Part shown: positions 1 through 64,000 of the stretch, piece after piece
How the letters are laid out: each line of letters opens with the position of its first letter
How positions within the stretch are numbered: position 1 is the first letter of the stretch
NCBI GenBank assembly: GCA_049510395.1
Contig: JBEKYY010000016.1
Location: forward strand, 3,095-67,094
Reading direction: 5' to 3'
DNA from: Verrucomicrobiota bacterium
Lineage (GTDB): Bacteria; Verrucomicrobiota; Verrucomicrobiia; Limisphaerales; UBA11358
Length of the DNA: 64,000 bases
Position numbers and translations under genes: made by a program
Notes under the pieces: generated by a model
Seen by the model: only the letters and a program-made list of their open reading frames with translations
Database searches by the model: none
What the model was told of the DNA's origin: nothing

Positions 1-1
1 A

Positions 2-547
2 TTGTTTGACATGCTCGCGATAATCCGGCGTGCCGAACTGCGCGACAAATTCCCCGGCTTGCCCGGGTTTCCCGTCGGGCCGGCGCAACAATCCGTCCAC
101 CGACACCAGCGCGGCGACTTTCTCCGGCGCCTGCTTGTAAACGCAGCAGATGACCGGCCCGCCCATGCTGTGGCCGACGAGCGTGGCTTTGTCCACGTGC
201 GCATCGCTCATCACCGCCAGGACGGCGCTCGCGAAGAAATCCATCGTGTAGGCGGTGTGCGGCTTGTCGCTCTGGCCGTGGCCGGGAAGGTCAATGAGCA
301 CCAGCCGCGCCTTGTCCGCGAAGGCCGGGACCTGCTCGCGCCAGAAACCGAGATTGCCCGCCCAGCAGTGGACGAAAACAATGGTCTGCCGGCCCCCGCC
401 CACCGTGACGTAATGGACCCTGTTCGTGCCAAAGGAAACAAAATGCGATTTCCCGTCAGCCAGCGTTTTGGGTTTCGGCGCGGTGGCGCAACCGCCGAAC
501 ACAAACAGTGCGGCGGCCGCGCAGGCGAAACTAACAATTTTAATCAT
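2..547 (-). CDS. alpha/beta-fold hydrolase with lipoprotein-type signal; C-terminus runs off the window start
   Basis: My own minus-strand translation from the ATG at 547 reads MIKIVSFACAAAALFVFGGC...TIVFVHCWAGN...LPGHGQSD...LVGHSMGG (nucleophile elbow G-H-S-M-G). There is no stop before position 2. The listed + ORF 2..577 is its antisense shadow. Confidence 0.8.
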   Translation of the reverse strand, partial: MIKIVSFACAAAALFVFGGCATAPKPKTLADGKSHFVSFGTNRVHYVTVGGGRQTIVFVHCWAGNLGFWREQVPAFADKARLVLIDLPGHGQSDKPHTAYTMDFFASAVLAVMSDAHVDKATLVGHSMGGPVICCVYKQAPEKVAALVSVDGLLRRPDGKPGQAGEFVAQFGTPDYREHVKQ

Positions 548-664
548 GCCAAAGATGCCCTTTCTAATTGTGATTAATCACGGGATGCTACGTGGACGGT
601 GTCGCATCGGCAATAATTCAGTTGTGAAATTTAAGCAGCATCAATGCCAAGGCCCCATACAGGA

Positions 665-1930
665 TTAAAAACGCCAGCCCACCGACACCATCACGGCATG
701 GCTGATGAAATCATATTTGCCGTCGGCGTTCTGTCCGGCTGGACCTCCGGGCGCAGATGGTGGCTGGCTGCCGGTGACCGTGTGCGTGGGGCCGTAGCCG
801 AACTGATAGGCGATGTCGAAATTGAAATGCTTGCCCAGGTAACCGGCCCCGGCGCTGAAAAAGAAACGGTCCATGTCCGCCACCAAGGGAGTGTAAAACG
901 CATTCGGCACGGAGTTCTCGTTATAGACAACCCCGGCGCTCGCATGCCAGCCGCCGTTAAAATATCGCGTCACACCGAACTCATATATCCAGCTTGGCTG
1001 CCAGTCGAACGTCACCGGATTGTCGGGATGTGGTGCAGCACGCGGCGGATTTGCCTGGTAAATGGTGGTCGAACCGAAGCTGCTCCAATCCGTGTAGTCC
1101 GCATCAAACTCGATGTTCCATTTGGGTGTGGGCCGGTAGGAAATGCCCAAGGCGGCGTTCAGTGGAAAAGTTAAATCCATTTGTGCCGGACTCTGCGCGC
1201 TGGGGGGGCGTAACTGTACTTCCGTCTGACCGTCCAGTGTCACCTTCGCCGGGCTTCGGAACGTCGCGCCCAACGAAATTTTCTCTATCGGTTGCCACAG
1301 TGCGCCGAGGTTGTATCCTACGCTCCAACCGTTGCCAGTAAAGCGGAAGTAGTTGGGGGGGCTAACATTTCCTTGCATTCCCTGCTCCAGATACATGTCC
1401 ACATAGTTCACCATCGGGCCGGCGGCAATGGAAAGCGAAGGCAGTATTCTCCAAGCCATCACGGGGTTGATCGTCACATAGGTCAACTTGCCATTCAGCG
1501 CCACTGCGCGGAAACCCGTGTCCTGCGGCCAGGACGTTTTCCCTCCGTAAGGCGCGTAAACCCCCAAGCCAAAACTCAGCGGAAAATCCTCTGGAACGTA
1601 GGTGTAGAAGACCTGGGGAACCGCAGCGAGATTATCTGAATTATGGTAAGTTTGACCGCTGTTGTCGACGCCATCGGGGGGGCTGTACTTTTGGTCAAGA
1701 TAAATTCCATAAAGGCCACCCCGAAGATTGTTGCCCCCAAGCTGGGTGATGCCGGCCGGGTTGTAGTAAATGGCTGACGGATTGTCCGCCGTGGCCACAA
1801 ACGCCTCGCCGCGCGCGGTCGCAAAAGCATCCTGGTCCGGCAGCCGTAAGCCATTTGCCGAAGCTTTCAAGGCCCAAACGCCCGAAATCATCAGTACCAG
1901 AAATTTTAATATATTGCGTCGGTTTATCAT
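665..1930 (-). CDS. outer-membrane channel of the FadL/TodX (OmpP1) family
   Basis: The ATG at 1930 gives the signal peptide MINRRNILKFLVLMISGVWALKASA. The N-terminal motif DAFATARGEAFVATADNPSAIYYNPAG and the C-terminal ...VSVGWRF are typical of FadL-type barrels. Confidence 0.8.
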   Translation of the reverse strand: MINRRNILKFLVLMISGVWALKASANGLRLPDQDAFATARGEAFVATADNPSAIYYNPAGITQLGGNNLRGGLYGIYLDQKYSPPDGVDNSGQTYHNSDNLAAVPQVFYTYVPEDFPLSFGLGVYAPYGGKTSWPQDTGFRAVALNGKLTYVTINPVMAWRILPSLSIAAGPMVNYVDMYLEQGMQGNVSPPNYFRFTGNGWSVGYNLGALWQPIEKISLGATFRSPAKVTLDGQTEVQLRPPSAQSPAQMDLTFPLNAALGISYRPTPKWNIEFDADYTDWSSFGSTTIYQANPPRAAPHPDNPVTFDWQPSWIYEFGVTRYFNGGWHASAGVVYNENSVPNAFYTPLVADMDRFFFSAGAGYLGKHFNFDIAYQFGYGPTHTVTGSQPPSAPGGPAGQNADGKYDFISHAVMVSVGWRF

Positions 1931-2202
1931 CACTGATTCATGGGTTCCAACAACAGAACGAATGCCGTAGATACGCATGAATGACACGCCGGAGCAAGCA
2001 AATCCCCTGCCAGGAGGCGTGAGGGTAATGGGCCGATTGGAACCATTGTTGTTAACGCGCCGTGCAAACGCATGGTTTATGAAAGATCAGCCCGGTGCCT
2101 TGCGTAATGGAAACAGGCGAATATGTTGGATTTATTTCAAACCAACTCCTGCCGGGTTTCAGGGTGGCTTTACTTTCATCCGGCATGGGGTAGAATGGCA
2201 AC

Positions 2203-3285
2203 GTGAAAAAAGCCGTTGGATTCATGGTGGGAATTTTGTTGTTTGGCTCCGCCTTTTTTCCGGCCCAAGCCGCTTTCACGTCGCTCTATGTCTTTGGTGA
2301 TAGCCTTTCCGCTGCGTCAAACAATGTGCCAATCGGACCGTATGGCTACGGCGATCGCTGGTCCAACGGCCGGGTTTGGGTGGAAGTGCTGGCGCAACGC
2401 CAAGGGCTGCCTTTCAACCCTTCCAATAACATTTCCTTTTTCGGCAACATCAGTGGCAATATGGTGGACGAGGTCAATAGCTTCACCCCGCCAGCGCCGG
2501 CGAGCAACGTGCTGGTGGTCATTTGGGTCAACAATGCTGATTTGTATTATCCGGCGACGGCCTCCCCACCGACCTTGGAGGGTTTTAATACCGTCATCAA
2601 CCAGGCACAAACCAACCATTACAAAGCCATTACCAACCTTTATGCCAAGGGCATTCGCACCTTGATCATGCCCAATGTCGTGGATATTTCCACCATTCCC
2701 GCATTTAATAAGTTCACTGCCTATACGAACTTGTTTCATCAGGCTTCCACGAATTACAACGCTGCCTTTTATGCCACGTTGAACCGTGTCCGAACCAATT
2801 CCAGCTACTCCGGCCTTACCATTTATATTCCCGATTTCTTCGCCCTGCTCACAAATCTGCTGACGTATCCCACCAACTACGTAGTGACCAACGCCCTTAA
2901 GAATAAATTAAGTATTGACGCCCTAGGCTACCTGGGGAACCCATCTTTGACGAATGGCCCTGGCACGAACTACATTTTTTGGGATGCACAGGATCCGACC
3001 GCAATGGTCCATATGTGGATGGCCAATACCGCCCAGCAACTCATCTCGCCGGTGCGAATCAGCAAAATCACCGCACTCAACGGCAGCAACCGGCTGGATA
3101 TGGCCAATGTTCCGGTTGGCCAGAATGGTTTGGTCATTGGCCGCACGAACCTGTTGCTGGGGAACTGGACAACCAATGTGAACAATTTCAACAGTACCAA
3201 CACAACACAATCGGTCTTTGTCCCGGCCTCCGGTCCGACGTGGTTTTACCGGCTGAGCTTTCCCTACTCCTGGACCTGGCCGTAA
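2203..3285 (+). CDS. secreted SGNH/GDSL lipase-acylhydrolase with a C-terminal W...FYR module
   Basis: It has a signal peptide followed by block I, FTSLYVFGDSLS (GDS nucleophile). A GTG at 2203 precedes the hydrophobic signal. The tail is ...GNWTTNV...TWFYRLSF. Confidence 0.8.
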   Translation: MKKAVGFMVGILLFGSAFFPAQAAFTSLYVFGDSLSAASNNVPIGPYGYGDRWSNGRVWVEVLAQRQGLPFNPSNNISFFGNISGNMVDEVNSFTPPAPASNVLVVIWVNNADLYYPATASPPTLEGFNTVINQAQTNHYKAITNLYAKGIRTLIMPNVVDISTIPAFNKFTAYTNLFHQASTNYNAAFYATLNRVRTNSSYSGLTIYIPDFFALLTNLLTYPTNYVVTNALKNKLSIDALGYLGNPSLTNGPGTNYIFWDAQDPTAMVHMWMANTAQQLISPVRISKITALNGSNRLDMANVPVGQNGLVIGRTNLLLGNWTTNVNNFNSTNTTQSVFVPASGPTWFYRLSFPYSWTWP

Positions 3286-3354
3286 TCCGTCGTCGTCTCC
3301 TCCGGTCCGCTGCAGTTTTGTCCGCTGACACCTTTTCTCAATGACAACCGGTGC

Positions 3355-3449
3355 CATGGGCGGCGTTGTCCACCCTTCGTAGCAGAGCTGCTGCGGAGGA
3401 CGGGCTACGCCGCCGGGTATGAGGCCGCGCAGCAGCACGGCCCTACCTT
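3355..3449 (-). repeat. GC-rich palindromic element, family B (GGTAGGGC...GCCCTACC type), inverted orientation
   Basis: It contains tccacccttcgtagcagagctgctgcggaggacgggc and the terminal ggccctacc. It matches the reverse complement of the 13300..13389 copy. Confidence 0.5.
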
Positions 3450-3603
3450 GGTGGAGCCAGAATGCGCCCCGGACCCGCCGCATGGTTTTTTGCAAATACT
3501 CTCCGTGCCTATCGTCAAAATCGTCGGACGCAGCCGGATATCCGGCCGGCACAAAAGCAAACTGCTGGCGTCCGGACGATTTTCGGTTTATTAATTGGAT
3601 GTT

Positions 3604-4380
3604 ATGAAAAAACTAATCTTGACTGTTCTCGCCCTGGCCTGCGCCGGGGCGGTTCGCGCCGGCATCCACACCCAAATCGTCGAATATAAACAGGGCGACA
3701 CGACGCTCGAAGGATTCGTCGCCTATGACGACGCCATCCAGGGCAAACGGCCCGGCGTCCTGATCGTGCACCAGTGGCTGGGGCTGACCGACTACGAAAA
3801 ACATCGCGCGGAAATGCTCGCGCAACTCGGCTACGTCGCGTTTTGCGCCGACATTTACGGCAAGGGCGTCCGCCCGCAAAACACGCAGGAAGCCGGCACA
3901 CTGGCGGGCAAATACAAAAGCGACCGGCAACTGTTGCGCGCCCGCGTCAACGCCGGTCTGGACGCGCTGCGCCGGCAGCCGCTCGTTGATTCGAAACGCG
4001 TCGCGGCCATTGGCTATTGTTTTGGCGGCACGACGGTGCTCGAACTGGCGCGCAGTGGCGCGGACGTTGCGGGCGTGGTGAGTTTCCACGGCGGATTGGA
4101 TTCGCCGACGCCAGCGGACGGCAAAAACATCAAAGGCAAGGTGCTGGTGTGCCACGGCGCGGATGATCCTTTCGAGAAACCGGCGGACCTCGCCGCATTT
4201 GAGAGTGAGATGCGCGATGCAAAAGTGGATTGGCAGCTTATCAAATACGGCGGCGCGGTCCATTCCTTTACCCAGCCCATGGCGGGCAACGACAATTCCA
4301 AGGGCGCGGCTTACAACGAAAAGGCGGACAAACGTTCGTGGGAAGCCATGAAGCAGTTCCTGGCCGAAATTTTCAAATAA
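3604..4380 (+). CDS. dienelactone hydrolase family protein (secreted)
   Basis: The ATG at 3604 gives the signal MKKLILTVLALACAGAVRA. DLH-like blocks are GVLIVHQWLGL, GYCFGG (nucleophile Cys) and CHGADDPF. Confidence 0.85.
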   Translation: MKKLILTVLALACAGAVRAGIHTQIVEYKQGDTTLEGFVAYDDAIQGKRPGVLIVHQWLGLTDYEKHRAEMLAQLGYVAFCADIYGKGVRPQNTQEAGTLAGKYKSDRQLLRARVNAGLDALRRQPLVDSKRVAAIGYCFGGTTVLELARSGADVAGVVSFHGGLDSPTPADGKNIKGKVLVCHGADDPFEKPADLAAFESEMRDAKVDWQLIKYGGAVHSFTQPMAGNDNSKGAAYNEKADKRSWEAMKQFLAEIFK

Positions 4381-4454
4381 TTTTTCGGGAGGGACGGCGT
4401 ATCGCCGTCCCAAAATTTGGGTCGCCGACACGGCGACCCTCCCAAATAAAATAC

Positions 4455-5027
4455 ATGCGCATCACCGGCGGCAACGCGGCGCGGCGGATTTTGAAAACGC
4501 CGAAAGGTCTGGCCGTGCGTCCCACGCCCGACCTCGTCAAGCAGGCGGTTTTCAACAGTCTTGGCGCGCGGGTTGCCGGCGCGCGCGTGCTGGAACTTTT
4601 TGCCGGCACGGGCGCGTTGAGCCTGGATTGCCTGAGCCGCGGCGCAGCGTCGGCGATGTGCATCGAGAAGTCGCACAAACACGCGGAATTCATCCGCGCC
4701 AATGCTTGCACCGCCAGCCTTGATCCGGCGCTGGAAGTGCGTGTGCAGGACGTGTTCGCCGTGCTGGCGCAATTTGCCGCCGAGGAGCGGCAATTTGATT
4801 TGATTTTGGCCGACCCGCCTTATGGCGAAAAAAACATCGGCCGCCGTTCAACTTCATTTGCGCAGCAACTGCTCGACGACCCTCATTTGCCGAAGCTGCT
4901 CGCGCCCGGCGGACGATTTGTTCTCGGTCACACGAAACGCGACACGCTGGAAATCGTTGCCCCCTGGAAAGAAGTGAAATCGCTCAAGCATGGCGACAGC
5001 CTGATGCGGTTTTTTGAGCGGGCTTAA
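4455..5027 (+). CDS. rsmD: 16S rRNA (guanine966-N2)-methyltransferase
   Basis: MRITGGNAARRILKTPKGLAVRPTPDLVKQAVFNSLG..., the SAM motif LELFAGTGALSLDCLSRGA, and the DLILADPPY (DPPY) motif. The ATG at 4455 lies inside the longer ORF 4230..5027. Confidence 0.85.
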   Translation: MRITGGNAARRILKTPKGLAVRPTPDLVKQAVFNSLGARVAGARVLELFAGTGALSLDCLSRGAASAMCIEKSHKHAEFIRANACTASLDPALEVRVQDVFAVLAQFAAEERQFDLILADPPYGEKNIGRRSTSFAQQLLDDPHLPKLLAPGGRFVLGHTKRDTLEIVAPWKEVKSLKHGDSLMRFFERA

Positions 5028-5104
5028 TTTTAAAGATCAAATTAATTTGAGATTGCATCCTCAACTCAGCTGGTTTAAAAATTTGGCTTGTTGGGAAGAA
5101 AATT

Positions 5105-7471
5105 ATGGGTTTTGATGCCAATCAACCTTCGCACCGTCAATTTCGAGAAACATTGAAGCAACGCACTGTGCCTGTGGTGGTTTGGGCTGGCGGTGGATTG
5201 AGTGCGCCTTCTGGATTGCCAAATTGGATTCAACTTCAAACGTTTTTGACGAACCGAGCGGTTGACAAGCAAGGAAGAGTAGACACAGCAGCTAGCGAAA
5301 TAATTCAGGCACATCTCAAATTAGCTCATAGCGAAAAATCGGCTTGGAAGAAATTTCAGCACCTTAAAAACGCACTTGGGAACACAGATTACACAAGTGC
5401 AATTCACGAAGCCTTTCAAGACGCCGGCAAAGCGACAATTCCGAACTTATATCTTCAATTGTGGGAACTTGGAATCAATGGTTTTTTTACTTTGAACATC
5501 GACCGTCTTGCCTCACGTGCGTTTAGCACGAGGACCCCGGGCGGTGTTTTAAGGGAATTTGAGGGGGGTAACTCACAAAGGCATGCAGACGTTTTTCTTT
5601 CTGGTCAAAAGTTTGTAGTTAATCTTCATGGAAGTATTGACGACGCGCAAAGTTGGATATTCACTGAGTCGGACTTCGAAACGTTAAGCAAAAATCCAGG
5701 TTATGATAAACTTGTGAGTGCTTGTTTTACGTCCCGTATAGTTCTGTTTGTCGGCATTTCGGCGGATGATCAAGCGGCGGGTGGCCATTTGGAAAAATTT
5801 AGGAAGCTTGGAATAAATTTAACCAATCACTTCTGGCTTACACATAAAAATGACGCGGGGACAGTTCGTTGGGCGGGAGACGTGGGGTTGAATTTAATTT
5901 TTTACGAGGCCCGAGGCGAAGATCATTCAGATATCAACGGTTTTGTTAAAGATCTCTCGCTATACATTCCGCAGGACCAAGTGCCACCACCAGTAGAACC
6001 TCCCTCGAAGAGGGAAGGCAGCTCAATTCTTCCTGCTGACGAACTTGAGCGACAACCAGCGAATAAAATTCGAATGGCTCTAAACAACGAGGCTAAAAGA
6101 ATTCTTTCATCAAACAGTGTGGCAAAAATCACGGAATATGATAAGTTTTTGTCAGAGTATGGCGAAGCCGTTTACCGTGCTTGGTCAATGAGCGTCACAC
6201 CGCAAAAAAACCTTTTTTTCAATTATTCCCTTAAACGCGTAATAGCGAAAGGTGCATTCGGTCAGGTTTTTGAAGCGATTGCGCAGGACGGAAAACACGT
6301 TGCCATTAAAATATTGCATGGCGATGTTCGCGAAGAGCCGGGTATGTTGATTAGCTTTCGTCGTGGTGTTCAGTCGATGCGAATACTTTCCGACCGTCAT
6401 GTTCCGGGAATGGTGCCATACCTTGAAGCTTGGGAGATTCCAACAAGTTCTGTTATGGAATTGGTCGATGGCCCCAACCTTGAAGATGCGGTAAGCGCGA
6501 ATTACGCTAATGATTGGGAAACACGCATGCGAATTGCTGCTGAATTGACAAAAATCATTCGCACGGCTCATAGCGTTCCAGAGCGTGTTCTTCATCGAGA
6601 CATTCGTCCTGCGAACATCATGTTAAAGGGTTATTACGACCAGACAGTCCCTTGGAAAGTAGTTGTATTGGATTTTGACCTTTCATGGCATCGCGATGCA
6701 GCAGAGGGAAGTTTAAATTTAGCGACCTCCTCCAATGGCTATTTATCGCCTGAATAAATTGATCCTTCGCGAAAGAAGTTAACTCGTAATGCGCTTGTCG
6801 ATTCGTATGGAATTGGGATGACGGTTTTTTTCCTGATTACAGGGAAACACCCTAAAGTGGGACAACATCTCTACGCCAACTGGGGTAAATTGCTCGCTGA
6901 AAAAGTTTGTTCAATTAGGTGTGTATTTTGGAATTCCTTACCATGTAGAATGGCTAGATTAATAGATTGGTCGACAAAAGATAACCAATCTGAACGTTGG
7001 GATGTGACAAGAATACATGGTGAATTGATTAGGCTTTCAGAGACTCAAAAGGGAGCGAGTTACGTTACATCGGCCGAAATGTTTGCTGAAGAAATTGTGG
7101 CTCGCTGTTCCGAGTTAGTTTCAATTTATACGTGGGACGACCAAAAGCTCTCTGCGTTGTCCGAATTGAGATCAGGTTTTACAATCCGTGTGGTTGGTGA
7201 TGAGTCTGAAAAGAGAGTTGAGGTTTATATCGACTGGATGCAGACAGGTGAGCGCAAATATGAAAACGTAAGAAAGTATATCGATACTGCCGCAGAAAAA
7301 AGTTGTTCGCGTCTCAAGAAAGGAGCGTGGAAAATATCACGTCGAGGGATTGCTCTTGGTGAGTGCCACATTGAGGCAGAAATAACTATTCCCGAATTGC
7401 GAAAGCCGGGACTTTTGGATGCTGCAGCGACTAGTCTAAACGAATCCATCTCCGCACTGCATTTTGGTTAA
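5105..7471 (+). pseudogene. SIR2-like (SIR2_2-type) domain fused to a Ser/Thr protein kinase domain and an unknown C-terminal domain; interrupted by one in-frame TAA at 6755..6757
   Basis: ORFs 5105..6757 and 6818..7471 are in the same frame. Reading through gives ...GYLSPE*IDPSRKKLTRNALVDSYGIGMTVFFLITGKHP, so the stop falls between kinase subdomain VIII (SPE=APE) and IX (DxxxxG). SIR2 blocks are VVWAGGGLSAPSGLPNW, FTLNIDRL, NLHGS and LFVGISADD. Kinase blocks are AKGAFGQV, VAIKIL, HRDIRPANIM and LDFDLS. G+C is markedly lower than in the flanking genes. Confidence 0.7.
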
Positions 7472-7479
7472 GTTAATAT

Positions 7480-8691
7480 TCAAGTTTTCGAAACTTGCTC
7501 GACCTCGTATCGGATTTCGTTTTTGAATCTGTCTACACCCTGGCCAAACGCGGCGGAGATGGGCAGCAACGAAACTTTGCGAATCTTCTTTTTGAACTGC
7601 TTCAAATTCTTTTCGGCCACCACCTCATCCATTTTGTTCGCAACCACCAGGCGCGGTCTTTCAAGCAACGCCGGGTCATAAAGTTCCAATTCGTTGAGCA
7701 ATTGTTTGTAATCGTCCCACGGCGCGCGGTTGTCCGTGCCCGCCATGTCGAGCAGCAGCACGAGGATTTTGCAACGCTCGATGTGCCGCAAAAAAGCGTG
7801 GCCGAGGCCGACATTACGGTGCGCGCCCTCGATCAAGCCCGGCACGTCACAGACCGTGAGCCGGTGCCAGTCGGCATATTCCACGATGCCGATTTGCGGG
7901 TGCAGCGTCGTGAACGGATACGGCGCAACTTTCGGGCGCGCCTTGGAAATGGCTGTGAGCAGCGTGGACTTGCCCGCGTTCGGATAGCCGACCAGCCCGA
8001 CTTCGGCCATGATGCGCAGCTCCAACAGATAATCGCCTTCCTCGCCCGGCTCGCCTGGCTGGGCGAAACGCGGCGTCTGGCGCGCGGCCGTCGCAAAGTT
8101 CCGGTTGCCCAATCCGCCGCGACCGCCTTTGCACAAAACAAATCGCTGGCCATGTTGGGTGAGGTCGGTGACCAGTTCGCCTTTTTCCTGATTGCCGGCG
8201 GAAGATTCTCCGGTGTTTTCCTGGCTCAAATCAATTTCTTGAGCCATGATTCCGCTCGCGCTGCGGATTAAAGGCCGCCGGCTCGCGCTGGTGGCAAACA
8301 AAGAAGATGACGACCCCTCGCCCTGTCCCTCTCCCCGTTTGGCGGGGAGAGGGTGGCCTTCAGGCCGGGAGAGGGGATTTTCTCCAACGCCGCCGGCCAA
8401 CCGCCAAACCAGCGTGCCGCATGGCACTTTGATGACGAGGTCCTTGCCCGCGTGGCCGTCCATGCCCTTGCCCATGCCCGCCTCGCCGGCCGGGGCGATG
8501 AGGCGCGGCTGATAATACTGGGCGATGAGGTTGTTGAGATCGTGGTCGGCCTGCAAAATCACGCTGCCGCCGCGCCCGCCGTTGCCGCCGCTGGGGCCGC
8601 CCTTGGCGACGTAAGCCTCGCGATGGAACGCGACACAGCCTTTGCCGCCGTGCCCCGCGCTCGCGTAAATTTTGATCTCGTCAACAAACAT
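7480..8691 (-). CDS. obg: GTPase Obg/CgtA with a roughly 75-aa insertion in the Obg fold
   Basis: MFVDEIKIYASAGHGGKGCVAFHREAYVAKGGPSGGNGGRGGSV, G1 motif GYPNAGKSTLL, and DVPGLIEGA. It follows rplU-rpmA in the conserved order. Confidence 0.95.
   Translation of the reverse strand: MFVDEIKIYASAGHGGKGCVAFHREAYVAKGGPSGGNGGRGGSVILQADHDLNNLIAQYYQPRLIAPAGEAGMGKGMDGHAGKDLVIKVPCGTLVWRLAGGVGENPLSRPEGHPLPAKRGEGQGEGSSSSLFATSASRRPLIRSASGIMAQEIDLSQENTGESSAGNQEKGELVTDLTQHGQRFVLCKGGRGGLGNRNFATAARQTPRFAQPGEPGEEGDYLLELRIMAEVGLVGYPNAGKSTLLTAISKARPKVAPYPFTTLHPQIGIVEYADWHRLTVCDVPGLIEGAHRNVGLGHAFLRHIERCKILVLLLDMAGTDNRAPWDDYKQLLNELELYDPALLERPRLVVANKMDEVVAEKNLKQFKKKIRKVSLLPISAAFGQGVDRFKNEIRYEVEQVSKT
8327..8353. repeat. 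family D hairpin CCCTCTCCCCG-TTTGG-CGGGGAGAGGG inside the obg coding sequence
   Basis: A perfect 11-bp inverted repeat with a 5-nt loop. The same hairpin (same loop) occurs at 45337..45363, and variants occur at 24023..24050, 24099..24125 and 45393..45420. Confidence 0.85.
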
Positions 8692-8697
8692 GCGCTG

Positions 8698-8730
8698 AAT
8701 TTACGATTGATGATTTACGATTTACGATTT
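8698..8730 (-). repeat. short tandem-repeat leader (AATCGTAAATC units) immediately upstream of the obg start
   Basis: The minus strand reads AAAATCGTAAATCGTAAATCATCAATCGTAAATTCAGCGC-ATG. A related motif sits upstream of the gene starting at 13245. Confidence 0.6.
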
Positions 8731-8786
8731 TCTAAAACCCGCCGTTTGACTGCAACCAATCATCAATCACCAATCATAAATCATAA

Positions 8787-8815
8787 ATAAAAAAGGCGAG
8801 GCGCGTGGCCTCGCC
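8787..8815 (-). terminator. rho-independent terminator after rpmA
   Basis: Stem GGCGAGGC/GCCTCGCC (8795..8802 / 8808..8815). On the minus strand it is followed by TTTTTT (the A-run on the + strand ending at 8794). Confidence 0.6.
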
Positions 8816-8835
8816 GTAAAATTCATCTGCGCCGG

Positions 8836-9096
8836 TCAATTCTTCGCGGCGGGTTCGGCCTTCACGTTCACGCGATGGCCGCCCTTGTCGAAGGCGATTT
8901 TGCCGTCCACCAGCGCAAAAAGCGTCCAATCGCGGCCCGTGCCGACATTTTCACCCGCCACGAACTTCGTGCCGCGCTGCCGGACGATGATGCTGCCGGC
9001 GGTGACCGCTTCGCCGCCGTACGTTTTCACGCCGAGCCGTTTGCTGACGCTGTCGCGGCCGTTGCGGACGCTGCCTTGCCCTTTCTTGTGTGCCAT
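8836..9096 (-). CDS. rpmA: 50S ribosomal protein L27
   Basis: [45 protein letters not shown]. Confidence 0.97.
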
Positions 9097-9100
9097 AAAA

Positions 9101-9130
9101 AGTTGATGGTTGAAAGTTGAGAGTTGAGAG
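9101..9130 (-). repeat. short tandem-repeat leader (CTCTCAAC units) immediately upstream of the rpmA start
   Basis: The minus strand reads CTCTCAACTCTCAACTTTCAACCATCAACTTTTT-ATG. A near-identical motif is upstream of pdxA (63323..63352). Confidence 0.6.
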
Positions 9131-9141
9131 CGTCCTTTGAA

Positions 9142-9453
9142 TTACGCCTTGATTTTCTTGATCTTGACCACCGTCAATTCCTGGCGATGTCCGATGGTTT
9201 TATGATAGCCCTCGCGGCGTATCATTTTGAAAGTAAGCTTTTTTTCGCCGCGCTTGTGCGCCACCACGTCGGCCAGCACGCTCGCGCCGCTGACCGTGGG
9301 GGTGCCGACCACGACCTTGCCGTCGCGATTGACCAGCAACACGCGGTCAAAGGTGACCGGCTTGCCGGTTTCGACGGCCAGACGTTCGATTTCCAGCGTG
9401 TCGCCCGCGGCGACTCGATATTGTTTGCTGCCTGTTTCTAGAACGGCGTACAT
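9142..9453 (-). CDS. rplU: 50S ribosomal protein L21
   Basis: MYAVLETGSKQYRVAAGDTLEIERL... from the ATG at 9453, inside the longer ORF 9142..9531. Confidence 0.95.
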   Translation of the reverse strand: MYAVLETGSKQYRVAAGDTLEIERLAVETGKPVTFDRVLLVNRDGKVVVGTPTVSGASVLADVVAHKRGEKKLTFKMIRREGYHKTIGHRQELTVVKIKKIKA

Positions 9454-9477
9454 AAATTGACCCGCAAAGGGCTGGAT

Positions 9478-9506
9478 ATTAAGCCAGAACTGTGCCGGGC
9501 TGTCAA
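9478..9506 (-). promoter_or_regulatory. candidate sigma70-type promoter for rplU-rpmA
   Basis: On the minus strand: TTGACA (9506..9501), a 17-nt spacer, then CTTAAT (9483..9478). It lies about 25 nt upstream of the rplU ATG. Confidence 0.35.
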
Positions 9507-9671
9507 CGCAGGATTTATTTGGAAATCGCATGATTCGTGTAGCGTCGAGCCTGTGGCTCGATTGAATTGGCGCACAACACCGGCGCTAAAAATCATGCTA
9601 AAAAGCAAGTATTTATTGTTTATCAATAAAAAAAACTTGACTAACGGAATTGATGGGCGTATTCGTTGCGC

Positions 9672-10193
9672 ATGAATGCGAATAAAATTTCTCCGAAGGC
9701 CAATGCGCGGATGAGTCGAATCAAAAAGATAATCAGGGTTATCAGGTTTTTGATCAGTGCAACCATAATTTTTGCGATCGTGTTTGGTTCGGTATTCTTG
9801 GCCGATCTCGCTGGCGTCCACATTATTCCGTCGGGAGTAAAAATCTCATTTTCCCCGTTGTTGACTTATAGTTCACCATTCAAGATACCGGTGGTCGTGC
9901 TTGTCCTGGCCTTTCTCCGTGCGGGCCTGTTTTTTGTGGGGGCTCTTGTCCTGTTCTGGCTGCTTGATCTCTTTGAGGCAGGGAAATTTTTCACCGGTCA
10001 AAATGTTCATTACATCAAACTGCTTGGCTGGTTTGTATTGAGTGACTGGGTGGTTCTTCGACTTCTGGATGTGCTGGCACATGGATTGAGCCCGGACCCG
10101 GTGGAACTTGCTGTTGGACTTCTCATTGTATTGATTGCCTGGATCATGGATGAAGGCCGGAAGATTCAGGAGGAACAGGAATTGACGGTTTAA
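9672..10193 (+). CDS. DUF2975-type multi-pass membrane protein
   Basis: Four hydrophobic spans and the C-terminal ...VLIAWIMDEGRKIQEEQELTV. It is immediately followed by a YozG-like HTH gene, which is the usual DUF2975 partner. Confidence 0.65.
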   Translation: MNANKISPKANARMSRIKKIIRVIRFLISATIIFAIVFGSVFLADLAGVHIIPSGVKISFSPLLTYSSPFKIPVVVLVLAFLRAGLFFVGALVLFWLLDLFEAGKFFTGQNVHYIKLLGWFVLSDWVVLRLLDVLAHGLSPDPVELAVGLLIVLIAWIMDEGRKIQEEQELTV

Positions 10194-10197
10194 GTTT

Positions 10198-10434
10198 ATG
10201 CCCATCATCGTCAATCTCGACGTGGTTCTCGCCCAGCGCAAAATGCGGCTGAACGATCTGGCGGAAGCCGTGGACATCACGCCGCAAAATCTTTCCATCC
10301 TCAAAACCGGCAAAGCCAGGGCCATCCGCTTCTCCACGCTCGAAGCGATTTGCGCCCATCTCGAATGCCAGCCGGCCGACATTTTGGAATATCGTCCGGA
10401 AGCCGAGAAAAAGAAGCTGCCCGTGCGAACCTAA
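10198..10434 (+). CDS. XRE/Cro-type HTH transcriptional regulator (YozG-like)
   Basis: MPIIVNLDVVLAQRKMRLNDLAEAVDITPQNLSILKTGKARAIRFSTLEAICAHLECQPADILEY. Confidence 0.85.
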   Translation: MPIIVNLDVVLAQRKMRLNDLAEAVDITPQNLSILKTGKARAIRFSTLEAICAHLECQPADILEYRPEAEKKKLPVRT

Positions 10435-11093
10435 GCCTGCGAACTCCGCCGTTCCTGTTTGCGAAACTGCTGTTCGCGACGTTTGGTTTCACCGCTCAAC
10501 AATTCCTCCGCCGACCAGCCGCGCAATTGGGCAAATTCCGCCAACTCAAATAGCTCGCGCGCCAAAGCAGTTTTGGTGAGTCGGCGTTTGAAATTTGGGC
10601 CGGCCGAAGGAATTTTTGCTTTGCGCGCCTTTTTCACGAGTTTTTCCGCGCGCAGCAGCGCGGGCAGATGCTTCGGGATACCGTCAAGGGCGGAATGGCG
10701 GGCGTGTTTGGTGCCGTGCTTTTCCGCCTTTTTGATTTTTTCCCAGTTCGCCCAGACTTCATCCACGTCCTTGACCCTCGTCGTGCCAAAGACGTGCGGG
10801 TGCCGGCGGACGAGTTTATTCACGAGCACCCGGCAGACTTTTTCGAAGTCAAACGCGCCGCGTTCCTTCGCCAACTGGCAGTGGAAGACAATTTGCAGCA
10901 GCAAATCGCCGAGTTCCTCCACCATTTCATGGTCGTCGCCGGCTTCGATGGCGTCAATCAGTTCGTAAACTTCCTCAATGGCATGACGCCGCAGCGTCCG
11001 ATGGCTCTGCTGGCGGTCCCATGGACAGCCCGTGGGTGAGCGCAGTCGGGCCATGACTTTTAACAAATCGTTTATCGCAGATGGTTTTTTCAT
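10431..11093 (-). CDS. mazG: nucleoside triphosphate pyrophosphohydrolase MazG
   Basis: LRSPTGCPWDRQQSHRTLRRHAIEEVYELIDAIEAGD...ELGDLLLQIVFH. Confidence 0.9.
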   Translation of the reverse strand: MKKPSAINDLLKVMARLRSPTGCPWDRQQSHRTLRRHAIEEVYELIDAIEAGDDHEMVEELGDLLLQIVFHCQLAKERGAFDFEKVCRVLVNKLVRRHPHVFGTTRVKDVDEVWANWEKIKKAEKHGTKHARHSALDGIPKHLPALLRAEKLVKKARKAKIPSAGPNFKRRLTKTALARELFELAEFAQLRGWSAEELLSGETKRREQQFRKQERRSSQA

Positions 11094-11099
11094 TTTGGA

Positions 11100-11214
11100 T
11101 TAACCGCCAAGACGCCAAGGTCGCCAGGTAAAACTCAGGTCCGGAAACGAATTTCCTGCCTTCCGGTTTTCTTCATCAAAAAATCTTCCTTGGCGCTCTT
11201 GGCGTCTTGGCGGT
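11100..11214. repeat. family E element bounded by inverted CCAAGACGCCAAG-type arms
   Basis: Left arm aaccgccaagacgccaaggtcgccagg, right arm ccttggcgctcttggcgtcttggcggtt. It exactly fills the mazG-start/proB-stop gap. A related copy is at 61266..61337. Confidence 0.5.
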
Positions 11215-12291
11215 TCACAAAATCACCAGATCGTCGCGATGTACCACCTCCACGCGCGCCAGTTTGCGGCCGCGCACTTCGGCGGCACCGAACTTTGCAA
11301 TGCCGCGCGCGAATTCCGTTCCGTCCAAATCGCAAATCCGCACGACATCGCCGGCGGCGAATTCACCCTCACAGCGTGCCACCCCCGGCGGCAGGAGGCT
11401 CTTGCCCTTCTCGCGCAAGGCCACCTTCGCGCCGTCATCCACGAACAACGCGCCCTGGGGATGATGGAAAAACGCAATCCAGCGTTTGCGGCCCTGCAGC
11501 TTCGCGGGATGCGCGACAAACAGCGTGCCCTCGTTTTCCCCGGCGAGAATTTTCGCGAGCACCTGCTTCTTCTTGCCGGACGCAATGACGAGCGGAATGC
11601 CGGAACGCACGGCGATCTTGGCCGCTTGAATCTTCGACGCCATGCCGCCGACGGCGGTGTCGCTGTCCGTGCCCCGCGCGATTTTTTCGAGGCCGGAATC
11701 GATTTTTTCTATGACCCCCATCGTTTTCGGATTGGCCTTGCCGAAATTTTCGATGACGCCATCCACCGTTGTTAAAATGACGAGCAAATCGGCGGGAAGC
11801 AACGACGCCACCAGCGCGGACAAGATGTCATTGTCGCCGAATTTGATTTCGGTGAACGACACGGCGTCGTTTTCATTGATGATGGGCACGACCCCACGCC
11901 CGAGCAGCGTGACGAGCGTGTTGCGCGCGTTGAGATGACGTTCGTGATGTTCGAGATCGTCATGCGTGAGCAAAACCTGCGCGACGTGCAAATTGTGCCG
12001 CGCAAAAAGTTCGGCATACATCGCCATGAGGCGCGACTGGCCGACGGCGGCGCACGCCTGCAATTCGGCGAGGTCGCCCGGACGTTTTTCATAGCCCAGC
12101 GCGCCCATGCCCGCGCCGACCGCGCCGGAAGTAACCAGCACGATTTCCTTGCCGGATTTTCTCAACGCGGCGACCTGCGCGACGAGCTGTTCCAATTGCG
12201 CCGGGTCGGGCTGCTTGCGGCTGTCGGTGAGCACGCCGGTGCCGAGTTTCACGACGATACAGGCGGCGGTTTTGACGGATTCACGATGCAC
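11215..12291 (-). CDS. proB: glutamate 5-kinase with C-terminal PUA domain
   Basis: VVKLGTGVLTD..., IVLVTSGAVGAG, ENDAVSFTEIKFGDND, and a C-terminal PUA-like segment. The start is GTG. Confidence 0.95.
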   Translation of the reverse strand: MHRESVKTAACIVVKLGTGVLTDSRKQPDPAQLEQLVAQVAALRKSGKEIVLVTSGAVGAGMGALGYEKRPGDLAELQACAAVGQSRLMAMYAELFARHNLHVAQVLLTHDDLEHHERHLNARNTLVTLLGRGVVPIINENDAVSFTEIKFGDNDILSALVASLLPADLLVILTTVDGVIENFGKANPKTMGVIEKIDSGLEKIARGTDSDTAVGGMASKIQAAKIAVRSGIPLVIASGKKKQVLAKILAGENEGTLFVAHPAKLQGRKRWIAFFHHPQGALFVDDGAKVALREKGKSLLPPGVARCEGEFAAGDVVRICDLDGTEFARGIAKFGAAEVRGRKLARVEVVHRDDLVIL

Positions 12292-12390
12292 GCGATGAAA
12301 TTAGAAGAAAATTCCCGCGTGGAAAACGTTAAAATGACAGGGCGGGCTCTTACCAGGACGCGTCTCATTTTTTGAACAGCTCCGAAAATT

Positions 12391-12540
12391 CTCATTAGCA
12401 CCGGGCTTCAGCCCGGTGATGACGGTCGAAAAACGTCGGGAAGCCGCTTCAACGGCTTCGGTATGCAGGGGAACCCGTTGAAACGGGTTTCATTCCCCAT
12501 GATCGCCGGGTTCACCCGGCTGAAGCCGGGTGCTAATGAG
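12391..12540 (+). repeat. family A MITE-like palindromic element (~150 bp), copy 1
   Basis: Terminal inverted repeats are ctcattagcaccgggcttcagcccggtga and tcacccggctgaagccgggtgctaatgag. Internal hairpins are gaagccgcttcaacggcttc and aacccgttgaaacgggtt. It has no coding capacity. Confidence 0.75.
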
Positions 12541-12564
12541 AGGCGTCCTTTTTTGCCGCCAATT

Positions 12565-13245
12565 TCAATTTCGCGACGCACCGGGCTTGGGCAGATCCAC
12601 CAACGATCCAAAAAAATCTCCCCCGCGCAACGCGATGAGCACCGCCAAACCCGCCAGATCGGCCTGCGACTTCACATTTTTCATCACGCAGTTTTCGAGG
12701 CCAATTTTTTGCGCGCGGTTGAGTCGCTGATCTTTCAGGTCAATGAACTTCGCCGTTCCGACGGAGACATTCAGCACGTCAATGGACCTGAACTCGAAGC
12801 CGGTCTGTTGCTTGAAATTCGCCGCGCCATTGCCGCCACTGGAATTTTTCGATGGCCAGGGAACGCCGAGTGAAAAAATGTTCGTGCGTCCGGCCTCGTT
12901 TTTCACGATGTCGAGTTCCCCAAGGTTGAAGCGCAGGAGCGTGAGGTGGATCTCATGTCGCGCGAGGGCGGCGCGGTCGTATTCGACGTGAATTTCCGGG
13001 ATGTCGAGAAACAGCGTGCCGCCAAAGTTCGTCGGGTTGTAGAGTTTGAAGTTTTGAATCGTCACCGTCGGCTCGGTGAGGCCGAGTGAAAATCTTCCAA
13101 TCTCCGCTTCCATGCCGGTCTGGGCGCGGATTCGATGCTCGGCCCAGACCCGGAGAATCGAATTGAGCGACAGCAGCAGAATGACGATCGACACGACCGC
13201 CAGAAGAAACAGCCGGAACAGCCATTTGAACAACCATTTAATCAT
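12565..13245 (-). CDS. hypothetical membrane-anchored protein (AsmA-N-terminal-like)
   Basis: An N-terminal TM anchor (WLFRLFLLAVVSIVILLLSL) is followed by a beta-rich region. No motif was recognised with certainty. Confidence 0.5.
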   Translation of the reverse strand: MIKWLFKWLFRLFLLAVVSIVILLLSLNSILRVWAEHRIRAQTGMEAEIGRFSLGLTEPTVTIQNFKLYNPTNFGGTLFLDIPEIHVEYDRAALARHEIHLTLLRFNLGELDIVKNEAGRTNIFSLGVPWPSKNSSGGNGAANFKQQTGFEFRSIDVLNVSVGTAKFIDLKDQRLNRAQKIGLENCVMKNVKSQADLAGLAVLIALRGGDFFGSLVDLPKPGASRN

Positions 13246-13248
13246 TTT

Positions 13249-13270
13249 CGATTTACGATATACGATTTAT
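13249..13270 (-). repeat. short tandem-repeat leader (AATCGTA units) upstream of the CDS starting at 13245
   Basis: The minus strand reads ATAAATCGTATATCGTAAATCGAAA-ATG. Confidence 0.5.
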
Positions 13271-13299
13271 GAAAAGTGTCCACGTCACGATCTTTGAAA

Positions 13300-13389
13300 G
13301 GTAGGGCGCGGTCTCCGCACCGCGCCGTGCGGCTCGCTCGGCCCGTCCTCCGTAGCAGTACTGCGGAGGGTGGAAGAGCGAGCCCTACC
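13300..13389 (+). repeat. family B palindromic element (GGTAGGGC...GCCCTACC)
   Basis: ggtagggcgcggtctccgcaccgcgcc...gtcctccgtagcagtactgcggagggtgga...gagccctacc. Termini are inverted and there are two internal GC hairpins. Confidence 0.7.
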
Positions 13390-13394
13390 CAAAT

Positions 13395-14003
13395 TCACAC
13401 CGCCACGTCCTCCGGCCGCACTTCGAGACATTCGTCCTGGTCCTCCCAAATGACGGCGGGATAAATATTCAGCAGCTTCGGCGCGAGTTCGCGGCCCGCG
13501 CGAGCGAGCAACCGTTCGGCTTCTTCCGCGGCGTTTTCATAGGCGCGGTCGTAATCACTCGCGCGACGGCGCTGATGGTCGTCCCAATGCGCGACGGCGT
13601 GGACGGGGTCATATTGTTGCGCCCACAGATCAAGTTCGGCGCGAACGTCAGCGGAAATTTCATCGAATGGCACCAGCGTTTCGTTGCAATGCTGGCAGAT
13701 CAAACCCGACTCACGCACGTCGCGCGTAAGCAGCGGCAAAAACGGGGCGCGGCAGCACGGCGATTCCGCATAAGCCGCCGGCGGCGTGGCCAGCCGCTTG
13801 AACCAGACCTGCCGGTCGTGGGCGAGCTGCGCCGCCAGCCGGTACGCGCCGACGAGCGGGTGCGAGAGCCGCCACGCCTGGCCTTCGAGCTGACCGAGCG
13901 TTTGCGCCAGCCAGCGCCCGAGCGTGAGGTCGTCCCAGTCCCGAAACGCCCGGCCGTATCCCTTCCACAACGAGTCGAGCGGTGAATCCGATTCAAATGC
14001 CAT
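13395..14003 (-). CDS. hypothetical protein with a CC-x22-CxxC cysteine cluster
   Basis: The ATG at 14003 (MAFESDSPLDSLWKGY...) is chosen because the longer ORF would overlap the divergent MFS gene. The SPCCRAP...LICQHCNE pattern suggests a zinc ribbon. Confidence 0.45.
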   Translation of the reverse strand: MAFESDSPLDSLWKGYGRAFRDWDDLTLGRWLAQTLGQLEGQAWRLSHPLVGAYRLAAQLAHDRQVWFKRLATPPAAYAESPCCRAPFLPLLTRDVRESGLICQHCNETLVPFDEISADVRAELDLWAQQYDPVHAVAHWDDHQRRRASDYDRAYENAAEEAERLLARAGRELAPKLLNIYPAVIWEDQDECLEVRPEDVAV

Positions 14004-14123
14004 CGTCTGCAGGATGCCGCGCGCGGGGAATTTTGTCGAGCGGCGTTGCAAAAGCCGACCTTGACTGAAATCAATTCCGCCCAATAGACTCCGAGAGTTT
14101 AATGGCCGGCTTTTAAAAAGTTC

Positions 14124-15398
14124 ATGCACCACCCGGATTCCCCCAAATCTCCCGTCGGAAGATTCCGCTGGGTAATCTGTGCGCTGCTCTTTTCCGCCTG
14201 CACGGTCAATTACATGGACCGGCAAGTTCTTGGCCTGCTCAAGCCGCAGTTGTCGGAGCTTTTCAAGTGGACGGAAACGGATTATGGCCGGATGGCCATT
14301 GCGTTTCAGGCCGCCTATGCCATCGGCCAGACACTATTCGGTCCGCTCATCAACTGGATCGGCACAAAAAGCACATATGCTTTCTCGGTCGTCTTTTGGA
14401 GCCTCGCGGCCATGTCGCACTCGCTCTGCCGCACGGTGACCGGTTTTTCCCTGGCGCGTTTCGCCCTGGGCCTGGGTGAATCGGGCAATTTCCCGACCGC
14501 CATTCGCACGGTGACCGAGTGGTTTCCGCCCAAGGAACGTTCGGTGGCCACGGGCATTTTCAACACCGGCACAAACATCGGGGCAATTTTCGCGCCGCTG
14601 CTGGTTCCGTTGATCGTATTAAATCTTAACTGGCAGGCGGCGTTCATCCTGCTCGGCATGACCGATCTGGTCTGGCTGGGCTTCTGGCTGGGCTTTTACA
14701 ACGCGCCGGAAAAATCCCGGCGGGTCAGCCCGGCGGAACTGGCCCACATCAAGAGCGGCGCGGCGGCAACGGCGGAGCAAAAAATCCCATGGATGAAGCT
14801 GCTCGGTTATCGCGAAGCGTGGGCCTATTACGGCACATGTGTGCTCGTCGGGCCGGTCTGGTGGTTTTACGGTTTCTGGCTGCCCGACTTCTTCAGCAAG
14901 CAATTCCATCTGAGCCTGAAACAATTCGGCCTGCCCTTGGTGGTGGTTTATACCGTCACCGCCCTGGGCAGCATCGGCGGTGGCGGTTTGTCGGCGTGGT
15001 TTTTGAAATGCGGCTGGTCGGTGAACCGGGCGCGCAAGATGGCTTCCCTGCTGTGTGCATGCTGCACGCTGCCGGTGATTTTCGCGCCGCGCGTGGACAG
15101 CGTATGGCTGGCGACGGCTTTCTTTGCCCTGGCTGCCGCAGCGCATCAAGGCTGGTCGGCCACGATGTACACGGTCGTCTCGGACATCTTTCCCAAGCCC
15201 GCGGTGGCATCCGTGGTCGGTTTCGGCGGCACACTGGCGTCGTTGATGTCCATGGGGTTCTTCTGGCTGGTCAGCACCATATTGCAGGGTGAAGGCACTT
15301 ATCGTAACATCATGCTGATTTGCGGCAGCGCGTATATCGTGGCCTGGCTGATATTCCACGTGGGTGTGCCGCGCATCAAACCCGTTCGAGTCGAATGA
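14124..15398 (+). CDS. MFS transporter (hexuronate/ACS-type)
   Basis: 12-TM pattern, NYMDRQVLGLLKPQL...DYGRMAIAFQAAYAIGQ, adjacent to the GH43 gene. Confidence 0.85.
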   Translation: MHHPDSPKSPVGRFRWVICALLFSACTVNYMDRQVLGLLKPQLSELFKWTETDYGRMAIAFQAAYAIGQTLFGPLINWIGTKSTYAFSVVFWSLAAMSHSLCRTVTGFSLARFALGLGESGNFPTAIRTVTEWFPPKERSVATGIFNTGTNIGAIFAPLLVPLIVLNLNWQAAFILLGMTDLVWLGFWLGFYNAPEKSRRVSPAELAHIKSGAAATAEQKIPWMKLLGYREAWAYYGTCVLVGPVWWFYGFWLPDFFSKQFHLSLKQFGLPLVVVYTVTALGSIGGGGLSAWFLKCGWSVNRARKMASLLCACCTLPVIFAPRVDSVWLATAFFALAAAAHQGWSATMYTVVSDIFPKPAVASVVGFGGTLASLMSMGFFWLVSTILQGEGTYRNIMLICGSAYIVAWLIFHVGVPRIKPVRVE

Positions 15399-15417
15399 CC
15401 TGCGCGTGAAAGCTTCC

Positions 15418-16992
15418 ATGCCCAACGAATCATTGAAACAATCGCCTGCGTTCCGTTATCCCTGGATTCCCGACCAGAAGGATGGAACATTTTGCAACCC
15501 GATTATTTATGCGGATTATTCCGACCCCGATGCGATTCGTTTTGACGACGATTTTTACCTGGTTACTTCCAGTATCAATTGCACGCCGGGACTGCCGATC
15601 CTGCACTCGAAGGATTTGGTGAACTGGACGATCATCAATCACGCCGTCAAAAACCTGCCGCATCCGCGTTATGCCGAAGTGCAGCACGGCTGCGGCGCAT
15701 GGGCGCCCGCCATCCGATTTTACAACGGCAAATTCTGGATTTTCTTCTCCACGCCGGATGAAGGCATTTACATGACCACGGCCGACCATCCTGCGGACAC
15801 GTGGTCTGAACCTCATCTGGTGCAGGCCGGCAAAGGTTTGATTGACCCCTGTCCTTTCTGGGATGACGACGGCAATGCCTATCTGGTTCACGCCTATGCC
15901 AGCTCGCGGATGGGCATCAAACACATTCTTCGGGTGCGCCCGATGGCACCCACCGGCTCGCGGTTGCTGGGTGAAGGGCAAATGGTTTTTCACAATCCAG
16001 AACAGCACCCGACCCTCGAAGGTCCAAAGTTTCTGAAGAAGGACGGCTGGTATTATATCCTTGCTCCCGCCGGCAGCGTGCAAACCGGATGGCAAGTCGT
16101 CCTGCGTTCACGAAATATTTTTGGCCCTTACGAAGATAAAATCGTGCTGGAGCAGGGAAGCACATCCATCAACGGGCCGCACCAGGGCGCGCTGGTTGAC
16201 CTGCCGAACGGCGAGTGGTGGTTCCTTCATTTCCAGGACGTCGGGGCTTATGGGCGGGTCGTCCACCTGCAACCAGTCAACTGGAAGGACGGCTGGCCGC
16301 TCATGGGACGGGACCTGGACGGCAACGGCATCGGCGAACCGGTTTTGCACTGCCAGAAACCGGCCATCGGGCACGGCTCGTCAGTTGCCATCCCGCAAAC
16401 CAGCGACGAATTCGATTCCCCCGCCCTTGGCCTGCAATGGCAATGGCACGCGAATTTTTCCGAAAAATGGTTCTCGCTCTCGGCGCGAGAAAGCCGGCTG
16501 CGGTTGTTTTCCGTGCCGATGCCTGCAAAAGCCACCAATTTCTGGCCCGTTCCGAATTTGCTGCTGCAAAAACTGCCCACGCCGAAATTCACCGCCACGA
16601 CGGAACTTGATTTCAGCCGGCTGGCCGTTGGCGGGAAGGCCGGACTTATTGTCATGGGCATGGATTATTCGTATCTCGCGGTGGAGAGAACGGCGGCAAA
16701 TTTTCGGTTGATCAAGGCCACAGGCAAAGACGCACGGAAAGGTGCTGCAGAAGTCATCGAAGCCGAAACGGAATGTGCCGGCGATTCCATCCTTCTGCGC
16801 GTCGAAGTTGATGAAGGCGCACTGTGCAATTTCAGTTTCAGCCGCGACGGGGAAAAATTTTCTGCGATGGGCAAAAATTTCACCGCTCGCGCAGGCCTCT
16901 GGATTGGCGCAAAAGTCGGACTCTTCTGCCTGTCAACTGACGCGGAAAAGAAATCCGGTCATGCGGATTTTGCCTGGTTCAGATTCAGCTGA
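15418..16992 (+). CDS. glycoside hydrolase family 43 (beta-xylosidase/alpha-L-arabinofuranosidase-like) with C-terminal beta-sandwich
   Basis: NPIIYADYSDPDAIRFDDDFYLVTSS, WAPAIRFYNGKFWIFF, and LEGPKFLKKDGWYYIL (catalytic Asp/Glu contexts typical of GH43). Confidence 0.9.
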   Translation: MPNESLKQSPAFRYPWIPDQKDGTFCNPIIYADYSDPDAIRFDDDFYLVTSSINCTPGLPILHSKDLVNWTIINHAVKNLPHPRYAEVQHGCGAWAPAIRFYNGKFWIFFSTPDEGIYMTTADHPADTWSEPHLVQAGKGLIDPCPFWDDDGNAYLVHAYASSRMGIKHILRVRPMAPTGSRLLGEGQMVFHNPEQHPTLEGPKFLKKDGWYYILAPAGSVQTGWQVVLRSRNIFGPYEDKIVLEQGSTSINGPHQGALVDLPNGEWWFLHFQDVGAYGRVVHLQPVNWKDGWPLMGRDLDGNGIGEPVLHCQKPAIGHGSSVAIPQTSDEFDSPALGLQWQWHANFSEKWFSLSARESRLRLFSVPMPAKATNFWPVPNLLLQKLPTPKFTATTELDFSRLAVGGKAGLIVMGMDYSYLAVERTAANFRLIKATGKDARKGAAEVIEAETECAGDSILLRVEVDEGALCNFSFSRDGEKFSAMGKNFTARAGLWIGAKVGLFCLSTDAEKKSGHADFAWFRFS

Positions 16993-17374
16993 CTGCTCGC
17001 CAAGGATTTAACCACGCCCCGTGAGGATGGCCCATCAATCATCAAACAGCCGTCTGTCGGTTTCTGCCACCGAATGAATAATATCGACAACCTTTCGCCG
17101 GGGGCAACGGTTGGCTTGTGTGACTTGCAATTATCATTGTTCTTTTCCCAGACACCTCCTGTCTTGAAGACTTTTTCGTCCGAACCGGATGGGATGCCGC
17201 TAATTGAGGCATGGTGGCAAAAAAATAATCGCAAGCATTTGACCTCCGCGTTGAAAGTATCGGTTTCTGTATCAATTTAGGAGTTCCCCTTGTCCCAAAG
17301 TTTGCAACCCGTTTCCAAAAGTTTCATGCGCGCCCCGCTGTCACGTTGGCAAGTCTTATGCGTAAAGAACCCCC

Positions 17375-18001
17375 GTGCTGTATCCAGTGGAAGTATTTCT
17401 TCGGTCAAGACGTGCCGTTCTTGGTTCTTTTCTCTTCAGCGTCTCTTTTGCAGTTATGCAACTTTCAGCCTTCGCAACCGGAAGTGTAACGTTGGCGTGG
17501 AACGCAAGCACTTATCCAAACGTCGCGGGTTACAACGTTTATTACGGAAGAGCCAGCGGCGCCTATACCAACAAGATTTGTGCCGGCAACGCAACAAATG
17601 CAACCATTTCCGGCCTGGTCCAAGGAACCACCTACTATTTTGCGGCGACAACGTATGCTTCTTCGGGCACGGAAAGTCCGTTCTCAAGTGAGGTGTCTTA
17701 TCTGGTCCCGGTTCTGGTGACCATGAATTGTTCGAACGTTTATGTCACTGCTGTCCATACAAACTTTTTTCGGTTCTGGACAAACATATCGTCATCTGGA
17801 AAAATAATTATCAGGCCGCTCCCGCCGACTTGGACGAACTCAGTTTTCGTTGGCTTCTGGATTTACCCTCCTCCGTCAGGAGGGTGGACGCTCCAATCAA
17901 GTTCGAACCTGCTGACATGGTTCAATTACGCCACCATCACGAACGCGGTGTTCGTTCCCAACATCGGCGGTGATTGGTATTTCCGGTTCAAAGCGCCCTG
18001 A
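17375..18001 (+). CDS. secreted fibronectin type III domain protein with a C-terminal W...YFRF module
   Basis: SVTLAWNASTYPNVAGYNVYYGRASGAYT...ATISGLVQGTTYYFAATTY (FN3). The tail is ...SSNLLTWFNYATITNAVFVPNIGGDWYFRFKAP. The GTG start is uncertain and G+C is lower. Confidence 0.6.
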   Translation: MLYPVEVFLRSRRAVLGSFLFSVSFAVMQLSAFATGSVTLAWNASTYPNVAGYNVYYGRASGAYTNKICAGNATNATISGLVQGTTYYFAATTYASSGTESPFSSEVSYLVPVLVTMNCSNVYVTAVHTNFFRFWTNISSSGKIIIRPLPPTWTNSVFVGFWIYPPPSGGWTLQSSSNLLTWFNYATITNAVFVPNIGGDWYFRFKAP

Positions 18002-18100
18002 CTTGTCGAAACGGGGGTAAATATACCGAAAATTGGTGTCCGTTTTGGTGTCCGTTGCGGATGCCCTGGCTCCTAAGCCATTACTACACACACAGTTGGA

Positions 18101-18126
18101 AATGGAGCCAATGGCCGGGATTGAAC
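18101..18126 (-). repeat. duplicated 3' end of tRNA-Thr (att-like direct repeat)
   Basis: aatggagccaatggccgggattgaac is identical to 22205..22230, which is the T-loop to CCA end of the intact tRNA-Thr. Confidence 0.85.
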
Positions 18127-18237
18127 TGAGTTCAACGATTCAGTGCCAAGATAATGGCGGGTTTCATTGGGAATCCAAGAAGAATGCGTCCTAACTTGTC
18201 ACTATTTTTCTTAACTCTGTCAGTGCTTTCACTGACA
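18124..18237 (+). repeat. 114-bp direct repeat, copy A (pairs with 22047..22160)
   Basis: actgagttcaacgattcagtgccaagataatggcgggtttcattgggaatccaagaagaat...cactatttttcttaactctgtcagtgctttcactgaca, with only a handful of mismatches between the copies. Confidence 0.85.
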
Positions 18238-18385
18238 GTTTCACTGACAGTTGTTAAAACTGAATGCGAAAGGACGGCGAAATCGTCCCAGCCTCATCCG
18301 GCCGTATTAAGTCAATGGTGTCATGTGTCGGTCTACTGATTGATGACCAGATTGACATCATCGCTGCAAAGCAGCGAGGGTGCTC

Positions 18386-19573
18386 TTAGAAGTCAGGCTG
18401 TAAAAACACGGCTGGCTTCAACACGGTTGTGTTCTTCCGGCGTGCGGATGCATAGGCAAGAATAGCCTCGGTCGCTTCCACATCGCCATTGATTTCAAAA
18501 GCCAGCGGCATCGTTTTGCGTCCGATCCAACAATCCTGCCGGTACATTTCCAGAAGGCGATCCAACACATTCTGCCCCGTGACACTGAAGCCCAGACCGA
18601 GATCGGACGCGAGGCTGGCATTGACGAATTGCTCGGCGTGGCCGGGCACGGGCAGAACAAAGGTGGGTTTGCGAAAGGCAAAACCTTCCGAGAGCGCGGA
18701 ATAACCGCCGTTGATGACCAAGGCGTCAGCGCGGGCGAGCAACGCGATGTTGTTCATCTGACGACCGTAAAACGTTACGTTGCCGTGCGATTCACCTGAC
18801 CGCCCAACAACTTCAACGGCGAAGGGAAATTGGCGGTCGTTGAAATTGATCTGGGTGGCATGCACCGAGCCGCTCAACATGAAAACAACCTTGCGGAGTT
18901 GGCGTGGCGACAAGGCTTCTTTGGGTAAAGCGGCCGCTGCCAGTTCCTTGACGGCGGGGCGGACGATCAGGCCGATACGACGGAATTTTGGATGACGGGT
19001 CGGCGTGCGAACAGGAAAGGGACTCAACACCAGATCACAATAATGCCGGTGGAACAAATAGTCGGAAAACTCAACCAGCCAAAAATGGCTTCTGACTCCT
19101 TTCGCCTGGCGGCGGCGCTTGAGAAACTCGGTCACAACCACTTCCGAATTGTTGATGGCGATGATGGGAATGCGACGGTGACGGAGCGGGGAAATGGCGT
19201 ATTCGGAGTCAACCACCGCGATATCTGGATTCACTTTATCAAGCAACTGTGCCAAAGATTTGCGCTTGGCTTTGGCCAGTTTGGCCAGGGAACCGACGGA
19301 CTTGAGCGTGGCCCAGCCGCTAATGCCGTCAGCGGATTTGGAATAATAGAATGATTCCATCGAGCAAAGGGACTCGATGCATTTTTTGCCCTCAAAATAA
19401 GCCAGGCCGTTTCCCGAAGTCAGCACGTGAACACGGCAACCGGCCGTGGCAAGTCGTTCGATGACTGCGTGACAGCGAGTGCTGTTGCCAAGGCCAAGGC
19501 CATTGATGACGAACAGACAGGAAGTGGTCACCCCGGGATGAAACATTGTCCGCTTGACAAAAGCAACAAACAT
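18386..19573 (-). CDS. GT-B fold glycosyltransferase (MJ1255/TIGR00661-like, GT28/GT1 type)
   Basis: LFVINGLGLGNSTRCHAVIERLATAGCRVHVLTSG (N-terminal G-rich loop) and the C-terminal ...INGGYSALSEGFAFRKPTFVLP nucleotide-sugar motif. The start could be the internal M at 19546. Confidence 0.7.
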   Translation of the reverse strand: MFVAFVKRTMFHPGVTTSCLFVINGLGLGNSTRCHAVIERLATAGCRVHVLTSGNGLAYFEGKKCIESLCSMESFYYSKSADGISGWATLKSVGSLAKLAKAKRKSLAQLLDKVNPDIAVVDSEYAISPLRHRRIPIIAINNSEVVVTEFLKRRRQAKGVRSHFWLVEFSDYLFHRHYCDLVLSPFPVRTPTRHPKFRRIGLIVRPAVKELAAAALPKEALSPRQLRKVVFMLSGSVHATQINFNDRQFPFAVEVVGRSGESHGNVTFYGRQMNNIALLARADALVINGGYSALSEGFAFRKPTFVLPVPGHAEQFVNASLASDLGLGFSVTGQNVLDRLLEMYRQDCWIGRKTMPLAFEINGDVEATEAILAYASARRKNTTVLKPAVFLQPDF

Positions 19574-19626
19574 TCCGAATAAGCAGTGAAGTACATCTGC
19601 ACTCCAAACCGACGCAAGGACGTAAA

Positions 19627-20415
19627 ATGATTGTATGCGCCGATGATTATGGCCTGCGCGAAGACATCGACCGGGCGATTCTCGAACTTTGCAGCCTCAA
19701 CAAATTGAGCGCGGTTTCCTGCATGGTGTTGTTCAAACGATGCGACGCCAAAGTGTTGGGGGGGTTGCTCGCGCACCAGGCAAAGGTGGACATCGGCCTG
19801 CATCTTTGTCTGACCGATGAGGAGTTGCCTTTGGCGCTTCCGCCGCCAGAACGCAAACTTCCTGAATTTAAATCGTTGTTCCGGCACTCCATGCTCGGAA
19901 GAATCAACCCGCAGGACATTTTTCGGCAGATCTCAGTTCAATATGAACTTTTCGTCACGAAATGCGGACGACGTCCGGATCATATTGACGGGCATCTGCA
20001 CGCGCATCAATTGCCCGGCGTGCGCGTGGCTTTGGCGGATTTTGTACGGAGCCTGCCGCCTGAACACCGCCCGTATGTCCGCAATACGCGGATGTCAATT
20101 GGCGCAATCCGCCGTCAAAAACTGCCTTGGATGAAAGCTGTTTTTATCGGCGTGTTCGGCAGGCGGATGCAAAGCGTCCTGCGTGCGGTGAATGCGCCGA
20201 CCAATGACGGTTTCGCCGGCATTTATGATTTCAAACAATGGCGCAGATACCCCGGCTATCTGCCAAAATTCGCAGATTGCCTGCGTGAGCCAAATGGAAT
20301 CCTGGTCGTTCATCCCGGCTTTGAAGAAGACTGGCGCCGTCAGGAGTTTGAAAGCTTGCGGAACCTCGCGGTGCTGGACGGACGATTAAACCGTTTTCAA
20401 CATTCATCGTCGTGA
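19627..20415 (+). CDS. ChbG/HpnK/YdjC-family carbohydrate deacetylase
   Basis: MIVCADDYGLREDIDRAILEL..., DIGLHLCLTDE, and PDHIDGHLHAHQLPGV. Confidence 0.85.
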   Translation: MIVCADDYGLREDIDRAILELCSLNKLSAVSCMVLFKRCDAKVLGGLLAHQAKVDIGLHLCLTDEELPLALPPPERKLPEFKSLFRHSMLGRINPQDIFRQISVQYELFVTKCGRRPDHIDGHLHAHQLPGVRVALADFVRSLPPEHRPYVRNTRMSIGAIRRQKLPWMKAVFIGVFGRRMQSVLRAVNAPTNDGFAGIYDFKQWRRYPGYLPKFADCLREPNGILVVHPGFEEDWRRQEFESLRNLAVLDGRLNRFQHSSS

Positions 20416-20427
20416 GATGACCGTCTT

Positions 20428-22056
20428 TTACGGCTTGGCCGGGACAGCGACCAGTGCAATACCGTGTTTACGGTAGGCGACGGCTGGATTATCAAGCTTA
20501 ACCTGGTCGGCCAGGACGATTTTGTAGATCGACACGGGCGGCTGACTCACCGAAAACAAGCCGCTCTCACGTTCACGGATGGCAACATATTGACAAATCT
20601 GGCGGGGATAATAATAATCGGGTCCGGGCTTTGGAGCGATCGCCTGCATATACCCGTCGTCTTCCACTTGTATCCGCTGGTTTTTACCGGCATGAGTTTT
20701 CAGAGTTTGGTAAACAGTTTCGAGCTTGTGAAAACTTGGGAGAAACAGCGTTCCTTGCTCGATGCATTTTCCCTGATACCGGTATAGGGTCAAAACAAGC
20801 CAGACATTGGCGCAAAGTGTTGCCAAAAGCATGGTTAGAAAAATCTGCCGGATCCTCTGCCTGGACAGCCATCGAACGGCCGCCACCGCCGTCAGGGAAA
20901 ACAAAGGAGCAAGTAACACTATGCAATAACGGACGTGAAAACGGTTCCCTCCCACCAAGTATGTCATCAGCGGCCCGGCAAAAATGATCGTTAAAAAAAA
21001 CAGCCCCGGTGATCGGGCAAAAGCCGCGCGTGGCGACCGCCAAAAACCGCGCAGGGCTGCTCTGGCTTCCACCAAGGCCCCAAGCACCAATGATGCCGCC
21101 AGGATTATTGACGCCGCATTGAAAGCCAGCAGCAGGCTGAAACTGCCGAAGCAGATCCGACCGATCTCTCGATATTCATCGCGCCCAAAGGGCCATCGCG
21201 GGTCCCAGTAGTTGATCAGAAAACCCAGTGGCGCACTGAAAATCTTGAACGCCTCCCTGGAATATCCGTGGTGTCCGCCGGAAATCATATCACGGGTATT
21301 CTCCCAGCCGTGGGCCATTTCCCCGAAAATATACGGCAGATAAAGCGCCAATCCGGCGACAATGCCGCCAACCAACCACGGAACGTTCAGTCGCGTCGGC
21401 TTCAACCAAAGTACCAGGATTATCGTCGGGATCAGCATTAGTCCGGACATGTGAAATTGCAGCATCATCAGCGGCAGGAACAACAACCAAAATGCAGCTC
21501 GCGAACGATCCTGCTGCACCACCTGCCATAACGCGAGAAACAAGCAGGCCCCCAAAAAGGACATGACCCCCGGATTGAAGACAATGATGGAGAATTCAAT
21601 CGCCGCAGGTGAAGTGGCCATGAGCAAAGCCGCCCACAGCGCTGCGGAAAATCCAACTGTTCGAGCCGCCAGCAAATACGTCAGATAAATGGCGGCTGTG
21701 TTCAACAAAAGGATCGCCCAAACTACTCCATCAATTGACCCCCAAAGACGCAGTCCGGCGGCACAAAACATTGCCCATAGCGGGCCGGGAAGTTTGGCGT
21801 GTTCATTGAACTTGGGCAGGCCGAAATTGGGCTGGCCAATATATTGTGCACGCGGCTCACCTTGGGCATAGTCCACCGCCACACTGTAAGCATCCAAGCA
21901 GTCCACCTGCGAGGCGTAGCAAAAAGCCTGTCCCCACGTCATCCCGGCGATCCGCAAACCAAGCCCCAACAGTAAAATCAATAATAACCAAAGCCCGGTG
22001 TATTTTGACCTTTTGCCGTCAGTCAAAGTTGATGGTTCGGTTTGGACTGAGTTCAA
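20428..22056 (-). CDS. GT-C fold membrane glycosyltransferase (ArnT/PMT, GT39/GT83-like)
   Basis: At least 10 TM segments, an early periplasmic loop with acidic residues (VDCLDAYSVAVDY), and a C-terminal soluble domain. The listed start is TTG and there is no upstream ATG before TM1. Confidence 0.7.
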   Translation of the reverse strand: MNSVQTEPSTLTDGKRSKYTGLWLLLILLLGLGLRIAGMTWGQAFCYASQVDCLDAYSVAVDYAQGEPRAQYIGQPNFGLPKFNEHAKLPGPLWAMFCAAGLRLWGSIDGVVWAILLLNTAAIYLTYLLAARTVGFSAALWAALLMATSPAAIEFSIIVFNPGVMSFLGACLFLALWQVVQQDRSRAAFWLLFLPLMMLQFHMSGLMLIPTIILVLWLKPTRLNVPWLVGGIVAGLALYLPYIFGEMAHGWENTRDMISGGHHGYSREAFKIFSAPLGFLINYWDPRWPFGRDEYREIGRICFGSFSLLLAFNAASIILAASLVLGALVEARAALRGFWRSPRAAFARSPGLFFLTIIFAGPLMTYLVGGNRFHVRYCIVLLAPLFSLTAVAAVRWLSRQRIRQIFLTMLLATLCANVWLVLTLYRYQGKCIEQGTLFLPSFHKLETVYQTLKTHAGKNQRIQVEDDGYMQAIAPKPGPDYYYPRQICQYVAIRERESGLFSVSQPPVSIYKIVLADQVKLDNPAVAYRKHGIALVAVPAKP

Positions 22057-22160
22057 CGATTCAGTGCCAAGATAATGGCGGGTTTCATTGGGAATCCAAG
22101 AAGAATTCGGTCTAACTCGCCACTATTTTTCTTAACTCTGTCAGTGCTTTCACTGACACT
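22047..22160 (+). repeat. 114-bp direct repeat, copy B
   Basis: See 18124..18237. It overlaps the first codons and upstream region of the GT-C gene and ends 46 bp before tRNA-Thr. Confidence 0.85.
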
Positions 22161-22206
22161 TGACCTCCTTCGCATCTCAACCTGTTGGAAAATCTCCACT
22201 TAAGAA

Positions 22207-22281
22207 TGGAGCCAATGGCCGGGATTGAACCGGCGACCGACGGTTTACGAAACCGTTGCTCTACCGCTGAGCTACATTGGC
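22207..22281 (-). tRNA. tRNA-Thr (anticodon CGU)
   Basis: The reverse complement folds by hand as GCCAATG-TA-GCTC..GAGC-A-ACGGT-TTCGTAA-ACCGT-CGGTC-GCCGG-TTCAATC-CCGGC-CATTGGC-T-CCA. Confidence 0.9.
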
Positions 22282-22493
22282 TTGAGTCTGTCAACAAACC
22301 CGCACGATTTGAGTTTTACCTATTTTGGCGGAGTTAAAATGAACGGCAAGTCAATTCGACAGGCGCCCGCCCCCGGCTGTCGCGGGCGCCGCCGCCAAAC
22401 ACCATCGGCGAATGAGCTTGCCCCTGACGCAAACGCACGCACAATGTGTTCGCTCGGAACGCAGCACAATGCGTCTTCAGGAGCGGCTTGCGT

Positions 22494-22583
<90 letters not shown>

Positions 22584-22879
22584 CCTGTCCAAAGCAGGCG
22601 CTATCCAGCGTGATGACCCCGTCCACCTTCTTGAAACCTTCCGGCAACGCGTGTTCTCTCTGAAAGTAAGAAACATGATTTTCGCGCCGGGGGAATTTCC
22701 CCGGACCACGTGAACGGCGGGTGCGGGAAGTCGTCAGACTGTTTGCCGCAAACCGGCAGGCCACATCGAATTGTCCGCGCTTTGCGCGACCGTCGTCCGA
22801 AAGCGGATGCCGGCGTCCAGCCGGATGGCATCCGATTTGTAACAGGTAACAACTTTCAAATGAACATTTTGCAAACCGT

Positions 22880-23920
22880 TCAAGCCGGCTTTTTCCGCAG
22901 CACTTCGGCAATTTGAATGAACGCCCGCCCCGCCGGTTTTCCCGGCGCGGACACCACCACCGGCACGCCGCGGTCGCCGCTTTCGCGGATTTCAGTGAAA
23001 ATCGGCACTTCGCCGAGGAACGGAATGTCCTGCCGTGCGGCCTCGGCCTGGCCGCCGCCGTGACCAAAAATCTCCACGCGCTCGCCGTTGGGCGTGGTGA
23101 AATAACTCATGTTCTCGATAATGCCGAGAATCGGCACGTTGACCTTCTTGAACATCGCGATGCCCTTGCGCACGACGCCGAGCGACGCTTCCTGCGGCGT
23201 GGTCACGATAATCCCGCCGTCCAGCGGCACGGCCTGGCACAGCGAGAGTTGCGCGTCGCCCGTGCCCGGCGGCAGATCCACGAGCAGGAAATCCATCTCG
23301 CCCCATTCCACCGCGAACAGAAATTGCTGGATCGTCTTTGAAATCATCGGCCCGCGCCAGATCACCGGCTGGTCGTTCTCAAGCAACAGCCCGATGCTCA
23401 TCACCTTCACCCCGTGATTGGACGGCGGCACGAGCCGCTCGTCGTCGCTGACCGTCGGACGCTCGTGAACGCCCATCATCAGCGGAATGCTCGGCCCGTA
23501 AATGTCGCAATCCAGCAGGCCGACCCGAGCGCCCAGTTGTTTCAACGCGCAGGCCAGGTTCACCGAGCAGGTGGATTTGCCGACACCACCCTTGCCGCTG
23601 GCGATGGCGATGACGCGCTTTACCCCCGGCACCCGGTTTTGGTTCGCCAACGCACCCGTGGGCGTCGCCTGCCCGGCGGCGGGTTGTTTGACTTCGACGT
23701 TGACGAGTTTCACCCCGGGCAGCGCCTTCAAAACCCGTTCACTGTCTTCCTTGATTTGGCGTGCGGCTTCGGGATTCGATGTGGTCAGTTGCATCACGAC
23801 GCTGATTCCGCCTTGCGGCACGGAAATTTCCTTGATGAGCCCAAAGGAAACAATGTCGCGCGAATAGCCGGGATACTTGACGGCCTTCAGCGTGTTTTTG
23901 ATGTCGTCTTGTGTTGGCAC
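22880..23920 (-). CDS. apbC: Mrp/NBP35-family Fe-S cluster carrier ATPase with N-terminal DUF59
   Basis: IAIASGKGGVGKSTCSVNLA (deviant Walker A), a CxxC-like LCQAV region, and an N-terminal DUF59 segment. The start is GTG. Confidence 0.9.
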   Translation of the reverse strand: MPTQDDIKNTLKAVKYPGYSRDIVSFGLIKEISVPQGGISVVMQLTTSNPEAARQIKEDSERVLKALPGVKLVNVEVKQPAAGQATPTGALANQNRVPGVKRVIAIASGKGGVGKSTCSVNLACALKQLGARVGLLDCDIYGPSIPLMMGVHERPTVSDDERLVPPSNHGVKVMSIGLLLENDQPVIWRGPMISKTIQQFLFAVEWGEMDFLLVDLPPGTGDAQLSLCQAVPLDGGIIVTTPQEASLGVVRKGIAMFKKVNVPILGIIENMSYFTTPNGERVEIFGHGGGQAEAARQDIPFLGEVPIFTEIRESGDRGVPVVVSAPGKPAGRAFIQIAEVLRKKPA

Positions 23921-24022
23921 GACAACATGTTAGCACACGGACGATTGTGCGCCAGCGTTTGCAGTTCCGGCTTCAGGCCGGTCTTGTCCTGGGAGCGCCC
24001 ACATCTTGACATTGCCCCGACT

Positions 24023-24125
24023 CCCTCTCCCCGCCTGAGCGGGGAGAGGGCTGGGGTGAGGGGATTTGATCTTGGAAACAACGGCCTCCTCACCCCGGCC
24101 CTCTCCTCCTTTGGGGAGGAGAGGG
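24023..24125. repeat. family D composite: two CCCTCTCC...GGAGAGGG hairpins flanking a GGGGTGAGGGG/CCTCACCCC inverted pair
   Basis: ccctctccccgc-ctga-gcggggagaggg (24023..24050) and ccctctcctcc-tttgg-ggaggagaggg (24099..24125), in the apbC/sufD divergent spacer. Confidence 0.8.
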
Positions 24126-24245
24126 AGAAAAGCGGAGCAGCGTGCGGATACGTCCGGATTAAGATTAGGACGAACCACAGACTTGCGCCATTGTGCCGGG
24201 CATGGGAAATTGAAGGTCTAATTTATAAAATTGGGCAATTAAATC

Positions 24246-25589
24246 ATGACACCGAAGCCACGAACCCCCGACATCGGGTCGTTTCTCGAAAACTTCAGCC
24301 GCTTTGAATCGGCGCTGCAGCCGTCATGGCTGCTGCCGCTGCGCCGGGCGGGCATTGCGCGCTTTGCCGAACTTGGTTTCCCAACGTTGCAGGATGAAGA
24401 CTGGCGTTTCACCAGTGTGGCGCCGCTGGCCCGGCTGCCGCTCCAACCCGTCGTCGAACCGGCAAACGATGCCGCCGCCAAAGCCGCCTTGGAAAAATAC
24501 ATATTCACCCATCTGCCCGGTGCCCGGCTCGTTTTTGTCAATGGCCAATACTCGGTGGCGCTCTCGTCCGTGCATGGATTGCCGGATGGGGTGAGGGTGT
24601 CGAACCTGACGGCAGCGCTGGTGGCGGATTCGGAATTCATCAAAAGGCAGTTCAGTCTTTACGCCCTGGCGAACAACAATGCCTTTGCGGCGTTGAACCA
24701 GGCGTTCTTCACGGATGGCGGATTCGTTCAAGTGCCCGCCGGAGTTTCGGTCGCCGAACCCATCCAGTTCATTTTCATTTCCACCGCCAAACAAGGCGGC
24801 GAAACCATCCAGCCGCGCAACCTGATTGTCGCCGGGGCGGACAGCCGGGCAACGGTCATCGAAAGCTACATTTCGACGGACAATGTGGCGTACTTCACCA
24901 ACACCGTCACCGAAATCGTCGCCGGCGACAACGCCGCGCTGGAGCATGTGAAATTTCAGGACGAAGCCGACGCTGCGTTTCACCTGGCGACGATTGCCGC
25001 CCAGCTTGGCCGCGCGAGCAACGCAAGCATCCATTCCTTCGCGCTCGGCGCGAAGCTGTCGCGCACCAACATCCGCGCCAAACTCGCGGGCGAAGGACTG
25101 GAATGCATTCTCAACGGACTTTACCTGACGCGCGGTGAGCAGCTCGCCGACCATCACATGATTGTCGAGCACGCCCAGCCGCATTGCGCCAGCCATGAAT
25201 ATTTCAACGGCATCCTGGACGACAAATCGAAGGGCGTTTTTCACGGGCGGATTCTGGTCCGGGAAATTGCGCAGAAAACCGACGCCAAGCAGACGAACAA
25301 AAACCTGCTGCTCTCCGATGACGCGACCGCGGACACCAAGCCGCAACTGGAAATTTACGCCGACGACGTCAAGTGCACGCACGGCGCGACCATCGGGCAG
25401 TTGAACGATGAATCCATTTTTTACCTGCGTTCGCGCGGCATCGGCTCGGACAATGCACGGCGGATGTTGATCCACGCCTTCGCCGGCGAAATCATTGCGC
25501 GGGTGAAGCACAATGCCGTGCGCGAGAAACTGGACAAGCTGGTATGGGACCGGCTGGAAGCGAACCACCACCTTGCAAAAAAGAATTGA
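24246..25589 (+). CDS. sufD: Fe-S cluster assembly protein SufD
   Basis: 447 aa with a beta-helix repeat pattern. The C-terminal ...QLEIYADDVKCTHGATIGQLDE..FYLRSRGI... block is characteristic of SufB/SufD. Confidence 0.9.
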   Translation: MTPKPRTPDIGSFLENFSRFESALQPSWLLPLRRAGIARFAELGFPTLQDEDWRFTSVAPLARLPLQPVVEPANDAAAKAALEKYIFTHLPGARLVFVNGQYSVALSSVHGLPDGVRVSNLTAALVADSEFIKRQFSLYALANNNAFAALNQAFFTDGGFVQVPAGVSVAEPIQFIFISTAKQGGETIQPRNLIVAGADSRATVIESYISTDNVAYFTNTVTEIVAGDNAALEHVKFQDEADAAFHLATIAAQLGRASNASIHSFALGAKLSRTNIRAKLAGEGLECILNGLYLTRGEQLADHHMIVEHAQPHCASHEYFNGILDDKSKGVFHGRILVREIAQKTDAKQTNKNLLLSDDATADTKPQLEIYADDVKCTHGATIGQLNDESIFYLRSRGIGSDNARRMLIHAFAGEIIARVKHNAVREKLDKLVWDRLEANHHLAKKN

Positions 25590-25646
25590 TGAAAGCGACG
25601 CGCGAACCGCAATACCGGATGCCAAACAACTGCCGCCTACGCATTC

Positions 25647-25675
25647 GTGTCACGTGTCACGCGTCACGTGTCACG
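25647..25675 (+). repeat. tandem heptamer GTCACGY x4 leader immediately upstream of sufU
   Basis: gtgtcacgtgtcacgcgtcacgtgtcacg ends 10 nt before the sufU ATG. It contains CACGTG palindromes. Confidence 0.6.
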
Positions 25676-25685
25676 TTTTCCAGCC

Positions 25686-26141
25686 ATGTTTGAAGACTTA
25701 AATGATCTTTACCAGCAGGTCATTCTTGACCACTGCAAGAAACCGCGGAATTTCCATGAGATGCCGCAGGCAACTTGCTCGGCGCAGGGACACAACCCGC
25801 TCTGTGGCGATCGGTTGCAGCTTTTTCTCGCGCTGGACGGCGACACCATCAAGGACATCAGCTTCGTCGGCGCCGGCTGCTGCATTTCCAAGGCGTCGGC
25901 CTCGTTGCTCACGGAGTTTGCCAAGGGCAAAACGAAGGCGGACGTGGGAAAAATGTTCGGCCAAGTCCATGAAATGGTCATGACCGGCAACGTTCAGGGC
26001 GACGTCGGCAAGCTGGCGGTGTTCGCCGGCGTTTATAAATTCCCCGCGCGGGTGAAATGTGCGATTTTGTCGTGGCACGCCGTCATGGCGGCGCTCAAGG
26101 GCGATCCGAAGCCGGTGACGACAGAGTCAGAAGAAACTTAG
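25686..26141 (+). CDS. sufU: SUF-system NifU/IscU-type scaffold (SufU)
   Basis: LYQQVILDHCKKPRNFHEM...GHNPLCGDRLQLFL...FVGAGCCISKASASLL...CAILSWHA. Confidence 0.9.
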   Translation: MFEDLNDLYQQVILDHCKKPRNFHEMPQATCSAQGHNPLCGDRLQLFLALDGDTIKDISFVGAGCCISKASASLLTEFAKGKTKADVGKMFGQVHEMVMTGNVQGDVGKLAVFAGVYKFPARVKCAILSWHAVMAALKGDPKPVTTESEET

Positions 26142-26152
26142 AGCTCCGCGGC

Positions 26153-27646
26153 ATGAACGAGCGACATTCAGCCAAGTCCATTTCGCCGCCGGACAAAACG
26201 GCATCATCGGATGAGGGGAGCAAAAAACCTTCTGGGCTTTCACGGAAGTTCTACAAGCCATTATTCATCGTTTTGTTTGGTCTTGCGGTGGTTGTGAGGG
26301 CGTTGCTTTGTTGGGTAAATCCTCCTACAAATTCCTTTGATGATCATTTCCAGCCCATTTTCATGATTATCAAATCAGGCATTATTCCCGCAAAGAACGC
26401 CTGTTTTCAATGCTATCATCCGCCGGTTTTTTATTGGATATCGGCGATGATTGGGAAATTGGCACTCCATGCGGGGGTATCTTGGCCGCAGATGATAAAA
26501 CTTTTGCAATTTGTCTGCTGTTTCTATGGAATACTGACTGTCGGCATCTGTTACATGATTCTTAAAAAATTCCCCCTCTCCAACTTTTCCCGGCTGCTGG
26601 CTTTTGGAACTGTGTGTTTCCTGCCCAGGCACATCTACATGTCCGCCATGAATTCAAATGACACCATATCGTATCTATTTGTGGCACTCTCGATATACCT
26701 GGTCATCATTGCATGGGAACGAGAGCTTTCCCCATGGAGTCTGGGCGCGCTAAGTGTAGTCCTCTCGATCACCCTATTCACCAAGTACACAGCCTTCGTG
26801 GTCATACCGACGGTATTGACCCCGTTCACCATGGCTTTTCTCAAGCGGCTGGTCATTCCACGAAAGAAGGTTTTGATATCGGCAATCAGCATCTTGGTGT
26901 TGCCGATGTCCCTCCTGACGGCCTACATGTTATCCAACGTAAAACACTACCAGAGCCCATTACCATGGAACGTCACGATATTCGATCCAAGTCATAGACC
27001 CCGTGATGCCGGAGGCATCAGTTTTTTCACGTTCAAACCATGGGAAGATATAAAGACTCCTATGTTGGCTCCCGGTAAACTGCATTCCTTTTGGACGCTT
27101 ATTTACAGCGGGATGTGGTTCGATACCGAACCTTATTTCCTGCGTTTCCTGGATTCAAATGACAACTGGTGGAAGCGTTACTACGGATGGTACGGGCGGG
27201 AAGAAAACTATCCCGACGAAAATCCTCCCTTTTCCGATCTCACGATTTTGGAGGCGTCCGGCCTGATTACCCTGGGGCTTTTCCCTTTGTTTCTCATGCT
27301 GATCGGCTTTTGTTATTGTGTCAAATATCCCATCCTTGGGGGCGGTTTGGTTCAGACCACCCCGACAGAAAGAATTGGCTTTGGAATGTTTCCCATACTG
27401 GTGTTGTTCAATGCGGCAGGAATCATTGCGCTGACTTTGAGATTGCCGGTCTATAGTTCAATGAAACCATCCTATTTCCTCGGTGCAATGCCTGCATTCA
27501 TGATATTCCTCAGTTTGGGGATCATGCCCTGCGAAAGGAATGAAACAATTAAACGGGTAATTCTTGTAACGTTTGGCGCTCTGTTTACGCTCGCAATCAT
27601 ACATATTCTTCACATCGTTTTCGCCATTCGTTGCACTCAGTTGTGA
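26153..27646 (+). CDS. GT-C fold membrane glycosyltransferase (GT39/PMT_2-like), lower G+C, inserted within the suf cluster
   Basis: About 12 TM segments and an early loop NPPTNSFDDHFQP (DxD/E-type loop). The ATG at 26153 is inside ORF 26057..27646. Confidence 0.65.
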   Translation: MNERHSAKSISPPDKTASSDEGSKKPSGLSRKFYKPLFIVLFGLAVVVRALLCWVNPPTNSFDDHFQPIFMIIKSGIIPAKNACFQCYHPPVFYWISAMIGKLALHAGVSWPQMIKLLQFVCCFYGILTVGICYMILKKFPLSNFSRLLAFGTVCFLPRHIYMSAMNSNDTISYLFVALSIYLVIIAWERELSPWSLGALSVVLSITLFTKYTAFVVIPTVLTPFTMAFLKRLVIPRKKVLISAISILVLPMSLLTAYMLSNVKHYQSPLPWNVTIFDPSHRPRDAGGISFFTFKPWEDIKTPMLAPGKLHSFWTLIYSGMWFDTEPYFLRFLDSNDNWWKRYYGWYGREENYPDENPPFSDLTILEASGLITLGLFPLFLMLIGFCYCVKYPILGGGLVQTTPTERIGFGMFPILVLFNAAGIIALTLRLPVYSSMKPSYFLGAMPAFMIFLSLGIMPCERNETIKRVILVTFGALFTLAIIHILHIVFAIRCTQL

Positions 27647-27781
27647 AACAACCTCCCCTTGGGAAACCGGGCCGAACTGGGAAGGAACCCGTTGGAGACG
27701 AACTCGTTGAGCAACCAGACGAATGGGTGCGGGGTCAACTTCTCCAGAGACAACCGGCGTGAAATCAGTTATTCTTTTCTC

Positions 27782-28333
27782 ATGAATAACACTGAGCCAA
27801 AAACTTTGACCCGCGACGTCGAAGCCTCCGTGGTGCCCGTCGGGACGAAGGTCACGCTGCAAAAGGGCGGGCTGGCCTATGTCATGCAATCGCTCGGCGG
27901 CAATTATACCGTCGTCGTCAACGGCAACATGTTCCGCATTGACGGCAAGGACGCCGATGCGCTCGGCCTCGACGTGCATCCCAAACCGGTGGCGGCCACC
28001 GGCGGGCCGGTAACGCAGGACGAACTGGAAAAACAGGTCTGGGAAACACTCAAGACTTGTTACGACCCTGAGATTCCCATCAACATCGTGGACCTCGGCC
28101 TGATTTATGACTGTCACCTCACGTCCGTGGGCGAAAACAGCTACAAGGCCGATGTGAAAATGACTTTGACCGCGCCCGGCTGCGGCATGGGGCCGGCGCT
28201 CGCGCAGGACGTGCAAAACAAGTTGATGAGCATGGAGCCTATTGACGAGGCAAACGTCGAGCTGGTCTGGGATCCGCCGTGGAACCAGAGCATGATGACC
28301 GAGGCGGCCAAACTGCAACTCGGGCTGATGTAG
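27782..28333 (+). CDS. sufT: SufT-like DUF59 Fe-S assembly protein
   Basis: The C-terminal DUF59 reads VWETLKTCYDPEIPINIVDLGLIY...MTLTAPGCGMG...VELVWDPPW. The N-terminal extension is as in TIGR03406-type SufT. Confidence 0.8.
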   Translation: MNNTEPKTLTRDVEASVVPVGTKVTLQKGGLAYVMQSLGGNYTVVVNGNMFRIDGKDADALGLDVHPKPVAATGGPVTQDELEKQVWETLKTCYDPEIPINIVDLGLIYDCHLTSVGENSYKADVKMTLTAPGCGMGPALAQDVQNKLMSMEPIDEANVELVWDPPWNQSMMTEAAKLQLGLM

Positions 28334-28403
28334 CCACAGATTGACACAGATGAAACACAGATTTTTCATTTTATCTGCGTTCAATCTGTGTTTCATCTGT
28401 GGC
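28333..28403. repeat. imperfect palindrome of CACAGAT/GAAACACAGAT units between sufT and sufS
   Basis: gccacagattgacacagatgaaacacagat...atctgcgttcaatctgtgtttcatctgtggc. A related ATCCGTGTTCATCCGTGG motif is at 36638..36666. Confidence 0.55.
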
Positions 28404-28414
28404 AAAAAATTCCA

Positions 28415-29647
28415 ATGAATAAAACTGTTGACTGGGCGGCGCTGCGAAAGGATTTCCCGATCCTCGACCAGCAGGTCCACGGGAAGCCGTTGATTTATTT
28501 CGACAACGCTGCGACATCGCAAAAACCGCGCGCGGTGATTGACGCGTTGGTGCATTACTACGAACGCGACAACGCCAATGTCCATCGCGGCATCCATGAA
28601 TTGAGCAATCGCGCCACGGCGGGTTATGAGGCCGCCCGGACGCGTGCCGCCAAGTTCATCAACGCCCGCAGCGCCGAGGAAATCGTATTCACACGCGGCA
28701 CGACCGAGGGCATCAACCTGGTTGCCGGTTCCTGGGGCGCGAAAAATCTCAAAGCCAACGACATTATCCTGCTCACGGAAATGGAGCATCACAGCAACTT
28801 GGTGCCGTGGCAACTGCTCGCCCAACGCACCGGAGCCAGGCTCGCCTATTTACCCATCTCAGGTGACGATGCCCTGCTCGATCTGACCAAGCTCGATTCA
28901 TTGCTGACGAAACAGGTCAAGCTGTTTGCGATGGTCCACATCTCGAACTCGATGGGCACGGTGAATCCGGTTGCCGACCTTTGCGCCCGCGCGCGCAGGC
29001 TTGGTATCACCACGCTCGTGGACGCCGCGCAAAGCGCCGGCCACATGCCGGTGGACGTGCAGGCCATCGGCTGCGATTTCCTCGCGTTCTCCGGCCATAA
29101 AATCTGCGGGCCGACCGGTATCGGAATTTTGTGGGGCCGACAGGAATTGCTCGACGCCATGCCGCCGTATCAGGGCGGCGGCGAAATGATTTTGTCCGTT
29201 GAATATCAAAAGACCGAGTTCAAGAAGGCGCCGCACCGGTTCGAAGCCGGCACGCCGGACATTTCCGGCCCGATTGGTCTGCACGCCGCGATGGACTATC
29301 TCGACGCCATCGGGCGGGATAACATCTGGAAACACGACCAGGAACTGGCGACCTACGCCTACGAAAAACTGGCCGCGCTGAAGGGCATCCGGTTGTTCGG
29401 CCCGAAGCAAGGTCGTGGCGGGCTGGTTAGTTTTCTGCTCAAGGACATTCATGCGCACGACGTGGTGACGTTGGCCGACCAGGCCGGCGTGGCCTTGCGT
29501 GGTGGACATCACTGCACGCAACCGCTCATGCACCGGCTCGGCGTGGAATCCACCGCCCGCGCCAGCTTCTATTTTTACAACACCAAAGCCGAAGTGGACC
29601 GGTTCGTGGAAGTGGTGAAGGAAATTCAGAAATTTTTCGCGCAGTAA
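28415..29647 (+). CDS. sufS: cysteine desulfurase SufS
   Basis: YFDNAATSQKP, NVHRGIH, FSGHKICGPTGIG (PLP lysine), and RGGHHCTQPLM (catalytic Cys). Confidence 0.95.
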   Translation: MNKTVDWAALRKDFPILDQQVHGKPLIYFDNAATSQKPRAVIDALVHYYERDNANVHRGIHELSNRATAGYEAARTRAAKFINARSAEEIVFTRGTTEGINLVAGSWGAKNLKANDIILLTEMEHHSNLVPWQLLAQRTGARLAYLPISGDDALLDLTKLDSLLTKQVKLFAMVHISNSMGTVNPVADLCARARRLGITTLVDAAQSAGHMPVDVQAIGCDFLAFSGHKICGPTGIGILWGRQELLDAMPPYQGGGEMILSVEYQKTEFKKAPHRFEAGTPDISGPIGLHAAMDYLDAIGRDNIWKHDQELATYAYEKLAALKGIRLFGPKQGRGGLVSFLLKDIHAHDVVTLADQAGVALRGGHHCTQPLMHRLGVESTARASFYFYNTKAEVDRFVEVVKEIQKFFAQ

Positions 29648-29932
29648 ACCAGTCATGAAAATCGTAAAGCAATCCATGACTTGCTTCAGTTAACAACGTC
29701 CAATTGAGTAGATCAGCCAACATCTGATTTTCACTCATTCCCCTCGCATGACCCAGCCTTTGGTGGGTTCTCACCAAGCAAAGAGACAAGCGGAAGCAAC
29801 CCAATCATCAATTTCCCAAGATTTGAAACCGATGATAACAACCAAACCAAGCGCCGCTGTCATTAGGTGCATATTTTTCGTGACATTTCCGGCTAAATTT
29901 GTTCTTATTATCAATTGCAGCTGGAATTAATC

Positions 29933-32900
29933 ATGCGCTTCGTAAGCAGAACATTGCCGATGCTCGTTGGTGCGGGTAAAACAAGTGACGCCAGCAAACG
30001 ATTCAGTGTCGGAGCTTTAGTAGTTCTGTTTCTCTTTTCCGCGACTCCGGTCCGGTCAGCAGAAAGACAATTGCTTCGCAATCACATTCCTGCAGTCACT
30101 TCGAAATTGCGGCCGGTGGACCGACTCGCAAGCTCGAAGCGTTTAAATCTTGTATTTGCGCTGCCGCTGCGCAACCAAAAGGCACTCACCAATCTGCTCC
30201 AGCAACTCTACGATCCGACGAGTTCCAATTACCGACAGTACCTGACGCCGCAGCAGTTTGCCGAGAGGTTTGGACCGACCGAACAAGACTATCGCGCTGT
30301 CATGGATTTTGTGAGAGCGCAGGGTTTGACTGTGACCGGAACACATCCCAACCGCACATTGTTGGACGTGAGCGGAACGGTTGCGGAAATCGAAAGTGCA
30401 TTTCATGTCAACCTGGTGGTTTACAATCACCCGATCGAAGCCCGGACGTTTTATGCACCGGATGTTGAACCTTCGATCGACCTGACGGTTCAAGCATTGG
30501 AGGTGGTGGGCCTCGATGATTATGTTATGCCGCGTCCGATGTACCACCAAATGGCAACTCCCCTTGTGCAAGCCAATGAGACGAAGCCCAACGTCGGCTC
30601 AGGACCTGGCGGGACATTTATGGGCAACGATTTCCGGGCAGCCTACATTCCGGGCATTGCGCTCACTGGCTCAGGGCAGAAGGTTGGCCTGTTAGAATTT
30701 GATGGATACTTTACCAATGATCCAGTCCAATATGCGATCCAAGCCGGTCTGACGAACATTCTGACGATCACCAATGTGCTGGTGGACGGATTCGACGGCA
30801 CCCCTGGTTCCTACAATGTTGAGGTTGCCTTGGATATCGAAATGGTCATGTCCATGGCTCCGGGAGCTCAGATTATCGTCTATGAAGGTTCCATCACCAC
30901 ACCAACAATTATCATAGATCTCTTGAACCGTATGGCGACCGATAATCTGGCCCAGCAATTGAGCGCTTCCTGGACGTATCATACGGGGCCGGCGATGGAG
31001 CAGGTTTTTCAGCAAATGGCAGGGCAAGGACAATCGTTTTTTAATTGTTCCGGAGATCATGATGCTTACAGCGGAACAGTAACCACGCCGGCGGATGACC
31101 CGTATATCACAATCGTAGGGGGGACGACTTTGACGACCAGCGGGCCTGGAAGCAACTGGGTGTCAGAAACCTGCTGGAACTGGGGCAACGACATTGGAAG
31201 TGGCGGTGGAATCAGTACAAGCTGGGCAATTCCGTCATGGCAACAAGGCATTAATATGTCGAGCAATAATGGTTCAACGACCATGCGGAACCTCCCTGAC
31301 GTTGCGATGGTGGCGGACAGGGTTTATGCCATCGCCGACAACGGCGCGCCGCAGTATCTGGGCGGCACAAGCATTTCGACTCCGCTCTGGGCAGCGTTTA
31401 CGGCGTTGGTCAATGAGAAGGCGGGGCTTCAAGGCAAGCAACCGGTCGGTTTTGTCAATTATGCCCTCTACGCCATTGGCCAAGGAACGAATTACAACAC
31501 GGCATTCCACGACATTACGACCGGCAACAACACAAACAGCAACAGTCCAAACAACTTTTTCGCCGTGCCAGGCTACGACCTTTGCACAGGTTGGGGAACC
31601 CCGACACCAAACTTGATTGATGCCATGCTCAACGTCCAGTTCGTCATTCCAAATGGCTGGACACTAACGAGCCTGCCAAATGAAGATTGGTCTGGCGTCG
31701 CCTCTTCAGCAGACGGCACTAAGTTGGTTGCAGTAGACTTGTCTGGAGGACATCAGATCTATGTCTCGTCTTCATCAGGAGTGATTTGGCGGCCCTATGG
31801 GCCGGCAGCAAGCTGGCGCGGAATTGCCTCCTCCGCCGACGGAACTAAATTGGCCGCGGCACCGTGGTATGGCTCCATTTACATCTCGACAGATTCCGGT
31901 GTCACATGGACAGCGACGACTTCACCTTCCTATTCGTGGCGTTCGATGGCCTCTTCGGCCGATGGAACCAAATTGGCTGCGGGGGCATTCTGGGAAGGGG
32001 TTTTTGAAGTTTCGACCAATTCAGGTGCAACTTGGATGGCATCCAGCATGTCTGGCAGTATAAATTGGATGCCAGTCGCTTGGTCAGCAGACGGCGGCGT
32101 GTTGGTGGCTGCTTGTGGTAGTACGGTTTATGTATCAACCAATTCAGGCGCCACAAGCAGGTCAACTACCTTGCCGGGAATGAATTGTACATCTGTGGCT
32201 TCGGCGGCGGATGGCTCCAAACTGTTTGCTGCTGGAGGTTCCATTTACATATCCACAAACCTGGGGGCGAGTTGGACAATTTCCGGGCCCGCTTCCGGGG
32301 CGGGATTAGTGGCGTGTTCCGGAGATGGCTACAGACTTGCAGCCGTATCGGACCAAGTTTACATTTCAGACGATGGAGGGACAACTTGGACGTGTGTCGG
32401 ACCACGAACGCCCCCCACATATATGAGTTGGTCGACGATCGCCTGTTCTGCTGATGGAAGCAGATTAATCGCGGCAATAGAGGATTATTATGATGGGCCG
32501 GTTTACACAGGCGTGTTTCCCCGAAGTGGACCAATCATCACGACGCCCCCCGCCAATCAGGCGGCCGTCGTCGGCAGCGACGCGGTGTTCAGTGTGGTTG
32601 CCATTGGCCCTCCGCCTTTGACTTATCAGTGGAGTTATAACGGAACAAATATTTTGGGTGCCACCAACAGTTGGTTAATCTTGACCAATGTGCAATTCAG
32701 CCAAGCCGGCTATTACGGTGTGCAAGTGAATGACGTTTATGGTTCACGTTTCAGTCCCAACGTGGCGCTGACGGTTGTTCCACCGCCGGTAACAATTCTG
32801 GTCCAGCCGACAAATCAAACAGCGGTTCTGGGCACCGCAGTGCGTTTCACCGTTACCGCGCTCGGCACGCCGCCGTTGAGTTACCAATGGTTGTTCAACG

Positions 32901-35458
32901 GCACGAACATGGCTGGGGCGACAAATAGTGAGCTGATGCTTTTCAATGTCCAACCGACCAACGCCGGCACGTACGCCGTGACGGTAGCCAATGCGTATGG
33001 CCCAATCACCAGTTCCAATGCGGTATTGACGTTGATTTCACCAACGCCGTGTGCCGAGCCGCCCTCCGGGTTGATCAGTTGGTGGCAGGCGGAAGGCAAT
33101 GCCATCGATAGAATGGGAACCATCAACGGCTCGTTGGTCGGCAACACAACTTACGGTCCGGGTTTTATAGGTCAGTGCTTTGTTCTCGACGGCGACGGCG
33201 ATGCCATCACGCTGGGCAATCTCTCGAGCTTTGGGTTGCAGGTATTCACGGTTGAGATGTGGATCAAACGAACCAGCACAACGCTCAGTACTCAAAACGG
33301 AAGCAAGGCCTATCTGTTCGCCTTCGGTGGCGGCGAAGACGGATTTGGTCTATTTAACGATGGCACTCTATTCTTTCAAAGTGGCTGCTGTTACGGAACC
33401 GGGGCACCTGTCAACGATACGAATTGGCATCATGTGGCGGTGACCGCGACTGGCACTGGTGACACCATCTATATCGATGGAACAGTCAGGGGAGGTTCGA
33501 TGTGGCCGAAATCGTTCTCCTTAACCACCGTGGCCATCGGTGCGCGAGGGGACGCTACGGCCAACAGTTTTTACGGAGCGATTGACGAACCTTCGCTGTA
33601 CAATCGCGTGCTTTCCGACACTGAAATTCAATCCATTTACAATGCCGGTGTCTATGGCAAGTGTTTGTTGCCGGCTCCACCCTTTATTCTGTCCCAGCCG
33701 ACGAACCAGGCGGTGGAGGTGGGAAGCACGGCGACCTTTACGGTTGCTGTCGGAGGCATGCGGAAGTCGTTGAGTTACCAGTGGCAATTCAATGGAACAA
33801 ACATCGTTGGACAGACAAACGCCTCGCTGGTTTTGACCAACGTCCAATTTCCGGAAGCAGGCACTTACGCGGTGCTGCTAACCAACGCGTTTGGATCAAC
33901 AACCAGTTCCAGCGCAATACTAACCGTCTACGGTCTGCCGCCCGCCATAATCTCCCAGCCGACGAACCAGACGGTGGAGGGGGGCAGCACGGCGACGTTC
34001 GCAGTGGTCGCTGGCGGCACACATCCGTTAAGTTATCAGTGGAGTTGTAATGGCACGCACCTGACTGGGGCGACGAACGCCTCGCTGGTTCTAACCAACG
34101 TCCAACGGAGTCAAGCAGGCACTTACGCGGTGCTGGTGACCAACGCTTTTGGATCAACAACCAGTTCCAGCGCAATACTAACCGTCTACGGTCTGCTGCC
34201 CGCCATCATCTCCCAGCCGACGAACCAGACGGTGGAGGTGGGGAGCACGGTGACGTTCGCGGTCTTGGCTGGCGGCACACGTCCGTTAAGTTATCAGTGG
34301 AGTTGTAATGGTACGAACCTGACTGAGGCGACGGACGCCTCGCTGGTTCTGACTAACGTTCAACTGAGTCAAGAAGGCACTTACGTGGTGCTGGTGACCA
34401 ACGCTTTTGGTTCGATCCTCAGCTCTAATGCAGTGCTGACTGTCTCTCCCGGATATGTTAACACCGTGAACATTGGCACCTCAGCAACCGTGCGAACCAA
34501 TGGGTCGTCTGTTGGTCGAGGCACTGGACTGCTGGCTTCAAAAGATGTTGCGCCCAGAGGGTACCGGTTTGCACTCCTCACAAGTGCCACCGTAACACAA
34601 AGTGAACCAGCCAATATTCTTGATGCCCAGTGGCGATTCACCGGGGTTACGATGACCAACTTTATCTATTTCGGTTCCGTCAATGGTGGTGCTCATGTTC
34701 CGGCCAATTATTGGCATTACGGCCAGAGCAATGCGTTTGTCGTGGTAGGTTGGTCGGCCAACCTTGGAAGCAACTGGCTTACGATATCGAATGATGTGGC
34801 GACTGGTGCTTGGAATACCAGTGATGGCTGCAATGGTTATTTTGGCGTGTCGCCTATTGGTTATGGGATAGCTGGCCCACCCCCTCCGGAAATCGCATTC
34901 AGGATTTGGGGTAACACCAGTACTTCGGGAGTGCCGATAAATGTCCAATGGGATTTGTATGCCGTGGGAACACGACCTGTTATCTCTTCCCACCCAACGA
35001 ATCAAACGGTGGTGGTGGGAGGTGCGGCGACATTCACGGTGGTGGCTGGCGGCATGCTGCCATTGAGTTATCAGTGGCAATTTAACGGTGCCGACTTGTG
35101 CAACGACACAAACTTCTTTCTGACTTTCACTCATGCTCAGTCCACTAACGCCGGCTTTTATCAAGTTGTCGTGACCAACGTTTACGGGTCGGTGACGAGT
35201 TCAGTCGCCACGCTCAGCATTCTGGGGGTGCCGGTGTCTTTTAGCACGAGTGGAGAAGACATCCGATACATCAACGGCCAATTCCTCATCAAACTGATCG
35301 ACTTAACCGGCCAAGGACCGTTGGTAATGGAAACATCGACCAATCTGACAGATTGGTCCCCGATCTTCACCAACCCGGCCGCGTTTGGCGAAATCAAGTT
35401 CGCTGATCCTGTGGCGACTAACAACCCGCAACGATTTTATCGGGCGCTCGTTCGGTGA
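29933..35458 (+). CDS. giant secreted multidomain protein: pro-kumamolisin activation domain + S53 sedolisin peptidase + BNR/Asp-box beta-propeller + Ig-like repeats + LamG/ConA-like domain + C-terminal W...RFYR module
   Basis: Signal peptide from the ATG at 29933. YLTPQQFAERFGPTEQDY is the propeptide. LGGTSISTPLWAAF is the S53 Ser motif. The SSADGTKLxA unit recurs seven times, and five Asp boxes are present (STDSGVTW, STNSGATW, SDDGGTTW...). Six Ig-like units share the LSYQW..NGT...AGTYAV pattern. The LamG block is WHHVAVTATG...IDEPSLYNRVLSDTEI. Confidence 0.85.
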   Translation: MRFVSRTLPMLVGAGKTSDASKRFSVGALVVLFLFSATPVRSAERQLLRNHIPAVTSKLRPVDRLASSKRLNLVFALPLRNQKALTNLLQQLYDPTSSNYRQYLTPQQFAERFGPTEQDYRAVMDFVRAQGLTVTGTHPNRTLLDVSGTVAEIESAFHVNLVVYNHPIEARTFYAPDVEPSIDLTVQALEVVGLDDYVMPRPMYHQMATPLVQANETKPNVGSGPGGTFMGNDFRAAYIPGIALTGSGQKVGLLEFDGYFTNDPVQYAIQAGLTNILTITNVLVDGFDGTPGSYNVEVALDIEMVMSMAPGAQIIVYEGSITTPTIIIDLLNRMATDNLAQQLSASWTYHTGPAMEQVFQQMAGQGQSFFNCSGDHDAYSGTVTTPADDPYITIVGGTTLTTSGPGSNWVSETCWNWGNDIGSGGGISTSWAIPSWQQGINMSSNNGSTTMRNLPDVAMVADRVYAIADNGAPQYLGGTSISTPLWAAFTALVNEKAGLQGKQPVGFVNYALYAIGQGTNYNTAFHDITTGNNTNSNSPNNFFAVPGYDLCTGWGTPTPNLIDAMLNVQFVIPNGWTLTSLPNEDWSGVASSADGTKLVAVDLSGGHQIYVSSSSGVIWRPYGPAASWRGIASSADGTKLAAAPWYGSIYISTDSGVTWTATTSPSYSWRSMASSADGTKLAAGAFWEGVFEVSTNSGATWMASSMSGSINWMPVAWSADGGVLVAACGSTVYVSTNSGATSRSTTLPGMNCTSVASAADGSKLFAAGGSIYISTNLGASWTISGPASGAGLVACSGDGYRLAAVSDQVYISDDGGTTWTCVGPRTPPTYMSWSTIACSADGSRLIAAIEDYYDGPVYTGVFPRSGPIITTPPANQAAVVGSDAVFSVVAIGPPPLTYQWSYNGTNILGATNSWLILTNVQFSQAGYYGVQVNDVYGSRFSPNVALTVVPPPVTILVQPTNQTAVLGTAVRFTVTALGTPPLSYQWLFNGTNMAGATNSELMLFNVQPTNAGTYAVTVANAYGPITSSNAVLTLISPTPCAEPPSGLISWWQAEGNAIDRMGTINGSLVGNTTYGPGFIGQCFVLDGDGDAITLGNLSSFGLQVFTVEMWIKRTSTTLSTQNGSKAYLFAFGGGEDGFGLFNDGTLFFQSGCCYGTGAPVNDTNWHHVAVTATGTGDTIYIDGTVRGGSMWPKSFSLTTVAIGARGDATANSFYGAIDEPSLYNRVLSDTEIQSIYNAGVYGKCLLPAPPFILSQPTNQAVEVGSTATFTVAVGGMRKSLSYQWQFNGTNIVGQTNASLVLTNVQFPEAGTYAVLLTNAFGSTTSSSAILTVYGLPPAIISQPTNQTVEGGSTATFAVVAGGTHPLSYQWSCNGTHLTGATNASLVLTNVQRSQAGTYAVLVTNAFGSTTSSSAILTVYGLLPAIISQPTNQTVEVGSTVTFAVLAGGTRPLSYQWSCNGTNLTEATDASLVLTNVQLSQEGTYVVLVTNAFGSILSSNAVLTVSPGYVNTVNIGTSATVRTNGSSVGRGTGLLASKDVAPRGYRFALLTSATVTQSEPANILDAQWRFTGVTMTNFIYFGSVNGGAHVPANYWHYGQSNAFVVVGWSANLGSNWLTISNDVATGAWNTSDGCNGYFGVSPIGYGIAGPPPPEIAFRIWGNTSTSGVPINVQWDLYAVGTRPVISSHPTNQTVVVGGAATFTVVAGGMLPLSYQWQFNGADLCNDTNFFLTFTHAQSTNAGFYQVVVTNVYGSVTSSVATLSILGVPVSFSTSGEDIRYINGQFLIKLIDLTGQGPLVMETSTNLTDWSPIFTNPAAFGEIKFADPVATNNPQRFYRALVR
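33675..34450 (+). repeat. three tandem ~258-261-bp coding repeats (Ig-like units) inside the giant gene
   Basis: The units begin near 33675, 33938 and 34195 (..ISQPTNQTVE.GSTATFAV.AGGT.PLSYQWSCNGT...). Units 2 and 3 are nearly identical at the nucleotide level. Confidence 0.85.
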
Positions 35459-35662
35459 AATGGCAGCAGGTTGTAGCTGTAATCCGAGGAGCTTTTCTTG
35501 CAACGATTCAGCAACGAACCATACCAAAGCGCGAAGTGTAGGAAATTTCCCCACGCACAGTGGGCATTGTTAGCTTTCGGAAGGCGGAGTTCCACGCGCC
35601 CTAAATTTTCGGGTCTCGCGGAGTTCGACCCTCCGACAGATTTTTGAGTCGTGGCAGCCAGT

Positions 35663-35915
35663 TTATTCGCGGCCGGCTGCGGCGATGAACGGCTTCAATT
35701 CCTTCATCAGCTTCGCGAACATGTCAAACGACATCTGTTGCGCGCCGTCGCTCCAGGCTTCCGCCGGGTTGGGATGCACCTCGATCAACAACGCGTCCGC
35801 GCCCATGGCCACCGCGCCCTTGCACATCGCCGCCACCAGGTCCGCGCGCCCGGCGCCCTGGCTCGGGTCAACCACGATCGGGCAGTGCGATTCGCGCTTG
35901 ATGATGGGAATGGCG
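35663..35915 (-). pseudogene. 3' fragment of a DAHP synthase gene (duplicate of the aroF C-terminus)
   Basis: It encodes ...DPSQGAGRADLVAAMCKGAVAMGADALLIEVHPNPAEAWSDGAQQMSFDMFAKLMKELKPFIAAAGRE*. This is near-identical to the last ~80 aa of the 36682..37701 product, and the whole 5' part is missing. Confidence 0.85.
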
Positions 35916-36086
35916 GACCAGGCGGGCGTAGCCTTGCGCGGCGGGCATCATTGCACCCAACCGCTCATGCGCCGGCTGGGCGTGGAATCCACCGCCCGCG
36001 CCAGTTTTTATTTCTATAACACCAAAGCCGAAGTGGACCGGTTCGTGGAAGTCATCCGCGAGATTCAAAAATTCTTCGGCGGATGA
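35912..36086 (+). pseudogene. 3' fragment of a sufS gene (duplicate of the SufS C-terminus)
   Basis: It encodes DQAGVALRGGHHCTQPLMRRLGVESTARASFYFYNTKAEVDRFVEVIREIQKFFGG*. Compare the SufS end ...HHCTQPLMHRLGVESTARASFYFYNTKAEVDRFVEVVKEIQKFFAQ*. It abuts the aroF fragment head to head. Confidence 0.85.
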
Positions 36087-36681
36087 TTAACTGCGAACGG
36101 TGGGGCGCCCGTCCTCCGCAGTAGTTTTGCTACGGAGGGTGGAAGGCTACCGACGAGCCGAAACAGTTCTTGCCGCAAAAAAGCGCAAAAGACGCAAAAC
36201 AGAGTGGTACAGGCACCCTGCCTGTCTGTGCGGAAGGGAAAAAATTGATAGTGAAGCGACCCGCCGAACCGACAGATGACTTTCAAACCCAATTTGACAA
36301 TAACGCACTGAGATATCCGTGTTCATCAGCGGTCTCTTCCGATTACACTACCACCTCAGCCAGCCGGTTTTGATTTCGGTGACCAACGATTTTCCCGGTC
36401 GCGCTCGGCGGCGCGGTCTTCCAACAATTCCTGCACGGCGGATTTCTCGCCAGGCTTGGATTTGAAGATACCGCAATATGAGCGAATCCGCTTGTGGATT
36501 TCTGTGCCTGTTATTTTTTTACGGCTGGCCATGCCAAGATTTTGCCACAGCAAGCCTGTTTTGGGAGAAAAAAGTCACGGCGCGCAAGGGACTGCGCGCC
36601 CTACCTTTCGTGTGGTTGGTGTATTTCGTAGTTAAAAATCCGTGTTCATCCGTGTTCATCCGTGGCTAAAAATCTTTGCGT

Positions 36682-37701
36682 TCATTCCCGCCCGGCCGCG
36701 GCGATGAAGGGCTTCAATTCCTTCATCAGCTTCGCGAACATGTCGAACGATACTTGTTGCGCGCCGTCGCTCCAGGCTTCCGCCGGGTTGGGATGCACCT
36801 CGATCAACAACGCGTCCGCGCCCATGGCCACCGCGCCCTTGCACATCGCTGTCACCAAGTCCGCGCGCCCGGCGCCCTGGCTCGGGTCAATCACGATCGG
36901 ACAGTGCGATTCGCGCTTGATGATGGGGATGGCCGAAAGGTCCAGCGTGTTGCGCGTGTAGGTTTCGAACGTGCGGATGCCGCGTTCGCAGAACAGGAGA
37001 TTCGGATTTTCATTGGCGAGCACATATTCGCCCGCGAGCAGCCATTCCTCGATTCTCATGGAGAGTCCGCGCTTGAGCAGAACCGGCTTACCGGTCCGGG
37101 CGGCGGCGATGAGGAGCTGGAAGTTCTGTGAATTGCGCGCGCCGATCTGGATGATGTCCGTGTATTCGGCCACCAGTTCGGCGTGGTTTTCAGAAAGCAA
37201 TTCGGTGATGACGGCCAGCCCGGTGAGGCGCCGCGCCTTGTCGAGCAGCTTCAGGCCTTTCTCGCCCAGTCCCTGGAATTCGTACGGGGACGTGCGCGGC
37301 TTGAACGCCCCACCGCGCAGGAAGGTCGCCCCGGCGGCCTTCACCGCCTCGGCGGTCCGGAGCAGCTGTTTCTCGCTTTCGACCGAGCATGGCCCGGCCA
37401 TGACGTGGAATGATTTGCCGCCGATGACGTGTTCGCGGACGCGGATGACAGAATTGGCCGGGTGCGCCTCGCGGCTGACGAGTTTGTAACGTTTCTGGAT
37501 GGGCGTGACGCTTTCGACCGCGCCCGGGAATTGCGAGACCAGCGTTTCGAGATTGGCATGGGTGAGTTCGTCGCCGATGGCGCCGATGACGGTGCGCGCC
37601 ACGCCGCGCATGACGTGGGGGATGTAGCCGAGTCGGCGGATTTCCTTGAGGACGGAGCGCTCCTCCTTCCTCGAAATCCGGGGTTTAAGCACGATGATCA
37701 T
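36682..37701 (-). CDS. aroF: 3-deoxy-7-phosphoheptulonate (DAHP) synthase, type I-beta with N-terminal ferredoxin-like regulatory domain
   Basis: MIIVLKP... N-domain, then AGPCSVES, LRGGAFKPRTSPY.FQGLG, IQIGARN and IVIDPSQG. Confidence 0.92.
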   Translation of the reverse strand: MIIVLKPRISRKEERSVLKEIRRLGYIPHVMRGVARTVIGAIGDELTHANLETLVSQFPGAVESVTPIQKRYKLVSREAHPANSVIRVREHVIGGKSFHVMAGPCSVESEKQLLRTAEAVKAAGATFLRGGAFKPRTSPYEFQGLGEKGLKLLDKARRLTGLAVITELLSENHAELVAEYTDIIQIGARNSQNFQLLIAAARTGKPVLLKRGLSMRIEEWLLAGEYVLANENPNLLFCERGIRTFETYTRNTLDLSAIPIIKRESHCPIVIDPSQGAGRADLVTAMCKGAVAMGADALLIEVHPNPAEAWSDGAQQVSFDMFAKLMKELKPFIAAAGRE

Positions 37702-37730
37702 AGGTTTTTTACGGTTTGACCGAAGGTTGC

Positions 37731-37770
37731 CAAAACAAAAACGCCGCAGGCGTCCTGGCGACCTGCGGCG
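37731..37770 (-). terminator. intrinsic terminator/attenuator hairpin in the aroF leader
   Basis: The minus-strand RNA is CGCCGCAGG-UCGCCAGGACG-CCUGCGGCG followed by UUUUUGUUUU. It ends about 30 nt before the aroF ATG (37701). Confidence 0.65.
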
Positions 37771-37788
37771 ATTTGTTTGGTTAAAGTT

Positions 37789-37884
37789 CTATCGCAGCCG
37801 CAAGTGCGCGCTTACCGCCCAAAACCAATAAAAGAAATACTGGCTGCTGGCTGCGTTGTTCACTTGCTTGCTGCTGCTGTTCAC
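37789..37884 (-). CDS. candidate aroF leader peptide rich in aromatic codons
   Basis: My own minus-strand translation: GTG-NSSSKQVNNAASSQYFFYWFWAVSAHLRLR-TAG. Seven consecutive Tyr/Phe/Trp codons are present (tat ttc ttt tat tgg ttt tgg). The stop lies 18 nt before the terminator stem. The start codon is uncertain (GTG at 37884 or the in-frame GTG at 37863). Confidence 0.6.
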   Translation of the reverse strand: MNSSSKQVNNAASSQYFFYWFWAVSAHLRLR

Positions 37885-37890
37885 GAGACT

Positions 37891-37918
37891 AGGATAACAG
37901 GACTGGCCCCGCTGTCAA
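37891..37918 (-). promoter_or_regulatory. candidate sigma70-type promoter for the aroF leader
   Basis: On the minus strand: TTGACA (37918..37913), a 16-nt spacer, then TATCCT (37896..37891). Confidence 0.35.
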
Positions 37919-37972
37919 GCATGGAGGCGGGGCCTGCAGGTGCATCAAGCGCATCCCAATTTTTGCGTGTCT

Positions 37973-38124
37973 CTGATTAGCACCCGGCTTCAGCCGGGTG
38001 AAATCCAGTTATCATTTGGATTAAACCCGTTTCAACGGGTTTTCCCTCGCGCACAAAAGCCGTTGAAACGGCTTCCTGATGCTCTGCGACCGTCATCACC
38101 GGGCTGAAGCCCGGTGCTAATGAG
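37973..38124 (-). repeat. family A MITE-like element, copy 2 (opposite orientation to copy 1)
   Basis: ctgattagcacccggcttcagccgggtga ... aaacccgtttcaacgggttt ... aagccgttgaaacggctt ... tcaccgggctgaagcccggtgctaatgag. Confidence 0.75.
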
Positions 38125-38147
38125 AATGCTCCACTTTCCGAACAAAA

Positions 38148-39257
38148 TCAGACATTGAACTTGAACAGCAGCACGTCGCCGTCCTTGACGACGTAATCGC
38201 GGCCTTCGATGCGGTAGTGGCCGGTTTCGCGGGCGTGGCCCACCGAGCCGCTCTTCACCAGATCATCCCAGTTCACCGTCTCCGCCTTGATGAACCCGCG
38301 CTCGAAGTCGGTGTGAATGGTGCCGGCGGCTTTCACCGCCGTGTCGCCGGCGTGAATCGTCCATGCCCGGACCTCTTTTTCGTTGAAGGTGAAAAACGTC
38401 CGCAGGCCGAGCACATGATATGCGGCGCGAATGAGCTGGCCGGCGCCGGATTCGGCCACGCCGAGTTCCTGCAAAAATTCCTTCGCTTCGTCCGGCGATA
38501 AATCCACCAGGTCGCTTTCAATCTGCGCGCTGACGACGACGGCTTCGCAGGCGAGATGCGTCTTCACGTGGTCGCGCACCTTTTGGACGAACGGATTTTT
38601 ATCGGCGGTGGCAAGGTCATTTTCCTTGACGTTGCAGACGAAGACGGTTGGCTTGTCGGTCAGCAGGAAAAAACTGCGCTGGATGATTTTCTCATCCGGC
38701 GACATCGGCAGCGCAAACGTATTGGCCGGTTTGCCCGTGTCCAGATGGGCGTCAATCTTTTCCAGCAGGTGGTCCTCCAGCAACGCGTGTTTGTCGCCGC
38801 GTTTCACGTCCTTGGCGATTTTTTCCCGCCGCTTTTTGACCGCTTCGATGTCCGCCAGCACCAGTTCGGTGGTGACGATTTCAATGTCGCGCACCGGGTC
38901 CACGCTGCCCGTGACGTGGACGATGTCAGGATCCTCGAAGCAGCGGACGACATGCAGGATGGCGTCCACTTCGCGGATGTGGCTTAAAAATTTATTACCC
39001 AGGCCTTCGCCGTGCGACGAGCCTTTCACGAGACCGGCGATGTCCACGAATTCAATCGTCGTGGGAATGAGGGTCTGGGTTTTCGCAATCTTTGCGAGCG
39101 GTTCGAGCCGCGGCTCCGGCACGGAGACGACCCCGAGGTTCGGCTCGATGGTGCAAAAGGGGTAATTCTCCGCCGGCGCCTTGTGCGAGCGGGTGACGGC
39201 ATTGAACAACGTGGATTTCCCGACGTTGGGCAGACCGACGATTCCAGCTTTTAACAT
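38148..39257 (-). CDS. ychF: redox-regulated ATPase YchF
   Basis: MLKAGIVGLPNVGKSTLFNA..., DIAGLVKGSSHGEGLGN, and a C-terminal TGS-like domain ...DGDVLLFKFNV. Confidence 0.95.
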   Translation of the reverse strand: MLKAGIVGLPNVGKSTLFNAVTRSHKAPAENYPFCTIEPNLGVVSVPEPRLEPLAKIAKTQTLIPTTIEFVDIAGLVKGSSHGEGLGNKFLSHIREVDAILHVVRCFEDPDIVHVTGSVDPVRDIEIVTTELVLADIEAVKKRREKIAKDVKRGDKHALLEDHLLEKIDAHLDTGKPANTFALPMSPDEKIIQRSFFLLTDKPTVFVCNVKENDLATADKNPFVQKVRDHVKTHLACEAVVVSAQIESDLVDLSPDEAKEFLQELGVAESGAGQLIRAAYHVLGLRTFFTFNEKEVRAWTIHAGDTAVKAAGTIHTDFERGFIKAETVNWDDLVKSGSVGHARETGHYRIEGRDYVVKDGDVLLFKFNV

Positions 39258-39293
39258 GGTTTGATGGTGGAAAAATTTTCGCGCGCCGGCATC

Positions 39294-39989
39294 TCAAATT
39301 CCATGTCTATATCGCGCCAACTGCAACGCGATGAGCGCGCCGTGATAAAATCCCAGCACGAGCAGGCAAATGCCGGAGAAATGCTCCATGCGCAGGAGCG
39401 TTCGTTCGCTCAACCGGCCCTGACCGCGCGACGACATCCAGCTCACCACAAAAAACCACAGGTTCGCGCCCAGCGCAACGCCGGCGATGCAGGCGAACCT
39501 CCCGGCCAATGTTTCATCAACCCAATCGCGCGACATGAAGTTGGCCGCGAGCACGATCCAAAACAACAACACGCCGAGGTTGCCCAGCACGCGCGTGAAA
39601 CCGGTCATGAACGCCGAGTGCGGATGCAATTTTTCGCCGATGCGCTGTTCAATCCGGCTGGCCGTCGCGCCGAATTGCGTGGGCGCGATCACCGTTTTCG
39701 CGGAGAGAAATTTCACGCCCAGAAACAGCATGAAGACGAAGGTGAACACTTCCATTGACGCTTTTACCATGCGATTGCCGAAAAATGACGAAAAACCCGT
39801 GAACGCAATCGTGCAATAAATCACATCCATCGTCGCCGCGCCGAGGCCGATGAGCATCGCCCATTTGAACCCGCGCTGCGCGCCGCCATTGATGATGGTG
39901 AGATTCACGGGGCCGACGGGCATCGAGAGCAGCAGGCCGCTGATGAAGCCCGTCAGGGCGGAAAACAAAATGGCCTGAATTTCCGGCAT
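39294..39989 (-). CDS. LysE/RhtB-family amino-acid exporter-like membrane protein
   Basis: Six TM segments and the N-terminal block GFISGLLLSMPVGPVNLTIINGG. Confidence 0.75.
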   Translation of the reverse strand: MPEIQAILFSALTGFISGLLLSMPVGPVNLTIINGGAQRGFKWAMLIGLGAATMDVIYCTIAFTGFSSFFGNRMVKASMEVFTFVFMLFLGVKFLSAKTVIAPTQFGATASRIEQRIGEKLHPHSAFMTGFTRVLGNLGVLLFWIVLAANFMSRDWVDETLAGRFACIAGVALGANLWFFVVSWMSSRGQGRLSERTLLRMEHFSGICLLVLGFYHGALIALQLARYRHGI

Positions 39990-39994
39990 GGTTT

Positions 39995-40879
39995 TCAGGG
40001 GGCGGATTCCGGCTCGTCGTCGTCCTCCTCTTCAATTTCCCGGCGCCAGGCGCGTGAGAGGCGGGGCCGCACGAAGCCGTAGATGAGATACAGTGTGAAG
40101 AATGCGGGCAGGACGAACACCAAGATTTTTTCCCGCAAAACGATCACGCAGCCGACAAACAAAATTCCCACCAGCGTTTTGGTGAAGGTCCGGGTCGCGC
40201 GCAGGTCCAGCGATTTGAAGCTGGGATAACGCACCTGGCTTACCATCATCCACGACAGGAACAGCAGCAGCACCGGCAGCAGAAACCGCCATTTGCCCCG
40301 GGGAAACTCCTTTTCCTCCACCCACATCATGAACAGTGTCAACGACGCCACCAGAGCCGCCGCCGAGGGAATGGGGAAACCGACAAATTCCCGGCCGCTG
40401 CCGCCCGGCTGCAGGGACAGCACGTTGAATCGCGCCAGGCGGAAAGCGCCGCAAATCAGGTAAATCGAGGCGATGAACCAGCCGATTTCAGGATGTTCCG
40501 GCCACACGTCGCGCAACACGATGCGGTGCACCAGGAACGCCGGCGCGGCGCCGAAGGAAATCAAGTCGGCCAGTGAATCGAATTCGCGGCCAAACGGGCT
40601 GTCGGCGCCGCCCCAGCGCGCCACGCGCCCGTCCAACAAATCACACACGCACGCGAACAAAATGAAGATGAGCGCGAGGTAAATCTGGCTGACATAATTG
40701 TCGGCGACCGGATCGGCCTCGACGATTTTGGTCAGCGCCACAAAGCCGCAGAACAGATTGCCCGCCGTCAGCAGGTTCGGCAGAAAATAAATTTTCAACC
40801 GGCTCTCGTCCGAATCGTCGGGCGGCGGTGTTGGAGAAATCGGTTCGCTCATTTGATTCTCAATTGGATGATTCTGCAT
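39995..40879 (-). CDS. pssA: CDP-diacylglycerol--serine O-phosphatidyltransferase
   Basis: The CDP-alcohol phosphatidyltransferase motif DLLDGRVARWGGADSPFGREFDSLADLISFG. The alternative ATG at 40852 is possible. Confidence 0.9.
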   Translation of the reverse strand: MQNHPIENQMSEPISPTPPPDDSDESRLKIYFLPNLLTAGNLFCGFVALTKIVEADPVADNYVSQIYLALIFILFACVCDLLDGRVARWGGADSPFGREFDSLADLISFGAAPAFLVHRIVLRDVWPEHPEIGWFIASIYLICGAFRLARFNVLSLQPGGSGREFVGFPIPSAAALVASLTLFMMWVEEKEFPRGKWRFLLPVLLLFLSWMMVSQVRYPSFKSLDLRATRTFTKTLVGILFVGCVIVLREKILVFVLPAFFTLYLIYGFVRPRLSRAWRREIEEEDDDEPESAP

Positions 40880-40892
40880 TATGCCGTGACTT

Positions 40893-41040
40893 TCTCACCG
40901 ACACCGCGGCTTCAGCCCGGTGCTTTGATGCGTCGTAAATCCACAGCCGTTTCAACGGCTTTTCATGATTCGAAGCCGTTGAAACGGCCATCTTCCCATC
41001 GGCCGCAGTTAACACCACGCTAAAGCAGGGTGTTAATGAG
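40893..41040. repeat. family A MITE-like element, copy 3 (degenerate), between psd and pssA
   Basis: caccgcggcttcagcccggtgc ... cagccgtttcaacggctt ... gaagccgttgaaacggcc ... cagggtgttaatgag. Confidence 0.55.
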
Positions 41041-41074
41041 ATTCCGTTCAATTGAAAATGTTGAAAATTCATTG

Positions 41075-41764
41075 TCAACCAAACGCGGCAATCACGGTTT
41101 CGCCGCCGATGACCTTGTCGCCCAGATTCACTTTGATTTTGGCGCGGCTTGGCAGATAAACCTCCACGCGCGACCCGAATTGAATCAGGCTGATGCGTTC
41201 GCCGCGCTGGACGGTGTCGTTTTGGACGATCCACGGCACGATGCGGCGGGCGATGAGACCGGCGATGAGGCGCACACCGACCTTTTCGCCGCGCGGCTCG
41301 GCGGCGTCAAGGCCAATGAGCACGTTCTCGTTGAATTTCGCGCAGTCGGTCTTCATCGCGTTGAGATATTGACCGGGTGTATGTCTGAAAAAAGCGACCC
41401 GGCCCGTCAGCGGCGCGTATTGGACATGAATATCAATCACCGAGAGAAAAATCGAGATGCGCTGGCATTCGCCACCCATGAATTCCGTCTCGGTCGTCGT
41501 ATCAATCACATCCACCTTGCCGTGGCCGGGCGCAATGACGAGGTCGGAGCCCGTCGGCACCATCGGATCGGGATCGCGGAAGAAATAAAAGGTGAAGACG
41601 ATGAACAACATCCAAAGTCCGACAAGCGCCCACGTCAGGTAATGCAGTACAAACGCCCCGATGTATTTGGCCAGCCAGGCGCCCACCAACAGCGCGATCA
41701 CTGCCGCACCGGACAAACCGATGAGGCGCAGTGCGGCAAGCACGGCTTTTCCCGAGTGTTTCAC
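41075..41764 (-). CDS. psd: phosphatidylserine decarboxylase proenzyme (short, membrane-anchored form)
   Basis: DLVIAPGHGKV, ISIFLSVIDIHVQYAPL, and the self-cleavage site ...LIQFGSRVEV (G-S). The start is uncertain: a GTG at 41764 gives ~230 aa, while the listed ORF extends to 41869. Confidence 0.8.
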   Translation of the reverse strand: MKHSGKAVLAALRLIGLSGAAVIALLVGAWLAKYIGAFVLHYLTWALVGLWMLFIVFTFYFFRDPDPMVPTGSDLVIAPGHGKVDVIDTTTETEFMGGECQRISIFLSVIDIHVQYAPLTGRVAFFRHTPGQYLNAMKTDCAKFNENVLIGLDAAEPRGEKVGVRLIAGLIARRIVPWIVQNDTVQRGERISLIQFGSRVEVYLPSRAKIKVNLGDKVIGGETVIAAFG

Positions 41765-41881
41765 GCGACCAAGGTAAAAATTTCGCGCCCCACTTGCAAT
41801 TCGGCATTTTCGGGGCAATTTTAGCGGGTTGTAAAATGAAATGCGATAAATTGAAATTAAAACCAACAAACCAAAACGATT

Positions 41882-42325
41882 ATGTCATTGCACACCCCTG
41901 ATCTGACCAAGCAACCGCCGCGCAGCCCGCGCGTGCGGCTGGGCGGTTACGTGATTCTGCCGCGCTGCCTCGACAAGGGCCGCGCAACCCTCGCCGGCAA
42001 AAACGGCGATTACCATTACGCCTGCCCGCTCGACCAGCAGTTTTTGACGTTCGCAGGCATTGACCCCGAAGCATTGAAGAAGGAATTAAAGAAAAGCGAC
42101 ACCGAGGTCCTGGAATGGATCAACGCTCATGCGAAGCATAAACGCACCGCACCGGAAATCGCCGCATGGTCGGCGTGGCAGGAACAGCGCGCGCCGGACA
42201 ATCCGGATTCACGCGAATTTTTCAACGGATTGCACAAGAGCGGCGCACCCAAGCGCACCGACATTGTGACATGGTTCGATTTGCTCGACTTGGACGACTA
42301 CGTGAGTTTCGGCGGCAAGGGCTGA
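41882..42325 (+). CDS. DUF5069-like protein
   Basis: PRSPRVRLGGYVILPRCLDKGRATLAGKNGDYHYACPLDQQFLTFAGID. Confidence 0.6.
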   Translation: MSLHTPDLTKQPPRSPRVRLGGYVILPRCLDKGRATLAGKNGDYHYACPLDQQFLTFAGIDPEALKKELKKSDTEVLEWINAHAKHKRTAPEIAAWSAWQEQRAPDNPDSREFFNGLHKSGAPKRTDIVTWFDLLDLDDYVSFGGKG

Positions 42326-42345
42326 AAAGTTTCAATCGCCAAGGC

Positions 42346-42391
42346 ACAAAGGCGCAAAGGGGTAAAACACTTTGCGCCTTTTGTGTTTTTA
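42346..42391. terminator. bidirectional rho-independent terminator between convergent genes
   Basis: cacaaaggcgcaaag-gggtaaaaca-ctttgcgccttttgtg followed by ttttt. The stem is built from family E-like GCCAAGGCACAAAGGCGCAAAG sequence. Confidence 0.6.
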
Positions 42392-44248
42392 AGAAGTTGA
42401 AACGGCCGCCGCCGTTCCATTCGGCGCAGTGGCTGCAGCCCGGAAAGCTTCGATACGTTCGATGCGATGCCGGCGTTTCGCACCGTGCAGCTCAAATTCC
42501 ACTTCGTCACCAACCTTGTTGTTGAGCAATGACTGTGCGACGGGTGTGAGATAGCTGATGATGCCCTTGTCCGGGTCGGAGTCCCAGGCGCCAAGAATGG
42601 TGAACGTTTCCGGCTGGTTCGCGCCCAGATCGGTGGCCCGCACAATCGTGCCGATGCTGACGATGTCGGTACGCACGTTGGAAAAATCCGTGCCACGGGC
42701 GCGGGTGAGCTGCGTTTCGAGTTCGTCCTTGCGGCGCATGAGCATTTTCTGCATTTCCTTTGCGGCCTTGTATTCGTGATTTTCGCTGAGGTCGCCGTAA
42801 CTGCGGGCGAGGGCAATTTCCCGGGAGTTGGCGGGGATTTTCTTCTGCACCAGTTCCTGATACTCGGCCTTGCGGCGTTCGAGACTCTCCCACGAAACCA
42901 GCATCGAGCTGTCCTGTTTGGCCTGTTCGCCGGTGATGAGCGATTGGACGGCGGGATGGCTTTTGACGAGCCGCGCCAGGAGCGAACGTTTGTCCATGTC
43001 ATCGAACACCGGCGACAGTTGCAATGCGCGGGTGAGGTCCTTGACAACATCGATGTCGGCGGACGCGGTCAACTCGGCCAGCAATTCGTGGTCGTCCAAA
43101 ATGAATTCGCGCAGCCGGTTCGAGCGCTTTTCGTTGAATTGATCCCGTTCCATTGCGGTGAGCATCGCGCGAAAAACTTCCGGCCCGAGAATGTCGGCAA
43201 AGGCATCGCTGCGTTCTCGTCCGAGCCAGAGCAACAGTTCGCTGCCCGCCGTGTGCTGGTTGATCAGCCGCGAGAGCGTTTCCTTGAGCAAATCCATCTT
43301 GCCCTCCTGAATCAGCAAATTGGCAAACTCGCGGCACAATTTCGCGGAAACGAAATTCAGCGAACCGCGCAGCACTTCATGCCAGCGCTCGGGATTCGCA
43401 GCCTTGAACGACCCCAGCGCGTGATGATGTTTCGCGGCGGGAATCTGTTCCAGCACCGGACCGAATTTGATGTCCTGCGACCAGAGTTGCGCGGCGGTAA
43501 TTTCGTCGGCCGCCGGTTGCAACCCGGCGATTTCGCGCAATTCGTCGCGCGCAAAAATGGCCTCCAGCGCGACCGACGGCTGCGTGCGTTGATACGACAC
43601 AATGTCCGCGTTCAGCGTGGCCATGATTTCGCCGGCAGCGGCCTGCTTGTCGGCCAGGTCCGAAGCGCTTTTCGACAATTCGCCGACGACTGCCACGCGC
43701 GCCTTCAAACCTTTCGCCGCGCGAAAATTCGCCATCAACCGGTCTTGCAAGGAAGTTTCCTTGGCTTGATAGACGACCGGCTCGGTTTTTTTCAGCGGCA
43801 CGATGAAGTGTCCGTCCTTTTTCATTTCACGCCGCGCGGTTTCCCACCATTTTTTCCAATCGTCGCGAATAACATCCGGCACGAGCGCCTGCTGAATCTG
43901 GTCCGCCATCGCCTTGCCGCCGTAGCTGTTCAGCACAAGCTTGATCAAATCGAGATGATGCGCGGCCATCTGGCGCAGGCTTTCCAGATCGTTGGCCTTG
44001 CGCGCGAGAATGTGATCCTTGGGAATCGGTTTGAGGCTTTCGACGGCGAAGCCCAAATCCATTGTGTGTCCCGGTTTGCCGGCGAAATCAATGGTGAACC
44101 GCGCAAAAACCGTGTCCACCGTTTTGATGCGCCCGAAGCCCCAACTGCGATGCATGCAGCAGCCGCTTTCCGCCAGCAACGTCAGCGGCTCCACGTGCCG
44201 CCCTTCGATTTTTCCCGCCGCCGCCAATTTCTCGAATTCTTCTCTCAT
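42389..44248 (-). CDS. GreA/GreB-family factor with a ~450-aa N-terminal extension
   Basis: The C-terminal 160 aa read ...ARSYGDLSENHEYKAAKEMQKMLMRRKDELETQL...SIGTIVRATDL...ILGAWDSDPDKGIISYLTPVAQSLLNNKVGDEV. The N-terminus (HRSWGFGRIKTVD...FTIDFAGKPGHTMDL..AVESLKPI) looks like a CarD/TRCF-RID-type Tudor domain. Confidence 0.8.
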   Translation of the reverse strand: MREEFEKLAAAGKIEGRHVEPLTLLAESGCCMHRSWGFGRIKTVDTVFARFTIDFAGKPGHTMDLGFAVESLKPIPKDHILARKANDLESLRQMAAHHLDLIKLVLNSYGGKAMADQIQQALVPDVIRDDWKKWWETARREMKKDGHFIVPLKKTEPVVYQAKETSLQDRLMANFRAAKGLKARVAVVGELSKSASDLADKQAAAGEIMATLNADIVSYQRTQPSVALEAIFARDELREIAGLQPAADEITAAQLWSQDIKFGPVLEQIPAAKHHHALGSFKAANPERWHEVLRGSLNFVSAKLCREFANLLIQEGKMDLLKETLSRLINQHTAGSELLLWLGRERSDAFADILGPEVFRAMLTAMERDQFNEKRSNRLREFILDDHELLAELTASADIDVVKDLTRALQLSPVFDDMDKRSLLARLVKSHPAVQSLITGEQAKQDSSMLVSWESLERRKAEYQELVQKKIPANSREIALARSYGDLSENHEYKAAKEMQKMLMRRKDELETQLTRARGTDFSNVRTDIVSIGTIVRATDLGANQPETFTILGAWDSDPDKGIISYLTPVAQSLLNNKVGDEVEFELHGAKRRHRIERIEAFRAAATAPNGTAAAVSTS

Positions 44249-44281
44249 AAAAGCCTTTTAATCTCGCGTCCCAAAAGTCGT

Positions 44282-45784
44282 ATGGCATCATTAAAATTGG
44301 TGGGCGGACAAAAACCAAGAGAAATCGCGGTGCGCGTTTTGCAACAACGACGCGCCGGGGGCAAATTCATTGAAGATTTGCTTGAAACCGCGCTGCATGG
44401 CGCGCAACTTTTGCCCGCCGACCGCGCGCTCTGTCAGGAAATCGTGTACGGCATCGTGCGCTGGCAGGCGACACTCGACTGGCTCATCGCTCGAAAAACA
44501 GATGGGCGCGAACAAAAGCCCGCCTTGCAAAACTTGTTGCGGCTCGGCCTCTACCAAATTTTTTGGCTCGACCGGATTCCCGACCATGCTGCCGTCAACG
44601 AAACCATCGAATTGGCCAAGCAGAATGGTTTTGGCGCCCAGGCCGGTTTTGTGAACGCTGTTCTGCGCGGCTACTTGCGCGAGCATGACGAAACCAAAAA
44701 ACTTCTGGCCGGATTAAAAATTTCGCAGCCCGCACTGGGCTGGTCGCATCCCAAAGGGCTGGTTGCCCGCTGGCAAAAGCGCTGGGGCATCGAAAAAACC
44801 GCGTCGCTTCTGGAATGGAACAACACACCGCCGAAAACCTTCGCGCGCGTCAACACGCTGAAATTTGGTAGGGCGGGCAGTCCCCTGCCCGCCGAACGCC
44901 AGCAAGCCGAGAGCGGCGCGCACGGAGTGACGCGCCCTACCTTGAAAGATGCCGGCGACCTGCTCACCCGCTGGCGCGATGAAGGCGTGGAATACGATTT
45001 CGTTCGGCGCGACTGGCTGGAGGAAAACCTGGTCTTTGAGATGAAGTCGCATCCGCCACTATCGTCGCTGGCGAGTTTTCGCGACGGCTGGTTTTACATT
45101 CAAGACCCCGGCACGCTGCTCGCCGTTTGCATGCTCGGACCGCAGCCCGGCGAAACGATTTTGGATTTCTGCGCCGCGCCCGGTGGCAAGACGACGTTCA
45201 TCGCGCAGTTGATGAACAACCAGGGCCGCATTGTCGCGCAGGACGTTTCGGATGAACGACTGAAATGGATCCAAGAAAATTGCCTACGACTGGGTGTCAC
45301 CTGCGTAGACACTTTCCTCAACACCCCTCACCCCGGCCCTCTCCCCGTTTGGCGGGGAGAGGGAGAAAAATCTGAAACCACGCAAAAACATTCCCTCTCC
45401 CCGCCCAGGCGGGGAGAGGGTGGTCCCCGTAAAGCGGGACCGGGTGAGGGGATCGAAAAATTCGACCGCGTCCTGGTGGACGCTCCGTGTTCCAACACCG
45501 GTGTAATGCGCCGCCGCGTGGATTTGCGCTGGCGGATCCAGTCGGAGGAAATCGAACGCCTCCGGGTCGTGCAACTGGATTTGCTCCAACAAGCCGCGAC
45601 CCAGGTGAAACCCGGCGGTGTTTTGGTGTACAGCACGTGCAGCCTGGAACCGGAGGAAAACGGCGGGGTTGTGAAGCAATTTTTAAGCGATCACACCGGG
45701 TTCAAATTGGAATCCGAGCGCGAGTTGCTGCCGTTTGTGGACAATGTGGACGGCGCTTACGTCGCGCGAATGAAAAAAGGGTAG
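44282..45784 (+). CDS. rsmB: 16S rRNA (cytosine967-C5)-methyltransferase RsmB/Sun carrying two in-frame repeat-element insertions
   Basis: The ATG at 44282 is inside the 1002-aa ORF, whose upstream part is the antisense of the greA-like gene. There is a NusB-like N-domain, then DFCAAPGGKT, FDRVLVDAPCSNTGVMRR and GGVLVYSTCSLEPEEN. Confidence 0.9.
   Translation: MASLKLVGGQKPREIAVRVLQQRRAGGKFIEDLLETALHGAQLLPADRALCQEIVYGIVRWQATLDWLIARKTDGREQKPALQNLLRLGLYQIFWLDRIPDHAAVNETIELAKQNGFGAQAGFVNAVLRGYLREHDETKKLLAGLKISQPALGWSHPKGLVARWQKRWGIEKTASLLEWNNTPPKTFARVNTLKFGRAGSPLPAERQQAESGAHGVTRPTLKDAGDLLTRWRDEGVEYDFVRRDWLEENLVFEMKSHPPLSSLASFRDGWFYIQDPGTLLAVCMLGPQPGETILDFCAAPGGKTTFIAQLMNNQGRIVAQDVSDERLKWIQENCLRLGVTCVDTFLNTPHPGPLPVWRGEGEKSETTQKHSLSPPRRGEGGPRKAGPGEGIEKFDRVLVDAPCSNTGVMRRRVDLRWRIQSEEIERLRVVQLDLLQQAATQVKPGGVLVYSTCSLEPEENGGVVKQFLSDHTGFKLESERELLPFVDNVDGAYVARMKKG
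44867..44941 (+). repeat. family B palindromic element (75 bp = 25 codons) inserted in frame in rsmB
   Basis: ggtagggcgggcagtcccctgcccgcc...ggcgcgcacggagtgacgcgccctacc, translated GRAGSPLPAERQQAESGAHGVTRPT. Confidence 0.8.
45324..45451 (+). repeat. family D composite element inserted in frame in the rsmB methyltransferase domain
   Basis: cccctcaccccgg + hairpin 45337..45363 + spacer + hairpin 45393..45420 + ...ccgggtgagggg. It is translated TPHPGPLPVWRGEGEKSETTQKHSLSPPRRGEGGPRKAGPGEG. Confidence 0.8.
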
Positions 45785-45935
45785 CACCCGCGTCTTGCGG
45801 GTCAAATTCGGCGTCCCGCCGAATTTCGTCGAGGGATGCTGTGGTCGGAAGAACGTCCGAGCGGAATGCGTCCATCCGTCTCCTGACGGTTTCGGGCGCG
45901 ACGCCCGAAACAACAGGCCGGAGGCCTGTGCTACC
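45780..45935 (+). repeat. family C palindromic element (GGTAGCAC...GTGCTACC), fills the rsmB/fabI convergent spacer
   Basis: ggtagcacccgcgtcttgcgggtcaaattcggcgtcccgccgaatt...gtttcgggcgcgacgcccgaaac...cctgtgctacc. Its TAG (45782..45784) is the rsmB stop codon. Confidence 0.75.
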
Positions 45936-46706
45936 TCAAATCCCCATGATCTGGTAGCCACAATCCACGTAAAGCACCTGCCCGGTGATGGCCGCGGCGC
46001 CGTCGCTGGCGAGGAACACGCCGGTCGCGCCGAGTTCGTCGGGCAGCACGTTGCGCTTGAGCGGCGCGTGGACTTCGTGATGTTTGATCATTTCATTGAA
46101 ACCGCTTATGCCGCGCGCCGCCAGCGTGTTAACCGGCCCGGCGCTGATGCAATTCACACGGATTTTTTTCGGGCCGAGATCGTAGGCGAGATAGCGTGTG
46201 CTGGCTTCGAGCGCGGCCTTGGCCACGCCCATGACGTTGTAATGCGGCACGACTTTTTCCGCGCCGTAATAACTCATGCCAATGATGCTGCCACCGTCGG
46301 GCATGAGCGGCACAGCGGCACGCGACAGCGCGACGAGTGAATAGGCGCTCACGTCGTGGGCGATGCGGAACGCCTCGCGACTGGTATTCACGAATTCGCC
46401 TTCGAGCGCGGCCTTCGGCGCGAACGCCACCGAGTGCAGGAGCAAATGTAGCTTGCCGAATTTTTCGCCGACGGTTTTGAAGACGCCGGCGATTTCCTCG
46501 TCCTTCGTCACATCACACGGCAGGATGAGCGTGTCCGCGCCGAACTCGCCGGCGAGTTCCGTGACACTTTCCTTGACGCGATCGCCCTGATACGTGAATG
46601 CGAGCTTCGCGCCTTCGCGCACCCACGCCTGCGCAATGGCCCAGGCAATGGAGCGTTGGTTGGCAACACCGAAGACAATTCCTAATTTCCCGTCGAGCAA
46701 TGGCAT
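45936..46706 (-). CDS. fabI: enoyl-[acyl-carrier-protein] reductase (NADH)
   Basis: MPLLDGKLGIVFGVANQRSIAWAIAQ..., YYGAEKVVPHYNVMGVAKAALEAS, and ISAGPVNTLAA. Confidence 0.95.
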   Translation of the reverse strand: MPLLDGKLGIVFGVANQRSIAWAIAQAWVREGAKLAFTYQGDRVKESVTELAGEFGADTLILPCDVTKDEEIAGVFKTVGEKFGKLHLLLHSVAFAPKAALEGEFVNTSREAFRIAHDVSAYSLVALSRAAVPLMPDGGSIIGMSYYGAEKVVPHYNVMGVAKAALEASTRYLAYDLGPKKIRVNCISAGPVNTLAARGISGFNEMIKHHEVHAPLKRNVLPDELGATGVFLASDGAAAITGQVLYVDCGYQIMGI

Positions 46707-46821
46707 AAATTAACCGTTAAAATGTTTAATGGGCAAAAATCCGCTTAACCAAGGTATAAGATAAATTGACCGGCGCGTCCAGCCTCGACTCACGCCGGCG
46801 CGGAGGTTAAGCTAAGCGCAC

Positions 46822-47466
46822 ATGGATGCAAATTTGATTATTGAGGGTTTGATCAGTTATTTGGGGCTGATTGTGCTGCTGACGTTTCACGAGTTCGGCC
46901 ATGCGTGGACGGCGGAAAAATGCGGGGATGACACGGCGCGCTTACAAGGTCGCTGCTCGCTCAATCCCATCGTCCACATCGACCCGATTGGCACGGTCCT
47001 GTTGCCGTTGTTCATGATTTTTGGCCCGTCGAGTGTCACCCGGTTTGTTCTTGGCTGGGCGAAACCGGTGCCGGTGAATTCTTACAATCTGCGGAATCCA
47101 CGCCGGGATGACATCCTGGTTTCCATGGCCGGTCCGGCAATGAATTTAATTTTGGCGGTTGCGCTGGTGTCCTTGGCACGCGTGGGATTGCTGATTCATT
47201 TTAAACCAATGGCCGTTGTGTGTTGGCAATTCGCCTCACTCAGCCTGCTGCTCTGCTTCTTCAATCTCATTCCCATCCCGCCACTCGACGGTTCACACGT
47301 ACTGCGAAATCTGACCGGTATGAGCTGGGAAGCTTATGCGAACTTCGCGCGATTTGGTTTCATCGCCGTCATTATCGTGATCCAGTTCCGGTTTGTGCAG
47401 GACGCCTTGACACTCGCCGTTGGCGAAACGCTCCTGTTGCTCGCAAAGGTGTTCGGTCTGGCCTGA
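46822..47466 (+). CDS. site-2 protease (M50) family membrane metalloprotease
   Basis: The HEFGH motif (TFHEFGHAW) and the second motif FNLIPIPPLDGSH. Confidence 0.8.
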   Translation: MDANLIIEGLISYLGLIVLLTFHEFGHAWTAEKCGDDTARLQGRCSLNPIVHIDPIGTVLLPLFMIFGPSSVTRFVLGWAKPVPVNSYNLRNPRRDDILVSMAGPAMNLILAVALVSLARVGLLIHFKPMAVVCWQFASLSLLLCFFNLIPIPPLDGSHVLRNLTGMSWEAYANFARFGFIAVIIVIQFRFVQDALTLAVGETLLLLAKVFGLA

Positions 47467-47473
47467 GTCCGTG

Positions 47474-49270
47474 TTATTTCTTGAAGTAAAGCTCCTCAGC
47501 GTTCCAAGTCACGCGGTAAAAAGACAGCGCCGTCGGACGCAGATTTCCGATGTCTGAACGCGCCGCCGCATAATAATAGGGCGTGACGGTGAAAATCAGC
47601 GGCTGTTGTTCGGCGGTAATCCGCTGGACCTCGTCAAAATCTTTTTTCCGTTCTTTGAAATCCAGCGTCTTGTTCTGCGCGTTCATCAGGTAATCCAGGC
47701 GCCCTTCCCAATCGGTGGATGGATGTTTCTGCCGGGGGAACCAATGGTGGGTGAAGCCGTCGGACCGGACGACGTTGGAGGTAAAGGATGGATCCGTGCC
47801 GTCACCAAACAATCCCATCAGGACGCAATCGTAATCGTAGGTGCCGTCGATTTTGTGGATGAGCGTGTTAAATTCGATGGGCTGCAAAACGACCTTGAAG
47901 CCAAGCTTCTGCAAATCGGCCTGGAGGAGCACCGCCGCCTTCATGCGCGAGTTGTTCTCGATGTTGGTGTTGAACACGAATTCAATCGCATTGCCGTCGG
48001 CGTCCTCCAAAGTGCCGTCGCCGTTGCGGTCTTCGATGCCGATTTCTTTGAGCAGTTCGCGCGCCTTGGCCAGATCGTAGGGATATTGCGGGATGTCCGG
48101 ATTGAACCATTTTTTGTTGGCCGGTGTCACCAGGCCATAATTTGGAATCCCGCGCCCGGAAAAAACGGATTTGATGAGGCTGTCGCGGTCAATGGCATAC
48201 GCACAGGCCTGGCGAAATTTTACATTGCGGAACCATTTCAACTTTTTCGGATCCACGAAGGGCTTGCCGGTTTTCGCATCCACATTCGTGTTTTCGTTGA
48301 ACCAGAAAAAGTCGGTTTCCAGGCCGATGCCGGGTTCGAGCAGTTGAAATTTGCCGTTGGCGGACTCGGCCTTGAAATGGTCGTATTCGTTGGCGTAGAT
48401 GTAATCATGCACGTCGCACTCGCCGCTCAAAAAGCGCAGCGAGATGGCATTGCGATCAGGCACGACGGTGAAAACGATGTTGTCGCAATACGGCAGCCGC
48501 TGCCCTTTCTTGTCCACTTCCAGAAAATACGGATTGTGTTCCAGCAGGATGGACTGCGCCGTTTTGTATTCCTTGAGCCGGAACGGCCCGCTGCCGATGA
48601 TGTTCTCCGGCTTCCAGTTGATGCCGTAGGCCGAGGCAAACGTTTTGTCGGCAACGGTTTTCGCCAGGATGTGCTTCGGCAGAATGACCACACCCGCGCC
48701 AAACACGTCCAGAAACGGCGCGAAGATTTCCGGCGTCACCACCTGCACCGTCAGATCGTCAATCTTCGTCACGGTGAATTTTTTCCCGTCCACGGTGAGC
48801 GCGTCGCGCGTGACATTGTCAATGTCCGGGTTGTAAACCACGTCGTTGAGCGTGAACAACACGTCGTCGGCCGTCAGCGGCGCTCCGTCGCTCCAACGCA
48901 GATTTTTCCGCAGCTTGAACATCCAGGTCCTGCCATCCGGCGAATTAGTCCACGATTCCGCCAGGCCCGGCTCGATTTCCTGGGTGATCAAATCCGCCCC
49001 CAGCAACGGCGTGAACAAAAACCGGAAAATGTCGAAGGATGAAGATTCGTTCGCGGTGATGGGATTGAACGTCTTAGGATCGCCCGGTTCAGCGATGATG
49101 AGCCGTCCGCCGGGAATGCCCGGTTCGCAATCGGCCACCAGCGGCGGCTCGGGCAACGGATAACTGGCGGCGGGCTTTACCGGCGGGGCGGGTTCGGATT
49201 TTTTTCCGCAGCCGGACAGGCAGGCGACCGTCACGGCCAAAATCACATTGCTCCAGACCATTCTTCTCAT
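47474..49270 (-). CDS. ABC transporter substrate-binding lipoprotein, family 5 (peptide/nickel, Opp/Dpp-type)
   Basis: The ATG at 49270 gives MRRMVWSNVILAVTVACLSGC (lipobox). Family-5 blocks include LAESWTNSPDGRTWMFKLRKNLRWSDG. Confidence 0.9.
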   Translation of the reverse strand: MRRMVWSNVILAVTVACLSGCGKKSEPAPPVKPAASYPLPEPPLVADCEPGIPGGRLIIAEPGDPKTFNPITANESSSFDIFRFLFTPLLGADLITQEIEPGLAESWTNSPDGRTWMFKLRKNLRWSDGAPLTADDVLFTLNDVVYNPDIDNVTRDALTVDGKKFTVTKIDDLTVQVVTPEIFAPFLDVFGAGVVILPKHILAKTVADKTFASAYGINWKPENIIGSGPFRLKEYKTAQSILLEHNPYFLEVDKKGQRLPYCDNIVFTVVPDRNAISLRFLSGECDVHDYIYANEYDHFKAESANGKFQLLEPGIGLETDFFWFNENTNVDAKTGKPFVDPKKLKWFRNVKFRQACAYAIDRDSLIKSVFSGRGIPNYGLVTPANKKWFNPDIPQYPYDLAKARELLKEIGIEDRNGDGTLEDADGNAIEFVFNTNIENNSRMKAAVLLQADLQKLGFKVVLQPIEFNTLIHKIDGTYDYDCVLMGLFGDGTDPSFTSNVVRSDGFTHHWFPRQKHPSTDWEGRLDYLMNAQNKTLDFKERKKDFDEVQRITAEQQPLIFTVTPYYYAAARSDIGNLRPTALSFYRVTWNAEELYFKK

Positions 49271-49399
49271 GCGCCTGACACTAGCATTTTCTTCTGTCTG
49301 CCGAAAGCTTCGTTTTGAAACTGGCGGGGCGGCGCCGCCCGGCCAAAACAAAATCTCGCGCGCCCGAATATTTTTTGCCACGTTCAGACCGGTATTGCC

Positions 49400-50365
49400 A
49401 TGTGGTCATATCTGTTCAAGCGGCTGCTGCACATGATTCCGCTCTTGGTGGGTGTGTCGCTGCTGACGTTTCTGCTCATGTCGCTGGCGCCGGGCGATTT
49501 CTTCACCGCGCTTTCGCAAAACCCGCAAATCTCGCCGGAAACCGTCGCCCGGCTCAAGGCGCAATTCCACCTCGACCGGCCGTGGTATGTCCAATACTTC
49601 TATTGGTTCAAAAGCGTCCTGAGCGGCGACTTCGGCTATTCGATGGCTTACAAAATCCCGGCGACCTCGCTCATCGTCCAACGATTGTGGAACACATTCT
49701 TGCTTTCGTTTTTTGCCATGATCATTGCGTGGGGCATCGCCCTGCCGCTGGGCATCTGGGCGGCGGTTAAAAAAGATTCCTGGATTGACCGTGGTTGTTC
49801 GCTGGCGGCGTTTCTCGGATTGTCCGTTCCCGACGTGCTGTTGTCACTGCTGGCGTTGTGGTTCGCGGCGGCCACCGGCTGGTTCCCTGTCGGCGGGGCG
49901 GAAAGCCCGCTCCATGATCTGATGCCGCCGGTACAACAATTCTGGGACCGCACGCATCACCTCATCTTGCCCGCGCTGGTGCTGGCGGCCGCGGATTGGG
50001 CGGGCATCATGCGCCAGATGCGCTCGAACCTGCTCGACACGCTGCGTGCCGAATACGTCACCGCCGCGCGCGCCCGTGGACTCGGCGAAGGCTGGGTGAT
50101 TTACAAACACGCACTCCGTAACGCCATCAATCCGCTGCTGACCATCTTTGGCTATTCGCTCGCCGCGCTTTTGAGCGGCGCTTTCATCGTCGAGAACATC
50201 ATGGCCTGGCCGGGGCTGGGTCGGCTGACCATGGAGGCCTTTTTCGCCAAGGATTCCTACCTGGTCGTGGACTGCGTGGTCATGGCCACGGGGCTGCTGG
50301 TGGTGGGAAATTTCATCGCCGACCTGCTGCTCGCGTGGAGTGACCCGCGCATCCGGCTGAAATAA
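49400..50365 (+). CDS. ABC transporter permease (OppB/DppB-like)
   Basis: MWSYLFKRLLHMIPLLVGVSLLTFLLM...; EAA-loop region YVTAARARGLGEGWVIYKHALRNA. Confidence 0.9.
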   Translation: MWSYLFKRLLHMIPLLVGVSLLTFLLMSLAPGDFFTALSQNPQISPETVARLKAQFHLDRPWYVQYFYWFKSVLSGDFGYSMAYKIPATSLIVQRLWNTFLLSFFAMIIAWGIALPLGIWAAVKKDSWIDRGCSLAAFLGLSVPDVLLSLLALWFAAATGWFPVGGAESPLHDLMPPVQQFWDRTHHLILPALVLAAADWAGIMRQMRSNLLDTLRAEYVTAARARGLGEGWVIYKHALRNAINPLLTIFGYSLAALLSGAFIVENIMAWPGLGRLTMEAFFAKDSYLVVDCVVMATGLLVVGNFIADLLLAWSDPRIRLK

Positions 50366-51451
50366 ATGAACGAAACCGCACCCATTCAAAATCCGAACGC
50401 AGAGCAGCCGCTCTCGCCGTGGCAATTGTTCCGGCGGCGGTTGACGCGGCGGCGCATTGCGATGGCGGGTGGCGTGATTTTGATCGGGCTTTATCTCGTG
50501 GCGTTGTTCGCCGGATTCATTGCGCCTTACAACTACGACCGGCAGGACCGCGATCGCTTTTTTCATCCGCCGATATGGCCGAGGCTGGAAGGTTTTCGCC
50601 TCGTCGTGCCGCGTTACGAACCGGGAACCGGAAGCTTTGTTTATCACGCCGTTGCCGGCGATTCGAAGCCGCCGCGCTTTTTTGTTCGCGGCGACAAATA
50701 CAAATTGCTCGGCCTGATTCCAGCCACCGTTCATTTGTTCGGCACCGGCGATGAAAATTATCCGGTTTATCTGCTCGGTACGGACCAATTTGGGCGCGAC
50801 GTCTTCTCCCGCCTGCTTTACGGCTCGCAAATTTCGCTTTCCATCGGCATCATTGGCATTCTGCTGTCGTTCACCTTCGGCATGATGATCGGCGGGATTT
50901 CCGGGTATTTCGGCGGCTGGACCGACACGGTTATCATGCGGTTGTGCGAGTTGATCATGTCCATCCCGGCACTTTATCTCATCATTTCACTGCGCGCGAC
51001 ATTCCCGCCGGGAATGAGTTCAGCGCAGGTTTATGCCATGATTATCATTATTCTCAGTTTTATCGGCTGGGCGAGCATGGCGCGGGTGATCCGCGGCATG
51101 GCGCTGTCGTTGCGGGAACAGCAATTCGTTCTGGCCGCGCGCGCTCTCGGCCAGTCACATTTGAAAATCATCGTGCGCCACATTTTACCGAACACGTTTT
51201 CGTATGTCATCGTCGCAGCAACGCTGAGTGTGCCGTACTATATTTTGGGCGAGGTGGTGCTGAGCTTTCTCGGCGTGGGCATTCAGGAACCGAACGCGAG
51301 TTGGGGCAACATGTTGACCGCCGCCCAAAATACCGAGTATCTGCGGAATTATCCCTGGTTGCTCGCGCCCGGCGCGGCGATTTTTGTCACCGTTCTGGCT
51401 TTCAACTTTCTTGGCGATGGATTAAGAGACGCCGCGGACACGAAGTCATGA
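50366..51451 (+). CDS. ABC transporter permease (OppC/DppC-like)
   Basis: LGTDQFGRDVFSRLLYG...; EAA loop FVLAARALGQSHLKIIVRHILPN. Confidence 0.9.
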   Translation: MNETAPIQNPNAEQPLSPWQLFRRRLTRRRIAMAGGVILIGLYLVALFAGFIAPYNYDRQDRDRFFHPPIWPRLEGFRLVVPRYEPGTGSFVYHAVAGDSKPPRFFVRGDKYKLLGLIPATVHLFGTGDENYPVYLLGTDQFGRDVFSRLLYGSQISLSIGIIGILLSFTFGMMIGGISGYFGGWTDTVIMRLCELIMSIPALYLIISLRATFPPGMSSAQVYAMIIIILSFIGWASMARVIRGMALSLREQQFVLAARALGQSHLKIIVRHILPNTFSYVIVAATLSVPYYILGEVVLSFLGVGIQEPNASWGNMLTAAQNTEYLRNYPWLLAPGAAIFVTVLAFNFLGDGLRDAADTKS

Positions 51452-52398
51452 ACCTGTTCGAGATCAAAAATCTCAAAATGGATTTCGGCACCGGCGCGGA
51501 CGCGTTGCGCGCCGTGGACGGCGTGTCGCTGACCATCGGCGCGGGTGAAACAGTCTGCCTCGTGGGCGAAAGCGGCTGCGGCAAAACCGTGACCGCCCTT
51601 TCCATCGCGCGGCTCGTGCCGGTGCCACCGGCAAATTATGTCGGCGGGGAAATTTTATTGAATGGCCGTGACGTGCTTAAAATGTCGAACGGCGAGCTGC
51701 GCGGCATCCGCGGTGGTGTGGTCAGCTACGTTTTTCAGGAACCGGGCGCGTCGCTGAATCCCGTCTTCCGCGTCGGCAACCAGATCAAGGAATCGCTCAA
51801 ACTGCACAAACCGGAAAAGGCAACCAACGACGAGGTCATTCGCTTGTTGAAACTCGTCGGCATTCCCGCGCCGGAATCGCGCATCAAAAATTATCCGTTC
51901 GAGATGTCCGGCGGCATGCAGCAACGCGTGATGATTGCCATGGCGCTGGCCAGCGAGCCGAAGCTGCTCGTGGCCGACGAGCCGACCACGGCGCTCGATG
52001 TGACCATTCAGGCGCAAATTCTGGAGCTGCTTCACGACCTCAAACAGCGGCTGGGCATGGCGATTCTGCTTATCACACACAACCTTGGCATCGTGGGCGA
52101 CATGGCCGACCGCGTGGCGGTGATGTACGCCGGGCAGATCGTCGAGCTTTCGCCCGCGAAGGAACTTTTACGCCGCCCGTTGCATCCGTACACCCGGGCA
52201 TTGATGGCGAGCGTGCCGAAGCTGCACGGTGATGTCAGCCGGCTTGCGGCCATACCCGGCAACGTGCCGCGGATTGGCAATTCCCCGCCCGGTTGCCGCT
52301 TCGCGCCGCGCTGTCCGATGGCCAAGCCGGAATGTTCGGAAAAAATCCCCGAACTGGTCGAGGTCGAGGCCGGGCGATGGGTCAGATGTCCGTTTTAG
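51448..52398 (+). CDS. ABC transporter ATP-binding protein (OppD/DppD-like)
   Basis: ATGA overlap with the upstream stop. Walker A GESGCGKT, signature MSGGMQQR, Walker [13 protein letters not shown], and the C-terminal oligopeptide-type CRFAPRCP. Confidence 0.9.
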
Positions 52399-52406
52399 CA
52401 AACGCC

Positions 52407-53378
52407 ATGAGCCTGCTCGAAGTCAAAAATCTGAAGGTGCATTTCCCGGTGAAACACGGGATGTTCAGCCGCGCCCACGAATTCGTGAAGGCGGTGGACG
52501 ACGTAAGCTTCGCCATCGAGCCGGGCGAGACGCTCGGTCTCGTCGGCGAAAGCGGTTGCGGCAAGACGTCGCTTGGCCGCGCCATTGTCCGGCTGGTCGA
52601 GCCGACGGCGGGCAGTGTTTTGCTCAACGGCGATGACATCACGGGGATGGGTGGTTCGGAATTGCGCGCGCGGCGGCGGAAGTTCCAGATGATTTTTCAG
52701 GACCCCTACGGCTCGCTCAATCCGCGCATGACGGTCGAGCAAATCGTAGGCGAGGCGCTGGACATCCACCAATTGGCCGACAGCAAATTCGCGCGACAAA
52801 AGCGCATCCTTGAACTGCTCCAGGACGTGGGGCTCGACCCGGTCTATGCGCAGCGTTATCCGCATGAATTCAGCGGCGGCCAGCGACAGCGCATCGGCAT
52901 CGCCCGTGCGCTGGCGGTCGAACCGGAACTGATAATTTGCGACGAGCCGGTGAGCGCGCTGGACGTTTCCGTGCAGGCGCAGATCATCAATTTACTCCAG
53001 GATTTACAGCAGCAGCGTGGCATCGCTTATCTCTTCATCGCGCACGACCTCGCGGTGATCGAACACATCAGCCGTCGCGTGATGGTGATGTATCTCGGCA
53101 AAATCGTCGAAACAGCCGAAGTTAAAGCACTCATTCGTACGCCGCAACATCCCTACACCCAGGCACTGATTTCCGCCGTGCCGGAAGTGGATCCGGAGAC
53201 GAAACGGCAGCGCATCATTTTGCCGGGTGACGTGCCGTCGCCGATTCATCCGCCGCCAGGTTGTCCATTTCATCCGCGCTGCCCGATTGCCGAAGAACGT
53301 TGCAAAACGGATGTTCCGCAGTTGCGCGAAATTGCATCCAGCCATTGGGCTGCATGTCTTCTGGCAAAGCAGAATTAA
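52407..53378 (+). CDS. ABC transporter ATP-binding protein (OppF/DppF-like)
   Basis: Walker [10 protein letters not shown], signature FSGGQRQR, Walker [13 protein letters not shown], and CPFHPRCP. The alternative ATG at 52386 is possible. Confidence 0.9.
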
Positions 53379-53977
53379 CGTTCTAGCCGCCCTTTTCGAA
53401 CCTTACGCACGACTCTGTAAAATATTTAGACACCAAAATCAAAAAATTCCCATGATTTTCGCATGTAAAACAGGTTTTATCTCATTATGCAACGATATGA
53501 GACACTTGTTGGGACATTTATGTAAATAATTAAGACACAAATTTAGATTTCTACATTATGTCCCGAGACATGGCGATGAGGTACGACTGACATCAGCCTC
53601 CTGTCGGAACTGTGCCGTTATCCGTTTTACCCTGCAAAAAGGTGTAATTCTCGCCTCTTTTACATGGCTGGCAATAAAGTTAGGTGCGTAATGCGTTTTC
53701 GTAAAGGTAGTTAGCTGTTGTTCTGCCGTGCCAACTCTTTTTAACTCGTAACTTGTTTACCGGATTTCCTTCAACTGCAACGAGTTCCGCTAGAATCATT
53801 TTCGGTAGATAACAATAATTGCGAGCCACCACCGTTGTGGCATGCAAGTTGCGTTGAGACACTGAGTGTATCAGTCTAAGACAGCTAACTGGAAGTATCT
53901 GAAATCAATAGTGTTAGCAAGGGGGTTGTGAGGCATAAAGACCAAAGGCAATAACGGCTAAACCGAGTACAAAGTCT

Positions 53978-55012
53978 ATGTTAAATGAAATCAACAAGGC
54001 AGTGTTGGGCGTGGTGGTGGCCGGCAGCCTGGCCGTGTCAGCGCGCGCTCAGAACGACGTTTATGCCGTTGAGTTCAATACAGGCAGCAACAACCGTTTC
54101 GGCATCGTCAATCTGATGAACGGCGACTTTACCGAAATTGCCGACTTGGGCGGAACGATGTACAACGACATCGCCTACGCGCCGGATGGGACCTTGTTCG
54201 GCATCGCCAATTGTTCATCCTTGGTGACGTTCAATCCAACCAATGGTGCGGTCACCACGGTGGCATCGTTGGATGTGCCCGGCCTTGAATCCATCGCTTA
54301 CGCGCCGGACGGGACTTTGTTTGGCGCGGCCCAGAGCGGGCTTTACACGATTGATCCCACCACCGGGGCGTCAACTTTTATCGGGAGTTTTGGCAACCCT
54401 TACAACCTCAATCTCGCGCAGAACATCCGTTTTGACTCCGATGGCAACCTCTATTTGAGCAATACCGCAGACAACACGGACATTTACCAAGTGAACACCA
54501 ACACCGGCAGCGCGACCTTCGTCGGAGAAGCGACCGGCTACGCGAACCTGATGCTAATGAACGGAAGCCAGTATATGTATGGGGTGAGCATTCCCTCAAT
54601 AAACGGAGCCGACGCGCAGCCTGTGTTGGTTTCTTTCGACCTGGGCAGCTTTGTTAATGGCGGAACCAACGCGGATGGCAGCATTCATCAGATATCGGTC
54701 ACCATGGTGGGTGCCGGTGGCGACTTCCTCCTTAACTTCATCTTCTCAGGTAATGTTCCCAATCCACTCCCGGTGAACATTCCCGACGCCTGCACGATTT
54801 CAATTGCCACCACGCCGGATGGTCCGGCCATCACCCTGTCCGGGAGTCCCAACCAGACTTACGTGATCGAGGCTTCATTCGACATGCATAACTGGACGCC
54901 CATTCGTACGAATATGACTGATTCAAACGGGCTTTTCACGTTTGTTAACTCAGATGCGACGAATTATCCAAGCCGTTTTTATCGCGGTTTTGCACCCGCA
55001 CAAGTACCGTAG
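53978..55012 (+). CDS. secreted repeat protein (AYAPDGTLFG repeats) with a C-terminal W...RFYR module
   Basis: Signal peptide AVLGVVVAGSLAVSARA. IAYAPDGTLFG occurs twice. The tail is ...FDMHNWTPIRTNMTDSNGLFTFVNSDATNYPSRFYRGF. G+C is lower. Confidence 0.6.
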   Translation: MLNEINKAVLGVVVAGSLAVSARAQNDVYAVEFNTGSNNRFGIVNLMNGDFTEIADLGGTMYNDIAYAPDGTLFGIANCSSLVTFNPTNGAVTTVASLDVPGLESIAYAPDGTLFGAAQSGLYTIDPTTGASTFIGSFGNPYNLNLAQNIRFDSDGNLYLSNTADNTDIYQVNTNTGSATFVGEATGYANLMLMNGSQYMYGVSIPSINGADAQPVLVSFDLGSFVNGGTNADGSIHQISVTMVGAGGDFLLNFIFSGNVPNPLPVNIPDACTISIATTPDGPAITLSGSPNQTYVIEASFDMHNWTPIRTNMTDSNGLFTFVNSDATNYPSRFYRGFAPAQVP

Positions 55013-55013
55013 C

Positions 55014-55109
55014 ACGAACGCGACCGACTCGAACGGGTTGTTATCGTTTACTGACACGGCGGGGAAGAATCATCTCCGGCGTTTATATCGCAGCGCCACC
55101 CTCCCATAA
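55014..55109 (+). pseudogene. orphan, frame-shifted remnant of a second C-terminal W...RFYR-type module
   Basis: It translates TNATDSNGLLSFTDTAGKNHLRRLYRSATLP*. This aligns with TNMTDSNGLFTFVNSDATNYPSRFYRGFAP of the preceding gene and starts 2 nt after that gene's stop. Confidence 0.5.
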
Positions 55110-55199
55110 AATATGAACGGGCCTTCCACAGTCGCCGATTCAGATGTGCCGGAGGTTTCCCGGCCTCATCTGCAAACCATCAATCAGGCGGGCGGGGAC

Positions 55200-55601
55200 A
55201 TGGCTCAAACCAAACCGAAACGCTCCCTGCACATCCTTTGCATTGATGACGACCCGCAGGTCCGGGAACTCCTGAATGATTGCCTCACGCACCTTGGTCA
55301 TCGGGTGATGGTTGCCTCCGGCGGGAAAGAAGGGATAGAAATGTTCCGCACCGCCACGCTGAAAAACCAGCCTTACGAAGTGGTCGTAACCGATTGGGGC
55401 ATGCCGGACATTGACGGCCGCGATGTGGCCCGGACGATCAAGGCTGAATCCCCCAGCACGCCGATCATTATGTTGACCGGCTGGGGTGCGACCGTGAGGG
55501 GTGACGTAGCAATTGCTTCGACAGTGGACGCCGTGGTCAACAAACCGCCGCTTATGCAGGAATTGAACGACTTGCTCCTTCGGATGGCCACGCCGGCGTA
55601 A
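55200..55601 (+). CDS. orphan CheY-like response regulator (receiver domain only)
   Basis: ILCIDDDPQVRELL, VVVTDWGMPDIDG (phospho-acceptor Asp), IIMLTGWG, and VVNKP. Confidence 0.85.
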   Translation: MAQTKPKRSLHILCIDDDPQVRELLNDCLTHLGHRVMVASGGKEGIEMFRTATLKNQPYEVVVTDWGMPDIDGRDVARTIKAESPSTPIIMLTGWGATVRGDVAIASTVDAVVNKPPLMQELNDLLLRMATPA

Positions 55602-55638
55602 AAAGGTTGAACGCTAAAACGCCCGCTTCCTTGGAGCC

Positions 55639-55712
55639 TGGAGCGGGCGATGGGAATCGAACCCACGTGTGAAGCTTGGAAGGCTTCCGTTCTACCATTG
55701 AACTACGCCCGC
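55639..55712 (-). tRNA. tRNA-Gly (anticodon UCC)
   Basis: The reverse complement is GCGGGCG-TA-GTTC..GAAC-G-GAAGC-CTTCCAA-GCTTC-...-GTGGG-TTCGATT-CCCAT-CGCCCGC-T-CCA. Confidence 0.9.
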
Positions 55713-55886
55713 CTACGCTGCGCTTCGGCGCGGCAAGCCCGAAGCCAGTTCAGCGAATTTTAACGGCCTGTCGAGCCGAAGCTCAAAGAGCGAAGGCTGA
55801 CGCGGCAAGCCCGCAAGACTTGCAGCGCTGCGAATCATATCGTCGGTACTTGCCTTGTCAACCTGCCGTGTGTATGCTCGCCGCGC

Positions 55887-57266
55887 ATGAACTCGCTGCT
55901 TTTGACCGGCGGGCGAGTCATAGACCCCGCCAATCGCCTCGACACCGTTGCTGATTTGCTCATCCTCAACGGAAAAATCGCCGCCGTCGGCAAAGACGCC
56001 GCCACCCAGGCGCCCGGAGAAATCGAACGATTTGATGCGAAAGGAAAAATTGTTTGTCCCGGCCTGATTGACCTGCACGTGCACTTGCGCGAGCCCGGTC
56101 AGACGGCGAAGGAAACCATCGCCACCGGCACCGCCGCCGCCGCGCGTGGCGGTTTCACCTCGGTCGTCTGCATGCCGAACACATCGCCCGCAATTGATAA
56201 CGCCGGGACCGTCGCGCTCATCCACGAACGCGCCGCCCAACACGGCGTCGTGAATGTCTTCGTCACCGGCGCCATCACGAAAAACATCGCGGGCGAGGAA
56301 CTCGCGTCCATCGGCTCGCTCAAACGCGCCGGCGTCGTGGCCATCACCGACGATGGCCATTGCGTTCAAAACAACGAACTCATGCGCCGCGCGCTTGAAT
56401 ACGCAAAGATGTTTGACCTGCCGGTGATGGATCATTGCCAGGATTATTCGCTCGTGACCGATGGTGTGATGCACGAAGGGTATTGGAGCATCGTGCTTGG
56501 CTTGCGCGGCTGGCCGTCGGCAGGCGAGGAAATGATCGTTGCGCGCAACATCCTGCTCGCCGAACTTACCGGCGCGCGCGTCCATTGCCAGCACCTCAGC
56601 GCGGCCGGCAGCGTCGCCCTGCTGCGCGAGGCAAAGAAACGCGGCGTGTTGATTTCCGGCGAAGCGTGTCCGCATCATTTCGCGCTCACTGACGCAGCAG
56701 TGGCCGGCGGTGCAAAGTTTTGGGCCAATGATGGGAAAACGCTGGCGGGGTTCCAGGACGAGCTCCCGGAATGGCCGGCTTACGACACGAATTTCAAAAT
56801 GAATCCGCCGTTGCGCTCAGCCCGTGACCGCGAGGCGATTTTGGAGGGGCTGGCCGACGGCACGATTGAAATTTTGTGCAGCGACCACGCGCCGCACTGC
56901 GATTACGAGAAGGAAGTGGAATTCGATTATGCGCCGTTCGGCATCGTCGGCTTGGAAACCGGGCTGGCGCTGGCACTCATGCAACTGGTTCACGCCAAAC
57001 GCATTTCGCTCCCCGATTTGATTGTGAAATACACGGTAAATCCGGCGCGACTGCTGAATCTGAAAAAAGGCACGCTCGGTGTCGGCGCGGATGCGGACGT
57101 AACTGTCTTTGACCCGGACCGCGAATGGATTTTCAAGCGCGACGAAACCGCGAGCAAATCGGCCAACAGCCCGTTCTTCGGCTGGAAACTGAAAGGCCGG
57201 GCGGTGGCCACCATCGTCGGCGGGAAAAAAGTCTGGACGGAACAAGCCGAAGCGGTTGCCGCGTGA
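55887..57266 (+). CDS. pyrC: dihydroorotase (long, allantoinase-like class)
   Basis: GLIDLHVHLREPG, a D/H metal-ligand pattern, and CSDHAPH. Confidence 0.92.
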   Translation: MNSLLLTGGRVIDPANRLDTVADLLILNGKIAAVGKDAATQAPGEIERFDAKGKIVCPGLIDLHVHLREPGQTAKETIATGTAAAARGGFTSVVCMPNTSPAIDNAGTVALIHERAAQHGVVNVFVTGAITKNIAGEELASIGSLKRAGVVAITDDGHCVQNNELMRRALEYAKMFDLPVMDHCQDYSLVTDGVMHEGYWSIVLGLRGWPSAGEEMIVARNILLAELTGARVHCQHLSAAGSVALLREAKKRGVLISGEACPHHFALTDAAVAGGAKFWANDGKTLAGFQDELPEWPAYDTNFKMNPPLRSARDREAILEGLADGTIEILCSDHAPHCDYEKEVEFDYAPFGIVGLETGLALALMQLVHAKRISLPDLIVKYTVNPARLLNLKKGTLGVGADADVTVFDPDREWIFKRDETASKSANSPFFGWKLKGRAVATIVGGKKVWTEQAEAVAA

Positions 57267-57328
57267 AAACCCGGCTTCACACTTGACCCGCAGCGTCGCT
57301 CGCCTAGCATCGCGCGCGGTCACCGAAA

Positions 57329-58486
57329 ATGAAAGCGATTTTGGCACTTGAAGATGGTTCCGTGTTTCACGGACAAGGTTTCGGCGCGCGCGCGTCCGCG
57401 TGCGGCGAAGTCTGCTTCAACACTTCCATGACCGGCTACCAGGAAATCCTCACCGACCCGTCCTACAAGGCCCAAATCGTCACGATGACGTATCCGCTCA
57501 TCGGCAATTACGGCGTCAACGAGGTGGACGTGGAGTCGTGGCGGCCGCACGTGGCCGGCTTTGTCATCCGCGAACTCTCGCCCGTCGTCAGCAACTGGCG
57601 CGCGGATTTTTCGCTCGCGGACTATCTGAAGAAAAATGGGATCCCCGGAATCCAGGGCATTGACACCCGGGCACTGACCAAAAAACTCCGCGTGCGCGGC
57701 GTGATGAACGGGTTTATTTCCACGGAAGACGTTCCGGACCCGGAAGCCGTCAAACTCGCGAAGGAATTCGTTTTTGTGGGCGTGGATTACGTCAGGGAAG
57801 TCACGCATAAGGCGGCGTTTCGCTGGGACGAAAAGGACGAGCAGAGTGCGAGCTTCAAACTGGCCGTCGGCAACGAACCGGCCAATGCACGCCAACTGCG
57901 CGAGCCGCTGCCGCCGGCGGACATCCCCATCGTCGCCTTCGATTACGGAATGAAATACAACATTCTGCGCCGCCTTCGGCAGCATGGTTTCAGAGTTCAG
58001 GTTTTACCGGCCACGGCCACCGCCGACGATGCGTTTAAACACAAGCCGGCGGGCATTTTTCTGTCCAACGGCCCCGGCGACCCGGCGGCGCTCAACTACA
58101 TTGTGCGCGAGGTAAAGACGCTGGTGGGCAGCGGCGTGCCGGTTTTCGGGATTTGCCTGGGTCATCAAATTATAGGACAAGCCTTCGGCGGAAAAACCTT
58201 TAAGCTCAAGTTCGGTCATCGCGGCGCGAACCAGCCGGTGAAGGACCTGGAATCCGGCAAGGTCGAAATCACGGCGCAAAACCATGGTTTTGCCGTGGAC
58301 GCGAAATCGTTGCCATCCGGCGTTGCCGTGAACCGCATCAATTTGAACGATCAAACCGTCGAGGGCATGCGCCACAAGACCAAGCCGGTTTTTTGCGTGC
58401 AATATCATCCCGAAGCGTCGCCCGGGCCGCACGATTCGACGCCGTTGTTCGCCGAATTCCGCGCATTAATCGAGCGGCGGGGTTAA
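57329..58486 (+). CDS. carA: carbamoyl-phosphate synthase small (glutaminase) subunit
   Basis: MKAILALEDGSVFHGQGFGA..GEVCFNTSMTGYQEILTDPSY, GICLGHQ (catalytic Cys), and QYHPEASPGPHD. Confidence 0.95.
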   Translation: MKAILALEDGSVFHGQGFGARASACGEVCFNTSMTGYQEILTDPSYKAQIVTMTYPLIGNYGVNEVDVESWRPHVAGFVIRELSPVVSNWRADFSLADYLKKNGIPGIQGIDTRALTKKLRVRGVMNGFISTEDVPDPEAVKLAKEFVFVGVDYVREVTHKAAFRWDEKDEQSASFKLAVGNEPANARQLREPLPPADIPIVAFDYGMKYNILRRLRQHGFRVQVLPATATADDAFKHKPAGIFLSNGPGDPAALNYIVREVKTLVGSGVPVFGICLGHQIIGQAFGGKTFKLKFGHRGANQPVKDLESGKVEITAQNHGFAVDAKSLPSGVAVNRINLNDQTVEGMRHKTKPVFCVQYHPEASPGPHDSTPLFAEFRALIERRG

Positions 58487-58556
58487 AAAAATCATTTTCA
58501 CAGATTTCGGTTTGACTTGAAACGCGGTGTGACCATAATCGACTTATCGTAAGTCC

Positions 58557-59126
58557 ATGGCCAAACTTGTTATTCTGACTCAAGGCCTGAACGGCCGCGC
58601 ACACGAGCTGAACGTGGATCGTACCACGATTGGCCGCGTTGAAGACAACATGTTCCAAATCGCCGAGCCATCCGTCTCCAGCCATCATTGCGAAGTGCTG
58701 TTGCGCGGCAGTGATGTCGTCATCAAAGACCTCAATTCGACGAATGGCACGTTCATCAACGACGAACAAATCACCGAACGCGTTTTGAAGCCCGGCCAGA
58801 CACTGCGGCTCGGCCAGGTTGAATTGAAACTGGAAACCGGAATGCCGGCCTCCGCGCCGGCCTCCGCGCCGGCCTCCGCGCCAGCCACGGCCCCCGCTCC
58901 CGGCCCGGCCAAAAAGCAGGCGGAAGCCACCATGGTAATGCCGCGCGGCGTCAGCATGAGCGAACTGGAAGGCGGCGGACGCCCGCCGGGTTTCGACACC
59001 AGCAAGGAATTCTCCAAAAAGCGCAACCGGGGTGGCATCTATTTCTGGATCGGTGTCGTCATTGTGGTGGCTATCATTGTGGCCCTGCTGTACAGGGCAC
59101 TGCAGGCGGTCAAGAGCGGCAAATAA
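58557..59126 (+). CDS. FHA-domain protein with Pro/Ala repeat linker and C-terminal TM anchor
   Basis: TIGRVEDNMFQI..PSVSSHHCEVL...DLNSTNGTFIN (FHA). PASAPASAPASAPATAPAPGP is encoded by three 12-bp repeats at 58844..58879. The TM is IYFWIGVVIVVAIIVALL. Confidence 0.85.
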   Translation: MAKLVILTQGLNGRAHELNVDRTTIGRVEDNMFQIAEPSVSSHHCEVLLRGSDVVIKDLNSTNGTFINDEQITERVLKPGQTLRLGQVELKLETGMPASAPASAPASAPATAPAPGPAKKQAEATMVMPRGVSMSELEGGGRPPGFDTSKEFSKKRNRGGIYFWIGVVIVVAIIVALLYRALQAVKSGK

Positions 59127-59281
59127 GGCCGGTCGCGGCCATGAAACCAAATGCGTGAGCTTCACGCAAAAGTGCGTGAGATTTTTCCCTTTTCACTTCC
59201 GCATGGCCTGCTCGAAGCGGAAAATGTCACGGCATAGAGTATGCTTAACCCCCGTTGGCTCATGAATTCCATCAAACGATC

Positions 59282-59983
59282 ATGAAACTTCGCTCTGCAA
59301 ATAAACGAACCGCCGCGATGACGCGAACGGAAGCGATAGTGGTCATTGCAACGTTGGCTGTTCTTTTCGTGCTACTTTTGCCGGCGCTCGTTCCTGTCTT
59401 ACATAATGGCAGGCAGAGAATTAACTGCATCAGCAACCTCAAACAAATCGGCATTGCCTACCGGCTTTGGGAAGAAGACAACAATGGCAAATATCCGATG
59501 GCGGTTTCGGTAACGAACGGCGGGGCAATGGAGTTGGTTGCTACGGGAAATGTCGCCGCCTGTTTTCAAGTGATGTCCAATGAGTTGAGCACTCCAAAAA
59601 TTCTGATTTGCCCACAAGATGCCAAAGCGATCCTTGCAGCCAATTTTGGGGAAGGCTTCAACAACAGGAATGTCAGTTATTTTGTCGGTCTGGACGTCAC
59701 CAACGAAGCCAACCCTCAAATGTTCCTCTCCGGCGATGACAACTTCGCCATCAGCGGCATTCCGGTAAAATCAGGGCTGCTCGAACTTTCAACAAACGCG
59801 CCCATTACCTGGACTTCCGGGCGTCATGTTGCTTACAACTCCCATTTTTGGACCCCGGCACGAGATAGATTACTCGGCAACATCGGCATGGCCGACGGGT
59901 CAGCACAACAAGTCACAATTTCAGGACTGGCGAATGCACTGATTCAAACGGGTGTTGCCACGAACCGGCTGTTGATTCCGTGA
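59282..59983 (+). CDS. type II secretion pseudopilin-like protein, DUF1559 / H-X9-DG family
   Basis: A degenerate prepilin leader (KRTAAMTRTEAIVVIATLAVLFVLLLPAL, Glu at +5), NVSYFVG, and the C-terminal ...LLGNIGMADGSAQQV. Confidence 0.7.
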   Translation: MKLRSANKRTAAMTRTEAIVVIATLAVLFVLLLPALVPVLHNGRQRINCISNLKQIGIAYRLWEEDNNGKYPMAVSVTNGGAMELVATGNVAACFQVMSNELSTPKILICPQDAKAILAANFGEGFNNRNVSYFVGLDVTNEANPQMFLSGDDNFAISGIPVKSGLLELSTNAPITWTSGRHVAYNSHFWTPARDRLLGNIGMADGSAQQVTISGLANALIQTGVATNRLLIP

Positions 59984-59990
59984 CTTTCAA

Positions 59991-60054
59991 GGTAGGGCTC
60001 GCTGTCCCAGCGAGCCTCGGCGCGATAGGGACATCGCGCCCTACCAGCTTCAAA
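59991..60054 (+). repeat. family B palindromic element
   Basis: ggtagggctcgctgtcccagcgagcc-tc-ggcgcgatagggacatcgcgccctacc. Confidence 0.7.
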
Positions 60055-60116
60055 TTCGTGTCAAAGGTCTTTTCCCTTCTGGATTCTGAATTTTGAATTC
60101 TCTATTCTGTCGCACC

Positions 60117-61263
60117 ATGTTTGAAACGGTTAAAACAGAAATTGCCACCGTCGCCGGGAAACTCACGCATCTGCGGAGGTTTCTTTGACGTTCCCGCCGC
60201 GCAAAAGCGCATCGGCGAAATCAATGCGCTCATGGCCGCCAACAATTTCTGGAACAACCGCGAAAAGGCGCAGGGGCTGATTGACGAGGCCAATTCCCTC
60301 CGCAACAAAATCGAGCCGCTGCTCCAGGCGGAAAAGCAACTGGACGATTTCCGGGTCATGCTCGAACTCGGCGAGGCCGAACCGCCCGAAGCGCAGGCGC
60401 AGGTGGAACAGGAACTTACACGCGACCTCGCAAAATTTTCCAGGGAACTCGAGTCGCTGGAACTGAAGGTTTTTCTCAGCGGCCCGCACGACCGGAAGAA
60501 TTGCATCCTCAGCATCAACGCCGGCGCCGGCGGCACCGAGGCGCAGGATTGGGCGGAAATGCTGTCGCGCATGTATCAACGCTGGGCCGAATCGCGCGGC
60601 TGGGAGGTCGAAGTCACCGACGCGCTGCCCGGCGAAGGCGCGGGCCTCAAGAGCATCACGATGCTGCTCCAGGGCGAGAACGCCTACGGCTTTGCCAAGG
60701 CCGAACGCGGCGTGCACCGGCTCGTGCGCATCTCGCCATTCGACGCCAACAAACGCCGCCACACGAGTTTCGCCAGCGTGGACGTGATTGCGGAAATCGA
60801 GGAATCCTCGCCCGACATCGTCATCCCGCCGAATGAATTTCAGATTGACACGTTCCGTTCCGGCGGCAAGGGAGGCCAGAACGTGAACAAGGTCGAAACC
60901 GCCGTGCGCATCACGCACATCCCGACCGGCCTTGTCGTCGCGTCGCAAACCCAGCGTTCACAGCATCAAAACCGCGCCACCGCGATGCGGCTGTTGCTGT
61001 CGCGGATTTATGCCCAGCGGCTGGACGCGGCGAAGGCCGACATGGAACGGTTTTACGGTGAGAAGGGCAGCATCTCGTGGGGCAACCAGATCCGCAGCTA
61101 CGTCTTTCAGCCATACCGCATGGTGAAGGATTTGCGCACCGGCGTGGAAACGAGCAATGTTCAAGCGGTAATGGACGGCGATTTGGATGCGTTCGTGAAC
61201 GGCTGGCTCCGCGCCGGCTGCCCGTTGAAGCGGATGCAAGGCGTGAAAGACGATGAGGAATAA
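60117..61263 (+). CDS. prfB: peptide chain release factor 2, requires programmed +1 frameshift (join 60117..60185, 60187..61263)
   Basis: Frame 0 reads MFETVKTEIATVAGKLTHLRRFL then TGA at 60186. Frame +1 continues DVPAAQKRIGEINALM..., with SPF (RISPFDA) and GGQ (GGKGGQNVNK). Confidence 0.95.
60175..60189 (+). promoter_or_regulatory. RF2 autoregulatory +1 frameshift site
   Basis: GGAGG-TTT-CTT-TGA-C: an internal Shine-Dalgarno-like GGAGG lies 3 nt upstream of the canonical CUU UGA C slippery/stop context. Confidence 0.9.
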
Positions 61264-61265
61264 AA

Positions 61266-61337
61266 AAACCGCCAAGGCACAGAGAACGCCAATTTTTAGA
61301 AAAATTTCCCTGGCGGGCTTGGCGTCTTGGCGGTTCA
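61266..61337. repeat. family E element (CCGCCAAGGCAC ... CTTGGCGTCTTGGCGG) between prfB and trpC
   Basis: aaaccgccaaggcacagagaacgccaattttt...ggcgggcttggcgtcttggcggttcaaac. Confidence 0.5.
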
Positions 61338-61344
61338 AACAATT

Positions 61345-62172
61345 GTGAATTTTCTCGACAAAATTGTGGAAGAAAAAAAGCGCGAGGTCGCGAAGTTGCC
61401 CGCACGGCTCATCGTGGTGGGCGATTTTCGCGATGCGTTGCTCGAACGTGGCGAACGGCGTGACTTTGTCGCGGCGTTGCGCCAGCCGCGACACGGCGAC
61501 ATCGCGTTGATTGCCGAGGTCAAAAAAGCGTCGCCGTCGGCAGGGGTGATTTGCCAGAACTTCGATCCGGTTCGCATTGCGAAGGAATACGAGGCGGCGG
61601 GCGCAAGTTGTTTGTCGGTACTGACCGACGGGAAGTTTTTTCAGGGTTCGCTGGATCATCTCCGGCAAATCCGCGCCGCCGTGAAGCTGCCGCTGCTGTG
61701 CAAGGATTTCATGATTGATGAGCGGCAAATCCTCGAAGCCATCGAGTGGGGCGCAGACGCCATCCTGCTCATCGTGGCCATCTTGAACGACGAACAATTG
61801 AAAAAATTCCATTCCCTCGCGGTGGAGGCGGGCCTGGCCGCGCTGGTTGAAGTGCACGATGAGACGGAACTGGCCCGGGCGATGAAAATCGGCGCAACCC
61901 TCATCGGCGTAAACAATCGCAATTTGAAAAATTTCAAGGTGGACCTGGCGACAACTGAACGGCTGGCGACGCGATTAAAAAGTAGCGCAGGCGTCTCGCC
62001 TGCAACGAACAGGCGGGACGCCTGTGCTACTTTGCTCGTCGCCGAAAGTGGGATTCATTCACGCGCGGACGTGGAGCGATTGAAGCAGTGCGGTGCCAAT
62101 GCCATTCTGGTGGGCGAATCGTTGATGCGCGGCGGGAATATTCAGAAGAAAGTTCGGGAATTGATGGGGTAG
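61345..62172 (+). CDS. trpC: indole-3-glycerol phosphate synthase
   Basis: NFLDKIVEEKKREV, IAEVKKASPS.G, LSVLTD..FFQGS, VNNRNLKNF and VAESGI. The GTG at 61345 is preferred over the listed TTG at 61327 (uncertain). Confidence 0.9.
   Translation: MNFLDKIVEEKKREVAKLPARLIVVGDFRDALLERGERRDFVAALRQPRHGDIALIAEVKKASPSAGVICQNFDPVRIAKEYEAAGASCLSVLTDGKFFQGSLDHLRQIRAAVKLPLLCKDFMIDERQILEAIEWGADAILLIVAILNDEQLKKFHSLAVEAGLAALVEVHDETELARAMKIGATLIGVNNRNLKNFKVDLATTERLATRLKSSAGVSPATNRRDACATLLVAESGIHSRADVERLKQCGANAILVGESLMRGGNIQKKVRELMG
61982..62030 (+). repeat. mini family C palindrome embedded in the trpC coding sequence
   Basis: gtagcgcaggcgtctcgcctgc-aacgaac-aggcgggacgcctgtgctac, with termini GTAGCRCAGG inverted. 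It encodes part of the extra loop SSAGVSPATNRRDACAT. Confidence 0.65.
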
Positions 62173-62321
62173 CACCCGCGTTCCGCGGGTTCAATTCGGC
62201 GTCTCGCCGAATTGTCATGGCAAATGGAGCCCACCAATTATTTTTACCGCACCAACAAATCTTGTCCGCCGCTCGTTTCGGGCGTGACGCCCGAAACCAC
62301 CCGCGAGACGCGGGTGCTACC
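62168..62321 (+). repeat. family C palindromic element, fills the trpC/pdxA convergent spacer
   Basis: ggtagcacccgcgttccgcgggttcaattcggcgtctcgccgaatt...gtttcgggcgtgacgcccgaaac...cgggtgctacc. Its TAG (62170..62172) is the trpC stop codon. Confidence 0.75.
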
Positions 62322-62326
62322 ACAGA

Positions 62327-63319
62327 TTACGTACGGTTTTTCGCCAATTGCTTCGCCAGTCGAATGGCGGCAATCATGCTGGAGGGATTGGCGATTCCTT
62401 TTCCCGCGATGTCGTAAGCCGTGCCGTGGTCGGGTGACGTGCGGATGAATGGCAGGCCCAGCGTCCAGTTCACACCGGTGTCAAACGCAACGGCTTTCAG
62501 CGGCGCGAGACCCTGGTCGTGATACATCGCCACCACGGCGTCAAAATCTCCCCGCAGGGCATAATGAAAAACCGTGTCACCGCTCAACGGACCAACAACG
62601 TCGAGCCCGCGTTTTTTCGCGGCGAGAACGGTCGGCGTGATGGTTTTTATTTCTTCGTCGCCAAATTGCCCGCCTTCGCCCGCGTGCGGATTCAAACCAC
62701 AAACAGCCACCCGCGCGCGCGGCAATTGCAAATCGCGGCACGCTTGCGCCGCCAATTCGATGGCGAGCGTGAGTTTTTCCGGCGTAAGCTTTTCCGGAAC
62801 CGATTTAATCGAAATGTGAATCGTGGCCAGCGCAATGCGCAGCCAGCGTCCGCGTTCATCATGGCCGAGCAGCATCATGGCGGTGCGTCTGGCATTGGCG
62901 AGTCCGGAAAGAAATTCCGTCTGGCCGGTGAATTCGTGTCCGGCACGGATGATGGATTCCTTGTTGACCGGCGCGGTCACGAGCGCGTCCAGTTCGTGGC
63001 GGAGGCAGCGTTCGGCACCATCACGCAGTGACGCAACGGCAGCGTGCGCGGCAACGGGCGAACCGGCGGGCAAATTCTCCGGCAGTGGCTCGGCCAATGG
63101 ATTCGTGACGAAGAACCGGCCGGACTCGCCGTAACCGGAAAAATTTTTCAGCGGCAGTTTGAGTCCGGACTTTTGGTTGAGGTGAAGCACGCAATCCCGG
63201 GCACCAATCAGCAGGTAGCGCGTTTGATCGCCGGCGGTTTCGGCGGCGATGGCTTTGAGCGCGACTTCGGGGCCGATGCCGGTGACATCGCCAAGCGTAA
63301 TGCCAATCCAGCCAGTCAT
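62327..63319 (-). CDS. pdxA: 4-hydroxythreonine-4-phosphate dehydrogenase
   Basis: MTGWIGITLGDVTGIGPEV..., GLNPHAGEGG, AMYHDQGL and IRTSPDHGTA. The ATG at 63319 is inside the listed ORF. Confidence 0.93.
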   Translation of the reverse strand: MTGWIGITLGDVTGIGPEVALKAIAAETAGDQTRYLLIGARDCVLHLNQKSGLKLPLKNFSGYGESGRFFVTNPLAEPLPENLPAGSPVAAHAAVASLRDGAERCLRHELDALVTAPVNKESIIRAGHEFTGQTEFLSGLANARRTAMMLLGHDERGRWLRIALATIHISIKSVPEKLTPEKLTLAIELAAQACRDLQLPRARVAVCGLNPHAGEGGQFGDEEIKTITPTVLAAKKRGLDVVGPLSGDTVFHYALRGDFDAVVAMYHDQGLAPLKAVAFDTGVNWTLGLPFIRTSPDHGTAYDIAGKGIANPSSMIAAIRLAKQLAKNRT

Positions 63320-63322
63320 TAA

Positions 63323-63352
63323 AGTTGAGAGTTGTTGGTTGAGAGTTGAGAG
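63323..63352 (-). repeat. short tandem-repeat leader (CTCTCAAC units) immediately upstream of the pdxA start
   Basis: The minus strand reads CTCTCAACTCTCAACCAACAACTCTCAACTTTA-ATG. Confidence 0.6.
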
Positions 63353-63380
63353 CAAAAACGCTCCCAACTCACAGTGGAAT

Positions 63381-64000
63381 TTAGAACAGGCGGATGAACG
63401 TTTTCTTTTTCAACTGCTCAATCCACTGTTGTTCGAGTTGTTTCTGCGCCTGTGTGCGGAGGGTCAACTCCACGTCATCACGCACTTCGTTGAGCGGTTT
63501 GACGTGCGCGGGGCGCACCTGCTCGACCAGCATGAGGTAGCAAGCTTCGGGCATTTCAATCACATCGCTGACCTGGCCGGGTTTGAGCGCGAAGGCGATA
63601 CCGGAGAGTTCCTTGCGCAAAACTGAGCGTTCGACCCAGCCCCGATCGCCACCCTGGCTGCGCTGCGAATCTTGCGAATAAACGGAAGCCATCTCCTGAA
63701 ACGTCGCGCCTTCCTTGATTTGGGCAAGGATTTCGCCAGCCAGGCGCACCGTGTTGGTATCGTCGCTGGAAGTTTTGTTGAGCACGATCATGCGCAATTT
63801 GACTTCGTCCTCAACTTTGAAATCGTCCTGGTGGACGAGATAGTAGGTTTCAACCTTGTAGGGCGAGATGATGATTTTTTCCGGCGCAGTGCTTTTGGCG
63901 CGCAACGCGGAAATGATGTATTGATCGCGCACCTCCCGGCGGAATTTTTCGTACGTCCGGCCCTGCGCCTGAAGCGTCTTCATCAACGTGATGCGGTCGC
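63381..64000 (-). CDS. SurA/PpiD-like peptidyl-prolyl isomerase (parvulin domain); N-terminus lies beyond the window end
   Basis: The parvulin block is ...FQEMASVYSQDSQRSQGGDRGWVERSVLRKELSGIAFALKPGQVSDVIE. The frame stays open to position 64000. The surA-pdxA order matches that in proteobacteria. Confidence 0.8.
   Translation of the reverse strand, partial: DRITLMKTLQAQGRTYEKFRREVRDQYIISALRAKSTAPEKIIISPYKVETYYLVHQDDFKVEDEVKLRMIVLNKTSSDDTNTVRLAGEILAQIKEGATFQEMASVYSQDSQRSQGGDRGWVERSVLRKELSGIAFALKPGQVSDVIEMPEACYLMLVEQVRPAHVKPLNEVRDDVELTLRTQAQKQLEQQWIEQLKKKTFIRLF

What the first reader, a model, noticed from the sequence alone, without database searches (positions are those of the whole stretch)
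5030..7480. Low-G+C islet encoding a SIR2-like/Ser-Thr kinase fusion protein split by a single in-frame TAA: candidate inactivated single-gene defense system
**Seen in the sequence.** A ~2.4-kb stretch of clearly lower G+C is wedged between rsmD and the 3' end of obg, with only 8 bp to the obg stop. ORFs 5105..6757 and 6818..7471 share one reading frame. The only interruption is the TAA at 6755..6757, which falls inside the kinase domain between the SPE (APE) motif and the DxxxxG motif of subdomain IX. The conceptual product is therefore one ~788-aa protein.

**Domain content.** The N-terminal ~270 aa has the SIR2_2-type pattern: GGG-S-x-x-SGLP-x-W, TLNID, LHGS, VGIS-x-DD, with the Asn and His that NADase-type sirtuins need. 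The kinase has an intact G-loop, VAIK Lys, HRDxxxxN and DFD. The last ~130 aa match nothing I recognise.

**Established knowledge.** SIR2_2 domains act as NAD+-depleting effectors in Thoeris ThsA, DSR1/DSR2, SIR2-HerA and SPARSA. Ser/Thr kinases also occur as phage sensors or effectors.

**Inference.** A SIR2-kinase fusion on a foreign-looking islet is a plausible abortive-infection module whose toxicity may have selected for the nonsense mutation. I do not know of a characterised SIR2-STK single-protein system.
Basis: partly seen in the sequence, partly recalled or inferred. Interest (0 to 1): 0.75.

Follow-up and report, generated by a model that had tools for sequence, protein, structure and literature searches.

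The report
Nonsense-killed SIR2–kinase candidate phage-defence gene
A foreign, AT-rich single gene wedged between two housekeeping genes is a recently inactivated copy of a widespread but uncharacterised bacterial protein that fuses an NAD-destroying SIR2 domain to a protein kinase, and it most likely belongs to a new type of suicide-style anti-virus system.

Summary
ORFs 5105..6757 and 6818..7471 share one frame, broken only by TAA 6755-6757. That codon replaces a Gln (APE-Q) conserved in at least 90% of homologues. The stop is real: ten independent metagenome assemblies carry it with no other change in the islet.

The repaired 788-aa protein has three domains:
- a SIR2_2 domain whose fold is closest to the DSR2 NADase;
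- a complete Hanks Ser/Thr kinase;
- a C-terminal domain with a type III secretion chaperone-like fold.

It belongs to a uniform family of about 785-790 aa. The family has up to 1,310 clusters at 50% identity and occurs in 357 of 185,579 species genomes, across at least 15 phyla as I read the record titles. It has no conserved partner gene. Its G+C is almost always below that of its flanks (median -11 points), and copies are often broken (about 17 of 80).

Intact copies sit inside type I R-M operons, beside other R-M systems, in a TIR/Septu/toxin-antitoxin island and on integrative elements. Others sit as lone islets among housekeeping genes.

No curated model or searchable paper describes the family. 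Best reading: a dead copy of a stand-alone, abortive-infection-type defence gene. Defence function and mechanism are inferred, not shown.

The parts
5019..7479 (.). Low-G+C single-gene islet inserted at the convergent rsmD|obg junction
   Evidence: G+C is about 0.44 and GC3 0.39, against 0.61-0.63 and 0.71-0.74 in the flanks. Homology of the rsmD 3' end to relatives stops at about 5018. The empty site is seen in L099, and L098 carries a different cargo there, a 116-aa ORF. There are no terminal repeats.
5105..6757 (+). Upstream ORF (550 aa plus premature TAA): SIR2 domain, linker, and the kinase through the APE motif
   Evidence: The exact 550-aa product (P0002) was found on at least 23 contigs.
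5105..5974 (+). SIR2_2-type domain (residues ~1-290) with GxGxS, catalytic N131 and H175
   Evidence: Pfam PF13289, E 2.9e-18. PADLOC SIR2-type LmuA model, residues 24-275. In the AF2 model of the orthologue, the SIR2 part is closest to the DSR2 SIR2 domain (8wyc_C, TMt 0.74). N131 and H175 are invariant in 66 sequences.
5975..6223 (+). Pro-rich linker and helical N-terminal extension of the kinase (residues ~291-373)
   Evidence: The AF2 model shows helices at 320-335 and 342-359 with pLDDT above 84. R323, L326, N327 and A330 are conserved.
6224..7054 (+). Hanks-type Ser/Thr kinase domain (residues ~374-650), interrupted at codon 551
   Evidence: Pfam Pkinase, E 6.6e-23. Fold matches Stk1/PknB at TMt 0.71-0.77. 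K402, H497-R498-D499, N504, D523-F524-D525, P549-E550, D566 and R631 are invariant.
6755..6757 (+). Premature stop TAA replacing the conserved Gln551 (APE-Q); most simply CAA>TAA
   Evidence: The family consensus is GYLAPEQ, with Q conserved in at least 90% of sequences. The stop is present in all 10 population contigs.
6818..7471 (+). Downstream ORF (217 aa) from an internal Met: the kinase C-lobe remainder plus the C-terminal domain. It is not an independent gene.
   Evidence: It aligns in register with residues 572-788 of full-length homologues.
7067..7468 (+). C-terminal alpha/beta domain (residues ~655-788) with a type III secretion class I chaperone-like fold
   Evidence: AF2 model of window 7046-7471 has pLDDT 93.7. 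Foldseek against PDB gives Spa15 1ry9, ExsC 3kxy and SchA 4g6t, with E 2e-4 to 7e-4 and TM about 0.5. There are no sequence-level matches.
4455..5027 (+). rsmD-like methyltransferase (left flank, host gene)
   Evidence: Pfam Cons_hypoth95 on the identical gene in L002. ORF.
7480..8691 (-). obg GTPase (right flank, host gene)
   Evidence: Pfam GTP1_OBG/MMR_HSR1. Homologues at 80-90% identity in Verrucomicrobiota.

Best explanation
**What it is.** Window 5019-7479 is a horizontally acquired one-gene islet. It carries a copy of a stand-alone three-domain protein that was inactivated recently by one nonsense mutation (Gln551>TAA). The domains are an N-terminal DSR2-like SIR2 NADase, a central catalytically complete Hanks Ser/Thr kinase, and a C-terminal type III secretion chaperone-like domain.

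**What the family probably does (inferred).** The intact family most likely acts as a single-gene, abortive-infection-type anti-phage system.

**Proposed mechanism (inferred).**
1. The kinase and C-terminal module hold the protein in a compact, autoinhibited state.
2. An infection cue is sensed through protein or peptide binding, or dimerisation, by the chaperone-like domain, and/or through phosphorylation.
3. The kinase switches on and the SIR2 domain is released.
4. The SIR2 domain hydrolyses NAD+ and stops growth of the infected cell. The kinase may also phosphorylate host or phage proteins.

**The window copy.** The stop removes kinase helices alphaF-alphaI and the whole C-terminal domain, so this allele is very probably non-functional. 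It is fixed in the sampled Verrucomicrobiota population.

**Shown versus inferred.** Shown here: gene anatomy, a real stop, foreign origin, family size and distribution, conserved catalytic residues, fold assignments, lack of a partner gene, and neighbourhoods. Inferred: defence role, NADase activity, the direction of signalling, and the reason for inactivation.
For: **Anatomy and domains.**

**The stop is real and recent.**
- It is identical in 10 assemblies that are 99.7-100% identical to the window overall, with 0 SNPs inside the islet.
- The window copy deviates at only 4 of ~130 columns that are at least 90% conserved. Intact members have a median of 5 and a range of 1-13. None of the 4 lies after the stop.
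- dN/dS against the 77%-identical intact orthologue is about 0.08 both before and after the stop.

**Foreign origin.**
- GC3 is 0.39 against 0.71-0.74 in the flanks.
- The empty site is seen in L099, and L098 carries a different cargo at the same junction.

**The family.**
- More than 200 full-length hits.
- Up to 1,310 representatives at E<=1e-30. Nearly all of the best 150 are 775-795 aa and match end to end.
- 357 of 185,579 species genomes carry a relative, spread over many phyla.
- No conserved neighbouring gene in 85 loci.
- Both active sites are invariant.

**Structure.**
- Full-length AF2 model: pLDDT 90.3, pTM 0.88.
- SIR2 part is closest to DSR2, kinase closest to Stk1/PknB.
- C-terminal domain is closest to type III secretion chaperones.

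**Defence-like genomics.**
- The gene's G+C is lower than its flanks in 67 of 72 loci, with a median difference of -0.11.
- About 17 of 80 species copies are disrupted. These include 5 nonsense codons, 2 transposase-carrying insertions and 1 uncharacterised insertion; three of these eight are in cultured isolates.
- The gene is embedded in hsdR-X-hsdM-(Fic)-hsdS operons in 3 genomes.
- It lies next to type IIG, type III-like and type IV-like R-M genes and to SspE/HEC-06-, GajB- and Hhe-like genes.
- It lies in an island with TIR, PtuA-like, MazEF and PIN genes.
- It lies on integrase/TraG/relaxase elements.

**Kinase domain.** It scores best against the PD-T4-6 and MAD6 defence kinase models in PADLOC.
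Against: - No experiment exists for any family member. NADase, kinase and anti-phage activities are all unproven.
- Several intact copies sit among ordinary housekeeping or signalling genes (window; L014; L100; L102; L021 and L023).
- I could not compute a calibrated defence-island enrichment with controls. The Pfam survey of 148 neighbours shows no dominant family.
- The gene is nearly absent from viral contigs (2 loci), from phage records and from PLSDB plasmids.
- Some of the frameshifted copies are in long-read MAGs and may be sequencing errors.
- The chaperone-like fold match is modest (TM about 0.5).
- dS against the orthologue is saturated, so the dN/dS comparison is weak.
Confidence: 0.6

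Rival explanations
1. The family is a cellular signalling enzyme, not an immune gene. A Hanks kinase would be coupled to an NAD-dependent SIR2 deacylase or ADP-ribosyltransferase that regulates host physiology. The window copy would simply be a decaying accessory gene.
For: - Some copies neighbour signalling genes: CHASE2, GGDEF/GAF and sigma-54 regulators in Corallococcus.
- Other copies neighbour plain housekeeping genes.
- The family is common in kinase-rich phyla such as Myxococcota, Actinomycetota and Planctomycetota.
- The neighbour survey has no dominant defence family.
Against: - The domain is the SIR2_2/DSR2-like type. Pfam reports only SIR2_2, and the family alignment has no invariant Cys of the kind a sirtuin Zn module would need.
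- The phyletic spread is extremely patchy, about 0.2% of species.
- G+C is systematically foreign.
- Copies are frequently disrupted.
- There is no conserved partner or operon.
- The gene is embedded within type I R-M operons and defence islands.
Confidence: 0.2
2. The interrupted gene is still functional. Either the 550-aa product (SIR2 plus a truncated kinase) works alone, or the 550-aa and 217-aa products work together, or the stop is read through. On this view the 'pseudogene' is a working split or deregulated variant.
For: - There is no second lesion anywhere in 2.4 kb.
- The downstream frame is fully open, and an ATG lies 61 nt after the stop.
- The allele is fixed in all sampled assemblies.
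- The SIR2 domain is intact.
Against: - The stop lies inside the kinase C-lobe. It removes alphaF-alphaI, the structural core of Hanks kinases (established knowledge), and all of the C-terminal domain.
- TAA followed by A is an efficient terminator (established knowledge), and this genome uses TAA normally: rsmD and the gene itself both end in TAA.
- No obvious Shine-Dalgarno sequence is visible to me before ATG 6818.
- Apart from the window's own product, the ~520-570-aa entries among the best 150 representatives were not checked and may be contig-end fragments; the rest are full length or N-terminally cut.
- The lack of further decay is equally explained by recency: there are 0 SNPs in the islet across the population.
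Confidence: 0.1
3. The in-frame stop is a sequencing, assembly or consensus artefact, and the organism carries an ordinary intact gene.
For: Single-base errors do occur in metagenome assemblies. No reads were available to me.
Against: - The identical TAA is present in 10 contigs fetched from 10 different JGI and ENA assemblies. The exact 550-aa product is indexed on at least 23 contigs in 37 collection blocks.
- No intact allele more than 77% identical exists among 5.8 billion protein clusters.
Confidence: 0.03

Closest known systems
DSR2 (defence-associated sirtuin 2; Bacillus subtilis; PDB 8wyb/8wyc)
   Same: Both are single-polypeptide systems with an N-terminal SIR2_2-type domain carrying the catalytic Asn/His. 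DSR2 is the best structural match of the SIR2 part (TMt 0.74). The presumed logic is also shared: a sensor region gates an NADase, leading to abortive infection.
   Different: DSR2 is about 1,000 aa with a long helical C-terminal sensor that binds phage tail-tube protein, and it has no kinase. Here the region after SIR2 is a Hanks kinase plus a chaperone-like domain. Sequence identity is only 10-16%.
Stand-alone defence Ser/Thr kinases (PD-T4-6; Staphylococcus Stk2; MADS MAD6)
   Same: The kinase domain scores best against the PD-T4-6 (E 4.7e-32) and mad6 (E 3.5e-28) models in PADLOC. Both are single-gene systems in which a Hanks kinase is thought to respond to infection.
   Different: Those proteins lack a SIR2 effector and the chaperone-like C-terminal domain. 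The matches cover the generic kinase fold only. The NCBIfam MAD6 score is 53 bits against a cutoff of 460.
Thoeris ThsA (SIR2-SLOG) and Lamassu LmuA-SIR2
   Same: Both have a SIR2_2 NADase effector. There are weak sequence matches to ThsA and the related USG protein in PDB (E 0.004-0.02) and to a PADLOC LmuA model (E 2.1e-17).
   Different: ThsA needs a SLOG sensor and a ThsB TIR partner. LmuA needs LmuB/LmuC partners. Here there is no SLOG domain, and no conserved neighbouring gene in 85 loci.
PrrC-type abortive-infection genes embedded in type I R-M operons
   Same: In three genomes the gene sits between hsdR and hsdM (with a Fic gene before hsdS), like PrrC inside the EcoprrI locus (the PrrC arrangement is from my own knowledge).
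   Different: The protein is unrelated: PrrC is an anticodon nuclease. Most family members are not in hsd operons.

Membership tests
Pfam SIR2_2 (PF13289) / defence-type SIR2 NADase fold | Profile match above the gathering threshold | tested here: met
   66.7 bits against a cutoff of 24.5, residues 127-250.
Pfam SIR2_2 (PF13289) / defence-type SIR2 NADase fold | Rossmann GxGxS NAD-binding loop plus catalytic Asn and His | tested here: met
   G29, G31, S33, N131 and H175 are invariant in 66 sequences and present in the window copy.
Pfam SIR2_2 (PF13289) / defence-type SIR2 NADase fold | NAD+ hydrolase activity | not testable with these tools
   Needs biochemistry.
DSR2 | SIR2 domain structurally like that of DSR2 | tested here: met
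   8wyc_C: TMt 0.74, rmsd 4.1, E 1e-9.
DSR2 | Long helical C-terminal sensor region that binds the tail-tube protein; about 1,000 aa | tested here: not met
   The region after SIR2 is a kinase plus a 135-aa alpha/beta domain.
Hanks-type (eukaryotic-like) Ser/Thr kinase | Pkinase profile plus G-loop, VAIK Lys, HRD, catalytic Asn, DFG-type Asp, APE, subdomain IX Asp and subdomain XI Arg | tested here: met
   81.9 bits against a cutoff of 31.7. G383, K402, HRD497-499, N504, DFD523-525, PE549-550, D566 and R631 are invariant. Fold TMt is 0.77 to Stk1.
Hanks-type (eukaryotic-like) Ser/Thr kinase | Uninterrupted catalytic domain in the window copy | tested here: not met
   TAA at codon 551 removes subdomains IX-XI.
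PD-T4-6 / MAD6 defence kinases | Full-length match to the family model, or reaching a curated cutoff | tested here: not met
   Only the kinase core matches. NCBIfam antiphage_MADS6 scores 53 bits against a cutoff of 460. PADLOC has no cutoffs.
Thoeris (ThsA/ThsB) | SLOG (or Macro/TM) sensor on ThsA and an adjacent TIR ThsB gene | tested here: not met
   No SLOG or TIR in the protein. No conserved neighbour.
Lamassu (LmuA-SIR2 + LmuB/LmuC) | Adjacent SMC-like LmuB partner | tested here: not met
   No conserved neighbouring gene in 85 loci.
Classical sirtuin deacylases (CobB/Sir2, PF02146) | PF02146 match and a Zn-binding Cys4 module | tested here: not met
   Only PF13289 is reported. No invariant Cys in the alignment.
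Type III secretion class I chaperones (CesT/SycE/Spa15 fold) | alpha-beta-beta-beta-alpha-beta-beta-alpha fold | tested here: inconclusive
   The topology matches and Foldseek probability is 1.0, but TM is only about 0.5 and identity 11-13%. There is no sequence-profile hit.
Defence-island gene (operational definition) | Significant enrichment of known defence genes in the neighbourhood across the family | tested here: inconclusive
   There are many qualitative cases: R-M types I, IIG, III-like and IV-like; TIR; PtuA; Hhe; SspE-like; toxin-antitoxin pairs; integrative/conjugative elements. There are also housekeeping contexts, and no controlled statistic was possible.

The most novel reading that the evidence does not exclude
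The family is a previously undescribed class of single-protein abortive-infection immunity. A eukaryotic-like Ser/Thr kinase and a secretion-chaperone-like sensor domain would gate a DSR2-like NADase by phosphorylation. That would be a direct kinase-to-NAD+-depletion link not known in bacterial immunity. The cost of self-activation would explain why roughly one copy in five, including this one, is found broken.
Probability: 0.4. Interest if true: 0.75.

Novelty: new variant of a known kind. Interest (0 to 1): 0.58.

Why it matters
**Current knowledge.** SIR2 NADases are recurrent effectors of bacterial immunity (DSR1/2, ThsA, SIR2-HerA, SPARSA, Avs5, Kongming). Each is switched on by a different sensor. 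Ser/Thr kinases are known separately as phage sensors or effectors (Stk2, PD-T4-6, PglW, MAD6).

**What this would add.** A protein that hard-wires the two would show how phosphorylation can control NAD+ depletion. It would add a compact, experimentally tractable single-gene system. It comes with a confident structural model, clear catalytic-dead mutants to make, and hundreds of natural variants.

**Family-level patterns.** The systematically low G+C, scattered phyletic distribution, insertion into R-M operons and recurrent nonsense or transposase-carrying insertion knock-outs make a useful case study of gain and loss of costly immune genes.

**For this genome.** The practical conclusion is that the locus is a pseudogene. 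The 550-aa 'SIR2 family protein' annotation in public records is a truncated product.

Tried and rejected
- **Structure of the repaired sequence.** I used the 77%-identical intact orthologue P0001 instead.
- **Mobile-element ends.** I looked for terminal direct or inverted repeats, or att-like sites, at the islet ends. Only short chance-level matches appeared.
- **Promoter and terminator scan.** It gave no more sites than shuffles.
- **A conserved partner gene.** All-against-all comparison of ORFs from 85 loci found none. The only recurrent 'neighbours' are antisense ORFs inside the gene itself, or synteny between close relatives.
- **Effector swapping or alternative architectures.** Apparent short variants such as P0110 are N-terminally cut fragments. 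The longer ones (P0112, P0072, P0059) only add N-terminal extensions.
- **Carriage on phages or plasmids.** There were 2 IMG/VR loci, no PLSDB plasmid, and no full-length hit in INPHARED.
- **C-terminal domain against viral structures.** Nothing reached E<=0.001.
- **Relaxed selection after the stop.** dN/dS is the same before and after it, but dS is saturated. The population contigs carry no SNPs in the islet, so this test is uninformative beyond showing the event is recent.
- **Quantitative defence-island enrichment.** This was not achievable. The batch family scans return only the 25 commonest families, and no control gene set was available.
- **Literature.** Seven searches and two papers read found no description of a SIR2-kinase fusion. 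Subscription-only papers were not searchable.


Full report
**1. The observation**

The region is as described.
- The ORF listing gives 5105..6757 (550 aa) and 6818..7471 (217 aa) on the + strand in one frame.
- Translating 5105-7474 shows a single internal stop...NGYLSPE*IDPSRKKLTRNALVDSYGIG.... The codon is TAA at 6755-6757.
- The gene ends with TAA at 7469-7471. The obg stop on the minus strand is at 7480-7482, so the gap is exactly 8 bp.
- G+C is 0.42-0.46 between 5000 and 7500, against 0.58-0.65 on both sides.
- Third-position G+C is 0.39 for the gene, against 0.71 (rsmD) and 0.74 (obg).

**2. Domain content**

I replaced the stop with Gln to give a 788-aa protein.
- Pfam reports SIR2_2 at residues 127-250 (E 2.9e-18, 66.7 bits, cutoff 24.5). 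It reports Pkinase at 374-637 (E 6.6e-23, 81.9 bits, cutoff 31.7). It reports nothing for the last ~135 residues.
- PADLOC matches are domain-level only. The kinase matches PD-T4-6 (4.7e-32) and mad6 (3.5e-28). Residues 24-275 match a SIR2-type LmuA model (2.1e-17).
- NCBIfam (June 2026) has no model that comes near its cutoff.

**3. The stop is real, recent and the only lesion**

- The exact 550-aa product (P0002) is indexed on at least 23 contigs in 37 collection blocks.
- I fetched ten loci from ten JGI and ENA assemblies. All show rsmD | 550-aa ORF | 217-aa ORF | obg.
- These loci are 99.7-100% identical to the window. They have SNPs in flanking genes but none between 5030 and 7480, and all carry the TAA.
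- In a 66-sequence alignment the stop replaces the Gln of GYLAPEQ, which is conserved in at least 90% of members. A single C>T change (CAA>TAA) is the simplest event.
- The window copy keeps every family-invariant residue. It departs from the consensus at only 4 of ~130 columns that are at least 90% conserved. Intact members have a median of 5 and a range of 1-13. None of the 4 lies after the stop.
- Against the closest intact orthologue (P0001, 77% aa and 76% nt identity, homology limited to the gene body), dN/dS is about 0.08-0.09 in the SIR2, kinase and post-stop parts alike. dS is saturated, so this test is weak.
- No intact allele closer than 77% exists in the 5.8-billion-cluster collection.

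The gene was therefore under purifying selection until very recently. The nonsense allele is fixed in the sampled population.

**4. The islet is an insertion**

- A relative whose Obg is 84% identical (L099) has obg, 123 bp, then rsmD, with nothing between them.
- Another relative (L098) has an unrelated 116-aa ORF, with no Pfam match, at the same junction.
- rsmD homology stops 2-3 codons before the window's rsmD stop.
- There are no terminal repeats, integrase or tRNA at the site.
- The closest orthologue lies on a 46% G+C contig. This is compatible with a low-G+C donor lineage.

**5. The family**

- The search for homologous proteins returned more than 200 full-length proteins of 35-77% identity with the same Pfam pair and nearly constant length.
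- A profile search of 1.84 billion cluster representatives found 1,310 with E<=1e-30. Nearly all of the best 150 are 775-795 aa and match end to end. A few carry N-terminal extensions.
- In one-genome-per-species GTDB contigs, 357 of 185,579 species encode a relative.
- By my reading of the record titles these span at least 15 phyla: Actinomycetota, Pseudomonadota, Planctomycetota, Acidobacteriota, Chloroflexota, Verrucomicrobiota, Bacteroidota, Desulfobacterota, Myxococcota, Gemmatimonadota, Armatimonadota, Thermotogota, Bacillota and others.
- All-against-all comparison of ORFs from 85 loci found no conserved neighbouring gene, so the protein is stand-alone.
- Invariant residues include G29/G31/S33, N131 and H175 in SIR2. 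In the kinase they include K402, H497-R498-D499, N504, D523-F524-D525, P549-E550, D566 and R631. Both active sites are therefore under selection.

**6. Structure**

- AlphaFold2 on P0001 with a 67-sequence alignment gave pLDDT 90.3 and pTM 0.88. Only the kinase activation loop (527-542) is disordered. This points to one compact multidomain body.
- Foldseek against PDB places the SIR2 part closest to the DSR2 SIR2 domain (8wyc_C, TMt 0.74). It places the kinase closest to Stk1/PknB/PknA (TMt 0.70-0.77).
- The window's own C-terminal 141 residues modelled at pLDDT 93.7 as alpha-beta4-alpha-beta2-alpha.
- Their best PDB matches are type III secretion class I chaperones: SchA 4g6t, ExsC 3kxy, Spa15 1ry9, SycN/YscB and VecA. 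E is 2e-4 to 2e-3, and TM is about 0.5 for most (0.36 for SchA).
- Nothing significant appeared in BFVD or by sequence.
- That fold is known for homodimerisation and for binding extended polypeptides (established knowledge). I therefore infer a role as sensor or dimerisation module.

**7. Family-wide signs of a mobile, costly gene**

*(a) Composition.* In 72 loci with enough flank, the gene's G+C minus its flanks' G+C has a median of -0.11. It is below -0.05 in 57 loci and never above +0.03. The 'low-G+C islet' is thus a property of the whole family.

*(b) Disruption.* About 17 of the 80 best species-representative loci carry disrupted copies.
- Five have in-frame stops: L026, L047, L071, L079 (Sphaerotilus sulfidivorans D-501) and L088 (Magnetospirillum fulvum DSM 13234).
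- Three are split by insertions: L036 (an ISL3-like transposase fragment), L085 (Propioniciclava sinopodophylli, a 527-aa DDE transposase) and L086 (content of the insertion not examined).
- One (L072) retains only residues 426-788.
- Eight show frameshift-like breaks. Some of these may be long-read errors.

*(c) Neighbourhoods.*
- Closest orthologue: an Eco57I-type methylase, an AccI-type endonuclease and HTH_17 genes.
- Pedosphaerales: an integrase.
- L031: an MmeI-type IIG enzyme.
- L034: a TrwC relaxase.
- L037: a type IV/PbeA-like HIT-helicase.
- L035, L044 and L045: the gene sits between hsdR and hsdM, and in L035 a Fic gene and hsdS follow.
- L054 (Roseimaritima isolate): an SspE/HEC-06-like gene, a type III-like methylase, the gene itself, a UvrD/GajB-like helicase, then a 2,075-aa Hhe/PDC-S37-like protein. 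L076 carries a related methylase directly upstream; in L084 the methylase lies one gene further up, behind a ResIII helicase.
- L101: integrase, excisionase-like HTH_17, TraG/TrwB, a helicase and PIN.
- L103: four TIR_2 proteins, a PtuA-like ATPase, MazE-PIN, MazE-PemK and IS110.
- A PADLOC scan of 148 immediate neighbours from 27 loci also hit HEC-01, DndF, LmuA and DRT models.
- In contrast, the window, L100 (dnaE), L102 (ilvC), L021, L023 and L014 show housekeeping or signalling neighbours.
- The Pfam survey has no dominant family.

The association with defence and mobile elements is frequent but not universal. I could not attach a controlled statistic to it.

**8. Mechanism**

*Shown.* There are two conserved active sites, a DSR2-like SIR2 domain, a canonical kinase, a chaperone-like C-terminal domain, a compact predicted assembly and no partner gene.

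*Inferred, by analogy with DSR2, ThsA and Avs5 (a sensor releases a SIR2 NADase) and with Stk2/PD-T4-6 (a kinase responds to a phage protein).*
1. The kinase and C-terminal module sense infection.
2. The kinase autophosphorylates.
3. The SIR2 NADase is released, NAD+ is depleted and the infection aborts.
4. The kinase may also phosphorylate other targets.

*The window allele.* It lacks kinase subdomains IX-XI and the C-terminal domain, so it should be inactive. Selection against a costly or self-toxic gene is a plausible reason for the stop, but it is untested.

**9. Comparison with known systems and novelty**

- It works like DSR-type single-protein SIR2 systems and like defence kinases. It fails the defining features of DSR2 (helical sensor), Thoeris (SLOG plus ThsB), Lamassu (LmuB) and classical sirtuins (PF02146 and a Zn module).
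- It matches PD-T4-6 and MAD6 only through the generic kinase fold.
- No curated PADLOC or NCBIfam model, and no searchable paper, describes a SIR2-kinase fusion. Subscription-only literature could not be searched.
- I rate it a new variant of a known kind: a known effector and a known sensor/enzyme class in an undescribed, widespread, fixed architecture.

**10. Verdict**

- The locus itself is a dead gene. The value lies in the family it points to.
- Interest is 0.58. It is a credible, tractable candidate for a new single-gene defence type with unusual family-level signatures, but it has no functional evidence, and defence-island association is only partial.

Noticed in passing
L098:6203-6553 and L099:6174-6296 (the junction equivalent to window 5028-7479): The convergent obg|rsmD junction is a variable spot in this Verrucomicrobiota lineage. 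It is empty (123 bp) in one relative. It holds a 116-aa ORF in another; that ORF has no Pfam match and looks hydrophobic by eye. It holds the SIR2-kinase gene in the window.
   Followed up: partly
L016-L095 (80 species-representative loci): The SIR2-kinase gene is systematically AT-richer than its flanks (median -11 G+C points; never richer by more than 3 points). About one copy in five is disrupted by nonsense codons, insertions (two carrying transposase genes) or frameshifts, including in cultured isolates (Sphaerotilus sulfidivorans D-501, Magnetospirillum fulvum DSM 13234, Propioniciclava sinopodophylli KCTC 33808).
   Followed up: yes
L035:7235-16778; also L044 and L045: In Ignavibacteria/Bacteroidota genomes the type I R-M operon reads hsdR - SIR2-kinase - hsdM - Fic/DOC gene - hsdS. 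Two putative abortive-infection-type genes are therefore nested inside one hsd operon.
   Followed up: partly
L054:1783-20753 (Roseimaritima sediminicola JC651): This is a dense defence island. It holds an unannotated 1,057-aa protein, an SspE/HEC-06-like gene, a type III-like methylase, the SIR2-kinase gene, a NERD/UvrD (GajB-like) helicase and a 2,075-aa Hhe/PDC-S37-like protein.
   Followed up: partly
L103:1-17749: This island holds four TIR_2-domain proteins (one of them TIR-TPR), a PtuA-like AAA ATPase of 885 aa, MazE-PIN and MazE-PemK pairs and an IS110 transposase, all around the SIR2-kinase gene.
   Followed up: partly
window 7480-8691 (obg, minus strand): This Obg is 403 aa and carries a low-complexity Gly/Ser/Glu-rich stretch (...GEGQGEGSSSSLFATSASRRPLIRSASGIMAQEIDLSQENTGESSAGNQEKGE...). 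It seems to sit between the Obg fold and the GTPase domain. Relatives are 385-412 aa, so it looks lineage-specific.
   Followed up: no
window ~9400-10450: A second low-G+C stretch (0.44) lies just beyond rplU. It holds a DUF2975 gene and an HTH_26 gene. In the relative L098 the same pair is accompanied by an extra aspartyl-protease-like gene.
   Followed up: no
window 2400-3000: Another dip in G+C (0.475-0.49), with strongly negative GC skew, lies upstream of the finding. It was not examined.
   Followed up: no
public records of P0002: NCBI and JGI list the 550-aa truncated product as an ordinary 'SIR2 family protein' or 'hypothetical protein'. JGI and ENA gene calls list the 217-aa remainder as a separate gene with no Pfam hit. 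The source names I saw give no sign of a pseudogene.
   Followed up: partly

Follow-up and report, generated by a model that had tools for sequence, protein, structure and literature searches.

The expanded Obg loop of a Limisphaerales bacterium: a likely two-part origin from an older insertion and a resident palindromic repeat

Introduction

How does a palindromic repeat come to lie in frame within the gene for an essential GTPase, and how much of the protein does it account for? The question is raised by the obg gene (Obg/CgtA) of a free-living soil/peat Verrucomicrobium from the order Limisphaerales (Pedosphaera-type), which we analysed in a stretch of 64,000 nucleotides (hereafter the window) together with the 3.46-Mb, 72-contig assembly to which it belongs. 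An initial annotation, made from the letters of the window, had noted an insertion of about 75 residues in Obg with a perfect hairpin inside it, and had proposed that a GC-rich REP/MITE-like element had entered a surface loop of the protein and been kept in frame. Below we argue that the loop is likely to have two parts: an old insertion shared by the whole order and, within it, one copy of a resident palindromic repeat that behaves as tolerated selfish or neutral DNA, in the manner of the palindromic elements of Rickettsia.

Results

An intact obg gene with an expanded loop

The gene occupies positions 7480..8691 on the minus strand of the window, where it forms an intact open reading frame of 403 aa. 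In the ORF list, rplU, rpmA and obg follow one another on the minus strand, with rplU and rpmA directly upstream of obg in the conserved rplU-rpmA-obg arrangement; the ORF at 8836..9096 (minus strand) is one that, from its translation, we take to be rpmA, the gene for L27. The alternative raised in the initial annotation, a non-functional paralogue with an uninterrupted obg elsewhere, found no support when the protein was searched by tblastn against the assembly: the copy at 7480..8691 was the sole obg found. The protein carries the Pfam domains GTP1_OBG (PF01018, E 3e-53), matched in two stretches split by the loop, and MMR_HSR1 (PF01926, E 9e-26), the TRAFAC G domain that comes after the Obg fold, and it matches Obg structures in the PDB at E 1e-96.

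Residues 1-95 correspond to residues 1-95 of B. subtilis Obg (1LNZ) and residues 171-398 to its residues 101-329, while the G-domain part, residues 168-398, aligns to 1LNZ, 1UDX and 4CSU. The whole extra loop (residues 97-170; 8182..8403, minus strand), as placed by alignment to 1LNZ and 1UDX, lies between the strand that ends at W96 and the strand that starts at G171. It comprises about 74 residues as opposed to five in B. subtilis Obg, judging by the 1LNZ alignment, in good agreement with the approximately 75 extra residues first reported. A custom N-domain HMM matched the protein in two stretches (residues 1-152 and 167-268), the genuine fold ending near residue 96. As a side observation, the segment FATSASRRP in the loop resembles FATAARQTP, a genuine segment downstream, and the HMMER N-domain profile extended into the insertion.

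A usable AF2 model was obtained from 45 sequences at 61-90% identity (mean pLDDT 62, with a moderately confident N-terminal domain), its usable parts being limited to the G domain and the strands that flank the loop. In this model, strands 93-97 and 173-177 enclose residues 102-167, which have a pLDDT of about 38-41 and no secondary structure; as modelled, they fit a disordered surface loop.

Comparison with relatives divides the loop into two halves. The N-terminal half is hypervariable and in relatives usually consists of an acidic tract (EDEDENEDEK). The C-terminal half is conserved, following the pattern KP.F.TSAS(K/R)RPLIRSASG..AQEIDLS...KGELVADLT, and includes a core that alignments of relatives delimit as F132-S156 (FATSASRRPLIRSASGIMAQEIDLS; 8224..8298, minus strand). 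Six residues of this core, R139, P140, A150, E152, D154 and L155, are invariant in 37 close relatives; E152 is also invariant order-wide, and the other five are present in at least 90% of the order-wide set.

A repeat of 21 codons in the hypervariable half

The perfect hairpin described in the initial annotation is confirmed by exact match at 8327..8353: it measures 27 nt and consists of an 11-bp stem with a 5-nt loop, CCCTCTCCCCG-TTTGG-CGGGGAGAGGG. We find it to be one part of a larger element of 63 nt, or 21 codons (8314..8376, minus strand; P106-G126, PLSRPEGHPLPAKRGEGQGEG), which lies in the hypervariable half of the loop and matches the compact type of a repeat described below. An outer stem, whose arms CCCCTCGCCC (8314..8323) and GGGAGAGGGG (8367..8376) pair with each other, encloses this first hairpin and a second one, located by pattern search at 8355..8366, which reads GGCC-TTCA-GGCC on the plus strand and GGCC-TGAA-GGCC in the mRNA. 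When the window was searched for the stem pattern of hairpin 1, allowing any 5-nt loop and at most two mismatches, there were 2 matches as against 0.00 expected from dinucleotide shuffles.

The element begins on a codon boundary, its length is a multiple of three and it contains no stop in frame. The acidic tract of element-free relatives is missing from obg genes that bear the element, which indicates that the element is a replacement and not a clean addition.

A dispersed family with members in other housekeeping genes

The initial annotation had placed the same hairpin in the apbC/sufD spacer and twice in rsmB. This is strictly correct for one rsmB site, where the 27-mer at 45337..45363 is identical; the other three copies are variant members of the family. 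One of these lies in rsmB too (45393..45420), and two (24023..24050 and 24099..24125) form a twin-hairpin member at 24023..24125, in the spacer between an ApbC/Mrp-like and a SufB/D gene. The pair in rsmB (45337..45420, plus strand), identified by pattern match, is in frame, and the Pfam domain Methyltr_RsmB-F is split there into two stretches.

Across the 3.46-Mb assembly there are 78 hairpins with the base CCCTCTCC...GGAGAGGG, their inner stems varying with compensatory changes, and an alignment of all genomic copies reveals the hairpin to be a module of several larger elements. The compact type is made up of the outer stem (CCCCTCNCCC / GGGNGAGGGG), hairpin 2 (GTCC-TGC-GGAC in most compact copies), hairpin 1 (CCCTCTCCCCG-loop-CGGGGAGAGGG) and a 3-nt spacer, with CCCCTC... 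and ...GAGGGG as its ends. A strict pattern recovers 18 copies of it, 12 of which are 62 nt long. The flanks of these 18 copies are A-rich on the 5' side and carry a semi-conserved CRCG past the 3' end. This suggests a true repeat unit of perhaps 66 nt (22 codons), which would account for those genic copies that are in frame although nominally of 62 nt.

Counted genome-wide, as the initial annotation had proposed, 22 of the 78 hairpins lie in frames that are open for at least 100 aa on either side. Ten ORFs were checked against Pfam, and in nine the domains flank the element or are split by it (an RlmI-like methyltransferase, TilS, an HrpB-like helicase, TsaD, AceE, MutS, HemA, UvrD and RimO/MiaB). 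The remaining ORF encodes a CCA-adding/poly(A)-polymerase-like protein in which the match to the RNA-binding domain is cut at the element. With rsmB as a further case, this makes eleven Pfam-checked carrier genes. The genic share of the hairpins thus lies between a sixth (13 confirmed by Pfam) and 28% (the 22 in long open frames). By our own estimate this is far below the share expected if insertion were blind in a typical bacterial genome, dense as it is with coding sequence, and it is far above that usual for REPs. Taken together, the open frames and the Pfam matches predict that the element is translated in frame in obg and in several other housekeeping genes.

What might move the repeat? 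The genome contains four strong Y1 genes of the IS200/RAYT type (PF01797), but no enzyme that would mobilise this family was found. Neither the hairpin-1 motif nor the outer-stem motif occurs within 700 nt of any of these four genes, which are flanked by other palindromes. In the 18 compact copies, we found no direct repeat in the flanks of the kind left by target-site duplication and no GTAG (or CGTC) tag at the element ends. Copy number is patchy between relatives: the strict hairpin is present in 29 copies here and in 0-12 copies in 24 congeners, 15 of which have none. It is solely from this patchiness that we infer mobility of the repeat.

Most of the loop is older than the repeat

Within the obg loop, about 50-55 residues belong to an old insertion with a conserved core and not to the repeat. 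A long loop with the conserved core is present in 79 of 79 orthologues (72-85% identity, from MAGs labelled Verrucomicrobiia, Limisphaerales or Pedosphaera), and six congeners that are free of the strict hairpin keep the long loop and the same core. All 17 families of the order carry a long Obg loop, of 49-86 aa; the core is found in most of these families and is reduced to A.E(I/Y)(D/N)L or lost in the four most divergent ones. Loops of the plain form measure about 66-70 residues from W96 to the GELV strand, compared with 74 in this obg. Since the loop is common to the whole order, hairpin-free congeners included, most of the insertion is independent of the repeat and, on these comparisons, is an order-level trait.

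The proposal that the whole insertion of about 75 aa derives from the repeat therefore fails, as all 17 families, and congeners free of the hairpin, have homologous insertions of similar length, an outcome that the initial annotation itself had named as a refutation. The narrower proposal, that a palindromic element inserted and was kept in frame, survives in part: a repeat does lie in an open frame within the loop, but it supplies 21 codons, and the remaining 50-55 or so residues are older.

Another premise of the initial annotation, that most Obg proteins are short at this position, is well founded. In 90 genomes of the phylum from outside the order, the two halves of Obg either adjoin each other or are separated by no more than about 25 codons, and in a set of 84 diverse Obg representatives 56 show fewer than 10 residues in addition to the flanking motifs. 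Similarly, of 150 representatives clustered at 50%, the majority have no old loop or one of no more than about 25 aa, and most Obg proteins of the 50%-clustered library align query residues 168-172 to their own residue 97-103. Unrelated Obg lineages do carry inserts in the same beta-hairpin turn, of 30-176 aa and mostly acidic. The insertion studied here shares the turn with these lineage-specific expansions and adds to the variable tract a core that is conserved in sequence (RPLIRSASG..AQEIDLS).

Internal duplication was considered as a source of the old loop and found no support, a profile-profile comparison having aligned only 9 columns (P = 0.087, probability 0.7%).

A permissive sub-loop and the history of its repeat

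If the old insertion is a trait of the order, the sub-loop that holds the repeat is anything but uniform. Among the 120 closest Obg proteins, about 64 have the plain acidic form, 12 have this repeat, about 38 have a different insert ('EPSSLHSAAPRDE', of which there is also an expanded form, SSLHFRLRTASPRQAAAPRDE), and a few have other sequences. The 'EPSSLHSAAPRDE' insert corresponds to a dispersed genomic repeat in its own right: of four genomes searched, three have 5-9 copies each and the fourth has one (a reversed-pattern control gave 0 matches). Judged by its occupants, the sub-loop is a permissive site that has been used repeatedly. In the orthologue set, the hairpin-derived peptide is limited to the obg of the window, to L006 and, in variant form, to L004, and three congeners that are rich in the hairpin family have no copy in obg.

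Did the repeat enter obg once or several times? One scenario holds that the sub-loop is a hot spot for insertion, so that each lineage (the group of our obg and L006; L004; G028) gained a copy of its own resident repeat independently. In keeping with it, each obg copy bears the hairpin-1 variant of its own genome: the genome of L004 has 17 copies, 9 of them with the CCCAT-CCG-ATGGG seen in L004 itself, the G028 copy has a TCGGA loop that matches its 13 resident copies, and the 27-mer of our obg, with the loop CCAAA, ties with one other exact 27-mer as the most frequent in its genome (4 copies each). Moreover, a DNA tree built with the loop masked places our obg and L006 in separate, well-supported clades of element-free genes, and a second, unrelated repeat family occupies the very same sub-loop.

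Other observations argue against separate gains. All obg copies have the same 5' junction (between AAT and CCCCTC), the same orientation and the same loss of the acidic tract. Our obg and L006 also have in common a form of hairpin 2 whose loop is 4 nt long, GGCCYGAAGRCC, and which is found once in genome G000, where it is the obg copy, and once in G132, the genome of L006; this points to orthology of the two insertions, with gene conversion of hairpin 1. Further, an AU test did not reject a single clade of element-bearing genes (p = 0.09). The loop-masked protein and DNA trees are poorly resolved, with well-supported branches that force at least two gains or losses, and loop type clusters weakly on a tree of 116 proteins. 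Independent gain throughout strikes us as possible but rather less than probable. We favour, and hold loosely, a history in which one old insertion in the group of our obg and L006 was followed by losses or allele exchange and by homogenisation of hairpin 1, possibly with separate events in L004 and G028.

Across the orthologous obg copies the stems are kept while the loops vary, a pattern that could mean selection on nucleic-acid structure as opposed to mere tolerance.

Discussion

We consider it likely that the expanded Obg loop combines an old insertion with a resident repeat. In this two-part account, an insertion of about 50-86 aa would have arisen at a beta-hairpin turn within the Obg fold and be common to the order, with an N-terminal half that is hypervariable and probably disordered. 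In the present species and some of its relatives, one copy of a GC-rich palindromic repeat would then have come to sit in that half in place of the acidic tract. The repeat would be tolerated because the frame in which it is read contains no stop, its length is a multiple of three, its Pro/Gly/Glu-rich peptide is floppy and the loop is permissive. More generally, its survival within genes would be confined to places where the protein withstands an insertion. We take the repeat-derived peptide to be disordered and harmless, and the element probably to have no function of its own.

How does this compare with known repeats? Rickettsia palindromic elements (RPEs) were found in frame within Rickettsia genes (Ogata et al. 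2000, 2002, via PMC10969869). Being dispersed, variable in copy number between close relatives and present in many housekeeping genes, the repeat studied here behaves like them: in both cases, palindromes occur in frame in unrelated and often essential genes, at sites that tolerate them. The likeness is one of behaviour. RPEs measure about 100-150 bp and reside in AT-rich, obligate intracellular Alphaproteobacteria, whereas our element is 62-66 nt long, very GC-rich and found in free-living soil/peat Verrucomicrobia; its three short stems meet in a three-way junction, and the peptide it encodes is rich in Pro, Gly and Glu. Given how greatly size and base composition differ, we do not claim membership in the Rickettsia families by descent.

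REPs are a second point of reference, with REPIN/RAYT systems as the comparison case (PMC3116915). A minority of GTAG-/CGTC-tagged REPs lie in ORFs, among them those of repair and RNA-modification genes, and Opitutus terrae is one of the hosts (Di Nocera et al. 2013, PMC3733652). Like these, our repeat is a short GC-rich stem-loop that is mostly intergenic with a minority of copies inside ORFs, and both have hosts among the Verrucomicrobia. Unlike them, it has no GTAG tag and no family copy beside the Y1/RAYT-like genes, and its unit consists of two hairpins within an outer stem, REPs being single stem-loops or dimers. Bacterial MITEs such as Nezha, Correia/NEMIS and ERIC (PMC10969869) are similar in being small, non-coding and multi-copy, with inverted ends (here the 10-bp outer stem) and sometimes in-frame fusions, but the element lacks a target-site duplication and is shorter than most of them.

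Might the loop be more than a place where insertions are put up with? One could read the RPLIRSASG..AQEIDLS core as a regulatory or ribosome-contact motif, for example an RxxS site for a basophilic kinase, and the variable tract as a 'hairpin slot' that a targeted mechanism refills in frame with resident repeats, which gene conversion then maintains. If this were true, the order would have added a motif to an essential ribosome-assembly GTPase. We think it unlikely.

It is also conceivable that the hairpin is kept in obg as a nucleic-acid structure, tuning the level of Obg by slowing ribosomes, by stabilising or attenuating the mRNA or by binding a protein. The three-way junction into which the element folds is predicted to be very stable, at -50.3 kcal/mol (z = -4.85). 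Stems are conserved among the obg copies of different species while loops vary, with compensatory changes in L004, and the hairpin-2 variant shared with L006, unique to obg in G000 and present once in G132, makes the copy seem older than the split between the two. Yet stems are conserved in the same way in every intergenic copy, most orthologues lack the element or have an unrelated repeat or the acidic tract in its place, and congeners rich in the family do without a copy in obg. Nor did Rfam 15 recognise the element, the two matches over 7000..10000 being at chance level and located elsewhere, and a terminator search inside obg gave one weak 5-bp site, with site counts not above those of shuffles. 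We therefore regard such a role as quite improbable.

Origin of the whole insertion from one REP/MITE-like element in a short Obg loop would explain the position of the hairpin within the extra segment and the short loop of most other Obg proteins, but with an element that spans 63 nt only, and with loops of similar length and the same core in element-free orthologues, hairpin-free congeners and every family of the order, it has become very hard to sustain. Although repeats can lead assembly astray and the genome is a draft in 72 contigs, an assembly artefact or a decaying pseudogene is scarcely credible: the frame is open from end to end with all Obg and G-domain motifs intact, the assembly holds no other obg, and the hairpin-bearing sequence must be real since 16 contigs on record encode an identical protein and the same hairpin-derived peptide recurs in 11 further cluster representatives, including close homologues from other samples.

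Returning to the two-part origin of the loop, what would it mean? For annotation and phylogeny it is a warning: Obg loop type hardly follows the gene tree, and peptides derived from repeats (such as ...PLP..RGEG.GEG... and ...SSLHSAAPRDE...) can make unrelated proteins look more similar than they are. The obg case leaves the known behaviour of such repeats unchanged. It would, however, be a clear example, beyond Rickettsia, of essential genes in which palindromic repeats have survived, and the Obg loop shared by the whole order, with the motif conserved in it, poses a separate, small question about the control of ribosome assembly in this order.

Repeat modules in obg and beyond

The repeat-derived element in obg (8314..8376), which comprises an outer stem, hairpin 1 and hairpin 2, also occupies the same junction in the obg gene of G028, a relative's genome from another family of the order (L101:1030-2343). 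There, hairpin 1 has partly decayed and about 110 nt of additional sequence, including the palindrome ATGTTGCATATGCAACAT, are nested ahead of the 3' outer stem; the Obg loop of this genome is ~116 aa long. Many other Obg orthologues carry a 'EPSSLHSAAPRDE' insert, which derives from another dispersed repeat with the core CCGTCTTCGYTACACTCCGCCGCGCC (L002, L015, L050, all loci of relatives, and G000, the assembly of the window's own genome). Seven copies of this second repeat are present in G000 (for example at C4:253-278 and C23:95638-95663), none of them in its obg.

Within the window, the spacer that separates the ApbC-like gene from the SufB/D gene holds a twin-hairpin element (~23990..24160), which belongs to a group of some ten larger elements of 130-200 nt whose common ends resemble GCGCAACTTGACAC and GTGTCAAGTTGCGC. 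Since larger elements with common ends of their own bear the hairpin, several types of element re-use hairpin 1 as a module. At 32500..35100 the window also holds direct repeats of 258 nt, or 86 codons (families D1, D2 and D4; 60-92% identity), in a long array that presumably encodes a repetitive domain protein.

Transposase genes and other palindromes

All four Y1 (IS200/RAYT-type) transposase genes in G000 (C67:90208-90549, C16:18696-19040, C4:86044-86385 and C6:13501-13845) each lie between inverted copies of repeats from other palindromic families, among them one with GTAG and the CACCCCGCTGAAGC type, an arrangement that is REPtron-like, that is, akin to a RAYT gene flanked by its own repeat. 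Repeats of the CACCCCGCTGAAGC type also lie in the window, at ~12390-12542 and 37971-38127.

Surroundings of obg

Between rpmA and obg, at 8795..8815 (minus strand), a strong terminator-like hairpin (GGCGAGGCC-ACGCG-CCTCGCC) precedes TTTTTTATTT, so that transcription of obg may be partly uncoupled from that of rplU-rpmA. The same spacer (8692..8835) contains short AT-rich tandem motifs (AATCGTA-like and TGATT-like). A 550-aa ORF running convergently to obg (5105..6757, plus strand) encodes a SIR2_2 domain fused to a protein kinase domain; the next ORF, of 217 aa (6818..7471, plus strand), has no Pfam match, and the two could form a defence-type gene pair.

Flank and peptide of the obg element

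Directly after the element, the codons for SSSS (8302..8313; coding strand TCGTCATCTTCT) are the reverse complement of the acidic-tract-like AGAAGATGACGA. The match might be coincidental, or a remnant left when the old acidic tract underwent a small inversion. The repeat-derived AKRGEGQGEG and the ensuing LFATSASRRPLIR align to the glycine-rich GGRGGRGN...F.S....P of the Obg profile (HMMER; residues 106-152). Judged by this match, a repeat peptide can mimic a genuine motif and so stretch domain boundaries in automatic annotation.

Follow-up and report, generated by a model that had tools for sequence, protein, structure and literature searches.

Three genes in the 64-kb window (the whole stretch of DNA analysed) lie between a tRNA-Thr gene and a second copy of that gene's 3' end (Table 1). 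The window comes from a peat-bog species of the Limisphaerales (Verrucomicrobiota) that has not been cultured. The tRNA-Thr gene (anticodon CGT; 22207..22281, minus strand) was found to be intact with ARAGORN and Rfam. The folds given for the three gene products in the preliminary description were upheld, by PF13528 for the GT-B enzyme, by PF04794 for the YdjC protein and by an AlphaFold model for the GT-C enzyme. The GT-B glycosyltransferase matched TIGR00661 below the cut-off, and its fold was closest to GT1 macrolide/UDP-glycosyltransferases and MurG. The YdjC protein carries both the N-terminal DDYG and the HxH motifs, and matched a chitooligosaccharide deacetylase in the PDB (E = 4e-9) and, weakly, the model of the hopanoid deacetylase HpnK. 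For the GT-C enzyme, which has an invariant Asp52 after TM1, the Pfam match to PMT_2 was sub-threshold, and there were no NCBIfam matches and no PDB matches by sequence or profile search. Its AlphaFold model was confident (pLDDT 85), with ArnT, STT3/AglB and Pmt4 as the best PDB matches, the top match (ArnT) reaching a TM of only about 0.5 at 11% identity. All three ORFs were full length and their dN/dS values were 0.17-0.56, which argues that the three genes are functional.

Table 1. Features of the tRNA-Thr locus, with positions counted from the start of the window
Feature	Position	Strand	Description
MFS transporter + GH43 module	14124..16992	+	Part of the same variable region
FN3 module	17030..18100	+	68-aa ORF 17074-17280; FN3 gene 17456-18001; older array neighbour
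Displaced tRNA-Thr 3' end	18101..18126	-	24 nt plus TT; then tRNA trailer TCCAACTG, as at empty sites
Left 114-nt copy	18127..18240	-	Truncated duplicate of 22048-22161, 95% identical
Filler	18241..18294	-	54 nt, between left 114-nt copy and GT-B flank
GT-B downstream flank	18295..18385	-	Native; includes hairpin CGCTGC-TTT-GCAGCG
GT-B glycosyltransferase	18386..19573	-	PF13528
YdjC-family de-N-acetylase	19627..20415	+	262 aa; PF04794, E = 8e-38
GT-C fold membrane glycosyltransferase	20428..22056	-	542 aa; start TTG 22056, alternative TTG 22026
Right 114-nt copy	22048..22161	-	Native leader/promoter-proximal region and first GT-C codons
43-nt spacer (U43)	22162..22204	-	Native intergenic DNA upstream of operon
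tRNA-Thr(CGU)	22207..22281	-	Final 24 nt plus TT form the proximal 26-nt repeat copy, 22205-22230

Insertion at the tRNA-Thr gene

The 26-mer AATGGAGCCAATGGCCGGGATTGAAC was matched exactly at 18101-18126 and 22205-22230, so that the tRNA-Thr 3'-end repeat reported earlier for both borders is an exact one, with 0 expected by chance. Its 24-nt tRNA part occurred only twice in the 64-kb window when up to three mismatches were allowed, while shuffled sequences gave an expectation of 0. The duplicated stretch runs from the T-loop to the 3' end plus 2 nt and coincides with the region that tyrosine integrases targeting tRNA genes classically use as att. Ten contigs from separate JGI and ENA samples encoded an identical YdjC protein and matched the repeat and junction sequences at 100%. 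Both ends of the block were present in nine of the ten, the other contig (L009) stopping inside the GT-C gene. An assembly artefact was ruled out by these ten contigs.

The signature of integration into a tRNA 3' end had been recognised in the preliminary description, and relatives should then have an empty site. Such sites exist. A pattern search matched seven related metagenome contigs, and empty sites were found in four related contig types (L107, L105/L106, L101 and L103); the empty site was precise, and in related contigs the FN3 gene came directly after the tRNA-Thr. In L107, the order was tRNA-Ser, tRNA-Thr and directly the FN3 region (80% identity), followed by GH43+MFS (93% nt identity); L105/L106, L101 and L103 had other module sets at the same tRNA-Thr. 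The uniform structure of the identical-YdjC contigs, among which there was no polymorphism, would also fit an ancient fixed locus, in which the tRNA-Thr, the operon, FN3 and both repeats were ancestral and simply inherited. This reading is refuted by the empty sites and is scarcely credible: the trio or tRNAs were beside Mrp in 0 of 80 related species, the closest relatives of the trio were located elsewhere without repeats, and a conserved gene order with both repeats, named beforehand as the sign of an ancient locus, was absent from every relative. It follows from the empty sites that the 4.1-kb block is a lineage-specific insertion. It occupies positions 18101-22230 of the window, at the 3' end of tRNA-Thr(CGU), and is non-autonomous.

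The neighbouring modules varied as well. The FN3 module was itself bordered in L105/L106 by a 24-nt duplication of the same tRNA-Thr end, and was present without a tRNA in L098-L100. The MFS + GH43 module, found in L107, was missing from L105/L106 and L101. The tRNA-Thr site in this clade carries a variable array of integrase-less modules.

The repeats and the origin of the inserted DNA

The two copies of the long repeat (18127-18240 and 22048-22161) had 6 differences in 114 positions (95% identity), and their first 59 nt were identical, with 0 expected by chance. The 114-bp direct repeat of the preliminary description is real, but had been placed about 3 nt off, and the gap between the right copy and the tRNA repeat exists but is of 43 nt, not 46 nt. 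Neither copy is an att arm or the end of a mobile element. The right copy, which contains a perfect 9-bp hairpin (CTGTCAGTG-AAAG-CACTGACAG), is the native GT-C leader, conserved upstream of the GT-C gene in L091, L096, L097, L108 and L112, with no tRNA nearby in these relatives. The two copies were mutual closest relatives (95%, versus 83-93% to orthologues), and the left one stopped at exactly the point where the native GT-C gene, in its codons GTCCAAACCGAACCAT, is similar to GTTCAATCCCGGCCAT of the tRNA (11/16). This "degenerate core" (GTCCAAACCGAACCAT) is itself conserved native sequence in L091, L096, L097 and L108. Judged from these sequence relationships, the GT-C leader and start were partly duplicated in this lineage to give the left copy. 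As the two copies differ by 5%, the event was not recent, or two alleles were involved.

The remaining non-coding parts were, for the most part, also native. In L112-L114, U43 had its homologue in the sequence behind the T2SSE stop codon; this homology starts with CTCCATT, which overlaps the tRNA end and forms a 7-nt microhomology at the proximal joint. The flank downstream of the GT-B gene was homologous to L112-L114, and partly to L096 and L108. The operon thus keeps native chromosomal flanks, 43 nt on the tRNA side and 90 nt beyond the GT-B gene, as in L112-L114. Window positions 18295-22211 aligned with L112-L114 as one HSP (84%), which started right after the T2SSE stop codon and also spanned the "unique" 43 nt adjoining the tRNA. 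In relatives, the native segment has a T2SSE ATPase gene on one side and lpxC/fabZ-lpxA on the other, or is found in different neighbourhoods of LPS type. This alignment shows that the inserted DNA (18295-22211) was copied, flanks included, from an ordinary chromosomal operon. The 54-nt filler was searched for a source and none was detectable; where it touches the left 114-nt copy, it ends with 12 nt that repeat the hairpin arm in tandem.

The trio was found in at least nine contexts in relatives, often adjoining lipid A or LPS genes, and four of these contexts fall in one clade of only 5-6% divergence. In comparison with the nearest species, dS was 0.13-0.15 for the trio versus 0.20-0.30 for housekeeping genes. 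No significant att remnants flanked the trio in the eight other contexts, and no tRNA was present there.

Mechanism of insertion

In agreement with the preliminary description, no integrase was found in the block, and none in the neighbouring modules or among 20 further large ORFs of the 64-kb window. The alternative modules of relatives at the tRNA had none, and the 26-nt core was not found in IMG/VR contigs. The block had been tentatively interpreted as an integrative element after integrase loss. Because the cargo has native operon flanks (43 nt and 90 nt), which are chromosomal DNA in L112-L114, this is not the best reading; on sequence grounds, the block is not a decayed integrative element. 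The observation made in the preliminary description was confirmed and its interpretation partly supported.

The first joint, from the tRNA end to the native upstream flank, has the 7 nt CTCCATT; the second, where the left 114-nt copy begins, has the 12-nt tandem re-copy; and the third (distal), from the left 114-nt copy to the displaced tRNA end, has GT plus the 11/16 resemblance. None of the joints is free of microhomology or of a short stretch copied again, and for this reason we favour the inference that the block was installed at the tRNA gene by microhomology-mediated template switching or illegitimate recombination. The native upstream flank would have been joined to the tRNA end via CTCCATT, and the operon would have been copied with its own flanks, followed by the filler and by a truncated second copy of the first 114 nt. 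The 26-nt duplication would be a by-product, the tRNA template having been re-entered 26 nt behind the point of departure. Four switches would be needed, which counts against this route, as does the filler without an identified template. The 24-nt duplication of the same tRNA end at FN3 in L105/L106 also counts against it, as a site-specific recombinase would be expected to give recurrent tRNA-end duplications at a single site. So do the coincidence of the duplicated stretch with the att region of tyrosine integrases and the 5% divergence of the two 114-nt copies.

The main rival is an integrase acting in trans, the block being a CIME-like islet integrated by a tRNA-Thr-specific tyrosine integrase encoded elsewhere. 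The circular form would contain the full tRNA core between the left 114-nt copy and the 43 nt plus right copy, and the block would still be excisable in principle. The perfect 26-nt duplication, the similar duplication at FN3 and the precise empty site all fit such an enzyme, and integrase-less modules arrayed at one tRNA correspond to the picture of CIME accretion (PMC5704250). Set against this are the lack of an integrase in all of the places searched, a core that was not found in IMG/VR contigs, cargo flanks that are native chromosomal and not element DNA, and the occurrence of the trio elsewhere without flanking att remnants. The attP-like region would itself need illegitimate joints (R114L/core look-alike and the 7-nt CTCCATT), and the filler and the 12-nt re-copy would be left unexplained. 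We consider an integrase in trans to be possible but rather doubtful.

A broader and quite speculative reading is that Limisphaerales may shuffle promoter-to-terminator modules, such as the trio and FN3, with no module-encoded recombinase, the tRNA-Thr 3' end being preferred and breaks recurring at the base of the leader hairpin. The breakpoint at the hairpin base, at the head of the trio's leader, is seen in the left 114-nt copy, and in L096 and L097 the homology reaches its limit there. Such shuffling, to which we give little probability, could be an unrecognised hairpin- or tRNA-directed cassette relocation, host-encoded or coupled to replication, and the tRNA-core look-alike inside the GT-C start could then be a pseudo-site.

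Predicted function of the operon

The neighbours of the trio in relatives included lpxC/fabZ-lpxA, Lnt, a GT9 heptosyltransferase-like gene, an MsbA-like ABC transporter and GtrA. In L091, L092/L093 and L108-L110, the gene directly upstream of the trio was of the GtrA family, and ManC (GDP-mannose synthesis) adjoined the module in L108; GtrA and GT2 genes were absent from the window copy. The envelope role put forward in the preliminary description agrees with these neighbours, of which lpxC/fabZ-lpxA, GT9, the MsbA-like transporter and GtrA fit LPS/lipid A. From folds and neighbours, the probable role of the operon is to decorate the lipopolysaccharide of the outer membrane with an amino sugar. 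At the cytoplasmic face, the GT1/MurG-like GT-B enzyme would attach an N-acetyl-hexosamine to a lipid, either a carrier or an acceptor, and the YdjC protein would take off the acetyl group. A GtrA-type flippase, whose gene is beside the trio in several relatives and not here, would carry the product across the membrane, and the GT-C enzyme would complete the periplasmic transfer, most likely onto lipid A-core/LPS. Lipid A as the acceptor is suggested by the lpxC/fabZ-lpxA, GT9 and MsbA-like neighbours. To our knowledge, no GT-B of this family is a polyprenyl-phosphate sugar maker.

In GPI anchor synthesis, a GT-B enzyme, a de-N-acetylase and then GT-C mannosyltransferases act in this order, and by analogy the trio might build a glucosamine-containing glycolipid and not decorate lipid A. 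The GT-B enzyme would attach GlcNAc directly to a lipid of the membrane, such as a phospholipid, a diacylglycerol or a hopanoid, the YdjC protein would de-N-acetylate it, and the GT-C enzyme would extend the lipid periplasmically with a separate polyprenyl-phosphate sugar donor. Besides the order of enzymes, this is consistent with a GT-B fold closest to MurG and to GT1 enzymes acting on lipophilic small molecules, with a module that has no GT2 Und-P sugar synthase, with the weak HpnK match and with ManC in L108. The lpxC/fabZ-lpxA, GT9 and MsbA-like genes adjacent to the module argue for lipid A instead, as does the structural similarity of the GT-C enzyme to ArnT, its top match, and the GtrA-type flippase candidate suits lipid-linked donors, as in Gtr systems (PMC11127046); a GPI-like pathway is regarded as unlikely. 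Amino-sugar decoration of the lipopolysaccharide is the function included in our account, and the account as a whole (lineage-specific insertion, chromosomal-operon origin, template switching and envelope-sugar function) is held with evenly balanced confidence.

Implications

A duplicated tRNA 3' end alone might not indicate a decayed integrative element, the case in point here being an ordinary chromosomal operon that came to lie, with its flanks, at a tRNA end by joints resembling microhomology events. If this holds more widely, some of the "integrase-less islands" at tRNA genes have arisen with no site-specific recombination. The analysis also defines a conserved, uncharacterised Verrucomicrobia module (GT-C, YdjC, GT1-like GT-B and, in some genomes, GtrA). 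Because it resembles lipid A amino-sugar systems with a different first enzyme, the module is a candidate new route to cationic envelope decoration in abundant peat bacteria. These annotation and envelope points are tentative and of moderate scope.

Comparison with known systems

CIMEs are ICEs or IMEs that have decayed, retaining attL/attR without integration and transfer genes (PMC5704250). Like a CIME, the block has a copy of the 3' end of its target tRNA at either border, lacks genes for integration or transfer, and forms a tandem array at this site with further small modules devoid of an integrase. Unlike a CIME, it consists of an ordinary chromosomal operon with native flanks, no element-gene remnants were seen in it, its joints have microhomology, filler and a partial self-duplication, and no integrase-bearing relative of it was found. 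With tRNA islands of tyrosine integrases the block shares the tRNA 3'-end repeat at both borders and the empty site in relatives, but there is no integrase inside it or adjoining it in the 64-kb window.

Amplifications and rearrangements in E. coli and eukaryotes are the usual setting in which insertions by microhomology-mediated break-induced replication or template switching have been described, and we know of no description of template switching as a route placing operons at tRNA 3' ends. The block resembles such insertions in its multiple 2-12 nt microhomology joints, filler, short target duplication and templated partial duplication of the inserted segment, whereas the recurrence at one tRNA end (L105) would not be expected of them.

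Francisella FlmF2/FlmK and E. coli ArnC/ArnD/ArnT are parallel lipid A aminosugar systems. Lipid A is also modified with GlcN by LgmA/B/C in Bordetella (PMC4993483), and with GalN in a pathway involving NaxD in Francisella/Acinetobacter (PMC9431647). The YdjC and GT-C assignments of the preliminary description stand, but its analogy with Arn and Flm does not extend to the first enzyme, which is a GT-B and not a GT2 polyprenyl-phosphate sugar synthase. The deacetylase of the trio belongs to the YdjC family, as do NaxD and LgmC, the GT-C enzyme has its best structural match in ArnT, and lipid A/LPS genes adjoin the trio in relatives. In contrast, the sole cytoplasmic glycosyltransferase is a GT1/GT28-like GT-B and not of the GT2 type of ArnC/LgmA/FlmF2, the GT-C enzyme has no sequence-level ArnT/PMT assignment (Pfam below cut-off, no NCBIfam match), and the window copy has no flippase gene. 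With a GT1/MurG-like enzyme in place of an ArnC-type GT2, the trio therefore falls outside the Arn/Lgm/Flm systems.

Classical gtr clusters are often prophage-borne. The trio differs from GtrA/GtrB/Gtr* systems in having no GtrB-type GT2, an extra deacetylase step and, in the window copy, no GtrA, but resembles them (PMC11127046) in a GT-C enzyme that acts outside the cytoplasm, in the GtrA gene upstream of it in some relatives, and in forming compact modules at variable genomic places.

The insertion at tRNA-Thr

The two tRNA genes and the three genes of the trio are listed in the table below. The Rfam scan gave tRNAs only and no other RNA family, and the promoter and terminator scan gave nothing informative. 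The repeats, tRNA-Thr and the trio are arranged as in the preliminary description: the 26-mer AATGGAGCCAATGGCCGGGATTGAAC, which is the complement of the final 24 nt of tRNA-Thr plus TT, is present in two exact copies, and the two copies of the longer repeat differ at 6 of 114 positions. With up to three mismatches permitted, the 24-nt tRNA part had only two matches in the 64 kb, and shuffled sequences had none. The right 114-nt copy is separated from the tRNA repeat by 43 nt. An identical YdjC protein was encoded on ten contigs from separate JGI and ENA samples, with repeat and junction sequences matching at 100%, and therefore the structure is not an assembly artefact. Both ends of the block were present on nine of these contigs; the tenth (L009) stops within the GT-C gene.

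Features of the tRNA-Thr region and composition of the inserted block
Feature	Position	Strand	Remarks
tRNA-Thr(CGT)	22207-22281	-	Intact; ARAGORN, Rfam
tRNA-Ser(CGA)	22494-22583		ARAGORN, Rfam
26-mer, tRNA-side copy	22205-22230		Exact
26-mer, distal copy	18101-18126		Exact
114-nt repeat, left copy	18127-18240		
114-nt repeat, right copy	22048-22161		
GT-B gene	18386-19573	-	PF13528 (Pfam)
YdjC gene	19627-20415	+	PF04794 (Pfam)
GT-C gene	20428-22056	-	PMT_2 match below threshold (Pfam)
Block, piece 1	18295-22204/22211		Native chromosomal segment
Block, piece 2			54-nt filler; where it meets the left copy, 12 nt of the hairpin arm are copied again in tandem
Block, piece 3			114-nt partial second copy of the head of the native segment itself

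A query consisting of the left flank, the tRNA core and the tRNA continuation, a junction not present in the window, was scanned over metagenome contigs and gave seven matches. The empty site anticipated earlier, tRNA followed by TTTCCAACTG, was therefore found in relatives. In contig L107, tRNA-Ser and tRNA-Thr are immediately followed by an FN3 region (80% identity to 18126-17044) and by GH43 and MFS genes (93% identity to 17028-13795). In L105 and L106, tRNA-Thr is followed by the FN3 module, after which the 24-nt tRNA end recurs exactly (CAATCCCGGCCATTGGCTCCATTT) ahead of a homologue of window 14053-12709, without GH43/MFS, and in L101 and L103 a gene for an Ig/LamG surface protein occupies this position. 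As the contigs carry differing sets of modules, the DNA 3' of tRNA-Thr is a variable module array, in which the trio is the tRNA-proximal module in the window species alone. The empty sites and varied modules rule out an ancient fixed locus, and the preliminary description was right to propose an inserted cassette for envelope modification. No integrase was found in the modules downstream of tRNA-Thr, either in the window or on the contigs of relatives.

The FN3 module is a discrete unit of approximately 1.07 kb (window 17030-18094; L098/L099 7577-8641; L100 7731-8638; L105 1294-2636), with a repeated motif, AACGGACACCAA, near its tRNA-side end (window 18033-18056). It was also found in unrelated contexts at 79-82% nucleotide identity, in one case following an inovirus-like block of genes that includes Zot, and in L105/L106 it is bounded by the 24-nt duplication of the tRNA-Thr end. 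As a multi-copy module in unrelated contexts, it gave no empty site when used as a synteny anchor. One peat metagenome contained both a contig with the trio at T2SSE|lpxC (L112, Ga0182027_10006848) and one with the empty tRNA-Thr junction pattern (L104, Ga0182027_10315777), which stops approximately 40 nt beyond the junction; the two could be from a single organism.

Synteny around the block

The Mrp/ApbC gene (22880-23920) retrieved 80 relatives at species level. All are Verrucomicrobiota/Limisphaerales MAGs, and most come from peat and soil. Synteny with these extends from window 22847 to beyond 42000 and ends directly after Mrp, and none of the 80 had the tRNAs, trio, FN3, GH43 or MFS genes within 10 kb of Mrp. 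The left half of the window was thus joined to the suf region via a lineage-specific breakpoint. As an anchor for the empty site, Mrp showed this break instead, at approximately 22583-22850 between tRNA-Ser and Mrp, beyond which the 80 species have different DNA. L107, with the same tRNA pair, has MoxR, DUF58 and transglutaminase genes beyond tRNA-Ser in place of Mrp. The spacer between the two tRNA genes is 212 nt in the window (22282-22493) versus approximately 700-800 nt in relatives; in L107 (5596-6403) and L103 (555-1244) the long spacer contains a DUF3568 gene, which was lost in the window lineage.

Other insertions were observed. A second GT-C-type gene (PMT_2, 529 aa; 26057-27646) lies within the suf operon between NifU and an FeS-assembly gene, on an insertion (~26118-27782) missing from all close relatives aligned. 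No direct repeats were found flanking it, and hence flanking repeats are not a general signature. A further insertion, at 29648-35911, sets the window apart from close relatives and holds an 1847-aa ORF (29915-35458), whose gene call in L001/L002 has pro-kumamolisin, Ig and LamG Pfam domains. The ORF at 5105-6757 has SIR2-like and protein kinase domains, an architecture that recalls anti-phage defence proteins.

Identity of the 114-nt repeats

The preliminary description had the 114-nt repeats flanking an att core in a circularised form, and suggested that an integrase may have been lost. Neither proposal was supported. The right copy is covered by nucleotide homology to four trio loci of relatives (L091, L096, L097 and L108), and alignment A1 identifies it as conserved sequence from the leader and start of GT-C, including a perfect hairpin, CTGTCAGTG-AAAG-CACTGACAG. 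The left copy is nearest to the right copy (95%, versus 83-93% to the orthologues), and therefore arose in the window lineage as a partial duplicate. The 16-nt sequence GTCCAAACCGAACCAT by the right repeat, considered as an older or decayed att ("degenerate core"), was rejected, as all relatives have it as part of the native coding sequence of GT-C.

The decisive result was a single HSP from window 22211 to 18295 against L112-L114, loci in which the trio has a T2SSE ATPase gene upstream and lpxC/fabZ-lpxA and Lnt genes downstream. This HSP begins exactly after the T2SSE stop codon, includes the 43-nt spacer that had appeared unique, and runs 90 nt beyond GT-B (alignment A9). The inserted block is therefore composed of three pieces (table), the largest of which is a native chromosomal segment, and a relocated operon is a better reading than an element with a lost integrase. 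No source of the 54-nt filler was found in the window or any locus examined, the 43-nt spacer and the tRNA trailer at empty sites were not significantly similar, and neither the tRNA core nor the leader hairpin had a match in IMG/VR.

Homology between trio copies from different contexts runs out close to the leader hairpin, no more than a few nt from the base of this perfect 9-bp structure (window sites 22138-22158 and 18217-18237), as seen in L096 (~4622), L097 (~9871) and the left 114-nt copy. This suggests that the hairpin base is a recurrent breakpoint.

Joints and mode of arrival

At the proximal joint, the native flank starts with CTCCATT, which is the last 5 nt of tRNA-Thr plus TT, a microhomology of 7 nt. 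At the distal joint, the left copy ends in ...TTGAACTCA and is fused to GTTCAATCCCGGCCAT, where the native continuation is GTCCAAACCGAACCAT; these share GT and, in fixed register, agree at 11 of 16 positions (~6e-4, binomial estimate with p = 0.27). Repeated template switching at microhomologies would be the simplest way to explain the block in a single account. Synthesis would have departed from the tRNA at CTCCATT, copied the operon segment, added the filler, re-primed at the hairpin, copied 114 nt and re-entered the tRNA 26 nt upstream of the point of departure. The 26-nt target duplication would arise as a by-product of this path.

A serious rival is an integrase acting in trans at tRNA-Thr: the sequence duplicated here corresponds to the classical att region, and L105 has the same kind of duplication at its FN3 module. 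It requires, however, a ready-made attP whose flanks are illegitimate joints, and neither an integrase nor an attP-bearing relative was found. Decayed att remnants were sought by a sliding scan at four places: 3' of GT-B in L112, next to T2SSE, behind the FN3 module of L098 and near window 14.1 kb. None rose above background. An integron cassette was set aside, with three genes in two orientations, their own leader and no attC-like ends noted. In sum, a chromosomal operon was relocated, with partial duplication of itself, to a tRNA end where non-autonomous modules gather.

The trio in relatives

In Verrucomicrobia, identity to GT-C and GT-B declines gradually across homologues, from 89% to 45%, and genomic context was retrieved for twelve of these. 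Trio order and orientation were constant in these contexts and the neighbours varied: GtrA and an LPS-type cluster with GT9, GT2 and MsbA-like genes (L091); GtrA with GT1, GT2 and GT9 genes (L092/L093); prophage-like genes on one side and NusG, Bac_transf and Wzz on the other (L094); MarR and efflux genes (L096); two flanking FGE-sulfatase paralogues (L097); ManC and GtrA upstream and BipA downstream (L108-L110); and lpxC/fabZ-lpxA with AspRS (L111). No tRNA adjoined the trio in L091-L094, L096, L097 or L108-L114.

By neighbour-joining on YdjC+GT-B DNA, the window grouped with L097, L091 and L096 at 5-6% divergence. A single shallow clade thus spans four contexts, with the lpxC-linked copies, L108 and L092 outside it. 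Synonymous divergence of the trio between the window and L096/L097 was 0.13-0.15, and that of housekeeping genes against the nearest species representatives was 0.20-0.30. The lower trio value hints at recent movement or exchange, for contigs that cannot be tied to genomes. The dN/dS values of 0.17-0.56 and the full-length ORFs indicate that the trio genes are functional.

Direct repeats of local DNA bracket the trio in two further contexts. In L092 (8144-8271 and 12809-12936; likewise L093) the 3' end of a 587-aa gene is repeated over 128 nt at 81% identity, and in L097 (8236-9408 and 13914-15029) the two FGE-sulfatase paralogues (76% across 1.2 kb) form the repeat.

Predicted function and comparison with known systems

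The AlphaFold model of GT-C (pLDDT 85, pTM 0.89) matched ArnT best, followed by STT3/AglB, Pmt4 and ALG12 (TM ~0.5, 11% identity); PDB sequence and profile searches gave no matches. The Asp following TM1 is invariant. The GT-B model (pLDDT 85.5) matched GT1 macrolide and UDP-glycosyltransferases and MurG, in agreement with the profile search, and its NCBIfam matches, to MJ1255/VC2487, MGT and MurG, were all sub-threshold. YdjC matched chitooligosaccharide deacetylase, and ChbG and HpnK weakly. The neighbours in relatives (lpxC/fabZ-lpxA, GT9, MsbA-like and Lnt genes) make LPS or lipid A the favoured target of the predicted pathway; the main functional rival is a GPI-like pathway making a glucosamine lipid.

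Lipid A is modified with glucosamine or galactosamine by LgmA/B/C (PMC4993483) or by NaxD and its partners (PMC9431647), and Gtr-type systems combine a GT2 synthase, a flippase and a GT-C enzyme (PMC11127046). The lipid A aminosugar logic proposed earlier stands for the deacetylase and the GT-C step, which the trio shares with these systems, as well as a GtrA gene in relatives, but not for the cytoplasmic enzyme, which is a GT1/MurG-like GT-B in place of the GT2 synthase. In outline the trio would be like these systems, but it lacks one defining feature of membership. The block can be placed alongside two known kinds of locus: islets at tRNA genes that lack an integrase, and multi-component modules for periplasmic glycosylation.
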